A stretch of DNA of 64,000 nucleotides from Neodothiora populina (Eukaryota), in NCBI RefSeq assembly GCF_041146345.1, contig NW_027191409.1, positions 930,001-994,000 on the forward strand, in the 5' to 3' direction. The notes beneath the pieces are model-generated. The model did not search any database, had not been told where the DNA came from, and was given only the letters and a program-made list of their open reading frames with translations. Positions 1-64,000 of the stretch are shown here, in pieces. The position numbers and the translations under genes were made by a program. Within the stretch, counting starts at the first letter, position 1. Every line of letters starts with the position of its first letter.

Positions 1-966
1 TTATTTCACGTCATTTGAGCTGCAACAGGCCGTTCGGAGCTATCAGATTCGCTATACTCGGTGCTTCGTGGATAATATTCGTGGTTTCGCTACAATTCTC
101 GTAATCTACTATTGTCTTCTTTGAGAACGCGGCCCGTAGCCGTTGCTAGAAGGGTGTCAGCATGGCATATCACATTAAGGTAGCCTTAGGTAAGGTAGGT
201 TGATTGCCCAAGCTAGGCAAGTACAAGGCGCTGCATTTACGCACGATGCTCAATCATGTAAATCTATCAAAGTGAGCCTCAACAGTGTGTTGACATGACT
301 TCATGACCCAAGTGCTCGCCTTTCTCACGGCGAATTCCTGGCGGGGTCCTAGTCTTCTTCGGTGTCCTGACCGGGCTCTTCCTCCTTCCAACCTGTAATG
401 CAGGACCGCTCTCCTGCTGATTCCATCCGCAGCAACTTCCATTACGTGGCGGGGTAATGATATGAGCGCAAATCTCGGATGTCATTCCATGCTCACTGCT
501 AAGTCTCATCGATTCTCAGGTCTTTCCTTGAATAAAAAAGGAAAGATGTCTAGACCTGCAGAAATTCAGCATCTGTCGTCGCATAATGGAGCTTTCCACG
601 AATCAGAACCAGGTCGATCAAGTACAAGGTGAAAGGCCATCACGAGTCTGCAGATTTGGGCGCCAATAGATATCTAACCACTCTCATTGGGCAAAACATC
701 TCGATTTGACCGGTGCTGCATTCCTGCGGGGGGCATGGAGCCTTTGCGAGCTACCTTTCTTAAATGCACTTCGCGTCGTTGCTGTGCCATGTCTCTGTAT
801 TACACGGACATCGTCTTGTCGAGAAATGCCATTCCGATAGTATCAATAATTTTGGTGCGACCTTGGAATGTGTTTCGACTGACACCGATTCGCACTCACT
901 TGCTGTGCATCCATCCGCCTTCGTTAACGGGTGACGACATCACAACCTAGGCGAGAAATTATAAAT

Positions 967-3581
967 ATGACCGCAACACAACAACAGCAGCATGATCATC
1001 CTCCGTCGTTTGGCGGGTTTGTGTGGGTGCAGTCTGCCCAAGACACCCCAAGTCCTCTCGACTCGTGGACTATTGTCTCCTCCAATGGCTCTCCAAAACA
1101 ATTGCTGAGCATCTCGTCTGCCTCTTCAAGCCATTACTTGCGTAACCCATCGACAAGCCCGAGGCACTATACACCAGAACCCGTGCTGCTCGAGCAGCCT
1201 CGTGCATACCCTTCCACAGATTTGACTACAGATTCTAACGATGCCGGACATTCCTCGAGGGTTAGGTCCACAACGACCGCCTCCTTCAATTCCATGTATG
1301 AAGATCCAACTAGCTGTGAGCTAGCTCAAGGCTTTGAAGGACATATGCCAGTTTTAGCCTCGACTCGGCAGTATTGTTGGGACCCGCAATGGACCAATCA
1401 ATTCCAGTCATCTCAGCTTTCAGTAGGTGGACCACCGATGTCCATGTTGCAACAAATTCCATTCACCTCGCCGGGCGACTTTTGGCCCGGCCAATACCTG
1501 GGTCCTCAAGTCTTCTTTCGAGAGACCGCGATAGGCATGAATCCATTCAGTGCGGACTTACACCAGCCATTGGAACAAGACATGTTCACCATGGGGAACG
1601 ACATGGGTATCTTCTCGACACCACCCAACGGATGTAATTATCATGATATATCAAGTGCGGCTACACAATCGGATGGTGGAAGACAAGTACGCAACACAGC
1701 AAGTGAAGCCACCACCGAGCCGCCCCTTGGTTTTGTATATGGCGAAAGTGATCCATGGAATGCACTCCATCTCGCCCAAGATAACATCAATGTTCAAGGA
1801 CATTGTATGTCTAACGATGGAAAGAGACTTCACCGGAACTATGTGACTGCACAGAGGAATCTACATGTTCCTATAGCCCCAAAGCCTGATGGGAGGACCT
1901 CGGTAGCTCCACAACGAAGCGACAATAAGATAACGAAGACGGGTAAGAGGAAAGGGCCTTTACTTCACCCTACACGCGAGAATGCCAAGATCACTAGAGA
2001 CAAGAAGGCGTGTTGGCCTTGTGTCTTTTTGAAGGTAGATTCAAGCCCGAGCAATCACAACGATAGGTGCTGACAGCCACTACAGATGACTGTGAGATCG
2101 GATCGCGCATGCCTATGTTTAAATGGATCTCGACTAACACTATAAAGTGCAAAGGGGACGGATTTTGCGACAAGTGTAGCCTTCGCCGGCATCGTGGCCA
2201 GTCTCATCTTCTGGGCTGTTTGCGAATTAGATTGACAGATATGGTAACGACGATATTGCCTTGTTAGTAGTACTTCAGGATGCTCCGTAAAATTGCTAAT
2301 CGTGTAGCGTCAATGACTAAGATGCATCAACACGACGATCTGATTACCTATGTCCAAGAAAGAGCCATAGGCTGGTTGGACGAGCGTCCAGATATTTGGG
2401 TAGATCTCAATACTGGTATGTCAGTCACTGGCTGGTTATTGTTGTTAAAATTGAACGACTTTCAGGATTCGGGCCGTCATTTCGGTGGTTGTTGCATGAG
2501 TATGAACCAGCTTGGCCGGAGCTCCTCTATCGTGAACAGCAAGAGCTGTGTGCCGATGGACTGACCTGGAGGTTGACAAAAAAACGATCTCCACCCTTAG
2601 GAGTGAAGAAGCTCGATAAAGGTGATGACAAGCGTCTCAAGGACTACATTAGCACACTCGTCAGCTACCACCTTAACGATTTCGAAAAGGCTTGCTTTGA
2701 CGGGGAAGATCCTTTCAAGATCAAAGTGACAGGGTTGTTGTGCACTCTGTACCGCAGGCTGCGGTACGATAGCCAAGTGAGCATTCAGCGGCCCCTCTAT
2801 CGCCGCCGTCTAATGACTTACGATTGAGCAGCATGGTGCACTTCGTGATGCTTTGACATCAATATTTAAGATGTTGGCTGCCACCCTCATCATGGATCAC
2901 ACTATCGATATTGACGACGCTGGTCGTGATCAGACCTTGACTAGATTATCTGGACACAACGATCCGGCTGCGTACTCACAAAGGGTATCCCCATGGATGG
3001 CAAGTATGCAATTGAAGTATTATTTTGCCCGGATTCGTCATGACCACTATAACGATATCCTTGGGCGTCTTCAACAGATTCTACATAATCCAGTAAAGAT
3101 GTATCCGCGGATTTGTGCTCTAATACTGATCCTTGCACTTGGACTAGTCCTTGAAGAATGCCAACAATTGCTTCTCTTCCAGGCCGAGGGTCGGCTTAGC
3201 AGAGGCGAGGAGAAAGATGAATGGGTCGCTCGTAACAAGGCTCGACAACAATGCGCAGAGATCGATGGCGCTTTTAGCCATATCAAGAATATTTTCCATT
3301 GTAGATATGCCACCGGTCGGAATACACAACAAGCTGATATTCGTACATGGCTCAACAGCAGCAAAGATCCATGGGAGAAGGGTTTTTTGCGCAGTTTGAT
3401 AGATCTTTGTGACGAACACAGTCAGTGCAGAGGACCCAAATGTGTGTTTCAAGTCAAGTAATGTACTAATGCAAGCACAGGAGATCATCTCAAGAACCGC
3501 GAGAGCTTGGATCTCGGCTCGGCATCGAACGACAACCACTCATCTCGACTGCTGGCACGCTTTCTGCTGAGTGTCACATGA
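967..3581 (+). CDS. Zn(II)2Cys6 fungal transcription factor, multi-exon
   Basis: Splicing 2035-2085 and 2092-2147 around microexon ATGACT gives CWPCVFLKMTCKGDGFCDKC..C, preceded by a basic region KRKGPL..RENAKITR. Further exons lie in ORFs 2280-2564, 2396-2827 and 2853-3461. The last exon from 3481 ends at TGA 3579-3581. Confidence 0.85.
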
Positions 3582-4944
3582 GCTTCATAGGAATCGTTTG
3601 AACATGCCTGTCATCTGGTTGGAGACGGTGTACGGGGTCCGTCCGCAGGATCACCTTAGCAATTATACAATATATCACAGCACATACTGTCGTTATTAGT
3701 ATAGATGGCCATACAGCGCCTTGCAGCAATACATATTTTTGTTTTCGGTCTATTGTTTCTAGTCTACAATATCAACCTTCATTTCTATTCTTAAACTACC
3801 ACCTACGTGAACAAGTTGATATTTAGCAAACAATCAAACAAGCAAACAATAGGTTTTCATTTGGGAAGGTACCATAACACCAACAAGGATGGGGAATTCA
3901 AGGAATTGCCTCCGAATCACGCAAGGAGGAATGGTCTTACGCATCATCAGTTGCCGAGGAGTGATATCTTATTCTCAATCTTCCCCAAGATACGACCCCT
4001 CGGGCCCATATCCCAATCGGTCGGGTCATGGTTCTTCCCACTTTTGTCCGGGTTAGCCTCTCCCGTCGTCGATGCTCAATTTTCCCGAGAATTGGACGGA
4101 TATACGAGGCCAATGCAGGGAGTATGGCACTGCAAACTGCAGATACCGGCAGCAGCAGCAGTAGTGGTAGCGCCCACATGATACATGTACGCAGGACCTT
4201 GTCTCGGCTCGGGAGATTCTCGTGAGGAGGTAATACCTCTGACCTTGCTTCTTACCCGGATCCAAGTCACTGGAACGATCTGCGAATAGGTTCTCATCGT
4301 TTTATATCACATTCATGTTTCTTTTTGTCCCATATTTGAGCTCAGAGTCGACGTTTGATTATCCTCCATGCCGTCCCATCCACTGTCCAATAATGGGCTG
4401 CTGAGTGCACGATAAGAACGAACGAGAGAAGATCTGATTGGGAGTTGGAAACGTCATTCGATAATGGAAAACCCAGGATGTATATACGCCCCTGTGAAGC
4501 GAACGTGTTGTAGACCAGGCAGACCATTGGCCATGAAAAGAGAGATGGAATCCAGACAGTGACACCTCGCAATGCAATACAACCATTTCCCCTGACCATG
4601 CAATTCCGTCCCTGAGGCTCACAAGTACCAATGTAAAACCTCAGCAACCCATGTGACCCCTTGTTTCCCAATAAATCTCATTCAATGTGTAGCGAGTGCC
4701 AAAAGATCCAGTTTATGTCGAGCGCCGATCCAAGCAAACAAACATAACCAAAAAAAAGGAGTGACTAAAAAGGTAAACCCATAAGATGAACAAGAAAGAC
4801 TCGACAAGTGAGTTGCTGTAGTTCTGCAACAAGGTTTGGTCACCCGAACCCTTATTGCTGTAGAACAGAGTGCAATATTGCTAAAGGTCTGGTCAGCACG
4901 CACGCCAATTGATTCATGACCAGGGTCAAGATGGACATACTGAT

Positions 4945-5181
4945 CTAGATCATCATACTCTCGGTTCCAAATGAAGTGAAGCGGCCGTCGTCTTCAGGGC
5001 GTCCCTTTTTAGAATCGCCCGCGGACTTCTTTGTCTTCGGTCCCTTCTTGCCATCATCCTCGGGTCTTCCAAAGTTGACAAGAGGGACAAAACAAGTACG
5101 GCCAACCTGGTCGTCTTCTGGTCTGGGCTTGGCGGCCAGGAGAGCAGGTGATTGAGACATGGTGAAAGTGTAGGAAACCAT
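4945..5181 (-). CDS. Small 78-aa protein with three (G/P)RPEDD repeats, function unknown
   Basis: Strong fungal start context (caaaATGG), CA-rich leader and TATA-like TATAAGA about 145 nt upstream. The RPEDD motif is repeated three times with synonymous codon differences. Confidence 0.65.
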   Translation of the reverse strand: MVSYTFTMSQSPALLAAKPRPEDDQVGRTCFVPLVNFGRPEDDGKKGPKTKKSAGDSKKGRPEDDGRFTSFGTESMMI

Positions 5182-7471
5182 TTTGACAGGTGTATGTAGT
5201 GAGGGCTAATAGATCAGGTAAAAGCGATAAAAGGTATTGATGTTTCGATTGTGTTGTAAGAGATGCTTGAGAGGCTTTGATGCTGAATATGGATTGAAGA
5301 ACAACGAATACTACCTGATTCTTATAGTTTCCCATGAACCTACAGAAGGATACTTACAATGCAACACAGCCATGGGCTGTGACCATACAGTTGCCTGGTA
5401 AAACTCAGTCATAGCTGTGTATACAGGCAGGGACCATAGGCAGATTGGCTGGATGACTGTGAGGTGGGTCTATGATCTCGGCCAGGCCGTCAGGGTGACA
5501 GCTGTGTGCACAACGAAGGAGTGACAATGTGTCCTCGCTCGCGATGTATGTCGTCATCGCAGACACCGGGGTGTCGAAATAGACTGCGATAGGTTGCATT
5601 ACACCATGTTTCGAGAAGTTAGTGCTCTGCATAGCCTTTGCTGCCTCAAGTTCAAGGCTTTCTCTTCCCATATACACGGCGGTCCTCGAGCATGGAAGGC
5701 CGCCTCGGTCCAATCTATGAAGGATAGAAGCCCGGGCTCGCCGCATAATACCAAAGGAGTTCGTCTGGTACAGTCGCAGTCATTGCTAAGAGTGGGTCTT
5801 GAATCGAGGCAGAGACGTTTTGGAGCTTGGAAGAAAGGTTATTGTGTATGGCCTTGAACAGGATTGGTTCGAAAGCCCGAGTGATTCACTGAGGCAGAAG
5901 GCACATGTGATTGCCTAAACCCATGAAAAGTCGCTTGAGGACTGTGCCATTATTGCCTCGATCCATGATCGACCGTATACCAATTGTGGATGTAGGATAT
6001 GGATGCGCGCACTGACAAGATCAAAAGCGTCGTGTATCAATCTGAGTTTCGATTCTACCTTCGAAGAACTACGCCGCTTGTAGGCGATCCTGGCCGTCCG
6101 GTGAGGTGTAGCAATCTTCAGTGGTCGACGGAGTCAGGCATACCTTCCCCCCACACCCCTATTTGGGGAATTAGTCGCAATTAGCCTCAATTACTAGCCC
6201 ATGCCTTCGTGGCGGAGTTCCCCGAACGAACAGTCAAGGATCGGTCGGAAATGCTTGCTCTTGCAATCGAACCAAGAACCAAGAGCGCCTTCGGGCAAGT
6301 TGCCTAGTCAGACTGACTGATGCCTTCATATTATTCTTGTCAGCTTAAAGTTAAAGGGCATTCCTCACAGAGATGCATCTGGCGAATCATCTGCCTGGTC
6401 GATTAGACATTGACGCGTGCGCACGGAGCAATAAGGCAGACACCGATATCCAAAAGTAGAATATGGGGCTGCTGTTAACTGTGTGTCTGTGTGTGTAGGA
6501 TGCGGATCTGTTAAGGAATGCTTCAAGTACACAAAAAGGTCAGGCTGGCTGAGCATTGTCCATCACAGCTTCGGAGTTGTCTGGGTACCTACTTGAGGCT
6601 TAGTTTTGTGGAAGGAGAAATAAATAGCATCGGGAGTTGAGGTGTGTCCATACAAATAAGTGACTACCTTAGTATCTCTAGTGGGGTAGTGGTAGGGGGT
6701 AAGAGGATCTCTCCACACATGACCTGGTGCTTGCTTCGCGAGTGAGTGGGAGTGTTTGCTTTGCTGCTCTCCGACCGCGCGTCATAGCATTGGTGAGGAG
6801 GGCACGCGTGCCTTCCATCGTCGAATTTTCGACGTGCATCTATCTGTTACCATTAACACACGTTCATTTCCTCTCTATATAACAATCACATCTTGCTGTA
6901 GTCTACGGGTATGAATGGTTACTCGTATGTGCCAGAGCCTTATCTGGTTCGTGTCGATTTTTCATTGTAATCCTCTTCGCGCGTGGGCTTCTCCAACGCT
7001 GACTTGACATGATGTATATCGGAATGAAGACCAATGTCTGCTACCCTGCTCCGACTGCCGTGAACCCTCCGGTAGGTTACACAGGAAACATCGACTCGGG
7101 ACTGCCTTCCGGATGGGTTTCGGGGTTGCCGTACTCTTGTCAGAACAGTAAGTGAAAGCTACTTTACAGTGCATGTCATGTACATGAGCTGGTGTACTGT
7201 AATTATATGACCTCGGGAGTCTATCCTACCGCAACTCCTGCCTATGACGTGCCACACACATTCCTTCCACAACCTTGAGAAGATTGCAAAAACAGATACT
7301 TTCCGAGATGCGGAGCTCGCGACTTGTTATGTCATCTTTGGTTGTAGCGTCAAACATGCATGACTGCGACATGGCCGCTTCACAGCTCTTTAGTAGCATC
7401 TCATTCTTTACGCGCGATTCCACTGCAGAGTCATCATGGCCATCACCATCACCTGAGGAACTGTAGAACCA

Positions 7472-8489
7472 ATGTGGGCTGATCAGCACAAACAAGGCAA
7501 TATGCCAGGACCTGGCCAGACCAAGCACGTTGCGGAGCTGGGCCTGACCGCCGACGATAACGATAATGCGTCCAATCCAGCCTCGAAAGCAGCAGCAGGA
7601 CGCAAGCGATCCAACGACGAAGCCAACAACGATGGAGCCGACGAAGTCGACCTCGACGAGATCGAGATACCCGATGGTGTAGAAATGGACTCATGCGATG
7701 TAGTGCGTCGAAAGATCCGCACCTTCATGGACAACAGCGGCATGAAGATCGGCGAGTTCTGCAACACCATTGGGGTGAGCAACAAATCTTACAATACCTT
7801 CATCCATCAGCACGGCGCCTTCAAGGGCTGCGAGTCAGCGGCTTACCAGAACGCATGGGAGTACTTTGCGAAACGAGAAAAGGCCGGACTTCCCATGCCG
7901 AAGAAGCCCAAGAAGCAGGCCACGGCTGTAAGCAAAGACGGCAAGACGAGCAAAGCCGGTGCGAAAGAAGCGCATCCCGACATCAGCGACGTCCATCTCG
8001 GGTGAAGAAACAGACTCGGTCCCCATCTTCGACTCATGCGCCGAAATCCGCAAGAAGATCAACGCCTACCTCAAAAAACCCAATGTGACGCAAGCCCAGT
8101 TCCTGCGCGATCTTTCCGCGCAGTACCACACAGAGCGAGGTCCCGCGAAGATGCAATCGACCTCTCTGAACCGCTTCCGAGAAGCCAAAGGTCCAGACGG
8201 GGGCAACACGAACTCGGTCTTCTATGCCGCCTGTGTCTTCTTCGAGAAGATCAGGGTCAAGGAGGGTAAGCCCAAGAGCAAGCACAGACAGGAAATGGAG
8301 GCTGCTTGGGGGGACCAGGGCGGTTTCGACACGAAGACTCCTGTGCACAATAAATTGTGAGTTACCTGTTTCGCTGAAGAAATAGATGACGTATTGGTAC
8401 TGACTGTCACCTCTCACAGTATGTGGGTCAAGAAGGGCGAAGAGGGCATCGGTATCAATTCCCTGGGCGAAAGGTACATTTACACCTGA
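7472..8489 (+). CDS. Hypothetical protein with two repeated helical domains (DSCDVVRRKI.. / DSCAEIRKKI..), apparently frameshifted at ~8000
   Basis: ORFs 7472-8005 and 7959-8360 carry homologous halves in different frames. A terminal intron (gtgagt..ctgac..cag, ~8358-8419) leads to TGA 8487-8489. The true start may be ATG 7502. Confidence 0.7.
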
Positions 8490-8921
8490 AGTTGGGAGCC
8501 GAACATGAGAATGTGGCGCATAAGACGCAGAGAGAGATCGATTTCGTTCCTATTATTAATACGCCGGCCGTGGTCTAATAGTGTGGCGTCGAAAGGGGGA
8601 AGGCAATATCCATTCCATTTTACAAACATATCTTAATTTGAGCATTTTCTCTCATCTCAATCAACTATTACTATAGTCTTCATGGATTTTGATCCTCACT
8701 CAGCTACTACGCGTCAAATTTGAATCGGGGTCACACGATAGGTGGCCGCCATGCAAAAGAAGACGATATCGTGTCTTCGTCGATTCCATTTAATACGTGG
8801 TTGTGCTCTAGTGTGCATTCACAAAATGAAGGTAGGTCCACCACCAATGAAAAGAGAGCCATGACCAAGACTTCGTCCTTCTCATGTATACTCATGATGA
8901 ACCTTCTCTCCGGTCTCGTTC

Positions 8922-11900
8922 TCAACCCTGGCTCGTGTCCATGGCCTCGGCCTTGACCTCGCCCCTCCTGCTAGCGATAAAGTCCGCAATCTCCTTCATC
9001 TTATCCTCGGCAGGCAAGACGTCCTCGATCTTCAGCGGCATACGGTTGAAAGGATCGGTGGGGTCGGAGAGCAAATGCTGGCGGATAGTGCTGCGATCGA
9101 CGATCTGTTTGCTGTTGGGCAATATGACGGGGTCGGTCATGAGGGAGCCCATGATGGGGTCCAGGAGCTCGTCTGGGATCTCTCCTAGGTCCTCCTCTGC
9201 TTGGGCGTCGATGGCGTGGGCTTTGGCGATGGCTTGGTCCAGCTCGCGGAGTTCGCGGATTTGATCGGGGGACTTGTACCCGAAGCTGGAGATGATTTTG
9301 ATGGCGCGCTCGAAGTTGCCGGGCTTGTAGGAGCGGCCGTCGCGGGCTACGGCGAGGTGGAAGGACTCCTTGTTGCGCAGGTTTAGGTAGACGTCGATGA
9401 GGTCTGAGAGCAGAGCTTCTGGTTGCCACTTGTACTGTTCGCGGTTCTTGACTTTGAGGTTTCCTTGCTTCGGTCCTACTAGGGCGTCGAGGTTGTAGTC
9501 CAGCATGTCGGCTAGGCGTTGGACTACCTCTGGCATTGTGAAAGATCCCGCTAGAGCGTCCGTGAAGAGCTTAAGCATGTCGACTGTTTCGTTTGTGAGT
9601 CCCATGTATGATTTGGTCTTTCCCTCTAGATCAGCAAGCAGTTCTTCCTTTTCTTGTCGCACACTCTCCTCCATGGTTTCTGGTGGCGTACGCTTGAATT
9701 CCTCTTGCAGTTCGTGGATCTTGGCGAGCGAGGAGAACACCTCGTCCAAGACGAACGTGGCGTCATTGAGTAGCAAGTTGACAAACCTGACGAAAAAGTC
9801 GGTGTTTGCACTAGCCTCGTTGGACAGTTTGTCTCTGTACAGAGTATTCGCCCAGATGCATTTCCACACCTGGAAGATCTCGTAGCGGATGTTGAACTTG
9901 TCATAGAATTGTGTGTGCGTGCCGGTGCTCTCGGCCTGAATGTAGAAGTTCATCAAGGCATGCAAGAGATGTTTATGCGCAAACGGGGATCCGTTTAGCA
10001 CGTCTCCCAGTACACCTCTGGAGTTCGAGCCGAAAGCCCAGACTCCATGGAACAAGATTGTCACGAGTCCAGCCTTGAGATAAGGACTCTGGATATAGTG
10101 TGTGTCGCTGAGGAATGTGATGCAGATGGTTATGATCTCCTCGCATTGGGTCGACAAGATGATTTGTGGCATGTAGCGGGTGATGAACTTGAAGTTAGCG
10201 ACAATATCCTCCATAAAGTACTGCGGCAGACACTTGAAGACGTCCGAGGGCTCCTTAGGCAGGGGCAGGCGAAGCTGTTCCTTGGGCAGGTTTTGTCCCG
10301 AAGCCAAACGGAGCAACCAGACAACCACATATCGCATGAACTGCATCGATCGGGCCTGAACTTCTGTGTCCATGAACACACCCATGGTAGCATGGACTAT
10401 GCTATGCGAGGTGTCGAGCGCATCTTTGAGTATCTTCAGTTGAGCTTCGAACCTTGCTGCATATCGGGGATCCTGGGAAATATTAGTGAGTAGAAGCAAA
10501 AATCAATCAGTCAAGTATGTACGAACCGCCATGTATCTAGCACGTTCAGCTTCGAATCTCTCGAGGTCTTTCTGCTGGTACTTCAGCTGCTTTTGTCTTT
10601 GTTCCAGCTGCGTGCTTGCAGCTTCGGTTCCATAGTGATGAGCAGCGACGGTCAAGAAGAAAATCTCTGAGATGAAATTGTTGGCACCTTCGACGTTCTG
10701 AGAATAAAAGGCGTCGGCAGTCTTTTGGTCCGCATTGATCTTGGTTTCGTCGGAAATGCCAACTCTAGGATTTCTCTTGAGGTAGTTGACATCAATACGG
10801 TCAATCTTGGTGAAAGTGGCGTCCATGAAAGGATCGCACAGGCGATCGAGACATGCCTGAGAGAACTGTTAGTCGTGTTGATGTGCATCTCAGGAGTGTG
10901 TCGTCTACTCACAGTGACATTGACCATAAAGCCATCAGAGGATGTAGTCTTTGGATCGACCCTGGTCGCTCGTCGTTTGTGGTTCGCGTTATTGCACAGA
11001 GCGAACCAATCAAGAATCTTCTCTCTGGGATCCTTGCCAGCCTTTACAATGGCATTAGCAATCTCGAAGAGCTCTCCCTGGTGGGTCTGCAACGTCAAGC
11101 GCAGAGCCTTCTGCGAGTTCAAGATGAAGCCTTTGTCCTGTGTCTGGGGGTTGGAAAAGTAGTGTTTCGCCACATCGACCTGTAGAGGAGATATGCGGAA
11201 GAAAGGACCGAGTGTGGTGCTGGTTTCGATGTTCTGGGCGGCAACATCTGAGTGCACGAACCTTGGCGACTGCGTTATAGCGTCTACCAGCTTGGGAAAG
11301 CGAACCAGATTGCGCATGCCTGTGATGTAAGGTCTGTAGTTGTCGTTCATACTCAGATTGGCAAGATCAGCACTAATCTGCTCCGCCGCTCCAACGAGTG
11401 CATCTTTGATGGTATCGTCTTCCTCGAAACGAGAGACAGCCTCGGAGAGGAAGTCGGTGCAGAGACCGTTGTTGCTCTCTGGATCCACCAGTAGATGACG
11501 GGCGAGGGGGTTGACAACGGGGCTGTCCAAGCCGAACATCTCGGGCATTGTGACTGCAAAGATGCAATAGCTCATGCATAGTCGGCGGGCTTCCTTGATA
11601 ACAGCATATTTGGGGTTCTCCGTATCGCCACTCCTGAGGGTGCGGAAAGCTTTTGACACCCGTTTCCAACAGCTCAGCAGATAATCCAAAGGTGTTTCAG
11701 ATGCAGCAAGGCTCGAAGCGGCCTCGGTAAGCGCCTGGTCCAGCAGGGCTGTCTTGAGCAATAGCGGCTCGTTCTGCTCTAATAGGTCTTCTCTTACTCC
11801 ATTTGCAACATGCAAAGTGTTTCCATGTAAGTCGCGGGTGACCTCTGGCTTGAGCGACAAGCGGAAGATCTGGCTCAGCGACCGGTCCTCCCATACCTCC

Positions 11901-12274
11901 AGTGGCTCTGCTGTCGTAGAGCGGGGCTTTGGTTTCACAGCACCATCACTCTCGCGCTTCTGTGGCGTCTGCGAAGAAGCAGCAGAGGTGATGTTTATCC
12001 GGGCTGGTTGCTTGTTCTCCTCCTTGACGCCTAATTGCGAGAAGGGGTTTGTAGCGGCTTTGGAGCCACTTGGACTCTCTTGTGCTGCTGGAGTGCCTGA
12101 CGGGGTGCCTGAGGGAGAGGTCTCTGTACTCGGCTGAGTTGAAGGAATCGGCGATGATGCAGAAGCTCCTCCCAGCTTCGCAAGGCGCTTGTTACGGATC
12201 TGATTGACATTAGTCGTCACGTTAGGTTTTGTCAGAACCGCCACATTCACCTTGTCAGCCTCGGACTCTGCCAT
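8922..12274 (-). CDS. UFD2: Ubiquitin conjugation factor E4 (U-box E3/E4 ligase)
   Basis: N-terminal IRNKRLAKL, core motifs SSDGFMVN, NFISEIFFLT and FYDKFNIRYEI, C-terminal U-box (IPDELLDPIMGSLMTDPVILP..DPFNRMPL). Introns near 12200-12250, ~10856-10911 and ~10472-10526. Confidence 0.95.
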
Positions 12275-13762
12275 GTCGACGAGTACGTATCCACGGTTTT
12301 ATGATACTCAGATTATCTATAACCACACTATGATGGAGTACAAGAATGGTCTTTGGACGCCGATAACACTCTCGAGGTCCAATAGATGCACCGAGATGGA
12401 AACGAACGATGGGAATGAAGGATGGAAATGTCTATATCAACTACGTCGACTTGAGGTGTTCGGAGACAGCAGCAGAGTATCGCCGCCGTGACATAATCTT
12501 CGGCCCGAACGATAAGATAAGCGATGCGAAACAACTCTCGACTTCATTTACCTTACCATTCACTGTCGTTGTATATCTTTCTAGCTTGTTGGTGGTCGTG
12601 TTCATTTTCTCGCCATGGGTAGATATACTGCTGTATTCCACCTTGGTTGCATTCCCAAAGTATAACGATAGGAAGTTGTCTATTCCAGACATGCTGCAAA
12701 AGGCAGTGTGGTATGCATTGACTTGTCATAAACCCTCTTGATCAGAACATCTCCATCATGTCCACAGTACATTCTTCATATGAAGATGTTACAATGTCTT
12801 GGAACTCTCATTAGTGTCTCATGTCTCTCTAGATACGCATGTTTGATAACTCATCTGCGAAGTAGTTGCTTTGTACAACAGACTCGTACAAAGTACTGCT
12901 CTTGGGTTTCCAGGTCGACATCTGCATCTGCGAGCAATATGCCCCGCAATCGAGCATGGGTTCAGAACATGGACCATACCTTACCTTACCTTACCTTTGT
13001 ACTTGAGCACCCACCAAAGGTACCTTTTTGCATTTATTGATACGGTATCTAGCTACCTTGAGGTAAGATGATCAGTCAAATACAGGTACAGTGTGCCGCC
13101 ACGTGCTCATCCGCCGACCTCCATTCCGTCTAGATACATGCTGCATACATGTGAATGCCCACCTATTGCATCTGGGGGCTCTCAGCCGCACGCACCTGCT
13201 ATTGCTCTACTGTCTCCGGGACAATATAAAAGGCTCCTGGCTGATTCCACCTTGTCAAAGATCCTGGCAAGCATCACACCAGGCGATTGGTCTTAGCCCC
13301 CGGATCCCCCGCCATGTCTACCCAAGGTATGCGAGATTGCCCAGTCTCTCGCTGAAGCTCTGCGTAGGATCGGCCTCTTGACTTCAAGCTAGAGGTGTCG
13401 TACAAAGTCAAGTATAGTGCCATCCTGGCGTGTCATGCCACGCCGTCCAATCATCCTCTACTGGGCAAAAGCCCCCTTTGTTGTTTCATCAAGTACGAAA
13501 AAGCACTTCATATATGTACGCCTGATGACGAGCTATCCAATACTATGGATCACAGGACCATGAGGGTAACTCTATGTTGAAACGGCGGCGGCACGAATTT
13601 GGCCATCAATGGTTATGTTCATACGTTAGACCACACGTAATGATGGACGAGACCCTCTGTATTGGGAGCTAGTTCTGCTGATCGTCTTCGCTGTGGTAGC
13701 TCTGCGCCACTCTGGGTCTGTCTTTTGGATGAATCAGGCAAGCCACAGGCTTTCAAAATTAC

Positions 13763-13786
13763 ATATATATATATATATATATATAT
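13763..13786. repeat. (AT)12 microsatellite, possibly acting as the TATA element of the downstream gene
   Basis: Perfect AT run ending ~60 bp upstream of ATG 13847. Confidence 0.85.
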
Positions 13787-13846
13787 GGCTCTCTTACCAT
13801 AGGACGATATCAGAAGTACATTGCTTCAAAACAGTCATATAGCTCC

Positions 13847-14960
13847 ATGATGAAGACGGTCATGAACAGCCGTGTATGGCTCCATATGTTGCTCGCTAGC
13901 ATCGTGTGTGCTCGGCAGCACATCGACTATGCTGCGCGTAATCTCGACACCATCTCGAAAATCTACAATCTGACCGTATACCCAAACAACTTACCCATCG
14001 TGCAGCATGGGGCTGCGGCCGTCCCCCCGGGTCTCTTCAACGTCAACGCGACTGGCCGTGTCACCCCACTGGGCAACTTTACGGGCTTTGACGACTCTGT
14101 AGAGTACTTCTTTGCGTTGGCACCTCTTCCACAAGCAAACGGTGCGGGTGTGGGATTCTATGAAGCCGAGGTCGTCGAATTCACCTCTGGTTGTCCAGAA
14201 GTTGCGGCCTCGGTCGTGTACCTGCGGTCCGGACAAGTGAACCAAACGACAGGTGCCTTCATCGCCAGTCCATTCACGACCACTTTGAAGCAGGTAGGTA
14301 GCATCTTCTGGATCATCAATTACCTCATCAATCATGAGGGTACCAGGTTCCGAGGCAGCATCCCACCGGACCTGCTGATCTGGATGATATTGGTGTCCGA
14401 TACTAAAAGCATACATAGGTCGCCTTTTGGAACTTTGATGAGGATGGCCTCGTCCTCAAGTATGATGCATGGATTCCAAATCTCCAGGCTTATACAAGAG
14501 TGGGCACAGGAGTGGATTTCAGCAACGTAACAGTCCAACAAGGTGCTGCCACCGGCCTTTGTCCAGTAATACAGCAGCGCTGCACTGAAAGCAATCAGCA
14601 ATACTCGGATGTTGCGACATGTATTGAAGAGCTGGATGCAAAACCCTTCGGCAACTTCGACGAAGCTTGGGGCGATAACCTAGCTTGCCGTACCATTCAT
14701 CTTATCCTGACTCAGGTCAGACCAGAGGTGAGTGCAAGACGAAACTGATGCGCCTCACGAGTAGAGATTAAGTACTCACATAGGTCCACTGTCCCCACGT
14801 TGGCCCGAATGGAGGTAATGGTCCTGATAACTACAAATGCGTTGATATCGACTATAGCGTGCTTTATTTCAATGATCCACAGCTTTTTGGGCAGCCTGAG
14901 GGCCAGCCCTTCACGTGCCATGGTCATGGCTATCGTTCGAGGAGATGGGACGACCAGTAA
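13847..14960 (+). CDS. Secreted fungal hypothetical protein with Cys-containing C-terminal region
   Basis: Signal-peptide-like N-terminus (VWLHMLLASIVCA), IYNLTVYPNN and GRVTPLGNF..EYFFALAP motifs. Introns ~14294-14418 and ~14728-14783. The last exon VHCPHVGP..C ends at TAA 14958-14960. Confidence 0.8.
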
Positions 14961-16181
14961 AGTCTCTCGCGCGACAGCTTGCAATGTCGGGAAGAACTAA
15001 CAAGGCGTTCTCGATGACTATGTATGTATTGTTCGGTACATAAAGCTGTACAAGATGAATGTCGGACGCATTCATGTTCTCAGATATTGTTGTGTATGGT
15101 CGAATCCCTTGGGCATACATATCCTTGGCGAATATTTAGCTACCCACAATCCTACTTGGGTCCGGCGAACCCTCCCGAGTAAGGTGCCATACCATGACTA
15201 CGGAATGACTATTGACCAAAGATCTGTCAGAGGCAGCAGATGAGACACGCACAGGATTCAGGAACGAGGTGCAAGGGATGTGCGAGCAGTGGCGACATTA
15301 GATTGATGATGTGACAGCAGCGTCCGAGCACGTTTCACCATATTCTGGAAAAGACAAGGAAAGCCGTTTGGAGAAGATATGGCAGGATGGGGTAATTTGT
15401 TGATGTTGACTTGAACATTGTGTACACGTGGACCGTGCAAAGGGAGATTCGGCTTTAGCTGCGACGTGCCGGCCGACACTTGAAATCAGCAAGACCTTTT
15501 GGTCAGAATGGCTGAGACGGAAGCCTGACTTGGGGGCGGGAGACGGGGGTTTGTGTGGGAGTCGTTGGCGCTACGGTACTCTGTGCAATCTCAGGTTTCC
15601 AGAGAGAAACTTATAGCCACTCATTCTCACCTCGACGGAGTTTTTTACTTGTATCAGCCGCACTTTCTCTCTCTCCACGAAGGGTTCTGCTGCTGCCTAC
15701 CGTACCGTACCAAGAAAGAGTCAAACCTGCCCAACCACAGAAACAAGATATTATTGTTGCAGTAACAACGGAAAGTACGAGAACACCAGCGTCTTTCTGT
15801 TTTCGTGTTCTATTCTCTGCTTGACTCTACTTTTCCCCCCTGCTGCTCTATCTAACGCAGTGTCTACATCATAGCCACGTTTTCCACCAAACGACTAGTA
15901 CAGTAGGCTGTGTCGGTACTGTACAGTATATTCAGCCGAGCTACCAACCCGAGTACTTTACCTCCTTGATTGGCCCCCCCAGCAGATACAAGTAAGCAAA
16001 CAAGACACAAACGTAACCCTCAACGCCAAGCTTAAGGTGTGCCTTGATCCATCTTCGCCCATCACCGAACCGCACCTCGCGCGTTCGATACCATCGTCCA
16101 CGCCCTTTTGCCCACCTCTCATCTCACCTCTATTGCCATTTGTTTTCCGACAGCTCCCTCACGTACTAATTGACTGTCAAG

Positions 16182-17195
16182 ATGGCGGAAATCCGACGTA
16201 AGCTTGTCATTGTCGGTGATGGTGCCTGTGGAAAGACCTGTCTCCTCATGTGAGTAGCAACAATAGCAACAACCACCATGCATCTGTCGATGCTTTGTCC
16301 TTTGCCGTCGACATCATCATCATCATCACGGATTCATTGACTAACAGACACACAGTGTGTTCTCCAAGGGTACCTTCCCTGAGGTTCGTTAACAACTCTC
16401 TCTCGTGTGCCCCCCGTCATGTGGCCCTCGTTGTCGTCGTCTCGTCGCCGCCCCCAAAAGCGCGATAAGCGCCTCCTGAGTCGACTGCGACGACGTAATC
16501 ACCGCCACCGACAGCTCAACCACCTCCCATCTCCACCACTACTGTCTACCTTGGCATTTGTACTAGAAAGTGACTGACTTTTCTCTCCGAAGGTCTACGT
16601 CCCCACCGTTTTCGAGAACTATGTCGCCGATGTCGAAGTCGATGGAAAGCACGTCGAGCTGGCCCTTTGGGATACTGCTGGCCAGGAAGATTACGACAGA
16701 CTGAGACCTCTCTCATACCCTGACTCTCACGTCATCCTCATCTGCTTTGCTGTCGATTCCCCCGACTCATTGGACAACGTGCAGGAGAAGGTATGGCTAT
16801 CGTCCACGTGCGCTCTTCTGATTTGCTCGCGTGCTGACATGACCATCGTAGTGGATCTCTGAGGTTCTCCACTTCTGCCAGGGCCTTCCCATCATCCTCG
16901 TTGGATGCAAGAAGGATCTCCGACACGATCCTAAGACCATTGAGGAGCTACACAAGACGTCTCAAACTCCCGTCACCGAGGAGCAGGTACGCTTCGTCCC
17001 TGCCATCAAGTCGTCTGTAGAGATACTGACAAGAGCAAACAGGCAAGACAAGTCAAGGACAAGATCGGCGCCAAGGAGTACATTGAGTGCTCAGCCAAGA
17101 CCAACGAGGGTGTCAGAGAGGTCTTCGAGCACGCCACTCGTGCTGCTCTCACCACCAGGAAGGAGAGGAAGAAGCCCAAGTGCCTCATCCTCTAA
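16182..17195 (+). CDS. RHO1: Rho1 small GTPase
   Basis: Not captured as one ORF. Exons 16182-16249, 16356-16383, 16593-16790, 16852-16986 and 17043-17195 give [57 protein letters not shown] and end in the CAAX box CLIL. Confidence 0.97.
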
Positions 17196-19386
17196 GCGGG
17201 CACACGAGCGCCAACTTGATTCTAGACTTGGAAAAAGGTTGAGCGGTCCTGCAACCCGAGCGACACTGGTGCTTCTCGTCTTGAACGCTCGAGTCTTTCC
17301 TCTTGTCTCGGCGCAGACGGGTCACAAAGGTTGACCGGCTGGGGTGAGACGGAGCTTGCACATGCCTCCAACATAAACCTTGGTTCTGCAATACGTGGCG
17401 TTGGGACTGGAGTTTCTTGGTTGCTGCATCTTTTTTCCTTATAATCGCCAGAGACACTTCACACACCTGGGCGGCTCTCAGAGCGATGCGATGGTGGAGT
17501 CGGCAAGGACACGAAGCTGATGCACACTCTTCCTTTCGCACCAAACCTCCCCACCCCCCATCTTTCAACTCCCTTCCCATCGTGGGAGAGTGAGATGCCC
17601 TATATCTCCATCACGTTTTCAATACGCGCCGTCGAGGTCATATCCCCTTTCTTCTCTTACCCATTGGTGTCCCCCCTTTCCAGTCGCGCCGCGCATTGAG
17701 ATCGGTGTAATACTTGTTATAGGCGTCAATGAAATACCTTTTTTGCATCCATTCTTGCATCGAGTCTTTGCACTTCGTCTGCACTGCACACGTCGTGGAT
17801 TGAATTTGCGAATCACGAAGCGAGTACGGGGCAGTAGCATGTGAAAGATACAGTAGGCATCCCTGATCAGACCCTCTTTGACTGATCGCCAATGGAGTCA
17901 ATTATTTATGGAAGCGGTGAGTGAAATGAGAATGTGACACGTGAGTTCTGTGCTCCTCACACGATGGCTTGAGTACAGTAACTACTTCTTGGTATACATA
18001 TAGGCTTCAGCGAACCTGCGCCTACTACGAAAAGCGGGACGTGGTCCAGCGAGAGCATTCGGCAAGAGAAGGCGAGTTGAGACAACAATAACGAGGGCCA
18101 CTTATTCGCTTCTCGAGCAACACGCAATGATCGATCTGTCGCTATCATCAAGAGGGGCCATCTTGTGATTTGCAACGGTTGCGCAGACAGTGGCCGCGGC
18201 CAGCGGCGACAGCGGGTACAATTGGGAGGGGGGAAGACTAAAGGTACATGGAGAACGACGTAATGGGTCATCGGCATTCAAGGCATGTACCCTACATTGC
18301 TGTACACAACCATAGGACAAATAAGGTATACGACAAACTCTGACAAGGACATTGCTTTGGTGTTATTTACAACATATGTGTAGACTTGTCTCTGGACAAG
18401 GTAGGACTTGTGGACGAGCACCACGTATTCATGCAATAGGCAATCGCACAGGTAGAAGTGGTAATAGATGGTCAAACAAAAGGGTCCATGAAGAAAGCTG
18501 GCAGCCTGGACTCCGTTAGAGCCTTTTTCCTCACTTTTCCTCACACCTTGACACATGTCAAGGCGGGACTGGATAGCGTCACCGTACTGCCTGCGCAACG
18601 CTTGCCTGGAGCTAAGGCGATGCGCACGGGTCAGAGTCCCTACCTTAGTTGAGTTGCAAGGTTCAGACCATTGCACTGTTTTGCGCCGTCCCCAGCATCA
18701 CTTGCTTCGTGTCGCAATACTCAATTCGCTTCAAATTCATTTTCTGGCAATCGTCACCCGAACCGTCTACCCTACCGTACCTGCCCTCTTTTCCCGCGTG
18801 AGGTCTCTCGCTCCTGCATAGATCCTTCCCATAATTGCATTTTACACATTTCGGTCCCGAGGGCGTTGATCCCGACTGTCTCTTGCTTCTTTCTCTTGTT
18901 CTTCTCAACCTCTTCTGCGTCTTTAGTTCTAGCACTTGCACAACCCGTTCGCTCTCTCTCTCACCATCTTCTCTCCTCTCTTGCGCAACATGTACCTCAT
19001 CAATAATCCCACCACCCGCAAGCTCTCGCGATGCGGCTTGCTGTAGCCGGCTGACCTTTTTGGTGCGTCGGTCTATAGCAGCGCCCGAGTCCCATCCATC
19101 TGCTAATCATCTCCGTCACTGCCTTAGGCCTGAGGTTGCAACTGACCTTTCGACACTCAAGTCTATTGCACTGCCGGGCAGGGTTCACTGAGCGCAGCGC
19201 GATATATAAATACATTGCTGGACTTCAGCTTTGATCCACCGTATACTTTCTGATATTGGAACATTTCTCAATGCAGTAGATACGCACACGACACATAACA
19301 GAACATCCAGTCGACCCCATCATCGACTCTCTGTGTCCGACCTGCCTGCTTGCTTCTGGCTTGGCCCCTCTGATTGTCATGGCGCG

Positions 19387-20314
19387 ACACCAAGGCAGTG
19401 TCGTCATGTCTCAAACTGAAACGGTCGAGTGCAAGGTGGAGAAGGTCGGCAAAGTGGACAAGGCGACAACACGTGAGGATTCATCATGTCAACCAGCTCT
19501 GTCCGACACGTCAAATACCAAACCATGCAACGAGGCGCAAGTGGGCGCGGTTCAAGCTGTTGGTACCAACATCATCCTTAAGGACCAGGAGTCTTCGCCT
19601 GATCCAGGTCTTGTTCAGCAGGCGGTGGAGAACGTTGTTCCAAAGCTGAAGATTGGCCCTCCACCCCAACGTCTGCGCATGAGTGTGCCCCCTCTCAACT
19701 TTGGCGCAGTCGACGATGCATCAATATACCGAAGCGGGTATCCCAAACCCGAGAACTTCAGTTTCCTGCAGGGTCTGAAGTTGAAGACTATTCTTACGCT
19801 TGTACCCGAGCCCTTGTCCGCCGAGTATCTCTCCTTTGTCCATGAGAACGGCATCCGCCATGTTCAGATACACATTCCAGCCAACAAGGACGGTATCATC
19901 AACATCACCCAGAAGCGAATGTGCATGGCTTTGTCCGTGGTGTTGGAGCGCAAGAACCACCCCTTGCTCATCCACTGCAACAGGGGCAAGCATCGCACAG
20001 GATGTGTGGTGGCATGCTTGCGCAAGATTCAGCAATCCGCCCCCATCGGTCATCACAACGACAAGAATGATGACATTGTCGCCGAATACCGTGACTATTC
20101 ACACCCCAAATGTCGCGACGACGACATGGCCTTCATCCGATCATTTGATCCCTCGGCGCTGTACGCTTATGCATCATCAAAGGGATGGCCAGTCACTCCT
20201 CCTCCAGAACCCAGCAATGAGAAATGGGCGGATCAAGAGGACGCACTGGAGTTCTCGCTGGTCGACATTGCTTCGATGAAGGTTCCAGAAGAGCCGGACG
20301 ATTCAAGCTTGTAA
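19387..20314 (+). CDS. SIW14: Siw14/Oca1-family atypical dual-specificity (inositol pyrophosphate-type) phosphatase
   Basis: PPLNFGAV..IYRSGYP..NFSFL..LKLKTILTL and catalytic HCNRGKHRTG. The exact start is uncertain (ATG at 19379, 19407 or nearby). Confidence 0.8.
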
Positions 20315-21458
20315 TAAATACACGCCAAACGCGAATAGAGAAAAATCAAAAAGAGCCAGGAATTTCATCGGGGTCTGCACTCTTGATTCCGGCGTCTTGC
20401 TCGGCCGATACGAGGCATCGCTTGTTTTCTTGTACATATAGATTCTTTCTTTTTTGTTATAATGTCCCGGCTAGGTCAAAGCCAGGGGACATCGGAGCAT
20501 TGGGCGTCCTAGGACTCTACAAGTGGACAACAACGGGACGGAGGACGGTCTCTCGAGTTGTCGAGTCATGGTGGCCTTTTTTTTTCTTATGTCTTGTTCT
20601 CTTCCCCTCTAACCCGCATTATTGTCTTCACATGGAGTGGATACTTCTGTCGGTCCCGAACAATGCGTTGCATCACTGGTTGGGCCTGGTCATGGCGAAA
20701 CAGAGAAAAGGGAAACTAGCGTCGGCGCTCAAGAGGAGTTTTTTTTTGAGTTTTCGTTTAGGTTGATTGATCGATTGATTGATTGTGTATCATATCATTG
20801 TCCTCATCTGCCTCTTTTGCTTCTTCTTTTAGCGTTGGGACTGCTACTAATACTGTTTTCTTCTGTCCTGATGAACTAGGGGTTTCGAGGAGAGTTAATG
20901 AAATGGTAAGAGGAAGGGGCGAACGAGTGCACGCAGCTGGGAAGGAAAGGAAAGGGACAGGTGTGTGGCGTGAGTGGATGGATGGAATAGAGAGAAAGGG
21001 AGGACGACAGACAAAAGATAGTTCTTGAATTTTCCTGTGTCGTATCATATCACTAAGGCTGCTTGAGGTATATGGAGAGACAGAAATAAAAAGAGCATAT
21101 AATTGTCCCTCGAGACTTGATCGATTGATAAAAGGAACACTCAAGTCCATATCGTACATTGTTCTCGTCTCTACACACTCGACTCGAGAGCTGATCCGCA
21201 TGTACATTGTTATGTGGTCTGCTTTTGTGACATGTTGTCGTCAGAGGCCATTATCCTCCCCTTGTGCCGACTTGGTGATTAGTTCCCATCTAGTAAATCC
21301 GACCCGATCCGACGCCGCCCGAGAAACGCCTGCGCTAAAACGATCATGACAAGAAAGAAAGTAGGTGTCATCTGATGGACGATTATTCTCGCTTGTGAGA
21401 AAACAAAAGATGAAGGGTACGTCAGTGCGACAGGAAAAAGAAGGAAAGAGAGAAGAGA

Positions 21459-21816
21459 TCAAGACATTTCCGTATCTCCATCGTCATCTCTGCTCGTATC
21501 CCGATGCTGTTGTTGTTGTTCATGTTGGATGAAATCCAGAAAGATGGAGTCGTAGTCTTCGTCATCCTCGTCGTCGCTTTCGTTCAACGCCGTGTTACCC
21601 AGGTCGCCAGGACGAGAAGGCAATGCCGACTTCTCCATCATTTCGACGAGTGCTTGTAGCTCTGCTTGTTCTTGTGCTAATATGGCTTCTGCTTCCGAGT
21701 CTCCTGCTGCTCCTTGTGTGCGCATACTGCTGGTGACCAATGAGGAAGAAAATGTAGGTTCGGACGAACAAGGTACGGCGGTGTAGTAGGAGGCATTCTC
21801 TTGCTCGGCGTCGTCG

Positions 21817-21848
<32 letters not shown>

Positions 21849-22540
21849 GTCAGAAGCAGGATCAGACGATACCGAAGGCGCGAGTCTTGCTTGTTCTGCT
21901 TCCCATCGTGCTTTTTCTGATTTGTAGTCTAGACGCGCCATCTGGGTTTGGAAGAAAGTCAGTGAGTTGTTCGGTTGGGGAAGAGAGAGAAATGAAATCG
22001 TACATCTTCGACCCTGTTGCCCCATCTCGCGTCGTCTCTTTCCTGTCGCACTTTCTTGAGGAAGATGTCTCGTCGGCGCTCTCGAAGGGCGTCCGGGCGT
22101 TGCGCGCTCGAGGGAGCCGACTTGATGGGTCTTTTTGAGAAGGGCAACGGAGATTGTCTAGGCGAATAGGACGAGGGAGGCGAGCTGAACGGCCCGCCTG
22201 CTGCTGCTGCTGCTGCCGAAGTCGACTGAGGAGGAAGAGGAGAAGACGCAGCAGTGCGAGTAGGCGTGCTCGGTGAATCGGCCGTGTGTTGGGAAGGCGA
22301 TTGTGGACATGTTTCTGGGAACAGTGGAGACGAAAAGGGATTCATGTTTATACACGGCTGTTGGTGTTGGAATTGATCGAGTCTCGCTCTTCCATTGGTG
22401 CTTCTGCGCGGTGAAAGAGGACTCGGAATCGCAGGAAGGAACGAGTGGTGCTGGCTGTGGTGGTGGTGGTGGTGGTGGTGGTGTGGTTGTAGTGGCGCGT
22501 AGTCGCTGGTGGTCGAGGTAAAGTACGAGGTCGCTAGCAT
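21459..22540 (-). CDS. Low-complexity hypothetical protein (RERRRDIFLKKVRQ..RW motif, acidic tail)
   Basis: Two ORFs joined by an intron (gtacga..ctgac..cag, ~21942-22004). Contains poly-His, poly-Ala and poly-Asp runs. Confidence 0.75.
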
Positions 22541-24866
22541 TGTCGAGGGTCTTCTATTCTGGTCGCCCTAATGGATTTAAATGTAGATGTGAAAGTCATG
22601 CGGTCGCGAAGAAGAATGCATGACAACTATGGAATAGCGAGTGAGAGAGAGAAAGAGAGAAGGTGCGATAAGAACATGATCAGCTTATCGTCAATCGTCT
22701 CCCCACACTGACACTGCACTGACAACCTCGACGCGTTCCTGACGCGACTTGACTCGCGACTTGTGTATTGGTATAACGTGCTTTATGCATCTGTCTTCTC
22801 ATGCACGATGCATTAAAACCCCACATCGCCAGCTCGCTTCTTTCTCATAATTTACTCTACCTTTGCCTATTCGCACAGACTTCGCTACCGATAGATTATC
22901 AACACACTGTATTAAGTGGGTTCTTCATCGCTTGTGCTGCACTTTCCGCCCGTGTGTGTGCTTTCTGCACTGCACCTGTGCTGTCTGTCCGTGTCCCCGT
23001 GTCCCAGAGCTCCTCGCTTGTCTGTCTCCCTCCCTTGGATGTACAGTAAATCACTGTTGATCAAGGTACCATGACGGCATTTCGACATCACAACATGCTC
23101 TCGATGAAATTAATGACGAGGCCTTTGTGTGGTTTTGGTCTGGTATAACGACATCCCTTGGTACGTGTTGACGCTTCGAGAGCAAGATTGACCGTCGAGC
23201 GATCAGTCGTCAGGTTTTAGATGATGGAAGGGGGCAGGGGCGAGTGGTTGCAATGACAAGCGAGACGAAAGCGAGGTATGTGTCTTCTTTGCCTTTCTAC
23301 TGCTCTGCCCTTGTTGTTGTATCATTATGATGAGAAAAACTTCATACATGTCATCAACCCCTCGAAATCTCATACAAAGAATAATGAGACTACGTGATAG
23401 ATTCTGAATGGCACATAACTCGTCCTCGTTCATACACACACAGACTCGTGCTTATGGACATCGGTGCTGACTGTTGTGGATATAGCATAGCATAGCATAC
23501 ATGACTCGAGGCTTCGATTACAGAATTACTCGATCCATAGAAACATCTCGTTATACTTCAGATCAACATTGCTTCTGCCCTCGACTATGTGATTCAAACC
23601 TACGCCCGTTTGTCATGACCAAAGAAGAGAAATATCATGATATGACTTGTTCCAAATAAACCCCATCATTCCCACATCATACATCTCCCCCTTCTCACAT
23701 TATATATACACATATATGTATGTATGTAACAATCTATCTATGCATTCGCGTATGAATCCAGACCTGGTCCTCTACTGTACCATTGCACGTAGTCATCGTG
23801 TCCTTCTCTCCGCCTTGCCCCATTATCTCTTCATGTTGATACTATCGCAACTCAAGTCTACCTTATCCGCACATAACGGCAAGTCCATAAGAAAGAGCAC
23901 AAGATCATGCCGTACCATCAGAAGAGAAAAATCAAGGTGCAATTGTCATGTTCGCTATAATCTGTTTGTTGCCTGAAGTTTGAGAGATTCCAAAACCTTC
24001 CCCATTGGTGTTGAGTCCCCTTGTTTCTGTCAAGTTGCTGCCAGCTTATGCAGAAGAGAGTAGCAGCGGCAGATCTCGTTGTTGTTGTTCTCCCATCCCT
24101 CTCTTCTCTCTCTTTTTGCCCCGCTCTCTGAACCCCTTTTCGCGCACTTCAGGATACCCTTGGAAAATATGAATATCACCTTCCCCAGGATTTCGTTTTC
24201 CCTCCCTTGTAGATGCTAAGACAATAGATATTACAACGAAGCCTATTAACCAGGGTCAAACCCTCCGCACCTGTCCGTTCATCTCACAAGAAGAATAAGT
24301 CCGAGGCGCCGATATCATGGCCGTCCAATCTAGCTGCGCTGGTTCTCCTATGCGTGATGGCGATGGCTATGGAAAAAAAACAAGGAGAGAAGAAAAAGAC
24401 ATAATGAAAAGTCTGGAGGAAGACAAGATGCAAAGGAATGGCCCAAAGAGTTTAGAAAAACAAAGAAAAAACGCCGTGATGCGGAAGATGCTTGGTCGTC
24501 CTCCGATCGACCTTTTCTGAGGTGACATGCCGATGCCGGAAACTTTAGAATATTTACGCGCGCCAGCCGGAGCGAACACTAACGAGACATATCGCTGAGT
24601 CCTCGGGGAAGACCAAGACCGAATCATCCGTTCAATCGAACCTCTCGACCGCGGGTTGGAAAGCATATAAAAATCGTGAGCCAGGAACAAGGCCAATTCA
24701 CTCTATGAACAGGTGGGATGGAAAGTGGTTGCATCAAGTCGAATGCGGCCAGAAAGGAAAGGTTGCAGAATTGCATCGCAATAAGTAATCCAAGCAGGCC
24801 CGGTTCAGGCTCCAGACGGAAGTTGAATATCCTGCTAGAGTCGTATCCGACCGGGGATTCGGCTCC

Positions 24867-27733
24867 TTAAAACATGCCTGGGGCCAGACGAGGGCCGAGG
24901 CTGCTCGAACTGCTGTGCGCGGATGCTTCGAAATCTATGGGTGCTGAGCGGTTGCTATCACCACTCCCCGCGCTAGCGCTCGCGGAACCTGTCAGACTGC
25001 GTACTTGTGGGCCGCTTTTAGGTGGATAAAGTGTGCTCACCCCAACTTGTTGTTCGACGTGTTGCGGTACAACTACGTTACCATTTCCTTGTGGAGGCTG
25101 ACGAGGCGGGGGTGGTCCCCGTGAAGCGCCAGGAGGAGAAGGTCTGCCGTTCATCGGAACTCCATTTGGTGGGTGTCCGTTGGGGGGCCCCATTGGGTGT
25201 CCGTTGGGAGGGCCCATTGGGTGTCCGTTGGGAGGGCCCATTGGGTGTCCGTTGGGAGGGCCCATTGGGCGACCGGGAGGACCAAACGGCCCACGCGGAG
25301 GCCCAAGAGGATTACCAGGAGATTTACTGCCACGACGAGCCATCTGAGGGAAGGGTCCACCAGGGCCTTGTTGAAGTTCGTTGAGACGCTCGGCGGTGAG
25401 AGAATTTGTCCTTGATTCGTGACCCAAATTGGCGCGGTCAACGTTACCGTACCTGTCGGAAGAGTAGCCTAGCAGTGCGTTGTTCATGATGGAATCGTGC
25501 AGACCTGGGACGTCGTCCATGAGGCGAGCACTGACTCGTTGTGGGGCTCTCGGTCGACCGAACATACCCCTGCCACCTCTGCCGTGCGGTCCATTCATCT
25601 CGGGATTGTTACGAAGCTGGTTGGCACTTGGGGCCCTTCTGGTCCTCTTGGAGGTGACGCTCATCATGTCGAAATTGTCTGGATCGATCGCGGGGACGTG
25701 TCTTCCCGATGCCATGGGGTCAAAGTAATCTTCGCCATCCTCATCCTCGTCGTCGAAGCCGCCACCAGCATGGGACGCAGGAGGTGGAGGATGCATGCGC
25801 CGACCCATTCCGGGACCTGGACCCATACCTCCACCCATTCCACCCATCTGTCTCATACCATATTCCTGCTCTCTAAGGGCGAGCTCTCGTTGACGTAGCA
25901 TAAGCTCCCGTTCTCTGAGGGCAAGCTCTCCAGATGAGCCAGGGGTTCTGGAACCTTCGGGATACGGACCGCCGTCGGGTAGAGCGCCGTCCACTCCGTC
26001 GTACAGCATTAAGTGACTGAACTCTTCTAGATCGTTGCCTTCGGTGGATCCGCGGCGCTGTTGAGGTGGAGGTGGCCCGCGAGAGCCGTTGCCGTTCATG
26101 GTTCTCGGTGGGTATCCATTCATTGACGGACCTCTCCTAACTTGTGGTGGAGCACCACCCATCGACGGCGCCCTGCTTCCGGGCCTCATCCCACCTCTTC
26201 CCATGGGTCCAGGCATTGGGCCATTCATCATAGGACCGCGAGGGCCAGGACCCGGTCCAGCTCGGGGTGTACCCGCTCCTGGCTGGGGGGAATGCTGTGG
26301 CCGGCTCTGGTTGACAATGTTGGCGTGGTGAAGAAGCGCGTACAGAGTCTCGATTCGCGGCACAGAGACGCCAGCGTCCTGAGCAAGCTTCATAGGCGAA
26401 CCAAGAAAAGTCTCGATCTCCAGGGGGCGGCGAGCTGTAAAGTCTTGGTACATGGTGCTAGGTGCCGAGGGAGGTTGAATCATTGCCTCCATGGTCTGTT
26501 CACGGAAGTCTTGAGGGAAGGAGCAGCCCTGCGCGGCTGCTAACGTGAGGAGTTCGTCGATGATACCGACGATCAACGAGCGTGCGCCCGTCTTCTCCAG
26601 TAGTTCGGCGTGGTTAGGTGTCTCAAAGAGTACACTTACAGGGTGGAAAGCGATCGGTCTGTGTTGATTTGATCAGCTGGTTGTCGTCAATGATTGTGAA
26701 TGCGATACATACCCGATCATTCTTTCGTATTGCTGTTGTCTAATGTTGGGCGAAACTTTACAGTCGACCTGTCCAGAACTCAACGTCATAGCAAGCGCCT
26801 CTGCCATATCTGATTGTATCGACTCCGGGATGGAAGGGTTCTTGTTTGCAGGGCCAACCCAGACCTCACTCGATCCTTTGTGTTCGAACTCGCTGGCGCC
26901 TGTCTGGCCGAGCTCAGCACCGGAGACCAGTGAAAGTACGACGTTGGTGGGAAACCTCTGTTCTAGGTAGGACTCGACGCCGAGTGAATGTGTGGTGTTG
27001 ACAAGGATGCATGTGTGCTGAGGTGCTACGACCGACTCGATGATCGAGGCAATGTCGTAAACGTCGGGTAGTGCTTTGACGCAAAGCAGTACATAATCAA
27101 AAGGTGCCTTTGCTGTCTTTGCGGCTTCGTCCGGACTTTTCACAACTACATGACATGTGTCAGCGCTTCCTTCGGGCCAGAGTAAGGAGACGTCGTCGCG
27201 TCGAGAGGTATGATGGCGAACACATACCTTGTCTCGGCTTGAACCTTTCATTGCCGAATGTCGTCGACCTGAGCAAAAGGTGTAGGGTCAGCGATGAGCC
27301 ATGAAAGCGATGTCATACCAAGGGCGTATACATACTTGAATGATAGTCCATATTGTGCGACGGCATCGAATCCGTTCTTCCATACTAACGTCACGTCGCA
27401 GGCATTTGTCGCTGACAGCCTCCATGATAGGAAGGCCGAGACTGCGTTCCCACCCACTGATATCACATTGGTCAGCTGCGTGTTATCCATCATGTATATG
27501 CGATACACTTGTGGGCAAACAACGAGAGAGAAAACAACAATAAAACACTTGAAAATTGCCCAGATCGAACTGTCAAGGCCGACGACATGACATGATTGGG
27601 GATGTAATATTTGCTGAGCTAGAAAAGTGGAGCTCCGGGAGCCGCAAAACAGTAGCTCCGTCGCAGAAATGCAGTGTTTGATTATCCTTTACTGACCTGA
27701 TAGAATGCGTAGCCGGGGGGTAGTCGGCGTCAT
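24867..27733 (-). CDS. Ketopantoate reductase (ApbA/PanE)-family protein with long G/P/M/R-rich tail, Svl3/Pam1-like
   Basis: Exon 1 MTPTTPRLRILS splices to VGGNAVSAFLSWRL. Further motifs FDYVLLCVKALPDVYD and STMYQDFTARRPLEIE are followed by a disordered tail. Confidence 0.85.
25171..25269 (-). repeat. 24-bp coding tandem repeat, ~4 copies (PMGPPNGH)
   Basis: gggtgtccgttgggagggcccatt repeated four times, nearly perfect. Confidence 0.9.
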
Positions 27734-30700
27734 GCTACTGTCCGCTCAGTGCGCAAGGTGGTTGATGTGGTTGATGATGATGGATAGCGCCGGCGGCGAC
27801 GGGTGTGGAGGGGAGAAAAAGCGGGAGGATGGGATGGCAAAGATCGATGGATGGACAAGGAAGACGCTTGAAAGGGATTGGAATGGGCCGCGCAACGTGG
27901 TAAGGTAGTCGAGTAGTGCAATGGTGTAGCGTCCAATCCAAGCGTCACAATTTCCAGAGCCCAAAAGGGAAGAAAGGGCAGGCAGGGCAGAGTCAAGCAG
28001 GGTCAGGCAGGGAAGCAATGAGCATTTGTCAGTGACACTGCTGTACCTTGTTGAAGATGGGAACGAGAGGATATGGAACTGCGGATAAGCGACGCTCCAG
28101 CCCCACACGAAGAAAGTTATGTATAAACAAAGTGCAAGAGAAAAAACGAGTGTGATGGAAGTCTCGAAAAGGGTAAAGCGGAGCCCTCGGTCAGACTGAG
28201 ACAGGCAGCACAGCAGGAAGAGTCCGAAGCAAAAGTCGAGGCCAGAGATAATGAGGTGTTATTGATGTCAGTGTCAAAGATCTAAACGCTCGACAAACGG
28301 GTTTTCCAAGGCGTGGAAAGAGCGGAGGGGAAAGAAGTCGGGTCTTGGAAATTTCCTTTGGTTCTTGACGCCTAGCCGCTTCCACAACGAGTCGAATGCA
28401 TGGGCGGGCGATGGGCAAAGGGCGATTTGGGGGTGGGAGTATGTGTTCTCGCGGTATGTGTGGTGGACGGTCAAGCACCCTCAATTCACTTTGCAACTGC
28501 GCAAGTACCCTTACAATGCGCAGATGATGCGCGTCTCTGCAGGCTGGGCGGCAGGCGGTAATCTGAGCATAAAAAAATGCACTCCCAATGAAATCATGCA
28601 GTATGTGCTTGGTTGCAGACGTTGATTTAGGGAGTTTATTGCTTAATCTTAGACCATTTCTATATTTACAACCGCGACATTGATTATCTACTGATGTTGC
28701 AGCTTGTGCAACTGACTGGTCACTCCATCTGTTCGCTGCACCGCTGGCAACGAGTAATGCGTTGTCGAATGGGATTCCATCTCAATCTCAAGACGAGCCA
28801 CTTGTTGTACCGGTGCCTTGCGATAGCCCCGGGCCCACCATATTCTAAGCTCTTAAACTTCATCCATTTCCTACTTGTCACCCGCCAGCCTAACCATTCC
28901 AGGTAAACGTGCGACCATCTCGCGGCACCGCCTGTTCCGCCTTCCGATTCATCTTGGCCGGCTACGCTACTTACGCCACTTTCGTACGCAAAGTTATCCG
29001 AACACAGATGGTTCGCTGTGCCTCCCAGGAGAAATCGTTGCCAACTCGGGAGGGCGCACAATGGCATTTTTGTTCTAAATTCGTGTGCTCGGGCCCCTTT
29101 TTGCTTGTGTCCATGGTTTGGCGCCGTGATCAGGCGACTTAATCTTCTCCCCCACACTGTTATTGCCAGGCCCATATTTAATAAAGCCTTCGATCTCTGG
29201 ACGCTAGTTGTGCGAAGGGCCAGATACGGATGTGTGCATGAACATAGCACGCGTGAACTGCGGATACTGTATCTCTATCACATCCTTGTCCAGTTGGGAT
29301 GGCCGAGGATGATCATCAATAGGCTTGCCCGGGATGCTTTTAGCAGACCTTGCTACACATTGACAGGGCTCTGCTAATATCGGCTCCCCCCACGCAGATG
29401 ATGAAACGTCTGTAACCATATTGCACTTCTACACTATGCCCACAGCGCCCCAGCGGACATGCTGTGTGCTGTACTTGTACATGTACGGAGGACCCGTCGG
29501 AAGGCTCGTGGGACCGAGGGTTCTTTGCCATAAGCCTACTCGGAAGCGGATGATCTGACCGTCCGACCACACAAAGTCCGCAATCAGAGTCAATCCGTGA
29601 GCCCGCGATCTCGAATGTTGGTTACCTATGTTCCCCTAACGTAACAGTAGCGCATTGCGCACGAGCTACGGTCTGGCCTATCAGAAAATGCGGTCCAAGT
29701 GTGCTGGACTTCCAAGTTTCTTGTTTACCTTGACTTTTGACCGGCTAGTGACCGAGGGTTGGAAAACTCTCCGTACCCAGATTCACTATCTAGAGGCGTG
29801 TCGAGCAATGTAAAGCGAAATGAGAGGTTGATGAGGAAGAACCAATGAACGTGCCCAGGCATGCCGCGTTCTTGTGTGCTTGCCGCGTGTCGGTGTGGCG
29901 CCCACGCGTTTGACCGTCTTCCCGAGTTATCTTTTGCATACAGTACCTACCCTGCCGTGCGTTGCAGTGCTGTACCTTTACCTTAACACACAGGCCATGT
30001 CAAGTAACTCCGATAAGACATGCATCTGCAGCAAGAAGTGCAGCAGTAGATTGAAACATGGCTCGCTCCGTCATCCCTGTATTCGGCTTTGTGAACTTGT
30101 CTGACCAGGCTTAGCTTCATCCTGTAACATGAGTCGCAGACTTCTAAGTAAAGCAAAAAGCAATGTTCTGTTTCGGACGCTGCACATCCCACTAAGAGAT
30201 TATTCATGCTTTCTCTTAGACCTACGTCCACGACGACCACGACCTCGACGTAGATGTGATCTTCACTTGCACGCCGGGTCGTCGAAAGACACACTCACAG
30301 GAGGATCCAGAAAGAAGAAGGAAGAAAGTAAGAAAAACATACTAACCCACTAGTGTTCCATTGCGTCCGCGACAATGATCGTAGATGAACGTGCCGAACT
30401 GAAACATGACACCCGGAATTAATGTAGATAGCTTGGAACATAAAAATTGATCTGGCCAGCCAACTACTAACTACTCTATGTACTGTACAGTGTCTCTCGG
30501 GCAAGTCCTAGCGGAACAGAGAGAGAGAAAGAGAGAGAGGCAGACGTCTTCTCTTTTCGATATACCAACCTGTCGCCATTTTGAATTTCATCCAGATGGG
30601 TCCAAAACTAGCATTATTGCTCAGCACTGTGCTACACATGTTTACGTACAGGACGACAATCACCACTGGTTCAAGGCACAGCAAGAGTCCGCTCCTCGGA

Positions 30701-31614
30701 TTTAACGAGAGCAACCATTCGATGTTGAGTCGATCCTTGTTCTCCGCCAAGGCAAGTACAGTACCTTGCTGTACGTATTGTGACAGTACCTTGCCGTACC
30801 TACCAAACTACCGTTATCTGGTCGGCATCCCCATTCAGAATTAGAAATCGTGCCACATGTGAGCGGAACGAGAGTAAATGTGTATGTGAAATCCTACGTG
30901 CAAGATGAGACTCAATCCTTCAATCCTTCCAAGGGGAAAGAGTGCGGCAGACGTCCAATTCGCTCAAATGTAGTTCCGGGAATAATATCATTATTTTTTC
31001 ATCCTTGTACCTTTTCTTTTTTTCCTTTGCTTTGCTGAAACTGTATGGACGCATTTGCCGCGGCGCCGCTGCCGTCTGTCATTCTGCGAAGACGCCGTTC
31101 GCGAGCCAACGCTCCGGTGGCGGTTCGCACCGCGAGGTACTGTGCAGCATGTGCGGGTGGGTTTCTGCTAGGCCGGTGATATATGTGTACCTTACCTTGG
31201 ATGTTGAGACATTCTCTCGCGTGTCATGAACGTGGACCAGGAACCAGGTTTAGGGGGGGGCCAGTGATTACTGTACTGTACCTCGATGAGCCGTCATTGC
31301 AATGAGGCTCCCACGCATTTGCTGCACCTTTCGCGCCGCCCTCATAATCTACATGGACGGGAAAGGTCTAATTGGATTCCGGACATCTTAATATCAGTGC
31401 TTACAACAAAACGTCACAGGTCAAAAGCGATTGCCAGGCAATTTGTTCAAGATGATCATAACCTTAAAGTACATCGTAATTCGCATTCTGAACCTTATCC
31501 TTGCGGGAACCAATGTCGCGCCTATTGGCCAGTTGCTTTTCCCCTTTCTGTCCTGCTAATATGACTTCTTGCGTCTACCATAACCGCGCGATGCACTCCA
31601 CAAAGGGGAGTAAT

Positions 31615-33695
31615 CTAGTCTGCCATGTAGGTCTTGGCGTCGATGCCGCCAGATGGGAACTCACTGGAAGAAGTCAGTAAATGCTGCAAAGTGAGGGTGA
31701 AGTGGGGACTACTCACGGAAGGGCAACCTCGAAACGCTTCTCGATGTTCTTCATGACTTCCTGGTCAGGCTCGCTGCTGACGAAGCTGATGGCAAGACCC
31801 TTGGTACCGAAACGGCCAGCACGACCGACGCGATGAAGGTATGAATCAGCATCACCAGGCATGTCGTAGTTGATGGCCAAGTTGATACGCTCGATATCAA
31901 TACCACGTCCGAATACATCGGTAGCGACACAGATACGCTTGTTGAACTCCTTGAATTCCTTGTAGCGCTTGATACTAAAAAGGATATTAGCACTGTACGA
32001 GAGCGAGCAAAACGCCTGAGTTTGATGGTGACTTACCGCTCCTCTTGGCTGACCCCAGAGTGGACGGCGATACTGGGGAAGTTGCACTCGCGGAGAAGCT
32101 TATCGAGCTCTGTGGCGCGAAGTGTGCTCTTGACGAAGATGATGACCTGGTTGAACTCCAGCTCGTCGAGAAGGTCGTTCAGCTTGCGGTTCTTCTCGCC
32201 CTCGCTAATCTTGATGTAGTACTGCTGGAGACCGTGAAGAGTGAGCTTGGTCTCGTCGTCGACATAAAGTTCGAGAGGGTTCTGCATGAACTTCTTGCAG
32301 ATGGGGCGGGTCTCCTGAGCAAGAGTTGCGGAGAACATCATCACCTGCTTCTGGGTAGGAGTGGCGCGGAAGATCTCCTGCACGTCACGACGCATGTCTA
32401 CGCGTGGTCAGTTCGGTCTTTCAACAAATCGATGAATTCAAGAACATACCAATCTGATCCAGCATCTTGTCACACTCATCGAGGACGAAGCGCTGGATGT
32501 TGCCCAGACGAAGCTTCTTGTCGCGGACCAATGCGTTGAGACGACCAGGGGTGGCGACAATGATGTGAGGGTGAGTCTCCTTGCTGGAGAGAAGTTCGAT
32601 GTCCTTTTGCATGGGAGTTCCACCGTAGAAGACGGCGGTCTTCACCTCGGGCATGTACTTGCTGAAACGCGCGTACTCGTTCTTGATCTGGTAGGCGAGT
32701 TCGCGAGTGTGGCACATGACGAGGACGGACGTCTCGCCATCGACGGGTTCGATCTGCTGAAGGGTGGCAAGGACGAAGATGGCCGTCTTTCCCAATCCAG
32801 ACTTGGCCTGACAGAGAACATCGGTACCCAAGATGGCTTGAGGAATACAAACTTGCTGGACTGGAGAGCGCATGTAATGTCAGAATCGTTCGGAAAATAT
32901 GGTGCGGAAAGCAAAAGTGCATCCGTTGTCATGTCCGTCCGCCCGTCTCTTCATGCGAGGAACTGGAAAGTCCACCATTTTGCTCTTGCTTTTGCTCTTG
33001 CTCTTGCTCTAGTCTAGATCCTCTGGTGCAAAGGGCGCAGCGCAACATACACCACGAACAGTGGTGCGGCACTGGCATACTCGCATTCTTTCGAAAGGCA
33101 ACCATCCCTCATAAGACAAGGCCACAATAGCGTAGCTGCAGACGCAAGCTGTGTGTGCCTGACTCCTAAGAGAAAGCTCGCTTGGAACAGTCTTCTATAC
33201 TCATCTCAAGATGCGCAAAGCTGATCATACTGCCGCTGTTTACACCACAGTCGAAATGTAGTGCAACACGGACGTAGTAAGACTGCCCTAGAGTGGCCGA
33301 CGCGGCGGACCACCTTCTCCCCCTTGACCCGGAGCGCAAGTTCTGAGGATGGACGGACGGACGGGACAGACGGATGGATGGACGAATGAACGGACATTCG
33401 GAGGATGAAAAGAAGCGCTAGCTATAGGATGGATGATGAGTGACTAACCCTCCGAAGGATGCTCGAATCCACAGTCGGTGATTGCGCGAAGAAGTTCGGG
33501 CTTCAAGAGGAAGTCGCGGAAACCAGTAGAGTGAATGCCGACATAACTGCCTTTTGCGCCAGTGTTACCGGTGACGGTGAGGTCGCCCTTCTTCTGCTCG
33601 CCGTTGGCAGCAGCGCCGTCAGCTCCAGTGGCTGGGGCCTCGGTGGTCTGGAGCTCCTCGTCGGAGTAGTCGATTAGGTCCTCTTCGGCGGACAT
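31615..33695 (-). CDS. SUB2: ATP-dependent RNA helicase Sub2/UAP56 (DECD box)
   Basis: [45 protein letters not shown] and [10 protein letters not shown] motifs. First intron 32861-33448 plus three short introns. Confidence 0.97.
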
Positions 33696-33983
33696 GTTGA
33701 CGGTGATGTTAGAGGTGAGAGGGTTGTCGAGTAAGGTGTAGCTGAATGTTGGAAGAAGTGAATAAGGGCTTGGTGACTACGCGATATGTGACGCAGTCCT
33801 GATGGAAAGGTGGTCGCACAAGGGAGACGGCGTGAATCGCAAAAGCTATGAGAAGAAAAGGCACGTATGTGATGGATGAAACAGTCAAACACGATGGAAA
33901 GACTGATGGGAATGCAGAAGGAGGACGAGAAGGTGGTTGCAGCTACTTTCAGCTTGCCCTTGTGCTTGACGCGCAGGATTTGA

Positions 33984-33991
33984 TCACGTGA
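33984..33991. promoter_or_regulatory. Palindromic E-box TCACGTGA in the SUB2/RPR2 divergent promoter
   Basis: Perfect bHLH (Cbf1-type) site within a 450-bp head-to-head intergenic region. Confidence 0.45.
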
Positions 33992-34145
33992 GATATTGTA
34001 AAAGTATCGGCGCCGAGTCCACCCCTAGCCCAGACTCGGCATCGTTGCTGGTCTTTGACTGATTGCTACGCCTTGTCTCGCTATTCAACACTACCTTACA
34101 ATATCTATCTGCAGCCACTTTGTCAAGTGAGATACAGTGCGGTAA

Positions 34146-34730
34146 ATGGCTAAAGGTGGCCCACCCAATGGCAGCAAGGGCGTGAAAAAGGCCAAGGTCT
34201 CAAAAGGGCCGCCACACTTGCATGCTCGCATAGCCTACCTAAACCAGGTTGCCACTTTCATGGCTACTCAACAAACATATTCTAGTTCTAGCAAAGCGGA
34301 ACAAGATCCAACGCAGCTGAATGCAGCGAATAAAGGCGAGACTGATTCGACTGGCATCATCCCGACAAAGCAAGCTGGTCAGGCTGTGGGTGATGGTGTC
34401 GAGTCCACTTTCCCAGATGCAAATTCTGGTCTACCGAACCTGTTGATATCTCACCTACGAGCAGTGTCCCGAAAGGCTCAGATTCAACTATGGCAGGATG
34501 TCAAGCGATCTGTGTGTAAAGTATGCGACCGGCCTCTGATTCCTGACCAAACCTCTGTAACGCATCTTGAGAATCGTAGTAAAGGAGGCAAAAAACAGTG
34601 TGCTGATGTCAAGATCGTACGCTGTCTTAATTGCAACACTGACAAGCGATTTCCTATTGGGGCTATGAGGCAGCTGAAGAAGTCCGCTCGCGTCAAGGCT
34701 GCACTCTGTGCAGAGAACGGAGAAAAATGA
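34146..34730 (+). CDS. RPR2: RNase P subunit Rpr2/Rpp21-domain protein
   Basis: HLHARIAYL, KRSVCKVC..LIP and CLNC..KRFP zinc-ribbon pattern. Confidence 0.85.
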   Translation: MAKGGPPNGSKGVKKAKVSKGPPHLHARIAYLNQVATFMATQQTYSSSSKAEQDPTQLNAANKGETDSTGIIPTKQAGQAVGDGVESTFPDANSGLPNLLISHLRAVSRKAQIQLWQDVKRSVCKVCDRPLIPDQTSVTHLENRSKGGKKQCADVKIVRCLNCNTDKRFPIGAMRQLKKSARVKAALCAENGEK

Positions 34731-35189
34731 TGTCCTTGAAGTCGCACACAATTCAATTATCGGAAGTCCCATATCAGAGCCGTTGTGACGGAAAAGCTAA
34801 GCGATCACTCTGAAATCTGTACATCTCAACACACAGTAGGTCACCAGATGACAAGTCTTGCTCTTGTGTCACAGCATACAGTCCTAAAGCCACAGGCTTG
34901 CTATTGGCTTAGATGCCATGATGATCGAGGGTTAGAGACACTGTCTTGTGCGACTGTGCTACACGCACAGGAGAATTGTTTCGAGGTCAATTCGTGTACA
35001 AGCTCTGCTTTCTTTCATTGGCAATGCAAGGTTACAAGCATTCCGTCATTAACAGGACTTTGCTCGAACAAGCAGGCTCGTCCAGCAAGCCTCAAATCAC
35101 AAGCCCTCGCCCAAATCCGTCGCTATGCTACCCTGCATGCGAAACTCCAGCAGATACGATCCAGTTACAGCGGCCAATTGTGATGCCGC

Positions 35190-36063
35190 TCATACATCCC
35201 TCCACGAGTTCTCTACGGGCTTTCTTCCGACTGCCGGAGCCACAGCTGACGGAGGTGTTGATCGGTACGAAGGAGGGGCAGCATATGCTCCTGGTCGCGA
35301 GTATCCGGTCTCTTGCTGCAAGTGAGGTGCCTGGGCTCCGCTGTACCCGGCATACGGATCGTTGTATGAGAGCGAGGGCATGGTGTGGTTGTAGCTGGTA
35401 TCCTGGTAATGTGGCCCACCCATCGTTCCCAGGTCACCATCGTTGTACCGCGCCGAGGGAGGAATCATCGGCGCCGCCGGGTGGTTGTTCAAGTGGTTCA
35501 GCCTATCCATCTCTACATCATTGTCGGGTAACGGACTCCGCGCCGTCCTTGAATTTTCCCACGACGGCATCACAGGCAATGCATCTTCATTGTATTTGGT
35601 CCCAGCAGCACCCTTGCTACCATAGGAGGTGTCGAATTGCGCATACTGCGGCGCGGCGTACATTGGAGGTGGCGCAGATTGGTACTGGTAAGCTTGCGGT
35701 GCCGGTTGCGCGTAGCCTTGGTTGCGACGGCGGCCGCTATTACAGCAATCAGCGCAGCAGGCGCAGCAGGAGAGACATCCGCAGCAGCACTCGGCGCCGC
35801 AGCATATGCATCGCACTAAGCACCAGACGATGGACAGGGCGATCACACAACCAGCGATGATTGCGATTATAGCTGGCCATTTCTGTTTTGTATCTTATCA
35901 GTGAACTGTGCTGGGTATATTACTGTGATAGGTATAATATCAAAATGAAGAGAGAGAGACCGACGCAGTAGGCTTTTGTCATGCACTGATCCCATCCCGA
36001 AAAAGTGGTTTTGACAGAGTCGACATCAGAAGTGATGTCTCGCTGCCAAAGTAGAGTAGGCAT
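35190..36063 (-). CDS. Single-pass membrane protein with Cys-rich juxtamembrane segment and P/Y/Q-rich tail
   Basis: Exon 1 MPTLLWQRDITSDVDSVKTTFSGWDQCMTKAYC splices (gtcggt..cag) to KWPAIIAIIAGCVIALSIVWCLVRCICCGAECCCGC. DALPVMPSW motif; ends WRDV. Confidence 0.8.
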
Positions 36064-38253
36064 TTTCGCGTTGCCCGAGTATGTTTATTATGATTTTATA
36101 AAACTCCACGAACGGACGGTGCCACGGAAGTCCGGTTGTGATGATGCTCAAAGCCCGCCAGCTAGCAGCGACAATAAACACAAAAAGGTGATTTGCCGTA
36201 AAGGTACGGTTTGATTGATTGGAAGGAATAAAGTAAGGCACCGAGGTACTGTAAATGGTGCAACAAAGCTCATGTAGTGTCCCCTCCCCTTTAATCAGCA
36301 GATCCACAAAAATCACAGATGCGTGTGTATAAATATCGAAGAACCGGAGAAGCGCGAGACCGACAGATAGGACGACCGGGCGGGACAGACAGCGAGAGGG
36401 AGACAAATGAGTGAACGAAGCAAGACCAACAGATCAAGACAACAACAAAGAAGTCAGAGAACGAAACGAAACGCCCGACCTCCTCCCCTCTGCTCACCAC
36501 CTAGCTAGGTAAGATACTCTTCGTGTCCCATCTCACATGCCATGCGCAATCCCAAAACGAACAACACCCCTCCCCCAGCCAGCCAGCCAGCCAGCCAGCC
36601 AAGAAGAAGGGGTGGCTGAGTACGTTTAAAAGAACGGTTTTGGGAAATTTCGCCTTCAGCAGCGAGCGGTCCTTGCCCTGGCGTTTGGCGTCCGCGTTGC
36701 GTTGACGTGGACGTTGACGTCTGCGTTTTACCTTGGCCATAAGGTAGGCACCTTGACCTTGCGTCTCAAGAGACTTGCCCTTCTGCCTGTTGTAATGTAA
36801 AGTCATGTACTGTACAGTACCTTGCGACGCGACGCGCGGAGGCGCAGGTGCCAAGGACTCTGATGCGTTTCAAAATAGAAAGTTTGAGGGACTTGCGACT
36901 GCACATCAAGGTCAGGGAATGGAATGTGCTTTATACCTGAGTGCACGTTTCGAGAGTGTGTTTCTGAGTTGGGTCAAAAAGCAATGTGATTCGGTGGATC
37001 TGATTGTTCTGCACTTTTGGTGACTTGAGGCTGTCCGTCTGTCTAAGGTAGGAAGTGTTGACTACGGTACCTTATAACACTCCAATTCATGAAGTAAACA
37101 AGCGAGCCGGGAAGACCTACGCTACCGTATCTTACTGTACCTTGCTTGGTATTTGGGGGGGCCTGACCGGGTATATCGCGACGATCACATCGGGATGGGT
37201 AGTGAACGTTCGTGGACCAAGTTCTTGTACTGTAACGTACCTTATGGTACTTGTACAAGTACTAGTACCAGTACAACATCTCTGACTGTAGTAGTACTAA
37301 CACCACAGGGGCAAAGATATTATCGAATGGATCGGATCAACCATATATGCGCCTCTGCGCGAAGGTATTGATCGTACACTACAGTACATATTCGTAGGGA
37401 TTGCGCATGGTGTTGAAAATGCTTGAGTACATGAGATAATCTAGTGTGATACCCATCATTTCTGCAGCGATATATTGTATATTACTGGAGCTTGTACATG
37501 TTCTTCTCAACACTACCAAGGACCCCACCAGTCAATAAACACATTCTGCTCTGCGAAAGTCACCGGCTCACAGAAGGATGCTAAAGACACAATCTACCCT
37601 TTTCTGAGCTCTCCTTTGACGCAATTATACGAACACGATATACTCGAGATATGACCGACATGATAGATACACAGGCGAAATGGACAGGGTCCCCCGGATG
37701 TTCATCCAGCTCGGGCTCAGCACAACTACCGTCCTTAACGGTCGCTGTTCGCCGGGCGGAAGTCCGGATCCCCGTCGAAGTCTCACCATGTCTGCCATGC
37801 CGAGTGAATCTGCGGGGCGGAGAGAGATGAAGAGAGACAGACAGAGAGTGGGACGGAGGACTCCCCTCCATTTCCCCCCGCTTGGACAAGGTCACTCTTG
37901 TCCGGGCGATGACATACCTTGTGATTTCTTGCTTGTCTTCGGCGGTGAGGATCGGGATTAATCGCACTGTGCATTTGAGAATTTCGTGAAAGAAAAGAGC
38001 GATCAGCTAGCTAAGTGATTGATCGTCTGGTCTTATTATATGTTTCTTGCTATCTGAGGTAAGGTAAGGTAGAGGATATACTGCGCGGTACAGTGATCTT
38101 TGGCTTTTCTGACTTTGGAGCTTTGAACTGCACGGTACTTGCGTCATCGCTTTCTGCTGCTGCGACAAAACAACAACTATTACTACCACTACCTGACCAC
38201 CAGGAAAAGAACCAAACTGGGGACTACTGCAACCTGACACCACACAACAGAAA

Positions 38254-39292
38254 ATGTCGAGTCGCAAAATCACACCCCGAGTCTTCATCGTACGACACGG
38301 TGAGACCGAGTGGTCTCTGGATGGACGACACACGGGATCGTCGGACATTCCTCTCACGGCCAACGGCGAGAAGCGTATCCGCGCCACGGGCAAGGCGCTG
38401 GTCGGGAATGACAGACTGATCGTGCCTAAGAATCTGGCGCACATGTATGTGTTTTGTTTTTCCCAGCTCTTGTGTTTTAGCCCATCTTTCATGCATGACC
38501 TCCGCTTGGTCGCGTGGACGGAAAGGTGCAAAACGACCAAGCCGATGCATCCGCGACATGCACATCTACCCTGAACCCATTGATCCGACATGATCATACT
38601 GACTGTGGACTCCGCAACAGATATGTCTCCCCTCGCAAACGTGCTCAGCGTACCCTCGAGCTGTTGGATCTGGGCTGCAAAGACGCAATGCCATGGGCAG
38701 ACCCCTCGTCGACCTCCGGCAGCGACAACTGTCGCACCAATGCCAAGGTCGAAGTGACCGAAGCAGTATGCGAATGGAACTACGGTGACTACGAGGGCAT
38801 CACGTCCAAAGAGATCAAGGCGCAGCGGGAGAGAGACGGTCTGCCGCCGTGGGACATCTGGCAAGATGGCTGTCCAGGGGGAGAATCACCAGCGCAGATC
38901 ACCGCGCGACTGGACGAGTTGATCAAGGAGATCCGGGAAAAGTGGCACGCGCATGCCATGGGTCAGCCTGTGGGCTCTGCAGAACCATACGATGTTCTGA
39001 TCGTTGCGCACGGTCATATCCTTCGCGCATTCGCGGGTAGGTGGGTCGGCAGGAACATTGCTGACAACCCGGCTTTGATCCTTGACGCTGGTGGTGTGGG
39101 CACGTTGAGCTACGAGCACCACAGCCTCGAGGAGCCGGCTATTTTGCTCGGTGGTGGTTTCATGGGTGAGTACCCTTTTCAATTCTCGCCCGCGATGTGG
39201 TCGCTGACTTTATATCCACAGTCGATGTCGTCGAGAATGTGGCCGAGGACGTGAGGAGGAAGAGCGTACCTGCAGCCGGACAGCAGGCATGA
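38254..39292 (+). CDS. Histidine phosphatase (phosphoglycerate mutase family), Shb17/sedoheptulose-1,7-bisphosphatase-like
   Basis: RHGETEWS..GRHTG, VSPRKRAQRT, EWNYGDYEG, GCPGGES and AHGHILR motifs. Two introns. Confidence 0.88.
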
Positions 39293-39399
39293 ATGAGTCG
39301 AAGCTTGGTGACATGTACGGGGTGGATATTCTGTCTCTAGGTAGATAGCACAATGTTATACATATAAAGTTGGAACAAGAGGTATTGACGGCGATCTCT

Positions 39400-40530
39400 C
39401 TATCGTCTAGTGCGCGAGCTGGCGACCTCGAACTCGCTAGCGTCGTCTGCGAGTTCTCGCATGGATGATGTATGCACAGGTCTCGGACAAGCGGTTGGGA
39501 CTCGTCGGACGGGCATAATGTACGTCAACCACCTGCTCTGGATAGTGTTCACCCATAAGTTGGTGGTCAGGTACATCAGGAGTGCGACGGGCATCTGCAG
39601 AGCTGGGAATATAGACAGTATGGCAACGGTCATGAGGATGCGTTGCATGTTGGTCGGTCCCGTCTGGCCATTGACACCTTGCAAGCGAGGTGCAAAGTAG
39701 ACACTGGCGAACCAAGTGGCCGAGAAGACAAAGGGCAGCACCAGAGTGGGGTCCGCCGCGGTGAGATCGGTACACCAGGGCAGACCGTCGATCAAGAGAT
39801 CGTGCTCGAACCAGGGTGAGTCGATGGCGAGATTGGAGGCCGAGGCTTGGAGTGTTGTGTCTGTCGCTGCCGTATCTGCCGTTGTCGAGGTGTGACCGAT
39901 GTTTGCTTGATCGAGAAGTGGGTTCTGTTCGCTTGCCGGAGCAGGTGAGGCGGATAGTCGGTCGAACGGACCCAGAAAGATGCGCAGGAGACCCTCTTTG
40001 TGCCCGCTCAGTCTCCTGATGCCGTCGGAGACTGCGATGAGAGTGAAGATGCTGGCGAAGCGCCTCGGGGAAAGCGTGGCTTGGTTGAACATAGAGGTGC
40101 GCAGGCGTCTGCTGATCAGCCAGCGGGCGACATACGTCTTCAGCTTGTTCTGAGGAACAAGCAGGTGTGCCTTTCGTATCTGCCGCCTGCGGAATCCCAT
40201 TTCCGCATCCACCAGAGGGCCGATTGCTATGCGCTCGAGCTGTGCCTTGCGTACGGGCTTCTGGAACAGCGGATACACCACTAGTGTCCTGATGAGTACG
40301 GCGGACAAGGGAAAGACAGCCCACCAGGGCAGGCCAATGGTGTGCAAAGCCTCCATGGCCGAAGCCGGGAGAAGGGCGACCGCCGACGAGACATTGAGGT
40401 CGTCGACGATGGCCCTGATGGACAAGGATCGTGACGCGAGAGGTACTTGGTAGGCAGACGGTCGCTGGGTAACAGGAAGGGCGAAGATGGGACGCCGGCC
40501 AGGCCGAACCAGCGGCCTCATGAATGACAT
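39400..40530 (-). CDS. COX18: Mitochondrial Oxa1/YidC-family insertase, Cox18-like
   Basis: Arg-rich presequence, GLPWW..LIR motif and GLPWCTDLTAADPTLVLPF motif followed by transmembrane helices. Confidence 0.75.
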   Translation of the reverse strand: MSFMRPLVRPGRRPIFALPVTQRPSAYQVPLASRSLSIRAIVDDLNVSSAVALLPASAMEALHTIGLPWWAVFPLSAVLIRTLVVYPLFQKPVRKAQLERIAIGPLVDAEMGFRRRQIRKAHLLVPQNKLKTYVARWLISRRLRTSMFNQATLSPRRFASIFTLIAVSDGIRRLSGHKEGLLRIFLGPFDRLSASPAPASEQNPLLDQANIGHTSTTADTAATDTTLQASASNLAIDSPWFEHDLLIDGLPWCTDLTAADPTLVLPFVFSATWFASVYFAPRLQGVNGQTGPTNMQRILMTVAILSIFPALQMPVALLMYLTTNLWVNTIQSRWLTYIMPVRRVPTACPRPVHTSSMRELADDASEFEVASSRTRR

Positions 40531-41012
40531 GGCGGTGGTGTGATACTTTTGTATTTTATGTATTTTTCCTTTTTCTCTCTATTCCTCAATCATGAGGTGT
40601 ATTCCAGACATGCACTTTCCAGATCCAGAAGGGACACGAACAATCGATCAGCGAGTCAGAAAACACGAAGGCATCAGTATCAGATGCAGCCGAAGACGAG
40701 CAACGAGAACATGTCAACATGCATCAAAGACAACTCGGAGACACTTTTCTTTAGCAGCATTAAAGAGCTAGCCGTGTTTCATGTCAGATGATTTTCATGC
40801 CGCAGTGACCCTGGCCGAGAGATCACGTCACAGGGCTCGGGAACACGAAACACGTAAGTCAAGGACAATTACTTGGATACAGAAACAGTGCCTTGTTTCT
40901 CCAACCACATCGTTCTGTCCTTCTCAAAGTACAGAACATAAAACATTGCGATGAGTCTGCTGGCGTGTGTCGAGCTCTGTATATAGACGAAATATCAGTC
41001 CTTCCGACAGCC

Positions 41013-42755
41013 ATGCTCGTCACCCTCATCACTCTGGCGGCGGCATCGCTGCTTGCTGTCTTGACCTTTCCACAGCTGATCCGTTATTGCGGCAGACAGG
41101 TGGGCAAGCATGTGCGCAGCAAGACGGAGCAGAAACGCAGTCTGATGCTGAGTCGAGCCGCCGCCGAGGAGGCCGAGAACACTGACAAAACACCGGGATC
41201 TCGCCCCGTAGACAGTCCTGATCGTGATTGGGAAGGCATAGTCGGCTTCTTCCATCCTTTCTGGTAGGTTTATAGAAGAAACCACAATCCAGCTCGATCT
41301 GCAACTGATTCACCATCAAGCAATGCAGGAGGAGGTGGTGAGCGAGTCTTGTGGGCGGCTATACGTGCAACCCAAGAACGCTATCCAAAGGCCGTCTGTG
41401 TCGTCTATACCGGAGACCACGACGTGGACGAAGACGCCATTATTTCTAATGTCAAGAACCGCTTCAACATTCCCCTTCATGCCCCGAGGATCACTTTTCT
41501 CTATCTGAGCACGAGAGATTTCCTCCTGGCGAGTAGATGGCCACACTTCACCCTTCTGGGCCAGAGCATCGGCAGTCTGATTGTCGCCTGGGATGCCTTT
41601 CATCTCATGGCTCCTGATATCTTCATCGACACTATGGGCTATGCCTTCACTCTGGCCTTTTCCACATTTCTGTTCCCACATGTGCCTACTGGCGCCTACG
41701 TACACTATCCCACAATCTCCACGGACATGCTGAGCAGCTTGGACGACGAACGAGGAAGAGGTGTCAACGCGGGTCTGGGTCAAGGCTGGAAGGGCACAGT
41801 CAAGCGCAACTACTGGAACCTCTTCGCAAAACTCTACAGTTGGATCGGAGGCGAGATCGACGTTGTCATGACCAACTCGACCTGGACCCAAAATCACATC
41901 AGGTCCCTCTGGGCACCCACTCGACAAAAGAGAAAGTGGACCCCCGGCACCTTTGTCGTCTTTCCCCCAGTGGCGGTCGAAGAGCTGGAGCAAGCTATAG
42001 AGGTGAGCGAGGAGAGCGAAAAGAGCAGGAAAAAGAACCTGCTATACATTGCGCAGTTCCGTCCCGAAAAGGACCACCAGAACATCATCATCGCCTTTGC
42101 AAAGCTCCTCAGGACACACCCGGAATACAAGTCCGCCACCGGACCACGCTTGGTGCTGGTCGGCTCAGTGCGAGACGAAAAGGACAAGATGCTCGTCTAC
42201 AAGCTCCGTGTGCTCGCCCAGGAACACCACGTGTCGGAGCAGGTCGACTTCGTCATCAACGCCAAATGGTCTCAGATCCTGGACGCCCTGCGCACCAGCT
42301 GGGTCGGCGTGAACGGCATGTGGAACGAACACTTCGGCATCGGCGTCGTCGAGTATCAAGCCGCCGGTCTGATCAGTGTCGTTGACGACAGTGGAGGTCC
42401 GAAGATTGACATTGTCGTGCCTATCGACGGCCAACGCACAGGTAAGCGAGAGCTCTTTTTCTTTCTTTTTCAGCCTCTTGCGATGCATGCATCGACGAAC
42501 ACAAGAGAGAAACGAGCAAAAGCTGACATGCCATCAGGTTTCCACGCGAGATCCGCCGACGAGTTCGCAGATGGCTATCACCGCGCGCTCTCACTCCCCG
42601 AGTCCGACACCCTAGCCATGAGGAAGCGAGCGCGACAGAGCGCGAAGCGCTTCTCAGAGGAGGTTTTCCGCGATAGCTGGAACACGCACATGGACAAGTT
42701 GATTCGTCTGCAGAGGACGAAGAGGAGCGAACGTCCGAGGTTGGGGCTTCCGTAG
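41013..42755 (+). CDS. ALG11: GDP-Man:Man3GlcNAc2-PP-Dol alpha-1,2-mannosyltransferase
   Basis: GFFHPFC|NAGGGGERVLW, DTMGYAF, YVHYPTISTDM, AQFRPEKDH and MWNEHFGIGVVEY motifs. Confidence 0.95.
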
Positions 42756-42872
42756 ATGAGAAGGGATCGAATTCTTACAGCAAAGTCTCTTTCCAATCCT
42801 ATCACTTTGTCTCAATTTGCTGCTGTCATGATCTTCGTATCCATAAGAAAGATTTCGAAGCCGCATCTCGAC

Positions 42873-44669
42873 TCAACCACTACTAGGCCTCGCCGCTCGC
42901 GTGCCGCTGCTGCTCGAGCTGCCCGCACCCCCTTGTACGATCCGTCTACTCAATCTCCCCAGCGCCTCCCCGATCCTGACCTTTTCCCTCCTGACAGAAG
43001 CGACTGCACCACCGCCACCACCACCAGCCCCAAGACCAGCACCAGCACCATTCGCACCCTTCTTTTCAAACGCCGCACTAATCTCCTCGAGAGTCTTCCC
43101 TCTCGTCTCAGGCATCAGGACAGCACAGACCGCGACCGTCAACAAACTAGCCACGCCGAAGAGGAAATAAACGCCAAAGCTCGAATGCGCCAGAAACACG
43201 GGCGTCGTGAGCGCGACGACGAAATTGACGATCCAGTTGGCGCTCTGCGCCAGACTCGTCGCGGGCGCTCGGGTCGCGAGCGGTTGGATCTCGGACGCGT
43301 AGACTTTGATGTGCAGCGCCCAGGTGGCGGAGAAGGCGAGGGCGAAGATGTAGATGAGCACGACGACGGCCCAGCGGCCTGCGCCGTGCGTCGGGTGGAC
43401 GGCGTGTGAAGCGTACAGGGCGCCGATGATGAACATGCATGTTGCGAGCAGCAGGCCGCCGGCCAGCGTGCTGGTTCGTCGTCCCCATGCGTCGGCGTAC
43501 AGGAAGGCTGGGATGGTGATGAGGAGCATGAGGAGGGCGGAAATGCCGGATGCGAGGAAACTGGATGTCGACGAGCTCAGGCCTGCTTGCTGGAATAGGA
43601 GGGGCGCGTAGTATAGCACTCCGTCGATGCCGGAGAGTTGTTGCATGCCCATCATGAAAGCTGCGAGGAGAGTGCGCCTGCGCACGCTGGAGTGGAAGAC
43701 TCGGAGCCAGCTGCTGCTGTTGTTGATGCTGTTGCTGCTGCTGTTGCTGCTGCTTTCGCTAATCTCGCCGTTGGCCGAGGAGCTTGTCGGAGGCTGCATC
43801 GACTTTGATGGTCCTGTTGTTGGGATAGCGTGCATCTGGTTGGAGCGCATTGGTGTCAAGGCCAGACTCTCTGGCTCCATGGCCATGAAGCCTGGTGCTC
43901 CATGTTCCTGCACAATTCCGTGTTTTGAACGATTATGCGAGGATGCATGCCCTTGCTCGAGCGGTTCGTCGAACTCCTTCTCCCGTTCGGCGTCTGCAAC
44001 GCCTAGTCGATCCCAGGCCCTGCTGGCCTCCTCGAATCTACCCTTAGTCTTGAGCCATCGGGGACTCGGTGGCATGATCAGGATCACACTGGTAGCATAG
44101 CAAAATGCCAGGAAACTCTGCAGTGCGAATGGTAGTCGCCACCCCAGACTGGAGTCGCCCGCTCTCACGGTGCCATAGCAAACAAAGTACCCAACGCATA
44201 TGCCTGTTGAGACGAGAAGCTGCTGCACGCTGGCCAAAACACCGCGCTGTCGCGCAGGTGATATCTCAATGACATACACCACAAGTGTGCTGAGGAAGAG
44301 ACCTTCTCCAACACCAGTGATGCATCTTCCAACGAACAACATGGCCAGGTTCTGCGCCGCTGCCTCCAGAGCAGTTCCCAGACAGAAAATGAACCCTCCT
44401 ATGCTGATCGCAAGAACACGTCCCAGCTTGTCTGCAACGCTACCTGCGAAGAACGATGTTACGGAAGCCGGAATCAGGATCGAAGAGACCAATACACCGT
44501 GCACAGTCGAGGTAAAGGAGCCAAAGTACTCGAGGAATTGCGGCATGGTGGTGATCGGACCTATACATCCTGTGTCTAGGCCAAAGAGCAAACCGCCAAA
44601 CGACGACAATATCGAAGCAAGTATGAAGGGATGTGGTTTATGCATGATGAGCGCCTTAAGTGAAGCCAT
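42873..44669 (-). CDS. MFS sugar porter family transporter
   Basis: GGLLFGLDTG, ADKLGR, EISPARQRG, PPSPRWL, QQLSGID and PETRGKTLEEI motifs; intronless ORF. Confidence 0.92.
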   Translation of the reverse strand: MASLKALIMHKPHPFILASILSSFGGLLFGLDTGCIGPITTMPQFLEYFGSFTSTVHGVLVSSILIPASVTSFFAGSVADKLGRVLAISIGGFIFCLGTALEAAAQNLAMLFVGRCITGVGEGLFLSTLVVYVIEISPARQRGVLASVQQLLVSTGICVGYFVCYGTVRAGDSSLGWRLPFALQSFLAFCYATSVILIMPPSPRWLKTKGRFEEASRAWDRLGVADAEREKEFDEPLEQGHASSHNRSKHGIVQEHGAPGFMAMEPESLALTPMRSNQMHAIPTTGPSKSMQPPTSSSANGEISESSSNSSSNSINNSSSWLRVFHSSVRRRTLLAAFMMGMQQLSGIDGVLYYAPLLFQQAGLSSSTSSFLASGISALLMLLITIPAFLYADAWGRRTSTLAGGLLLATCMFIIGALYASHAVHPTHGAGRWAVVVLIYIFALAFSATWALHIKVYASEIQPLATRAPATSLAQSANWIVNFVVALTTPVFLAHSSFGVYFLFGVASLLTVAVCAVLMPETRGKTLEEISAAFEKKGANGAGAGLGAGGGGGGAVASVRREKVRIGEALGRLSRRIVQGGAGSSSSSGTRAARPSSG

Positions 44670-45615
44670 GCTTGCTTCTCCGCTGACAATTGGCCTATCC
44701 GGTTTTCTCGTGCTGTATCATGCAGGTGCCTTCAAGAAGTGAGATGGCGTCCAGGACGCAGAATTGTGGCAAGTAGATGGTCGAGAGCAAGGTAGATACC
44801 AATTCAGTCAGGACTGTCAGAGTCAAGTATCTAGAAATGTGTATACGCTGTGATTCTTCAACCAGATACAAATATATGTAAAATACCTTGTGACTCGAGG
44901 GAAACTAATAAATATTGAAGCAGACACGAAAATAAATGCTCGGTTAACCTACGCCTTTTGATACTTCTTTGCCATGAGAGCAAGTGCAGTCAGACATGGG
45001 GACGACTTGAGTGGTACGCCGACGTTGGCCAAGTAAAAGAAAGCTACCTGGGGCAGGTTTCCCGACCGCTAACGAGATGATTCGATCCTGTGAGAAACAC
45101 GGCTCTCCGTGTTTAAGACTGTCGATCGCAGCTTATATGGTGCAACATGGGGTTGCTTAAGCTACACTAAAGCAGGCACCTCTGAGCGTTCGGAGGTGGT
45201 TACCTACCTACATACCCATGTATCTCCTGTCTAATGCAGGTCGGGAATTCAACACAAAATTGGTCCCAGATCTTGCACTTCTTCAGGAGCCATATAATCA
45301 ACCCCCTGTGCTTCCTTGAATTTTGCAGTTTTCACTTCATAGACTTGCCGAATAACTTTGGTGGCTTTCTTGCAATCATGTGTGCTTTGCTAGCCCCGCT
45401 ATATAGTCACATTGGTGGACTGGCTGCTTTGATTGTATGCACGCCGTGCGTCATCGCACCTACAACCCGTATCGTGTAGACGCCTTATAGAACGGTCTTG
45501 CCCTGCTTTCTATTATGAGCAACTCACCGTCTTCCATACTCGTTCTCTCCCCAAAGGATCGCACGTGTTGCTGTACGCGCTTCATCGGGCATTGCTGCCG
45601 AATACCTACGGCAAG

Positions 45616-47464
45616 ATGGAGTTGGCAAAGGAGTTCTACAACGATAAGGTGAAGCAGGTAAGCCATTATTACGCCAGACGTAGATACCATTTAGATCTCT
45701 CGGATGTAGCGATTGATCATCTTCTAGGTTGTGCTGTTCTCCTCAACAGCGATTGCCCTCTATGGGTGAGTCTAGACGGCCTGAAGTAATATGTTAAAGC
45801 CTAATCTCACCGATTTAGTTACGACCAGGGGATGATGTCGTTGATTAACACAAATCACGACTATCTCAAAACCATGGGGATTGGTGCAGAGGATGCCTTG
45901 GTTGGTGTGATTGTATCCATCTACTATCTGGGAACAGCGGTAGGAGCAGTCATATTCTCCGAAATCGCAGATAGGTATGGCCGAAAGCCTGCTCTGTTTG
46001 GCTGCCTGGCGACATCATCGCTGGGCAATCTTTTCATGTTCATTGCTGGGCTTGGCTACACTCGTGGTGCCCTTGCGGTGATGTTTGCCGGTAGAATCAT
46101 TATGGGTCTTGGTGTTGGAGGTGTTGACAGTGTTGTGCCGATATACTCTTCGGAGCTGAGTGAGGACAAGTCTCGTGGCAAAGCGCTAGCCCAAGAGTTC
46201 CAGATGAGTATGCTACAAGTTACGATTTATCGTGGAGGACAATGAAACTGACCACTCCAGACATATTCGGTCTCAACATGGCTTTTGCCATCAACCTTGG
46301 CCTCACTAGATTGCTAGGCAAAGAAGACCAATGGGCATGGCGCGTTCCAATCATCGTGATGCAGATATACCCAGTCTTACTTCTTGCATTCATCGAGAGA
46401 CTACCGGAGTCCCCTCGTTGGCTGATCTCCCACGAGCGCAAAGATGATGCAATGCATGCGCTTGTGCAGATTTACGGACAGGACGATGCCGAGGAGAAGT
46501 GCGATGAGCTGACCGAGCTCCATGAGCGAGAGTCCTCGGAATCTGTTGGCTACCTGGATATGCTCCTGAAGCCTAGCCATCCGCAATTCCATCCCACAAT
46601 AATAACAGTCATGGGACAGATCAACCAGGCATTGACAGGGTACGATAAGATACTTCTGATGTGTTTGACACTGCTGACAGCTTGCAGGTATGGCGCAGTA
46701 TCTGTCTATGGCCCACAGATCCTTGAGCTGCTCGGGTTCAATACGGTCATTGCAGAATACCTGACCATGGGCAATTACGTCTCTTATCTCATTCTCATGA
46801 CTCTTGCCTGGCTGCTGATCGATGCTGTAGGTCGACGAAGTTTGTTACTCGGTGGCTCAGCTGTGCTGAGCATCTCTTTCTTCCTTCTTACCATCTTCGG
46901 TGGCCTAGCATTTAACGCGGATGAGCTAAAAATTCCAGTCATGGCTCCTGCGGTTCCAGGAGTCGTCACGCTGTTCATTGCAACAGGAGCGTTTGGCATT
47001 GGCTGGCTCGCGACCGTTTGGGTGAGTTTGAACATGATGCTTTTATGCCCATCTATCCTTGTTGTGACTAACAAATCGTCAAGCTCATCCCAACAGAGAT
47101 CTTCCCAACCTCGGCGCGTGCGCAGGGCACCGCGATCAGTGTCATTATATGGGGTCTTGCTAACTTCGCCGTCACACTCCTTACCCCGATTATGTTCAAC
47201 AACTTGGAGTACTGGCTCTTCCTAGTTTTCGGCGTGACAAACCTCTTCGCCGGAACTATGACATATTTCTATCTGCCGGAAAGTGGTAATCGTAGTTTTG
47301 AGGAGAACCAGACCTTTTTCAAAGAAGCCAAGAAGGCCGGCACATGGAGGGTCGGCGCTGTTAGCGATGGAGCTTATAAGAGACTACCCTATCCAGCAGG
47401 AAAGGATGATGACGGCGAGACCGCTCCATTATTGAGTAGGATTAGAGATCAAGCCATGTCCTAA
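45616..47464 (+). CDS. MFS sugar porter family transporter, multi-exon
   Basis: GYDQG, ADRYGRK, PESPRWL, QINQALTG, DAVGRR and PESGNRSFEE motifs. About five short introns. Confidence 0.88.
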
Positions 47465-47868
47465 GATGCCAGGATGTCGGGTAGACACGCTGACTGCTAA
47501 GTCGATCTACAGAGTGCAAAACGGCGTGGCTCGTTTCGTCAAATCGTCTGATTTGTATACACATAATGCGATACATTAACCCGCCTACGAAACGTCAGGA
47601 ACCATCATGTGGATAACCATGGACAATATTACAGCAGTATCATAGATGTTGGTTTGATATTTGTGGCGAGGTTCATTGGTTGATTTTGTAGCGTATGATG
47701 TCAATGTGATTGAAAACACATAACCAACCTCCAACTCAAGAACTTCTGTTGTGCCCAGTTTCATGTGTTGCTTTGCACAGCCCTGCTGACGAACTCAATC
47801 GACCCCTGTGTATAAGTACGAAACAACCATGCGCTTCTGTCTTCTCAAACAACTAGACAATCATCATT

Positions 47869-48948
47869 ATGTCGCGCGAGGATCGAATCGCTGCTTCGAT
47901 CGCGAAAGCAATCAGTACTGAACAGTCCAGCAAGAAACAACCAGTGTACTCAAGGTTCCTTATTGCCATCGCGTCTTTCTTTGCTCTTTTCAGTTTACGT
48001 TTCGTACGCTTCAGAGATGACCTGTTTCGCGACTTACGCAGCCAAATTTGGCTGTTAGACGAGAGCTCATATTTGCAGAGCTTTGAGAGCCGCGAGAGTC
48101 TTGTTGCCAAAGGTGATATGGGATACTCAGGAAGCACGTTTTTCTCCACCAACGACGACAGGTTTCTTGTTAAATCAGTACCACGACGCTTTGAAAATTC
48201 ATTCTTTCGCAACGATCTTCTTGTGCCGTATGTCGACCACGTCAAGGCCCATCAAGGGTCCCTGCTAGTACGGATCTTAGATTTCCTTTGCTGGAGATAC
48301 ACCAGTCTCGGTGGGATACTGGGTCTGGCGCCTACACACCACATCGTGATGGAAAACCTTGCACTCGGAAAAGACCAAGCTACAGAGCAAGGCGAGGGAA
48401 AGTGGGAGGCGTTCGATCTGAAGCCTGAAGATTACTTCTTCCCAGAACGAGATATTGCGGGTGGCAACCTGTCTTCCGAGGCTACCAAGGCTCGCCTAGT
48501 CGACAAATTTGATGGCAAAATCGTCCTGACACACGCCCAGGCAGACGGGTTCATGGCGCAGCTAGAACAAGATACTAAATTGCTTGAGCAATGTAACGCT
48601 GTTGACTACTCACTCTTTCTTATCCGCATCCCGAAGCATCAGGATCCTTTCGCTGACGATGCGCAACATGACGAAGCTCCAATGCCACCTCAGGAAGCAC
48701 CACTGGTGCCCTCTCCACCACCGACGTGGCGTACAGGGATTGAGTCTGCGGATGGCAAGTATGTCTTCCGTGCTGTTGTGCTGGACTTCTTCTGGGCTAA
48801 GCACAAGGTCCAAGCAAAACTCTTTACACTTCTGATCAAGGGTTGGAACCTCATCGATAGACAAGGTCCAATGAGTATCACAACCACCCCAGACGAATAT
48901 CGTACTCGCTTCCTGAAGATGTGCAGTCATATAATAGAAGCGAGATGA
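47869..48948 (+). CDS. Phosphatidylinositol-phosphate kinase (PIP5K/SAICAR-synthase-like) domain protein
   Basis: GYSGSTFF, FLVKS, MENL, FDLK, DYSL and VLDF correspond to PIPK catalytic motifs; intronless. Confidence 0.8.
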   Translation: MSREDRIAASIAKAISTEQSSKKQPVYSRFLIAIASFFALFSLRFVRFRDDLFRDLRSQIWLLDESSYLQSFESRESLVAKGDMGYSGSTFFSTNDDRFLVKSVPRRFENSFFRNDLLVPYVDHVKAHQGSLLVRILDFLCWRYTSLGGILGLAPTHHIVMENLALGKDQATEQGEGKWEAFDLKPEDYFFPERDIAGGNLSSEATKARLVDKFDGKIVLTHAQADGFMAQLEQDTKLLEQCNAVDYSLFLIRIPKHQDPFADDAQHDEAPMPPQEAPLVPSPPPTWRTGIESADGKYVFRAVVLDFFWAKHKVQAKLFTLLIKGWNLIDRQGPMSITTTPDEYRTRFLKMCSHIIEAR

Positions 48949-51511
48949 AAGGACATAGATTCACGACCAGGATCGCCAACCAAGGTCGCCATGGAAGATT
49001 CATTGCTTTCACCGCTGGTTACTGCTGGAAGTGTGACGGAAATAGCTAGGCAATCTGGGTTTGACTAGGTTTTGGAACATCATCGAAGCCTTGGCCTTAC
49101 TTGACATGCAGAGGATAGCCACCTAACCAAGCCGACGTGATAGTCCCCAATGTCCGTTGTCGACACGTGGCAGAGCGCTTGAAGCATGCTCATACCCTGG
49201 GACATAAGGCATTCTGTTGTTTATGTAGATCTTAACGATAACGCCCTTCCACCGCACAGCTTCAAGCGGATGCAGTGACTAGCCTTTCCCGGTATCTTGA
49301 CTGTCAACCCTCCACCGTTACACGGCATACTGACATGTAGTGTCTTACATGACGATGATTTACCTCCTGTCACTCGATGTCATGTAACATGATACGGCTC
49401 TGATGCCCCAATGCAAGCCTCGTTTGCAGTCCATCTATCGCGTACATCGACAAAAGTGAAGCTTCATCCAACCGTTGCTGCTGAATCCAGCCGGTCCCGT
49501 AAAATGCCGCCAACCATGGTTTAGAACCATAGTTGTCGTCGTCTGGACTTGCATATATAAAGCCAGCTCGGCTGAAGGTCCGTCTGCACTTCCAATGTCA
49601 ACAAACTGTATGCGCATCAGATACATGAAATCCGTTGAGCCTATGGATCTGGACCTTCTTAATGAGTGCAATGTTTACACAACTGATAAGAATCGCTGCT
49701 GGCTGCAGGTCGAGACTCCGCAGATGTACAAACCAGGAACGACCCCTACCCTTACCTATACCACGAGGCTGCCCGCAACTAGCAGTGTGTAACCTCTGCA
49801 CGCGCAACACCGCGCATACGGTTGGCCCGGACCACGTGGCGAGGTCACTACCAGGCCCGTCTCCGTTACGACACATGTCACGGCCGATCAGGCATTGAGG
49901 TAGACAGCATGTGAGGTCCCGTCAAGGAACACATTCGCGATTGGTCCTAGGCTTCTCCTAGATATGCTACCAGCAACAAATGAGAACCCTGAGGCAGACA
50001 TATCGCTAGTGGCATCGACCTAACTTCTTGCCGGGAGAGAGTTGAACACAAGCACTCTTTCAACTCGAAGGGCGGGTTGACCTCATCTATGCAGCACAAC
50101 CGCAAGCTTCCGTTGCCCCTCTCGTGTACAGCACTCATGCAATCAAGCATGCATGGCATGTGCTTAGAAGACATCCCGGTTCCCGGAATCTAGAGAGTGG
50201 ACCTCAAAAATGCAATCGCACCGCGACCATGCGGTTTGCTGGCAAGCGAGCATGGAATAAAGTGTGGCTAAATAATGCCGAACAGCATCATCTCCTGGCC
50301 GTCGTGTTTTCTCGCGTGTCTCATTGCAATTGTTTGCTTCATTCTAAACACTTACCGAGGATTAAGATCCAGATAGAAATCCTCGAGTCAGAGCTCAACG
50401 CCGTGACATTGCATAATATCAAATAACGTGGCGTCCTGCACCAGCAATCGGTGGCGATGATCTTCGACAGCAACTAATGTACTTAGTACTCCGTATATGC
50501 AGGAAGCTCGTTGTGCGCAACGCCCTTTCGCTTCTCTCCTTAATCATACTTTACATGGATGTGAAGGAAAAGAAAAAGGCAGATCCGACTGCAGCAGTAG
50601 TAAGGCATACCTAGTGTGGTTACCTTCACATCGAGTCGGAAGTGTCGAATTGTCAAGATGACGCTAAACCTTTTGACCCACCGAGCTGGCTAGCGAAAAA
50701 GCAGCAGCGTGCGACACTCGAACTCTTTACAGGTCATCTTCCTAGTCCGAGCCGCGACAAAGTGTCCGATCCCTAGGTTCCCTTGCTTTCGAGCTGCAAA
50801 GTGATCTATCAACACGAGCTGCAGTTTGCGGGGCTCCTCGAAACACATTGATGAAGATATCATCCGTCTCCGCCATAACCGTCTTTTCCCTTGTGGCGAT
50901 ACAAACGTTCGTAGTTCGCGTAAAGGTCTATCATGCATTGATCAGACATACCTATCAATGCGACGGTCACTTCACATGAATCCACCAGTCGAGTTTTTGA
51001 GAAGTCCGATGATTTGACAGTTATGCGACTTCCCTATTAAGGCCCACCTGCAGCCGTTTTCCCAAAGCTATTCTAGCAGAGGTAATCCGCGGCTGCTCGC
51101 TTGCCTCCCTTGACAAGCTGCTAAACGCTGCATCAATCACAGCCAATGGTCTCGATAGTGATCAGTGCGGCGGTGTGTGTGTATTTGCAGGGTTATCTCA
51201 GCGGACATGCAGAGTTAGGGCGTTGTGTTGCATTCCAATGTATGGATTACAGAGCTTCGTACGATGCATTAGCTCGACCGGCATGTCTCTGAGGACCCTC
51301 GCATCATACTCAGCATACTCGGTAGGATCGATCTATGAAGATTATTAAAGCTCTTCATCTGCCCTGAGATCAGCCATGTTGCTCTTCAACTCCCCATTCC
51401 GCAATTTCCCCCTCCTCGGTCACAACTCTGCTTCTGTCACCAACATCCCCTATCCCTCATACATCTCTCGTATCGCAAGCACTCGAGTGCTCCAGACAGC
51501 AATCGAAGGCA

Positions 51512-53393
51512 ATGTCCACAGCCGACGTCCAAGGGCCAGAGCAGCCAGCTCCTCTGGCGGGTCTACCAGACTATCTGGCCAATCCAAATGCTGTGCTGGG
51601 CGACACTGAAGCACAATGGCGCTACGGAAGACCTCCAGATTATTCAAAGACGAGAGCTGTGTGGTCCCAGAGTCAGTACAACTTCTTATAGTCCGTCGCC
51701 GGGAGCTCGCCGGGAGCTCGCTGAGAGTGCTACCCAGCAGATCGTATTTGCAGACACGTGTCTCGAGTATGCTACCTTGGTAGACGCTCAAGGTGACGCT
51801 GTCGGACCTGTCCGACCTGCGGATGCTCAGAGTGGCTGGGCCAGAAATATCTCGTGCGAATGTCTACGGCTCGATGCTTGTGTCCATGTCTATATGTGTC
51901 GCATGTGCTACCACAACGGCAAATAGCGGCAGCTTGCACTAGTGCTTTTCTCTTCATTGTAGCCATTGGCACGACGAGAACTTCGGCTAATGACTTGAAT
52001 TGTAGGCAAGAAATCGAACCATGTTGCTGGGAGCCTGCCGGAGCTTGTAGAGAACCTGGTCAAGAATTGGGAGGTAGAGGCATCCTTCAAGACTCGCTTG
52101 TCCGACTGGCGGACGGTCGACCATAAAAATTACACTTTCGCTATCAATGGTGGCCCACCTCAGTCTGGAGAGCACATGCTAAAGGTTGGTACTTACAATG
52201 CTATCATTGCCCCGAATGAATACTACAGTCCGGAGAACTCGGACTTCGCAAGTAGTCACAAGACTTTCAAGCGCATGATGCCAACCTTTGCTTGGGAGGT
52301 AATCGAAGTATACAGTGGACCCCCACGTGTATCTTTCAAGTGGCGACATTGGGGTACGATGAAGAACGATTACGTCGGGTTCAACGAGTGAGTACAAATC
52401 CTGCTACATGTCCTCATCACTTTTCTCGGATAAGTGGCTAAGAGTCTACAGCAAGGGAGAAAAGATCACAGCCAAAGCCCATGGAGGCCCAATCGATATT
52501 CTCGGTATCACTATTGCTACTGTGGATGACAAAGTCCGGCTACAGGCGGTCGACACCTACTTTGATCCTATGGATATGTTCCGTCAGATCGCGCCGAACG
52601 GCATTGTCAACAGACAAGTGATCAACACGATTTTTTTTGCCACTGACAAGGCCGCCGCTCTGGACGATCAAGAATCAGCCACTGAGGACACCAAGGCCGG
52701 AAACGGTGCCCGAGATGCCAAAGATGAGCATGGGATGAAGGATGTTTTCCACGATGCGGTGGCCGACCATGACCCTACTGGGGCTGTGACGACAGAGCCA
52801 GACTCTGGTTCAGGTATGACTAATGTTTCGAACCTGAGCCGCGGCCTGAACACCTAGCTGCTGGCACGAGACCGAATACTGTGCTGACAATGAGTGTAAA
52901 AGAAATGCTAAACGATACCACAACCCAACATCACCAAGCCCAAATGGACGGTGCTGCTGTAACGTCACCGCACTCTGAAAGGGTCAACGCAGGAACCGAC
53001 CGAACGGGCGCTTGCCCTGTAAAGCCGAGTCTGTCATCATCCTCGACCGAGAATCCTGGTAGCGGATATGCGGCTGTTTCGAACAACAGCAGACGCCATG
53101 CGCCATACAACTCCTCAGTCACAGGCGATGTGAAAGAGCGTATCGATATAGGCCAGAGCGGCAAAGCACCCGACTATGAGGCAGCAGCAGGGGTAAAGGA
53201 CGGTCTTGAGGAGCACCTTGAAGGACCCGCCGATGCCGTACATCCCCATCCAAAACCTACAGAACAAGCCATGAAGCCAGGAACTGGTGATGCAGTAGTT
53301 GCAGAACCAGAATCGGAAGAGACGATATTGACTCATGAGGAGATGAGTAGGATCACTCCTGCGGAATGCCCATTTCTGATGAACAGAGAGTGA
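51512..53393 (+). CDS. SnoaL/NTF2-like 'pathogen-related protein' family member with disordered C-terminal extension
   Basis: PDYLANPNAVL..WRYGRPPDYS, LVENLVKNWEVEASFK, FAWEVIEVYSGPP..FKWRHWG and ends ECPFLMNRE. Introns ~51672-52005, ~52388-52451 and ~52814-52902. Confidence 0.85.
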
Positions 53394-54923
53394 AGTGGTA
53401 ACCTAATCAGGCTGTAGGAGCGGTGGAGACGCGTGACCAAGAGCGTGATCTAACTACGCGACGTTGCTCAGTACCTTTATTTACTCGTGGTATTTCTTTT
53501 GATGATTTAATCTTTTACAGTGTACTACATCTGGTCGAAGTTCGTTGCGGTGGACAGATAATAGAAATGACATGACTTTGGTCGGCCTTGTACTATTTCC
53601 AAGGTTGTTTTCGATCACGCAATGTCTGCTGTACCTAATCGTCGCGACCCCAGACCGTGTTCTTGGTGCTGTTGCCTTGCCTTTTCCGGTCAGAATGGAT
53701 TTGTGGAGGAGGGTCCAAGCATCGTCTACTGTGCCTCTGAGCATATGACACATGCTACTCTTGCCTCTGCACTGCCACCTGATGCGGTAGTCCAGAAAAG
53801 AGAGGCTTGTTCGCGATGAATATGCTAGCATTTATGGTCGAAAATAGGCATTTTATCACCTAAGGTGCAAAGTTTGCAATGTTGGCGCGCGGGTCTAGGC
53901 TCCTGAATTTGTGGCTTGGTTTCTGGTCTCTGCTCTGCTTACCCTTCAACGTTGTTGGCTTGTCGCTCTTCCTCTGTTCTAGGTATCACGGCACTAGGTT
54001 AGGGGAGATACTTGTAGGCAGCCTACGATCTGCGGCACAAGCGGTTCCTTTCCGCAGTCGGGGCGTGTGGCAAAGAGCCCTTGGCTGGGGTGCGGATAGT
54101 GAGTCAGAAGGGTGTTCAATCAGCAAATCACAGAAGGTTCAGCGTCATCTTACTACATTCGGTTTAGCGCTTCCGATAGAAGTCTGGGGCAGGACAAGTG
54201 GGAGTCACCCAGTCACCTCTTTCGCCGTCGCCATTTGAATCATCGCTTTCCCGTCTGATCTGTTCCACCCATACGCAAACATGTACTCAGTTTCCCTTGT
54301 CTACTACTCTATCTGGTTTGCTTGCGGACGCGAATAGGAACAGAGTCATAATTATATTTGACTTGACTCAGCAAGATCCGTGGAAAATCCAGAAGCGAGA
54401 TCGGTCTGTTTTGGGCGCCTTTGTTGGTTTCCCAAACGCTACTTCGTTTCCAAGGCTTGCTGCCTGTTGTAATCGCCACACTATTACTCAATTCGCCTCC
54501 TTCAGTCATACCTCCCACCCCCATTCGCCTCCCGTCTTTTCTGCTACTATAATACCACGCAAGGACGCTTCAGACGACTTTTGACTCTGTGGACGTATCG
54601 TGTCTTTTCCTAGTCACTTGGACCTACACATGCGACTAGCTGAACGTGGCATACCATCCCCATATTAGCTTCCTCACCCACACCACTGCCACCATTATCG
54701 CCTTCGGCCTTTGGTAGCCCCACTACTACTACTAGCAACACAACCAACCACAACAATTACTACCAGCACTAAACGGACCCCAGATTAACTCGCCTCTTCT
54801 GAATTCGCCTCGACTTGCTCTTGATACCACTTTCTATATCTTGTTGTAGCGGCTCTGGACTGATTCACTTCATCTAAGCCGTCGCTTCCTCTTTAGATCT
54901 GGTAACTTCCTATCCAGGAAGTA

Positions 54924-55272
54924 ATGCGCAGCACCCCCAACTACACCTCTGCTCCAGTCACCACTTACTCTAAAGACAATAACAGCTACTTGACTCTCAA
55001 CATGGGCTCAGTTTCGTGGTAAGCCCCCAAAGGGCCACCGCTTTCTGTTTCCGTGGGAAGACCATATCTTTGGTAGTTCCGAGGATTAATACCAACTGTT
55101 TCTTTTGAGTTGAGTGGTGACTGGAAGACTGTTGGAAGATATCTAATAGTCTACAAGCGACTCCATAGACTTCTTCCGCTCGACTTCTCTGGGAATCTCC
55201 GGATTTCTTGACACAAATACTCCATCGGTCACTCTTACCGGATACCTCTGGTCCTTTCGCGACCCTCGATAA
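54924..55272 (+). promoter_or_regulatory. Spliced upstream ORF (69 aa from ATG 54924, or 43 aa from ATG 55002) in the cyclin leader
   Basis: Donor GTAAGC 55019, branch CTAAT 55143, acceptor AAG 55155-55157. The spliced frame stays open to TAA 55270-55272. Confidence 0.6.
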
Positions 55273-55289
55273 TACAACGCTCTTCCAAT

Positions 55290-56937
55290 ATGGGCATCGA
55301 TACCCGGCTTTCTTATGGCCTTGACAAGTGTTACCATGCTTCGTCATCACAGCAATACCCTGTTTCTCCCGTCTCCTTACCCGACACCTCTTCTCAACCT
55401 TTGACCTCCTCTCAATCATCCTCTTCCGAAGACCAAACTGCCTCGCAATGTCAACCGAGCTGTGGCTTTGTAGTCCCGGTAGAACAGCGCCAGAACCCTC
55501 GGCGATCTTCGTCCCAGACTCAGAAGCCCCCTACCCTTGTAAGACAGGACGAGCGCAAAGTGTCGTTCGTCGACAGCCTTGTTGGTAAGTTCAACGAAAC
55601 CTGAAATCGCAGGTGCTCAAAGTCATCATCGCTAAGAAACTCCTTCAGACTCTGCCACTCAGATGGTTGAAGTCATTTGGCCCCTCTCTGTCGCCCCTCC
55701 TTCTTGCAGACCCAATGCAAGTGGTGTGCTATCACTCAGAAGATACATTGAAGAGACGCTCAGGCGGTCAAGAACCAGCTACTCTACCCTTCAAGTCGCC
55801 CTGTACTATCTGGTACTGATCATGCCAATGGTCCCGAAAGGCGATTTTACTAGAGAGCAGCTCAGCGACTCTCCCTCAATGCGCTCTCTGCAATGCGGTA
55901 GGCGCATGTTCCTGGCTGCATTGATTCTCGCATCCAAATACCTTCAGGATCGCAACTATTCCGCAAAAGCTTGGAGCAAGATGTCTGGACTCAAGGTAGC
56001 CGAGATCAACATGAACGAGCGCGCATTTCTTTCGTGCGTTGACTGGAAGCTCCACATTCCCGACAACATCTTCAAGCGTTGGACGGATGTGGTATTGCGT
56101 TTCACACCATCGCAGTCGACTGCGCAACAAGCGTCGTTTGCAGCTCCAAGACGCACATGGAAAGAGATGATCCCTCTGCTCACTCCTGAGCTCGATATGA
56201 TTCCGAGTGTTGCCGTCAGCTCCGTAGTGGCATCTCCTGAGCCTGTACCCGTTCAGACATCCTTCACAGGCTTGCCTTCATACTTGGAACCAACCCCTGC
56301 CGTCGTGCCTCCTACCCCCAGCTTTGTTCGCAACACGGCTGCGCTGCCAACCCCACGACCAACGCCATCTCCTCGCTCATACACTCCCGCAGTGAGTGTC
56401 GCAGCGGTCGAGTCCTGGCCTGCAGCGTCTGTGCGCCGATCGTCGACGCCTTTGAGTGACTTGTCACGCGAAAGCAGCCCGGAGTCGAGCTTCTCTGATG
56501 CGTCCCGCCTTTCGAGATCCTCGTCCTTTTCTTCGGTGTCAACCTCCTTGACAAGCATCTCGAGTCAAGCCAGTGTCTCTGCTCAAGAACTTCTGAGCAG
56601 CCTTGTCGCCGGTCGCAACCTTCAGCCAGGTCAGACAGTGGTTCTCGATAGGGGACTCACTGCCAGTCCGGTGTCTGTGACCTACGACGAGGTCAAGTCT
56701 TTCATGACACAATGCCCTGGCACCATTAGGGATCGAAGGTGTGCACAAAATATGCCTAGCATTGCCGAGAACGACTCTTCGCAGCCCAGCCAGCGCCTCC
56801 ATAGTAGTGTGCGCCAGATGCTCGGTGCTCCATCGCAAGCGATGACGGCATCCCGTAAGCGCTCATACTGTGGAGAGGGTGAAGCCGAGGCCATGCCACG
56901 CAAGCAACGCTGCCTGTCGTCGATGATGGCACATTAA
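55290..56937 (+). CDS. Pho85-type cyclin, Clg1/Pcl5/Pas1-like
   Basis: PPTLVRQDERKVSFVDSLV|DSATQMVEVIWP (intron 55585-55648), ETLRRSRTSYSTLQVALYY and CGRRMFLAALILASKYLQDRNYSAKAWSK, followed by a PEST-like tail. Confidence 0.9.
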
Positions 56938-57870
56938 TATCCTTAATAGTGCATCTTGCCTGTCGCAATGTACACGATGAAAAGCGGGAAGTGGAGTTTT
57001 TATCAGCACTTGCGAAGACTCTTTGAAGCTTCTGGGGATTCCGGGATGGGGTGTTAAGGGGGCAAAAGTCAAGCAAGGCGCTTGGTGGAGTCTTAAGTGT
57101 CCTTCTGGGTTCCTTGGGAACCCTGGGTCGTATACATGCTACGACGGAAAAATGGTCACCAAAACATTTGTATGGCTATCGAACATGTTTCACCATGATG
57201 CAAGGGACCTGCCTGCCTATTCGTTCCTTTGTGTACGATCAGGGGTGAGAAGGTGAGAAGAAAGGAGGGAAGTCGAAGGATGAGACGAGCAAGATGAGAC
57301 AGATTTCTTGTCGTCTCTTCTATTCTGGCTTCCTTCAGTTTGGCATTTGACCATCGTTCTGTGACGAAGACATTTTTCATACCTCTTTATATCATCTTCA
57401 TCCATCATTTTTATCTTCTATGTCTATTTCTTTTGATACTCAGGAGTTGTCGATAGGGGAAGCTGTGGTTGGCACTTATCAAAGGTACAAAGGTCGAATT
57501 TTGGTAAATTTGTTTTCTTGTGAGCAAGTGAGTGAGTCAGTCGTGTCGAAAAGTAGCGGTTGTCTTTACTTTCTGCGTGATTCGAGACCGAGCGAGGAGT
57601 TGATCTAGCTTAACTCGAAGCTGACGTTGTCGATGCTGTGTTTTTATGGTGTCTTCTCAAGGATGGGGGAATGGTGAGATGAAAGGAAAGCTAGGTTTGT
57701 TCTTTTTCCTTCTCCACTTGATATGTACATAGGCTCCGGTTGTGTTTACACCCGGACGACTTGTGTCGTTTTATCGCTTTTTTGTTTTCTTGCGTCTTTT
57801 ATAATCGTAAAAGCGTCTCGTCTTATCCTACATGCCGCGTGCCAAACGCTCTCTTGACGAATGTCATCGT

Positions 57871-58362
57871 CTACTCCTCTTCATCCTCCTTTCTGCCTCT
57901 GAAATAGGCCCATCCGCCACACACGACATTGACAGCGCACACACCCAGCGTCGCACCTCTGATCATGCCTCTGGGCGAGAACTTGCCCTGTTTACCCCAG
58001 ACGTTCTGCGAGCGGCGACGCGCGACGACAAAGTAGGCGGCGGACCAGGCCGACGTGATGCCCGCTGCGTCGGTCGGGTAGCCGCTGAGGTTCAGGTAGG
58101 AGGCGAAGAGCAGGATGGGCGGGAACAGCATGGGGACTTTGGCGAGCGGACGCAGGTTTTGCGCCGTGATCAGCGTGGCCAGGGCGGTTGGGGGCACCGA
58201 GGACTCTGGTTGCGTCGAGGGTTAGAGATGGGGCATGCATGTGAGGAGGTGGAAGGGGCAGTAAGTAGTGGGTTGGGTTGGTTTACCTCCCCAGGCGCGC
58301 ACGTATTGTAATGCGCCTGCTTTGGCCTCGTCGGCGGTCGATTGCTCTCCGGGCATGGGCAT
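57871..58362 (-). CDS. Small membrane protein, AIM19-like
   Basis: Exon 1 MPMPGEQ..VRAWG, intron gtaaac..ctaac..cag, then PPTALATLITAQ..LFPPILLFASYLNLSGYPTDAAGITSAWS. Confidence 0.7.
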
Positions 58363-59059
58363 TTTGGAGGAGTGCGGTGGGTGCAGTATTCTGGAGTGGT
58401 GATGGGTGGAATGCGCAGTAGAAAGATGGGTGTTAATGTGTGTATGCAAGTAACTGTTGTATAGAAGAAGTGTGGAAGAAGATCAGCATCGTCATTGGAG
58501 GTTGTGCATTTGTGCAGGGATTCTTTGTGCAGCCCATTCGCTGGCACAATATGGATGCCTGGATGCCTGGATGCCTGAATGGAAGGCTGCCTGGACACAC
58601 CTCTTTGAGGATAATCAATGTTTAATGTTCAAAGGGTTTCCCCGGCTATCTTTACTGCTCTTGTCATGTAAGGTGCTTTTAATGCTCTGCTCCGCTTGTA
58701 CAAGTACAGAAGAACAACGCCGATAGCAATATCTGTACTGTCGCGAGATTGCCAGCATTATCACATACTCTGTGCTCAACTCGCCTCGTACCCGTTCGTG
58801 GTTATCGCCTTCACTAATCAATCAAATCACGATAATTGTGCCAACGTGGACTTTTTTATAATCAAATCTTGGATACTATATACACACACGACAATGTCTG
58901 TTGCAATCTGAGTAATCGCAACAGCGACATCGTCTCACACCGGACTTGCTTGCCATCCAGGACACAAAGTGTTCCCTGCACTGTTGTTGCGCCTTGATCC
59001 ACTGCCTTCCACCGGCATCTATAATTACTTGACCCCCGAACAGGACACCTCATACTATT

Positions 59060-59104
59060 CCTAGACCTAGACCTAGACCTAGACCTAGACCTAGACCTAG
59101 ACCT
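59060..59104. repeat. (CCTAGA)7 hexanucleotide microsatellite
   Basis: Seven perfect units followed by degenerate copies, ~100 bp upstream of the DnaJ ATG. Confidence 0.9.
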
Positions 59105-59203
59105 CGACCTAATAGCACCTGCCCTTTCTCGGATACTGGCGAACCCTGCCGACCTCCAGTGGATATTTTGAAGCGCCACCTCCAACCCTCCTCCCAGAGA
59201 GCC

Positions 59204-60424
59204 ATGTCGGCCAAAACCACAGGCTCATCGGCCAACAACAACAACTCGGACGCAAAGCAGAGACACGAGCACCACGACGGCAGCAGTGGCCGCGCCTACA
59301 CCGTCGAGCAGAAACACGCCGTCATCCGAGTGCGCAAATGCTCGCCCACGGCTTTCTATGACATTCTGGGACTGGAAGAGGTCAAGAAGACGTGTACGGA
59401 CGGCGAGATCAAGAAGGCCTACAGGAAACTAAGTCTGCTCACGCATCCTGATAAGAATGGCTATCAGGGTGCCGACGAGGCTTTCAAGAGTGAGTCGTTT
59501 TTGTTCTGCAGTCAGCACGCGCACAGATACTGATACGCTCTCTCACAGTGGTCGCGCGTGCATTCCAGATCCTCTCGGATGAAGAGAAAAAGGCCAAGTA
59601 CGACCGCTTCGGCGGGGACCCCGAGTCACGCTTCGGCGCAGGAGGTGGCCCATCGTCAGCGGCCGCATCAGGTGCATCACCGTTCAGTGGATTTGCTCGA
59701 TCAGCAGGCGCACAGCGAGGAGGCATGTGGGAGGAAGAGATAAGTCCCGAGGATCTGTTCCGACAATTCTTCGGCGGAGGAGGTGGATTCGGTGGTCCAT
59801 TCGGTATGCCTTTCGTCTCTGCTCCTGTCCCACAAAAACGACTAATCCCCAACCCCAGGCGGCGGTCTCTTCGACACAGGCCCCAACTTCGTCTTCAACA
59901 TGGGCGGCGGCCCAGGAATCCGCGTGCAACAGTTCGGCGGCGGACGACCCAGACGGCGCCAACACAACCCCAACGCCGGGCCCCAGCAGGAGCAATCCCT
60001 AGGCCAAGCCATCCAGTCCCTGCTCCCACTCCTCATCCTCTTCCTGATCCCCCTTCTCTCCTCCCTCCTCAGTAGTCTCGGCGGCGGCCCCGCCGTCCCA
60101 GCCTACAGATTCGAGCACATCAAGCCCTACACGCAACAACACGTCACCGACCGCCTCAAAGTGCCCTACTGGACGAATCCCTCGGAAACAGACGACTACA
60201 GCACCAAGAAATGGAGAGAGCTCGACCGCACCGCCGAGCGCGCATATGTTGGTGATCTCAACATCAAGTGCGAGAGGGAAGTCATGCATCGCGACCGCAT
60301 GGTCCAGGAGGCTCAAGGCTTCTTCTATACCGATAGGGACATGCTCCGGCGCGCTCGCGAGATGGAGCTGGGCAGCTGTAGACGGCTGAGGGAGTTGGGC
60401 GTTACTTCCACCACAAGGTTTTGA
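59204..60424 (+). CDS. ER-membrane J-domain chaperone (Hlj1 / DNAJB12-like)
   Basis: [25 protein letters not shown]-domain, [14 protein letters not shown], a transmembrane segment and a luminal domain with CERE..SC. Two introns. Confidence 0.9.
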
Positions 60425-61015
60425 GTGGGCTTGATCAGAGAAGGAGAATGATGGGGGTTTCTTCTTCTTCGAGTGGAGCTGACAGGCATGTCTTGGCCTC
60501 TATCACGTTTGCTCTGCAGAATCTTGGATAATAACCTTTGCTTCCCTTGTTGAGAACGGATGAATGAACAGCCAAGAGTGAGCATGCTTTTGTGCCTGCT
60601 TGTCCGTCTGTCTGTCTGTCTAGCCCCATCCACCTACCTTGCAATGTAGCATCAATATCTCTGCCTTATTTTCCTTTTCTTCTCTTCGATGAACAAATGA
60701 AACCTTTACTTTATTCTTCTCTGTTCTCCGGTGCCTGACTCTTTCCATCTTGAACCTCATTTTAGATTTCATACCCACTCTATACCGAGCCCTGCTTCCA
60801 ACGATGTAGCGATGCACTTTCAAGCAGGGAAATTGAGTTGAGCAAGAGCGAAGAAAGCTCCACGCAGTGGCGCCGTCCGCGCAGGACAAGTCACACCAGA
60901 GAGATCGTCAGGTCGAGGAGCTGTTCGTGCACACACGAAGACGACGACAACAACAACTCAAACACACGAGTCCGACGTGCAATTGCATCTATACAACGGA
61001 TCCGGCTGTGTCCTT

Positions 61016-62826
61016 CTACAGTCCATCTTCCCCATCCGCGCCCTGTCCGCCGCCTCCCCCTGCACCGCCAACATCCTCGAGCCCAACCCCCTTGCTCTCA
61101 GGAAAAATCCACCAAATCCACACCCAACCGACCGCGCACACAAGCGCGTAACCAACGAACACCACGCCCGGCCCACCCAGCAGGCGCTTTTCCGCGCCGC
61201 CGCCGCCGCCGCCGCCGCCGCGCCCGTCGCCGAAAAGCGGCAGGAACGTAGCTGCCGTCACGGCGTTCGCGAGCCAATTGACTGTCGTCGCGATGCCGCA
61301 GCCGAGGCCGCGCGTGGCGCTGCTGGGGAAGAGTTCGCCTTGGTGCCAGGGGATGGTGCCGAGGGAGGGGGCGTAGGCTGCGACGTAGAGGAGGAGGGAC
61401 AGGAGGAGGAGGGACGAGTAGGTTGATGCTGAGGGGGAGGCGGAGGTGGCGATTATGGCTGGGCTGGAGTTTGAGAGGTTGATGTGGGAGAAGGAGAGGG
61501 CGCAGGCGAGTAGACCGAGGGTCATGAAGGGGATGGAGACTAGCAGGATCCGCCGCCGTCCGATGTCGTCGATTATGTGGAAGGCTACCAGCGTCATTAG
61601 GAAGTTTGTTAGGGCTATGCTTAGGGATGTCGTTAGTGGGCTCGTGAAGCCTGCTAGGGTGAAGATCGTGGCTGAGAAGTACATCAGGGAGTTCTGATCA
61701 CGAGTCGGTCAGTCTTGAGGAGCAAGGTGAGCATTGTAGTCATCGATGAGTGAGTAGGCAAGAAGAAGGAAAAGGAAGCACTGACGAATCCGCATAGTTG
61801 CTGTAGTCCCTGCAGCATGCACGCTACTATCAGCGCTCGCCGACTGACAGGTTCAGAGACGAGCTCGACAAGAGACTCCTTCAACCCATGTTTCCCAAGG
61901 GTGGCATCTTCCTCGAGTACTACATCCCGGATCGCCGTCACCAGTCTGTCGCTCTCGCGAAGAGACATGCCAAGTCTACTCAATACATGACGAGCCTCCC
62001 CTTCTCTCGCTCGGCGAACGAGCCATCGGGGGCTCTCGTCCATTGCCAGCAATAATCCTGCCTGCATGGTAGCAGGCAAGGCACCCAGACCAACAGCCCA
62101 CCGCCAATGACCCTGGGCTGCCCAGCCGACCACATACGCAACCACCTGGCCACCGGTGATGAACAGGCTCTGAACCGTGACGAGTCTCCCTCTGGCGTCC
62201 GCAGGCGCGCATTCAGCGATATACAACGGAGCGACCGAGCTAGCCAGACCGACCGCGGCTCCGACTATCGAACGACCTGTGATCATCATCCACACATGTC
62301 CACTCGCGGCTTGTAATAAGGCACCGGCCACGAAGAACAGACTCGCGACGCCGAGCACTACTTTACGACCCAGCAGATCTGCAAAGACACCTGCCAAGGG
62401 CGAGAAGATGAGTGCGAGAACCGACGTCGAGGATGTGATTGCTGATTTGTCCCATGTGGTCAAGGGTCGTCCGAGATCGCCATCAAACGATATGAGCATG
62501 GACGATATGATACCTGTGTCGTAGCCGAAGAGCAGTCCGGACACGCCCGCCGTTAACGTGAGAAGCCATAGGGAGAGGCTAAGTGAATTGTTCTTCTTGA
62601 CATCCGAAGAAGCAGATGACAAAAGACCATCTGCATCATCTCCGATTTCTCCATCTGTGGGACCCTCTGTTGAATATCGAGAGAAGAAATGCTCTTCCCG
62701 AGGTGAGGAAGCTATAGTCTGATCATTTAGTGGCGGAGGATATGCATCTCCATCAGCGCCGTCCCCCTGTCCATGAGACCGGCTTATAAGAGGCTGGTGA
62801 GCCGCGTCTTCGCTCGCTCCATGCAT
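61016..62826 (-). CDS. Myo-inositol transporter-like MFS sugar porter
   Basis: SGLLFGYDTGIIS, ADLLGRK, YIAECAP..RGRLV, QGLQQLCGF|NSLMYFSATIF and PESKGVGLEDV motifs. The first in-frame ATG is at 62826. Confidence 0.88.
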
Positions 62827-64000
62827 CGAGCTCAACTCTATCTCCGATATACTCTGACTTGAAGGTGCCACAATGGCGATGTTTCCTGCTCTACTGGAAA
62901 GACAGGGGCACAGAAGTGGTTCATGATCCGACTGCTCCCCCGTTCACATGAGTTGTTCAGGTGCACACACCTGCTGGCATAAAGTTGCCGCTACATGCCC
63001 GCCCTGAGGATCCGCCCCATGGGGTTGATGCTTGGCGACCCTCGATTCATGGCATGCAAAGGCTCGATGGTGAAATAAATACCTTCGAGCGCCAACTGTG
63101 CATTTTGACTTGCAGAGTAGTGTATCTTGTTACTCAATGTGCTTACAGCTCATCTCACACATATGGTAGGACACTGCCATTCTGCTGTGCAATATGCGTT
63201 GCTGCTCCATGTCAGCGCAGCCCGCATCATCCACATGGCAAGACATTGTGATTCTGTTATACGCGTTACGTTGCTGCGCTATGGTTGGGGCCAGTGACAC
63301 TACGGAGAGAAAGTGATATGATGCTCCTGCATGATGGACTCAAAGATCCACCGAGAGCATTCACGGAATGACCGATCAGAGTAATATACTGCCTTTGATT
63401 TTGTATGCACTATAGTAGTCCCCGTTGCTAAGTACAGTCTGCCATACTATCTCCTCCCCAATCCTCGTGGCATATCGCTCACGAGTGTTATAATCGTCTT
63501 CTCGGACCGTCATCTTTGTTAATATAACCCCACCGCACCGGATGCTACAGCTTGCTAGCTGACCTCAACGGGGCCTCGAAGACGTCTAATCTTCCACCTA
63601 TACTGGTTCGCTCGTCTACCCATCAGCGCGAGCATGTGAACCACAAATCTCAAAGCTGTACAGTGAGCTATGCATCAAAGCAACACCGTCGATAAAGCCA
63701 TCCTTTTTGACGAGTTGGTCGTTCTCTCTGGTACGCCCGGCATACAGAGATGACTGGCTCCCATTTGCGGGCCTGTCTCTAGTGCACTGTTCGGAATTCG
63801 CTGCCGACCGAATTCATCATTGGGCCGGCCGGCTAACGATTCATTTGCCCTCATCTCCACCTCCATTGCCAGGCATTGGAGGTGCGTTACCGGGACTTGG
63901 GCCTTGCTGAGGGGCTGCGTGGTGCTGACGAGGCGTCATGTGGTTACCATAACCCCCACCAGACATGGCACGATGCTGCATCGGGTACGGCCCTCCTTGG

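Follow-up and report, generated by a model that had tools for sequence, protein, structure and literature searches.

A candidate unannotated small gene with three RPEDD motifs in the fungus Neodothiora populina

Neodothiora populina, a fungus of the order Dothideales, is a tree-pathogenic relative of the black yeasts and is associated with aspen canker. In its genome, a short open reading frame (ORF) of 78 codons contains the pentapeptide RPEDD three times, encoded each time by different codons. Does this ORF represent a gene, and what could its product be? We analyzed it within the 64-kb stretch of DNA in which it lies (hereafter, the window). The account that we tentatively prefer, with somewhat less than even confidence, is that of a real, unannotated, lineage-restricted small gene, whose product would be disordered and in which the RPEDD copies would be motifs at the peptide level. 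Its main rival, which we consider quite possible, is a non-functional ORF; it would have arisen by chance, or be a proto-gene of very recent origin, within DNA that is intergenic or part of a non-coding transcript, with the triple as a rare coincidence in purine-rich sequence.

Position and sequence of the ORF

The ORF lies centrally within 4 kb of DNA otherwise devoid of domain matches in Pfam scans of the window, which covered about 235 open frames in sets of 49, 97, and 89, including two short exon pieces of the neighboring gene; the left end of the window lies about 5 kb from the ORF. The ORF and its flanking features were as follows:

4945..5181, minus strand: 78-codon ORF encoding 78 aa, from the ORF listing; stop codon TAG at 4947-4945
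5158..5160, minus strand: further in-frame ATG (caccATGt); starting here would give 71 aa
5182..5332, minus strand: 151 nt without an ATG, a putative leader with core promoter, pyrimidine-rich just 5' of the start (consensus-level features only)
5208-5206, minus strand: in-frame stop TAG, 24 nt 5' of the ATG of the ORF
5326-5321, minus strand: TATAAG, a TATA-like box read from the sequence

The predicted product, MVSYTFTMSQSPALLAAKPRPEDDQVGRTCFVPLVNFGRPEDDGKKGPKTKKSAGDSKKGRPEDDGRFTSFGTESMMI, was characterized by a mass of 8.5 kDa, a pI of 8.85, a GRAVY of -0.82 and a Gly content of 10.3%, with 13 basic and 11 acidic residues. It begins with MVSYTFTM, ends with SMMI, has a sole Cys at residue 30, and exhibits two hydrophobic patches, one at the N-terminus and the other being CFVPLVNF. 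After an N-terminal segment of 18 residues come three units (19, 22, and 19 residues in length) that all start with [P/G]-RPEDD-[Q/G]; the three peptide contexts are PRPEDDQ, GRPEDDG, and GRPEDDG.

The start codon stands in the context caaaATGg, where position -3 is an A and position +4 a G. This, together with the TATAAG at 5326-5321, bears out the strong start context and TATA-like box described in an earlier note on this DNA. The same note had reported about 2 kb of gene-free upstream DNA; indeed, within the 2.3 kb located 5' of the ORF (5182-7456), no reading frame was recognizable by Pfam or scored highly as coding. No match to a non-coding RNA was obtained with Rfam in the region 3400-7500 (E<=1).

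Chance, DNA repetition, or constraint on the peptide

The three copies of the motif and the Lys-rich spacer between the second and the third were located as follows:

5110..5124, minus strand: RPEDD copy 1, AGA CCA GAA GAC GAC (AGACCAGAAGACGAC), in the context K-P-RPEDD-Q
5053..5067, minus strand: RPEDD copy 2, AGA CCC GAG GAT GAT (AGACCCGAGGATGAT), in the context F-G-RPEDD-G
5005..5052, minus strand: Lys-rich spacer, sequence GKKGPKTKKSAGDSKK
4987..5001, minus strand: RPEDD copy 3, CGC CCT GAA GAC GAC (CGCCCTGAAGACGAC), in the context K-G-RPEDD-G

Both the ORF listing and a pattern search returned the copies and codons that had been noted earlier. The back-translated pattern MGNCCNGARGAYGAY matched three times in the window, always in this ORF and in frame, versus 0.04 matches expected from shuffled sequences (0 of the 100 shuffles reached three). 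Among 217,742 ORFs of at least 60 aa drawn from 400 Markov-2 random windows, none contained any 5-mer three times, while 4-mer triples were found in 8 and 3-mer triples in 2,784; extrapolation gave a chance rate for a 5-mer triple of roughly 1e-7 per random ORF. In the real window, eight other ORFs contained a 5-mer triple, all of which trace to two tandem repeats in the DNA whose copies are nearly identical. The only dispersed 5-mer triple was RPEDD, with copies differing at 3-6 of the 15 bases.

All of the nucleotide changes between the three copies, seven at a minimum, were synonymous in the frame of the ORF. In simulated divergence with the same number of random changes, RPEDD was kept with probabilities of 5.4e-4 and 4.4e-3 (joint p = 2.3e-6). 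In the other two sense frames, the three copies gave differing peptides, which also weighs against a non-functional ORF.

A DNA-repeat origin of the motif was considered and rejected, as there was no tandem repeat, no significant similarity between spacers and no paralog in the window. The tandem-repeat search returned nothing at the ORF, and the best non-self tblastn match within the 64 kb had an E value of 0.94. The sole echo at the DNA level was a 12-nt pair with 92% identity (family D11), which corresponds to the motif itself. The spacers, described earlier as unrelated to each other, proved so in local alignments against shuffles (p = 0.33-0.87 for DNA and 0.16-0.88 for protein); the linkers between motifs were about 14-17 residues long.

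Codon usage was scored with a model trained on 14 long open frames of the window, which are unverified as genes and two of which overlap each other. With this model, the ORF had a log-odds of 0.176 per codon, a value that partly reflects its D/E/K/G-rich composition and that lay above the coding mean of 0.132 (sd 0.09, n = 513 in-frame windows of long ORFs). The mean of short ORFs was -0.035, and only 0.8% of the 381 short ORFs scored as high. When synonymous codon choice alone was considered, the ORF ranked 22nd out of 381 (0.045, versus means of 0.044 for coding sequence and -0.042 for short ORFs). The five other frames at the locus were all negative (-0.16 to -0.43). Codon usage placed the ORF among the highest 0.8-1.6% of short ORFs and was coding-like in this frame only.

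Several observations nevertheless favor a non-functional ORF. ORFs of 78 codons are common, since the window contains 515 stop-to-stop ORFs of at least 60 aa. Within about 140 nt, the hexamer GAAGAC is present four times, with each of the three frames represented, which points to a local purine-rich bias; and some antisense frames of real genes score as high in the codon test (e.g., 0.158 for 9189-9383 on the plus strand). Set against these are the rarity of the triple, the synonymous-only differences and the frame-specific codon usage. A chance origin of the triple is unlikely, based on its absence from the 217,742 random ORFs, the retention probability of about 2e-6 in diverged DNA copies, and codon usage that is coding-like only in frame. 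The same results support the proposal of the earlier note that constraint acts on the peptide and that the copies are not a DNA repeat.

Relatives, predicted structure, and gene model

We found no relatives of the 78-aa sequence. No domain was detected by Pfam at E<=10, and phmmer gave no match at E<=1e-3 among 1,835,955,588 representative proteins. Word-index searches yielded no scored match, either among proteins of 42-137 aa (1 candidate) or among those of 138-2000 aa (56 candidates), and no homolog was obtained from the PDB or the ESM Atlas. In metagenome contigs, 154 pattern matches led to a single tblastn-confirmed locus (L001); this was rejected as a low-complexity coincidence, since its 466-aa open frame belongs to a bacterial protein with RHS repeats, in which PPEDDGKKGG forms a linker. 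The earlier note had counted a lack of homologs retaining RPEDD against its own reading, and none was found, as far as protein databases go.

The annotated UFD2 of N. populina, encoded in the same window, was present in the protein collection (100% match), which contained no protein including the ORF. Since the collection holds this annotated neighbor, the ORF is apparently unannotated in that genome and seems to have been missed by its annotators. Among the literature matches listed, no title pointed to a genome or transcriptome paper on N. populina, and no listed title from the full-text search pointed to RPEDD as a motif.

A single-sequence AlphaFold2 model had a pLDDT of 60.4 and a pTM of 0.14, and showed no secondary structure. 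This agrees with an intrinsically disordered product, a low-pLDDT model being also what would be expected of a sequence that is not a protein. The ESM Atlas recognition value, which does not tell whether a gene is real, was low (1238, when 91 out of 100 known-family proteins reach 2300). The lack of homologs at any length, the absence from a collection that holds UFD2, the lack of a predicted fold, and the low language-model recognition would all fit a non-functional ORF.

A disordered, charged, Gly-rich chain could alternatively be a stress protein resembling hydrophilins or LEA proteins, i.e., a bulk protectant or a condensate component in which the repeats would be structural units and not docking motifs. 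Small hydrophilic stress proteins with repeated short motifs are known in fungi, and hydrophilins are defined by a Gly content above 6% and a high mean hydrophilicity. The Gly content, the GRAVY, the 13 basic and 11 acidic residues, and the lack of predicted structure agree with this assignment; however, the hydrophilicity of the chain falls under that criterion, the two hydrophobic patches do not fit, and no LEA, hydrophilin, con-6, con-10, or KGG match was found by Pfam at E<=10. We consider a stress protein of this type unlikely.

The ORF could also be part of a gene that has been mis-modeled and is larger or spliced in another way, with a different true coding sequence, such as one with the end ...FGTE-TILHSVLQQ or with further exons. 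Two elements near the stop codon suggest this:

4881..4940, minus strand: intron-like element of 60 nt (GTATGT ... GCTGAC ... TTTAG), beginning 4 nt past the stop codon
4958-4953, minus strand: weaker donor GTATGA, which would swap the last 6 residues for TILHSVLQQ

The first looks canonical and, within 3000-8000, was the single place on either strand where the intron pattern matched; the second falls within the last codons. However, the stronger donor follows the stop, and the only frame open across the element lacks an ATG and is interrupted by stop codons upstream; the weaker donor would alter only the last residues. An extension at the 5' end is countered by the in-frame stop located 24 nt 5' of the ATG, together with the lack of an ATG-bearing upstream exon. 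None of the downstream minus-strand ORFs had a domain match or was among the 15 top coding scores. Apart from the 9-residue C-terminal swap, no combination of frames through the intron-like element or an upstream exon gave a longer ATG-initiated product. Chance matches to the intron pattern are expected about every 13 kb of strand, and the intron-like element is possibly one of them, given the 14 matches in the window versus 9.5 ± 3.5 in random sequence. Overall, a mis-modeled gene appears very unlikely.

Comparison with peptide precursors and possible role of the motif

The earlier note had also suggested a cytosolic, multi-core precursor of a ribosomally synthesized peptide (RiPP), in which RPEDD would be either a core or a recognition sequence beside variable cores. 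The alternation of a short, conserved element with variable segments is loosely reminiscent of such precursors. Moreover, each motif contains a Pro, and the prolyl oligopeptidase of the amatoxin pathway, as described in PMC9233826, cuts after Pro. Against this, the spacers vary widely in both length and chemistry, no related precursor was present in any database searched, and the Pfam scans of the 64-kb window matched housekeeping families only, with no tailoring or processing enzyme. In particular, no DUF3328/UstYa, prolyl oligopeptidase (peptidase S9), or methyltransferase was found there. The ORF likewise has no signal peptide, KR/RR site, MSDIN leader, or fused methyltransferase. The RiPP proposal found no support, with neither a tailoring enzyme in the 64 kb nor a precursor family, and is in our view extremely improbable.

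The individual families of precursors resemble the ORF to differing degrees. Kex2-processed repeat precursors, dikaritins, epichloecyclins, and alpha-factor-type precursors are likewise small proteins with a repeated short element. In PMC9233826 and PMC7329392, Kex2-processed and dikaritin-type precursors are described as routed through the Golgi and cut by Kex2 at dibasic sites, with dikaritins clustering with DUF3328/UstYa enzymes. Unlike the precursors outlined there, the ORF has no signal-peptide-like N-terminus, no KR or RR dipeptide in its 78 residues, and no DUF3328 gene within 64 kb. In residues 1-21, the 9-residue Kyte-Doolittle means were <=0.7, a range without a hydrophobic core of the signal-peptide type. 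The lipopeptide pheromones of the a-factor type end in a CAAX box, whereas the ORF ends in SMMI, which is not such a box, and has its sole Cys at residue 30. The earlier observation that a signal peptide, KR sites, and a CAAX box are absent was therefore confirmed.

Precursors with an MSDIN leader, which ends in Pro, i.e., those of amatoxins and phallotoxins, come from basidiomycetes. They are small and cytosolic, without a signal peptide, as the product of the ORF would be, and they have conserved Pro residues for processing and conserved flanks around a variable core. As described in PMC9233826, they are about 35 aa long and single-core, carry the MSDIN leader and need a dedicated prolyl oligopeptidase. 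The ORF shares none of these last traits: its N-terminus is MVSYTFTM, not an MSDIN leader, and no peptidase S9 was found in the window. In borosin precursors, the core is fused to an autocatalytic N-methyltransferase domain, whereas Pfam detected no domain in the ORF at E<=10 and no methyltransferase in the window.

Two broader groups also resemble the ORF. With multivalent short-linear-motif proteins it shares a chain, here predicted to be disordered, that carries the same short motif several times between unrelated linkers; we know of no short-linear-motif class that fits G-RPEDD-G. With orphan or de novo small-ORF genes of fungi, which form a general category and not a curated family, it shares a short length, an intronless coding part, a lack of homologs, predicted disorder, a long intergenic gap, and apparent absence from the annotation. 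An exact, threefold 5-residue motif in differing codons, in contrast, is not something that these genes generally show.

If the ORF is a small gene, as we prefer to read it, the three acidic RPEDD motifs would be maintained at the peptide level and would most likely serve as repeated short linear motifs in multivalent, low-affinity binding to one partner, a kind of role that the earlier note had also raised. This partner might have a basic or Pro-recognizing pocket. The central Lys-rich spacer, GKKGPKTKKSAGDSKK, looks by eye like a nuclear-localization signal, and may provide nuclear targeting or contact with nucleic acids. Transcription and translation of the ORF, binding through the motif, and the localization of the product are inferred.

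There is also a very slight chance that the ORF is the first of a class of cytosolic peptides not yet described in fungi. Its product would then be either a precursor without a leader, made of several units and processed at or near RPEDD to release different spacer peptides, or the carrier of a new G-RPEDD-G docking motif, read three-fold by a conserved cellular machine.

A real gene would be a clean case of one missed by annotation and recognizable only by an internal signature of peptide constraint. It would also provide a candidate for a new short linear motif, in an aspen-canker fungus for which functional data are almost lacking. Where homology and RNA data are absent, small genes could be sought by this signature of dispersed, identical peptides whose codons differ only synonymously. 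If, on the other hand, the ORF is not expressed, it would be a caution that a one-in-ten-million pattern occasionally arises in a very large scan.

Finally, the ORF is convergent with a plus-strand gene at 928-3461 that encodes a putative transcription factor. The functional link to this gene, earlier labeled Zn2Cys6, was not supported, adjacency being the only tie. No Zn2Cys6 Pfam match was obtained when its unspliced ORFs or two exon pieces were used as queries, and the gene carries a CxxC...CxxxxxCxxC...C pattern at 2007-2220, split by an intron.

Three RPEDD motifs in a short reading frame

The RPEDD ORF encodes a 78-aa product that carries the motif as PRPEDDQ, GRPEDDG, and GRPEDDG. The three motifs and their codons agreed in every sequence-level detail with what the earlier note had described.

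5181-4945, minus strand: RPEDD ORF, ATG to TAG, 78 codons (ORF listing)
21 nt 3' of the first ATG, minus strand: second in-frame ATG
24 nt upstream of the ATG, minus strand: in-frame TAG
5326-5321, minus strand: TATAAG

The context of the first ATG was caaaATGg, and ATG was absent from the 151 nt located 5' of the start. A degenerate DNA pattern for RPEDD had three matches in the 64-kb window, all in frame within this ORF; by shuffling, 0.04 matches were expected per window, and three were attained in 0 out of 100 shuffles.

As a null, 400 random windows were generated with a second-order Markov model of this window, giving 217,742 stop-to-stop ORFs of at least 60 aa. None of these contained any 5-mer three times, while a 4-mer was found three times in 8 ORFs and a 3-mer in 2,784; the extrapolated rate of a 5-mer triple was about 1e-7 per random ORF. 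Nine ORFs of the real window contained such a triple. Eight of these came from alternative frames of two tandem repeats, one with a 24-nt unit near 25.1-25.4 kb and the other a CCTAGA microsatellite near 59.05 kb, whose copies are nearly identical in DNA; the RPEDD triple was the sole dispersed one. It is a statistically unusual, genuine observation.

The RPEDD copies differed pairwise at 4, 3, and 6 of 15 bases, and all differences were synonymous. In simulation, the peptide was kept after 4 or 3 random changes with probabilities of 5.4e-4 and 4.4e-3, respectively (joint, 2.3e-6). Tandem Repeats Finder detected no tandem repeat in the ORF, and similarity between spacers did not exceed that of shuffled controls (p of 0.33-0.87 for DNA and 0.16-0.88 for protein). 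Given synonymous-only differences and unrelated spacers, the proposal that constraint acts on the peptide, and not on a DNA repeat, holds if the frame is read at all.

The hexamer GAAGAC was observed four times in about 140 nt (window 4980-5125, minus strand) and fell in each of the three codon phases (two copies in E-D, one in G-R-P, and one in P-K-T), showing that the coding strand is locally biased towards purines. Elsewhere, a 24-nt tandem repeat of about four near-identical copies (~25100-25400, in ORF 24870-26672, minus strand) encodes PMGPPNG... octapeptide repeats in the C-terminal region of a gene of ketopantoate-reductase-like type (ApbA_C / ApbA), and yields repeated peptides in all six frames. 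A CCTAGA hexanucleotide microsatellite (~59050-59130, plus strand) encodes a (PR)n run on the N-terminal side of ORF 59033-59530, which also bears a DnaJ domain and is followed by DUF1977 at 59846-60421.

Coding potential and gene structure

Codon log-odds were derived from 14 open frames of at least 300 codons in the window; these frames are not verified genes, and one pair of them overlaps. The RPEDD ORF scored 0.176 per codon, compared with a mean of 0.132 (sd 0.09, n = 513) for in-frame 77-codon windows of long ORFs and -0.035 (sd 0.079) for short ORFs of 60-110 aa (n = 381), 0.8% of which scored as high. The other five frames of the same DNA were all negative, and the stop-to-stop version ranked 6 out of 381. 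Based on synonymous choice alone, the score was 0.045 (rank 22 out of 381), with means of 0.044 for coding sequence and -0.042 (sd 0.053) for short ORFs. This codon evidence is moderate, since equally high scores are seen in some frames antisense to true genes and the D/E/K/G-rich composition adds to the score. Because of the rarity of random triples, the synonymous-only pattern, and the frame-specific codon usage, we consider that the ORF is probably, by a modest degree, a real, peptide-constrained coding sequence, all coding readings taken together.

An intron-like element lies just downstream, starting 4 nt past the stop codon.

4881-4940, minus strand: intron-like element of 60 nt carrying the canonical signals of fungal introns (GTATGT at 4940, GCTGAC at 4897, TTTAG ending 4881)
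4958, minus strand: alternative, weaker donor GTATGA

This element was the sole match to the intron pattern on either strand within 3000-8000; the pattern is not rare, with 14 matches in the window versus 9.5 ± 3.5 in random sequence. If real, the element would be a 3'-UTR intron or would be spliced from the weaker donor, in which case TILHSVLQQ would replace the final six residues. Around the element, no combination of frames gave a longer ATG-initiated product; a mis-modelled gene structure, as a variant of the coding reading, seems quite improbable. A start-less 103-codon frame (4685-4993) reads straight through the element, whose length is a multiple of three. Rfam gave no match in 3400-7500.

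Predicted product and its possible function

The predicted product (8.5 kDa, pI 8.85, GRAVY -0.82, 10.3% Gly, 13 basic and 11 acidic residues) is composed of an 18-residue head and three units (19, 22, and 19 residues) that all open with the motif; the second of these is rich in Lys and, by eye, may be NLS-like. Single-sequence AlphaFold2 prediction gave a pLDDT of 60.4, a pTM of 0.14, and no secondary structure, which fits predicted disorder but would equally be obtained for a non-protein sequence. Among the coding readings, the most economical mechanism is tentatively a candidate disordered small protein, on which the three RPEDD copies would serve as identical docking motifs. A hydrophilin-like bulk protectant is an unlikely variant.

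The 78-aa product lacked KR/RR dipeptides and a CAAX box, its N-terminus was not hydrophobic in the manner of a signal peptide, and Pfam scans detected no DUF3328, prolyl oligopeptidase, methyltransferase, tyrosinase, or P450 in the window. According to the review PMC9233826, dikaritins and epichloecyclins are characterized by Golgi targeting, Kex2 cutting, and DUF3328 enzymes, amatoxins by an MSDIN leader and prolyl oligopeptidase, and borosins by a fused methyltransferase. In contrast to dikaritins and epichloecyclins, the ORF lacks a signal-peptide-like N-terminus and KR/RR sites and the window lacks DUF3328; unlike for amatoxins, the surrounding window lacks prolyl oligopeptidase. As every defining feature of the four recognised fungal classes described in that review is absent from the ORF and the window, a RiPP precursor is left as no more than a speculative new class, and a very improbable one. 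The functional proposals of the earlier note were not supported.

Relatives and genomic neighbourhood

In fungi, relatives were searched among predicted proteins only. The word-index search returned one candidate among proteins of 42-137 aa (none scored) and 56 among those of 138-2000 aa (none at E <= 10); phmmer gave no match at E <= 1e-3 among 1,835,955,588 representative proteins, nor did Pfam (E <= 10), PDB (E <= 10), or the ESM Atlas, and the window contained no paralogue. No homologue retaining RPEDD was therefore found among the predicted proteins searched, an outcome that the earlier note had held to count against its reading. A metagenome scan gave one tblastn-confirmed locus, which was spurious: its positions 1-1401 (plus strand) cover a portion of a bacterial RHS-repeat protein whose C-terminal region is of unassigned type, which is unrelated to the RPEDD ORF and was matched only via a PPEDDGKKGG linker.

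The protein collection includes proteins of the public N. populina annotation, and a UFD2 exon (8925-10502) matched the hypothetical protein AAFC00_003647 (NCBI) of Neodothiora populina with 100% identity and 98% query cover, followed by matches of 78% (a Logan contig) and 67-69% (Aureobasidium). This match assigns the window to N. populina, a member of the Dothideales. The 78-aa ORF was absent from this collection. Its apparent omission from the annotation and the lack of detected conservation keep a non-functional ORF or proto-gene as a strong rival, which we nevertheless hold to be less probable than coding sequence. A fast-evolving disordered protein of 78 aa could escape detection, since few close relatives have been sequenced. 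The RPEDD ORF is of modest interest as a candidate unannotated orphan small gene without a detected relative.

The 4-kb stretch surrounding it (3462-7456) had no domain match.

928-3461, plus strand: multi-exon convergent gene, on one flank of the RPEDD ORF
~2027-2147, plus strand: introns of the convergent gene, with clear signals (GTAGAT / GTGAGA ... ACTAAC ... AAAG), at the split Cys-rich motif
7457-8357, plus strand: DUF7726 gene, with two DUF7726 domains (E 2e-28 and 3.5e-16) in consecutive frames
8925-12298, minus strand: UFD2, beyond the DUF7726 gene

The convergent gene, previously called Zn2Cys6, has a Cys-rich motif split by an intron; neither Zn2Cys6 nor any other Pfam domain was detected in its unspliced ORFs or exon pieces, large exons included. 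The DUF7726 gene is divergent from the RPEDD ORF across 2.3 kb. Housekeeping genes occupy the remainder of the window: ketopantoate-reductase-like, tyrosine phosphatase, DEAD helicase, Rpr2, histidine phosphatase, ALG11, several sugar transporters, PIP5K, cyclin, Aim19, and DnaJ/DUF1977. Three sugar-transporter (Sugar_tr/MFS) genes were observed within 20 kb.

42876-44717, minus strand: sugar transporter 1
45805-47461, plus strand: sugar transporter 2, with at least 3 exons
61019-62943, minus strand: sugar transporter 3

Follow-up and report, generated by a model that had tools for sequence, protein, structure and literature searches.

The cyclin gene considered here is preceded by a short reading frame in its mRNA leader, which raises the question of how this frame and the RNA around it bear on translation of the cyclin. 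The window, that is, the whole stretch of DNA analysed, comprises 64,000 nt of the forward strand of Neodothiora populina (contig NW_027191409.1, positions 930,001 to 994,000), and every feature discussed below lies on its plus strand. The gene itself (55290..56937) encodes a PHO80-like cyclin of the Clg1/Pas1/'PHO85 cyclin-5' type, with exons at 55290-55584 and 55649-56937 and an intron at 55585-55648. This model gives 527 aa, the same length as the public protein that shows 100% identity over exon 1. The second exon matches PF08613 (Pfam; 33.2 bits against a cut-off of 21, E 8.6e-08), a domain also present in the cyclins of relatives. Some public annotations label the orthologues 'PHO85 cyclin-5', a provisional assignment to Pcl5 rather than to Clg1 or Pas1. 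One ORF call, P0006, suggested that the upstream frame is a missed N-terminal extension of the cyclin; this reading was rejected because the blocks shared with P0006 fall in three different frames of the window.

A metagenome search with patterns that favoured Dothideomycetes and Leotiomycetes returned 62 orthologous loci, 50 of them with enough upstream DNA (40 loci were read explicitly, and a further 4, being near-identical duplicates, were assigned by their 97.6-99.9% identity). At the homologous place, 50/50 loci have one uORF, 24-34 codons long, in Dothideomycetes and Leotiomycetes alike. In the window this is uORF-c (54924..55022), with 32 codons plus TAA, corresponding to what the initial annotation had treated as the unspliced form. 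Its ATG is invariant in all 32 aligned sequences, in each of which it lies 19, 22 or 25 nt ahead of a helix, P1. Every gap run within the uORF is a multiple of 3 (46 runs of 3 nt and a single one of 9 nt), while those past its stop comprise 98 of 1, 33 of 2, 22 of 3 and 17 of 5 nt. Some 'A-like' motif hits without an in-frame ATG (L004-6, L014, L015, L020, L021, L035, L062 and others) were at the wrong site, their true partners being found later, and long ORFs in L016 and L046 were dropped as chance overlaps.

P1 pairs codons of this uORF with the leader beyond its stop. As placed by the covariation alignment, its 5′ strand (54953..54970) spans approximately codons 10-16, with a CCAGTC core that encodes Pro-Val, and its 3′ strand (55107..55125), with a GACTGG core, lies about 90 nt past the uORF-c stop. 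A helix with the CCAGT/ACTGG core is present in 44/50 loci; across these, its duplex energy ranges from -21 to -30 kcal/mol, and its 3′ partner lies 93-143 nt past the uORF stop. Four extra 'B-like' matches (L016 3845, L017 714, L020 2396, L038 3545) were left out, with weak partners of -11.1 to -16.0 kcal/mol. On 32 sequences, the 11 pairs of P1 are formed in 98.0% of 352 cells, and 5 pairs show compensatory change, with 20 cells altered on both sides. Slid controls are 18.5-44.2% paired, and 0/500 shuffles equalled the alignment in paired share, number of changed cells or covariation score, in a test where shuffling ignores the relatedness of the sequences and the structure derives from the same alignments. 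The compensations include C-G to U-A and C-G to A-U in a Cladosporiales-like group, A-U to G-C in a Helotiales-like group, and C-G to A-U in L028; in L030, P1 is replaced by a wholly different helix that is still complementary.

The whole P1-closed domain (54953..55125), delimited by the MFE structure and by the consensus fold of four close sequences, includes the uORF-c stop codon along with the 3′ two-thirds of the frame. The window fold of 54912-55147 has an MFE of -79.3 kcal/mol (z -4.70), and 0/200 shuffles were as stable; fold z-scores are weak in some lineages (L030 -0.25, L005 -1.64, L034 -1.65). Within the domain, a nested in-frame ATG with a 6-codon tail (55002..55022), invariant in four Dothideales-type sequences, forms a conserved hairpin with 55037-55055 that places the uORF-c stop in an internal loop. 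In a Pleosporales-type set of 19 sequences, five helices with 51 pairs are 96.6% paired, 12 pairs are compensatory and 0/500 shuffles did as well, and P1, P2 and P3 of Pleosporales span uORF codons 8-28. The internal architecture varies by lineage, only P1 being common to all 32 sequences, and in one Pleosporales lineage (L005, L006, L020, L021) the outer P1 has decayed, with a shifted helix in its place. G-U pairs are numerous in P1 and in the Pleosporales helices, and the fold is therefore specific to the mRNA strand. A scan of 54300-55400 against Rfam 15, with E up to 10, returned only a chance hit to a snoRNA model (E 2.3). Overall, the predicted domain is about 170-200 nt long, is closed by P1 and contains the uORF's own stop codon. 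Both hallmarks of an embedded-uORF RNA motif, a conserved covarying secondary structure and a uORF overlapping it, are found here.

Two further uORFs, both from the ATG listing and with homologues in relatives, precede uORF-c in the window: uORF-a (54281..54337; 18 codons), which has the first ATG of an ATG-depleted leader, and uORF-b (54630..54668; 12 codons). The close relative L001 has a 19-codon homologue of uORF-a, 11 nt from the start of its contig, and a 13-codon homologue of uORF-b, which in Pleosporales has 6 codons. Several contigs of relatives (L004-6, L007, L008, L009, L010, L011, L013) lack exactly the coding intron of 53-74 nt when compared with near-identical or related genomic contigs, and it is this clean loss that marks them as transcript-like; such assembled contigs lose rare isoforms and might fuse overlapping transcripts. 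Their leaders include the uORF and the helix, where these are reached, and are colinear with the genome. The leader that such contigs reveal in relatives is unspliced and about 1 kb long, and its three uORFs are followed by an ATG-free spacer; in Pleosporales, the contigs begin 2-46 nt ahead of their uORF-a. From these relatives, we infer for the window a transcription start just upstream of uORF-a, at about 54260-54280, an apparently unspliced cyclin mRNA leader of about 1 kb in which uORF-c is the third of three uORFs, and translation of uORF-c. One sequencing run of uncertain kind (0.18 of words) yielded six short DNA-like contigs with no joints, one of them colinear over 55036-55305, and was uninformative on expression and splicing.

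Between uORF-c and the cyclin start lies an ATG-free spacer (55023..55289), which includes two blocks, 55239-55254 and 55261-55274, that are invariant in four close sequences. In 12/12 leaders examined, the ATG count between uORF-c and the cyclin ATG is 0 over 295-650 nt, and the same comparison gives 8-15 ATGs as the expectation per whole leader. The plus strand of the window has only 4 ATGs over 53880-55290, where CAT is not depleted. A GCN4-like layout, with several uORFs, a long leader and an ATG-free spacer before the main AUG, is thus present in the window and in its relatives.

These observations make it very probable that the mature leader carries a conserved structured uORF element. 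Such an element probably acts in cis on translation of the cyclin, whether its net effect is repression or permission. A more specific mechanism, in which ribosomes unzip the structure and reinitiate, is put forward only tentatively. The uORF-c coding sequence would double as the 5′ strand of P1, and the stable domain, which begins 19-25 nt past the uAUG, would be a barrier to scanning 40S subunits. Ribosomes initiating at the uAUG would unzip P1 during translation (in Pleosporales, P2 too) and terminate inside the opened domain, whereupon a fraction would resume scanning, cross the ATG-free spacer and initiate anew on the cyclin AUG. Output of the cyclin would in this way depend on how much initiation and reinitiation the cell can support (ternary complex, eIF3, helicases), a coupling that resembles those of yeast CLN3, PCL5 and GCN4. 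Hairpin-enhanced start recognition has an optimal hairpin distance of 14 nt, and the 19-25 nt between uAUG and helix exceed this optimum, which counts against the gate model. Furthermore, P1 might re-form behind the terminating ribosome, and the domain could therefore equally block reinitiation. With all three claims weighed together, we lean towards a ribosome-sensitive structured uORF gate on cyclin translation. The initial annotation had the uORF regulate the cyclin through splicing that sets reinitiation; a conserved regulatory uORF survives from that proposal, as the unspliced form starting at ATG 54924, reinitiation is a reasonable consequence of it, and the control by splicing is not supported.

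Among the alternatives, the one that fares best, while still unlikely, is a sensor RNA, in which the fold is a receptor for a small molecule or a protein, or a thermometer that melts, and the uORF is its expression platform; the fold would then decide whether a ribosome initiates at the uORF, bypasses it or departs from it. Covariation of a multi-helix domain across two fungal classes is consistent with this, as are the conserved unpaired blocks (the stop region and the junction strands) and the precedent of the fungal amd motif, which in the published account pairs a uORF with a conserved fold (PMC5640933). Against it, there is no Rfam match, the gene context offers no candidate ligand, and a fold of which only P1 is shared by all 32 sequences is for that reason unlike a ligand pocket.

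A distinctly unlikely alternative concerns the fate of the mRNA. A uORF stop far upstream of the main ORF is a context prone to nonsense-mediated decay, and in these leaders a distance of 267-650 nt separates the uORF stop from the main ORF, with structure directly after the stop. The domain might then shield the uORF-terminating mRNA from such decay, or it might localise the mRNA. Neither role accounts for the uORF codons serving as 5′ strands, the fixed spacing of 19-25 nt or the ATG-free spacer.

It is very unlikely that a metabolite makes the nascent peptide of uORF-c arrest the terminating ribosome, in the manner of the arginine attenuator peptide (AAP) to which the initial annotation had likened it. 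Inside a lineage, the C-terminal codons and the stop hardly vary (..W-TAA in Dothideales-like and Cladosporiales-like sequences, ..C-TAG in Pleosporales), and the length of the uORF is conserved, as a stalling peptide would allow. Across lineages, however, the only common residues are Pro-Val, both of whose codons lie inside the core of the RNA helix, and the peptide has no Pfam hit. Entropy at codon positions 1, 2 and 3 is 1.12, 0.88 and 0.71 for the 14 unpaired uORF codons (similar to the 0.96 of unpaired non-coding columns) and 0.41, 0.35 and 0.34 for the paired ones (matching the 0.37 of paired non-coding columns), so that third positions are no more variable than first and second, which argues against a peptide-dependent mechanism. 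Neither this codon-position entropy nor the cross-lineage comparison gives evidence of purifying selection at the amino acid level. Thus, of the conserved-peptide uORF that had been proposed, the position is conserved (50/50 loci) and the peptide is unconstrained. In the alignments, the start codon, frame and stop position of uORF-c are kept and its peptide is not, and uORF-c is probably retained as a translated reading frame rather than for its product.

The splicing switch that the initial annotation placed here is highly improbable. It would alternatively remove an intron at 55019..55157, so that the uORF changes between its 6- or 32-codon form and a 43-aa form, and reinitiation would be set accordingly. 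The signals are indeed present: ATG 54924 and the in-frame ATG 55002 both end at TGG TAA (55017-55022), a GTAAGC donor lies at 55019, CTAAT at 55143 and an AAG acceptor with its last base at 55157. Once joined, the frame runs on without a stop as far as a TAA at 55270-55272, which leaves 17 nt to the cyclin ATG (55290). L001 retains GTAAGC and has CAG at the aligned acceptor, and splicing-controlled leader uORFs are known in fungi from the SDC motif and TPP riboswitches (PMC5640933). However, the sites are not conserved: two of the three close relatives, L002 and L032, have GTAAAC as donor and have lost branch and acceptor by deletion, L001 has ACAAT for CTAAT, and in Pleosporales and Helotiales sequences the uORF stop has no GT. 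Nor do the signals exceed chance: the window has 27 sets of donor, branch and AG of similar quality on one strand and 12 on the other, against about 30 for each strand over 20 shuffles. These frequencies amount to an expectation of 0.11-0.17 for every 370 nt, and a comparable set lies inside the cyclin exon, at 56392.

The product of the joined frame fares no better. 'Exon 2' measures 115, 77, 77 and 117 nt in four species, with 1-nt gaps that break the frame and unrelated translations, and a search of 1.84 billion representatives revealed no conserved peptide family. The 37-aa 'exon 2' translation has no Pfam hit, and its four hits among those representatives (E 4e-8 to 7e-4; proteins of 629-1215 aa, with 3-5 matched stretches) were taken as compositional matches. 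At the RNA level, L001, a transcript-like contig, lacks the coding intron, yet it retains the DNA homologous to the putative leader intron, and no leader intron is removed in the transcript/genome contig pairs of other lineages, where the coding intron is lost and the leader stays colinear with the genome. In addition, removal of 55019-55157 would delete the conserved 3′ strand of P1, which lies within it. Finally, the idea that the complementary 10-mers, exact, inverted and about 165-210 nt apart, are a DNA-level element (inverted transcription factor sites or mobile-element remains) has a negligible probability, as both are contained in transcript-like contigs, where two further uORFs precede them, their G-U pairs would be A-C mismatches on the opposite strand, and compensatory changes, whole-helix replacement and the covariation of other nested helices preserve pairing and not sequence.

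The structured uORF can be set against several known systems. In the ribosome shunt of the pararetrovirus CaMV, a short ORF ends a few nucleotides before the base of a large stable stem. Like it, the window combines a short ORF with a large stable stem in its long leader, but its uORF starts 19-25 nt before the helix, crosses the 5′ strand and ends inside the domain, so that it does not have the shunt configuration of a short ORF ending just upstream of the stem base. GCN4-type multi-uORF leaders are also those of cpc-1 and ATF4, and we know of no conserved RNA domain comparable to P1 in the GCN4 and cpc-1 leaders. GCN4 itself resembles the window in its long leader, several uORFs and ATG-free spacer before the main start, as summarised in a review (PMC3048474). 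The same review describes the uORF of budding yeast CLN3 and the helicase-dependent long leaders of S. pombe cig2 and cdc13; in these, too, cyclin output follows initiation capacity, by way of either a uORF or a long leader with structure, but its account includes no covarying RNA domain or uORF within a helix (PMC3048474). The S. cerevisiae PCL5 leader is, as here, the multi-uORF leader of a Pho85-cyclin mRNA, with several translated repressive uORFs and eIF3-dependent reinitiation; it differs in having 2 AUG and 2 UUG uORFs and a 29-A tract, and the available text reports no conserved long-range helix (bioRxiv 10.1101/2023.05.11.540079).

AAP (arg-2/CPA1) and the TPP-riboswitch gene NMT1 likewise have fungal leader uORFs that control the downstream ORF (PMC5640933). 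AAP acts via a conserved peptide, whereas uORF-c has no peptide constraint, and NMT1 combines a TPP aptamer with alternative splicing, whereas the window has neither a TPP hit (Rfam 15) nor a conserved intron. A close parallel in form is the amd motif, a conserved covarying structure of the fungal 5′ leader that, as in the window, shares part of its sequence with a short uORF; its authors propose that uORF expression and structure work jointly (Li and Breaker 2017, PMC5640933). As published, amd belongs to an amidase-like gene and has a uORF of 6 or 8 codons, a highly conserved peptide and a two-stem junction (PMC5640933). The window element, in contrast, precedes a cyclin, has 24-34 codons with no peptide constraint, and builds a long-range helix that encloses its own stop. 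The two elements differ in gene, uORF length and fold as far as amd is described, and no Rfam family matched the window element. The main texts of two dedicated fungal screens report no element next to a cyclin (PMC5640933, in which the word 'cyclin' has 0 occurrences; PMC8216456), and no prior description of the window element was found.

What the element would mean follows from what it combines: a frame kept open for translation and not for its product, a long-range helix built from that frame's own codons, and a GCN4-like three-uORF leader ahead of a Pho85-type cyclin. It illustrates that apparent conservation of a uORF peptide can be entirely RNA-structural, and it is a warning to annotation that splice-like signals in leaders are an unsafe basis for introns and micropeptides. 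To our knowledge, covariation-supported regulatory RNA structures are rare in eukaryotic mRNA leaders. An unlikely but far-reaching reading is that of a eukaryotic RNA switch predating the split of Dothideomycetes and Leotiomycetes, in which a conformation set by the ribosome, or by a ligand, protein or temperature, decides access to the start codon of a CDK cyclin. If this were true, a fungal cell-cycle or nutrient checkpoint would be encoded in RNA structure, and the element would be among the very few covariation-supported cis-regulatory structures of eukaryotic mRNAs outside the TPP riboswitch. The element offers a concrete test system for how elongating ribosomes and leader structure jointly set reinitiation, and in filamentous fungi it may couple the function of Pho85 cyclins to translation capacity, a role that PCL5 and CLN3 have in yeast.

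The reading frame downstream of the leader encodes a PHO80-like cyclin (PF08613, 33.2 bits), with exons at 55290-55584 and 55649-56937 on the forward strand. This two-exon model yields 527 aa, the same length as the public protein of Neodothiora populina (Dothideales), to which exon 1 is 100% identical. A protein search with exon 1 also recovered P0006, an ORF call whose frame enters from upstream and continues across the cyclin ATG. In the window, the blocks it has in common with P0006 are spread over three reading frames, which gave the first sign that conservation here is at the nucleotide level rather than the peptide level. Scanning metagenome contigs with a cyclin alignment produced 62 orthologous loci, grouped according to their best-matching named protein in blastx: Dothideales-like (L001, L002 and L032), Pleosporales and Mytilinidiales-like (the largest group), Cladosporiales-like (60-67% to Rachicladosporium), Teratosphaeriaceae-like (L029/30 and L033/34), and, in the Leotiomycetes, Helotiales-like (73-94% to Calycina marina; L040/41, 55% to Mollisiaceae and Lachnellula).

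The third upstream frame of the leader, uORF-c, runs on the forward strand from ATG 54924, with an in-frame ATG at 55002, to a common stop, TAA 55020-55022. The initial annotation proposed that an intron at 55019-55157 converts it into a 43-aa peptide and thereby sets reinitiation on the cyclin. The window sequence, ORF list and translation bear out each signal involved: the ATGs and stop, the putative donor GTAAGC starting at 55019, CTAAT at 55143, AAG ending at 55157, and a joined frame open to TAA 55270-55272, 17 nt before the cyclin ATG at 55290. Taken alone, these splice-like signals are weak evidence for an intron, as a donor, branch and AG set of this kind turns up 27 and 12 times on the window's two strands, and shuffled sequence yields about 30 per strand (0.11-0.17 expected per 370 nt). 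One such set lies at 56392, within the second cyclin exon, and is read as coding sequence in the public 527-aa model.

Aligning L001, L002 and L032 to the window indicates that the intron is not conserved: the donor is GTAAGC in two of the four sequences and GTAAAC in the other two, deletions in L002 and L032 remove both branch and acceptor, and L001 has ACAAT where the window has CTAAT. The stretch after the putative intron, read as the second part of the peptide, measures 115, 77, 77 and 117 nt; it has gap runs of 1 nt, and its translations are unrelated. The uORF at 54924-55022 measures 99, 96, 96 and 96 nt with one 3-nt gap. The 37-aa translation of the stretch after the putative intron belongs to no Pfam family and, against 1.84 billion representatives, found only four weak matches, all in long multi-stretch proteins. 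Past the structured domain and upstream of the cyclin ATG, blocks at 55239-55254 (16 nt) and 55261-55274 (14 nt), the latter holding the stop of the proposed spliced frame, are invariant in the same four sequences despite a cyclin N-terminus just 51-72% identical; no role was found for them.

Transcript evidence comes from contigs of relatives only; a search of sequencing runs found no RNA source, and six short contigs from the one run examined were DNA-like and had no joints. Relative to genomic contigs that are near-identical or related, several contigs lack exactly the coding intron of 53-74 nt, and the leaders of these intron-less contigs are colinear with the genome (L004-6 against L020/21, 100% identical; L008 against L023/25/60, 99.5-99.9%; L010/L011 against L024/26, 98-99.5%; and likewise L013 against L046/48, L009 against L031/52/58, and L007 against L043/45). 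L001, the closest transcript-like contig to the window, reads straight over the coding-intron position and retains the homologous counterpart of the putative leader intron; four further loci with its contig-name prefix behave likewise. By these comparisons, the element is present in mature mRNA of relatives with the leader unspliced, and rare isoforms could be missed in contigs. The initial annotation picked the correct place and a real regulatory uORF, but neither its splice switch nor its peptide reading withstands comparison between species. A second gap of ~60 nt downstream of the cyclin stop, between the transcript-like L005 (3570/3571) and its genomic twin L021 (3093-3154), points to a possible 3' UTR intron in the species concerned.

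Of the 62 loci, 12 are too short upstream; each of the 50 that extend far enough has a single uORF of 24-34 codons at the homologous place. The uORF-c ATG does not vary in 32 of 32 aligned sequences; the peptides vary between lineages, with Pro-Val the sole residues common to all. Among 19 Pleosporales-type sequences, every gap run within the uORF has a length divisible by three (3 nt in 46 runs and 9 nt in one, stemming from at least five alignment events), and past its stop there are 98 runs of 1 nt, 33 of 2 nt, 22 of 3 nt and 17 of 5 nt. Entropy at codon positions 1/2/3 is 1.12/0.88/0.71 in unpaired uORF codons (0.96 in unpaired non-coding columns) and 0.41/0.35/0.34 in paired ones (0.37 in paired non-coding columns), so that codon-position entropy gives no amino-acid-level signal in either class of column. 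In-frame gaps without such a signal indicate a frame that is kept open and a product that is unconstrained.

An RNA fold is conserved as well. The 10-mer at 55116-55125, inside the putative intron, recurs in 17 of the 62 loci, always upstream of the cyclin anchor, and is the reverse complement of the uORF 10-mer at 54953-54962. These lie within P1, a predicted long-range helix pairing 54953-54970 with 55107-55125, whose strands co-vary: two pairs are changed and compensated in the Cladosporiales-like group, one in the Helotiales-like group and one in L028, L017/18 have a U-G pair, and in L030 the sequence is wholly different and still complementary. A helix with a CCAGT/ACTGG core occurs in 44 of 50 loci; the outer part has decayed and a shifted helix appears instead in four (L005, L006, L020 and L021), and two (L030 and L034) have a divergent helix. 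In the Plenodomus-like Pleosporales L005 (584-850) and L020 (3353-3620), where outer P1 complementarity is gone and Pro-Val has become Pro-Pro, a 33-codon uORF, the further helix P2 and the shifted replacement are retained. In the same place, the Teratosphaeriaceae-like L030 (3213-3460) and L034 (2396-2660) keep a uORF of 29-31 codons together with a long-range helix whose sequence is entirely different; these loci share an inner CCAAGU/ACUUGG helix with the Cladosporiales-like group.

Across 32 sequences, the 11 pairs of P1 are formed in 98.0% of 352 cells, with both-side changes at five pairs (20 cells); none of 500 shuffles, which ignore relatedness and were applied to structures derived from the same sequences, matched the paired share, changed cells or covariation score. 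The slid controls (18.5-44.2% paired), together with the lineage-specific compensations, form the stronger argument for the predicted helix. The Pleosporales-type consensus fold (19 sequences) comprises five helices totalling 51 pairs (96.6% paired), with compensatory changes at 12 of the pairs, and 0 of 500 shuffles matched it. Its P1 (21 bp) spans codons formerly taken for a conserved peptide motif, and P2 spans a second apparent motif. The abundance of G-U pairs marks the fold as belonging to the mRNA strand. The window segment 54912-55147 has a predicted folding energy of -79.3 kcal/mol (z -4.70), a stability reached by none of 200 shuffles, and z ranges from -0.25 to -3.50 in other lineages. 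The distance from ATG to P1 is 19, 22 or 25 nt in all 32 sequences, and the nested ATG and uORF-c stop fall within a predicted hairpin conserved in four close sequences. The folded domain has no match in Rfam 15. Elsewhere on the forward strand, the 5'-strand motif recurs with one mismatch at 54208-54217, just upstream of the first uORF, and a 3'-strand-like 12-mer identical to the Cladosporiales-type variant lies at 56038-56049 in cyclin V-D-W-K codons; one-mismatch matches are not commoner than chance (8 observed, 4.6 expected).

No ATG separates uORF-c from the cyclin ATG (295-650 nt) in any of 12 leaders examined, which hold 1-4 upstream ATGs against 8-15 expected. Transcript-like contigs start 2-46 nt before the first uORF, and in genomic loci ATG-dense DNA resumes upstream of it. 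In the window, the forward strand from 53880 to 55290 has ATGs only at 54281, 54630, 54924 and 55002, with CAT not depleted. A leader of about 1 kb is inferred from this pattern, which makes a transcription start downstream of 55002 unlikely. Two more conserved uORFs share it, uORF-a (54281-54337) and uORF-b (54630-54668), with 14 and 6 codons in Pleosporales and 18-19 and 12-13 in the Dothideales-like pair. The 18-codon uORF-a has a recognisably similar peptide in L001, and its Pleosporales counterpart, at most ~50 nt from where transcript-like contigs begin, has a well-kept peptide; as a candidate for a conserved peptide, uORF-a may be the stronger.

Sequence comparison establishes a translated-frame signature, a covarying long-range helix of the uORF's own codons that encloses the stop, a fixed distance from start to helix, the element's presence in mRNA and a spacer devoid of ATGs. 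The folded domain would act as a barrier to scanning; ribosomes initiating at the upstream AUG would unzip it and terminate inside, some would then reinitiate at the cyclin AUG, and cyclin output would follow initiation and reinitiation capacity. The sign could be the opposite, with the domain trapping post-termination subunits, and a sensor function of the folded domain is possible.

The closest published kind to this element is the amd motif, in which a uORF likewise overlaps a conserved fold; the SDC motif comes near as well (PMC5640933). Among cyclins, published accounts describe a multi-uORF leader with eIF3-dependent reinitiation for yeast PCL5 (bioRxiv 10.1101/2023.05.11.540079), a uORF coupling CLN3 to growth signalling, and helicases required by S. 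pombe cyclin leaders (PMC3048474). No prior description of this element was found in the literature searched, and the word 'cyclin' occurs nowhere in the main texts of two fungal structure screens (PMC5640933, PMC8216456) or three PMC5640933 supplements; an unnamed 'intergenic structure' in the PMC8216456 supplement could still correspond to it. By sequence comparison, the locus is a structured uORF element common to two fungal classes, which is experimentally tractable and, given this distribution, is probably older than their split.
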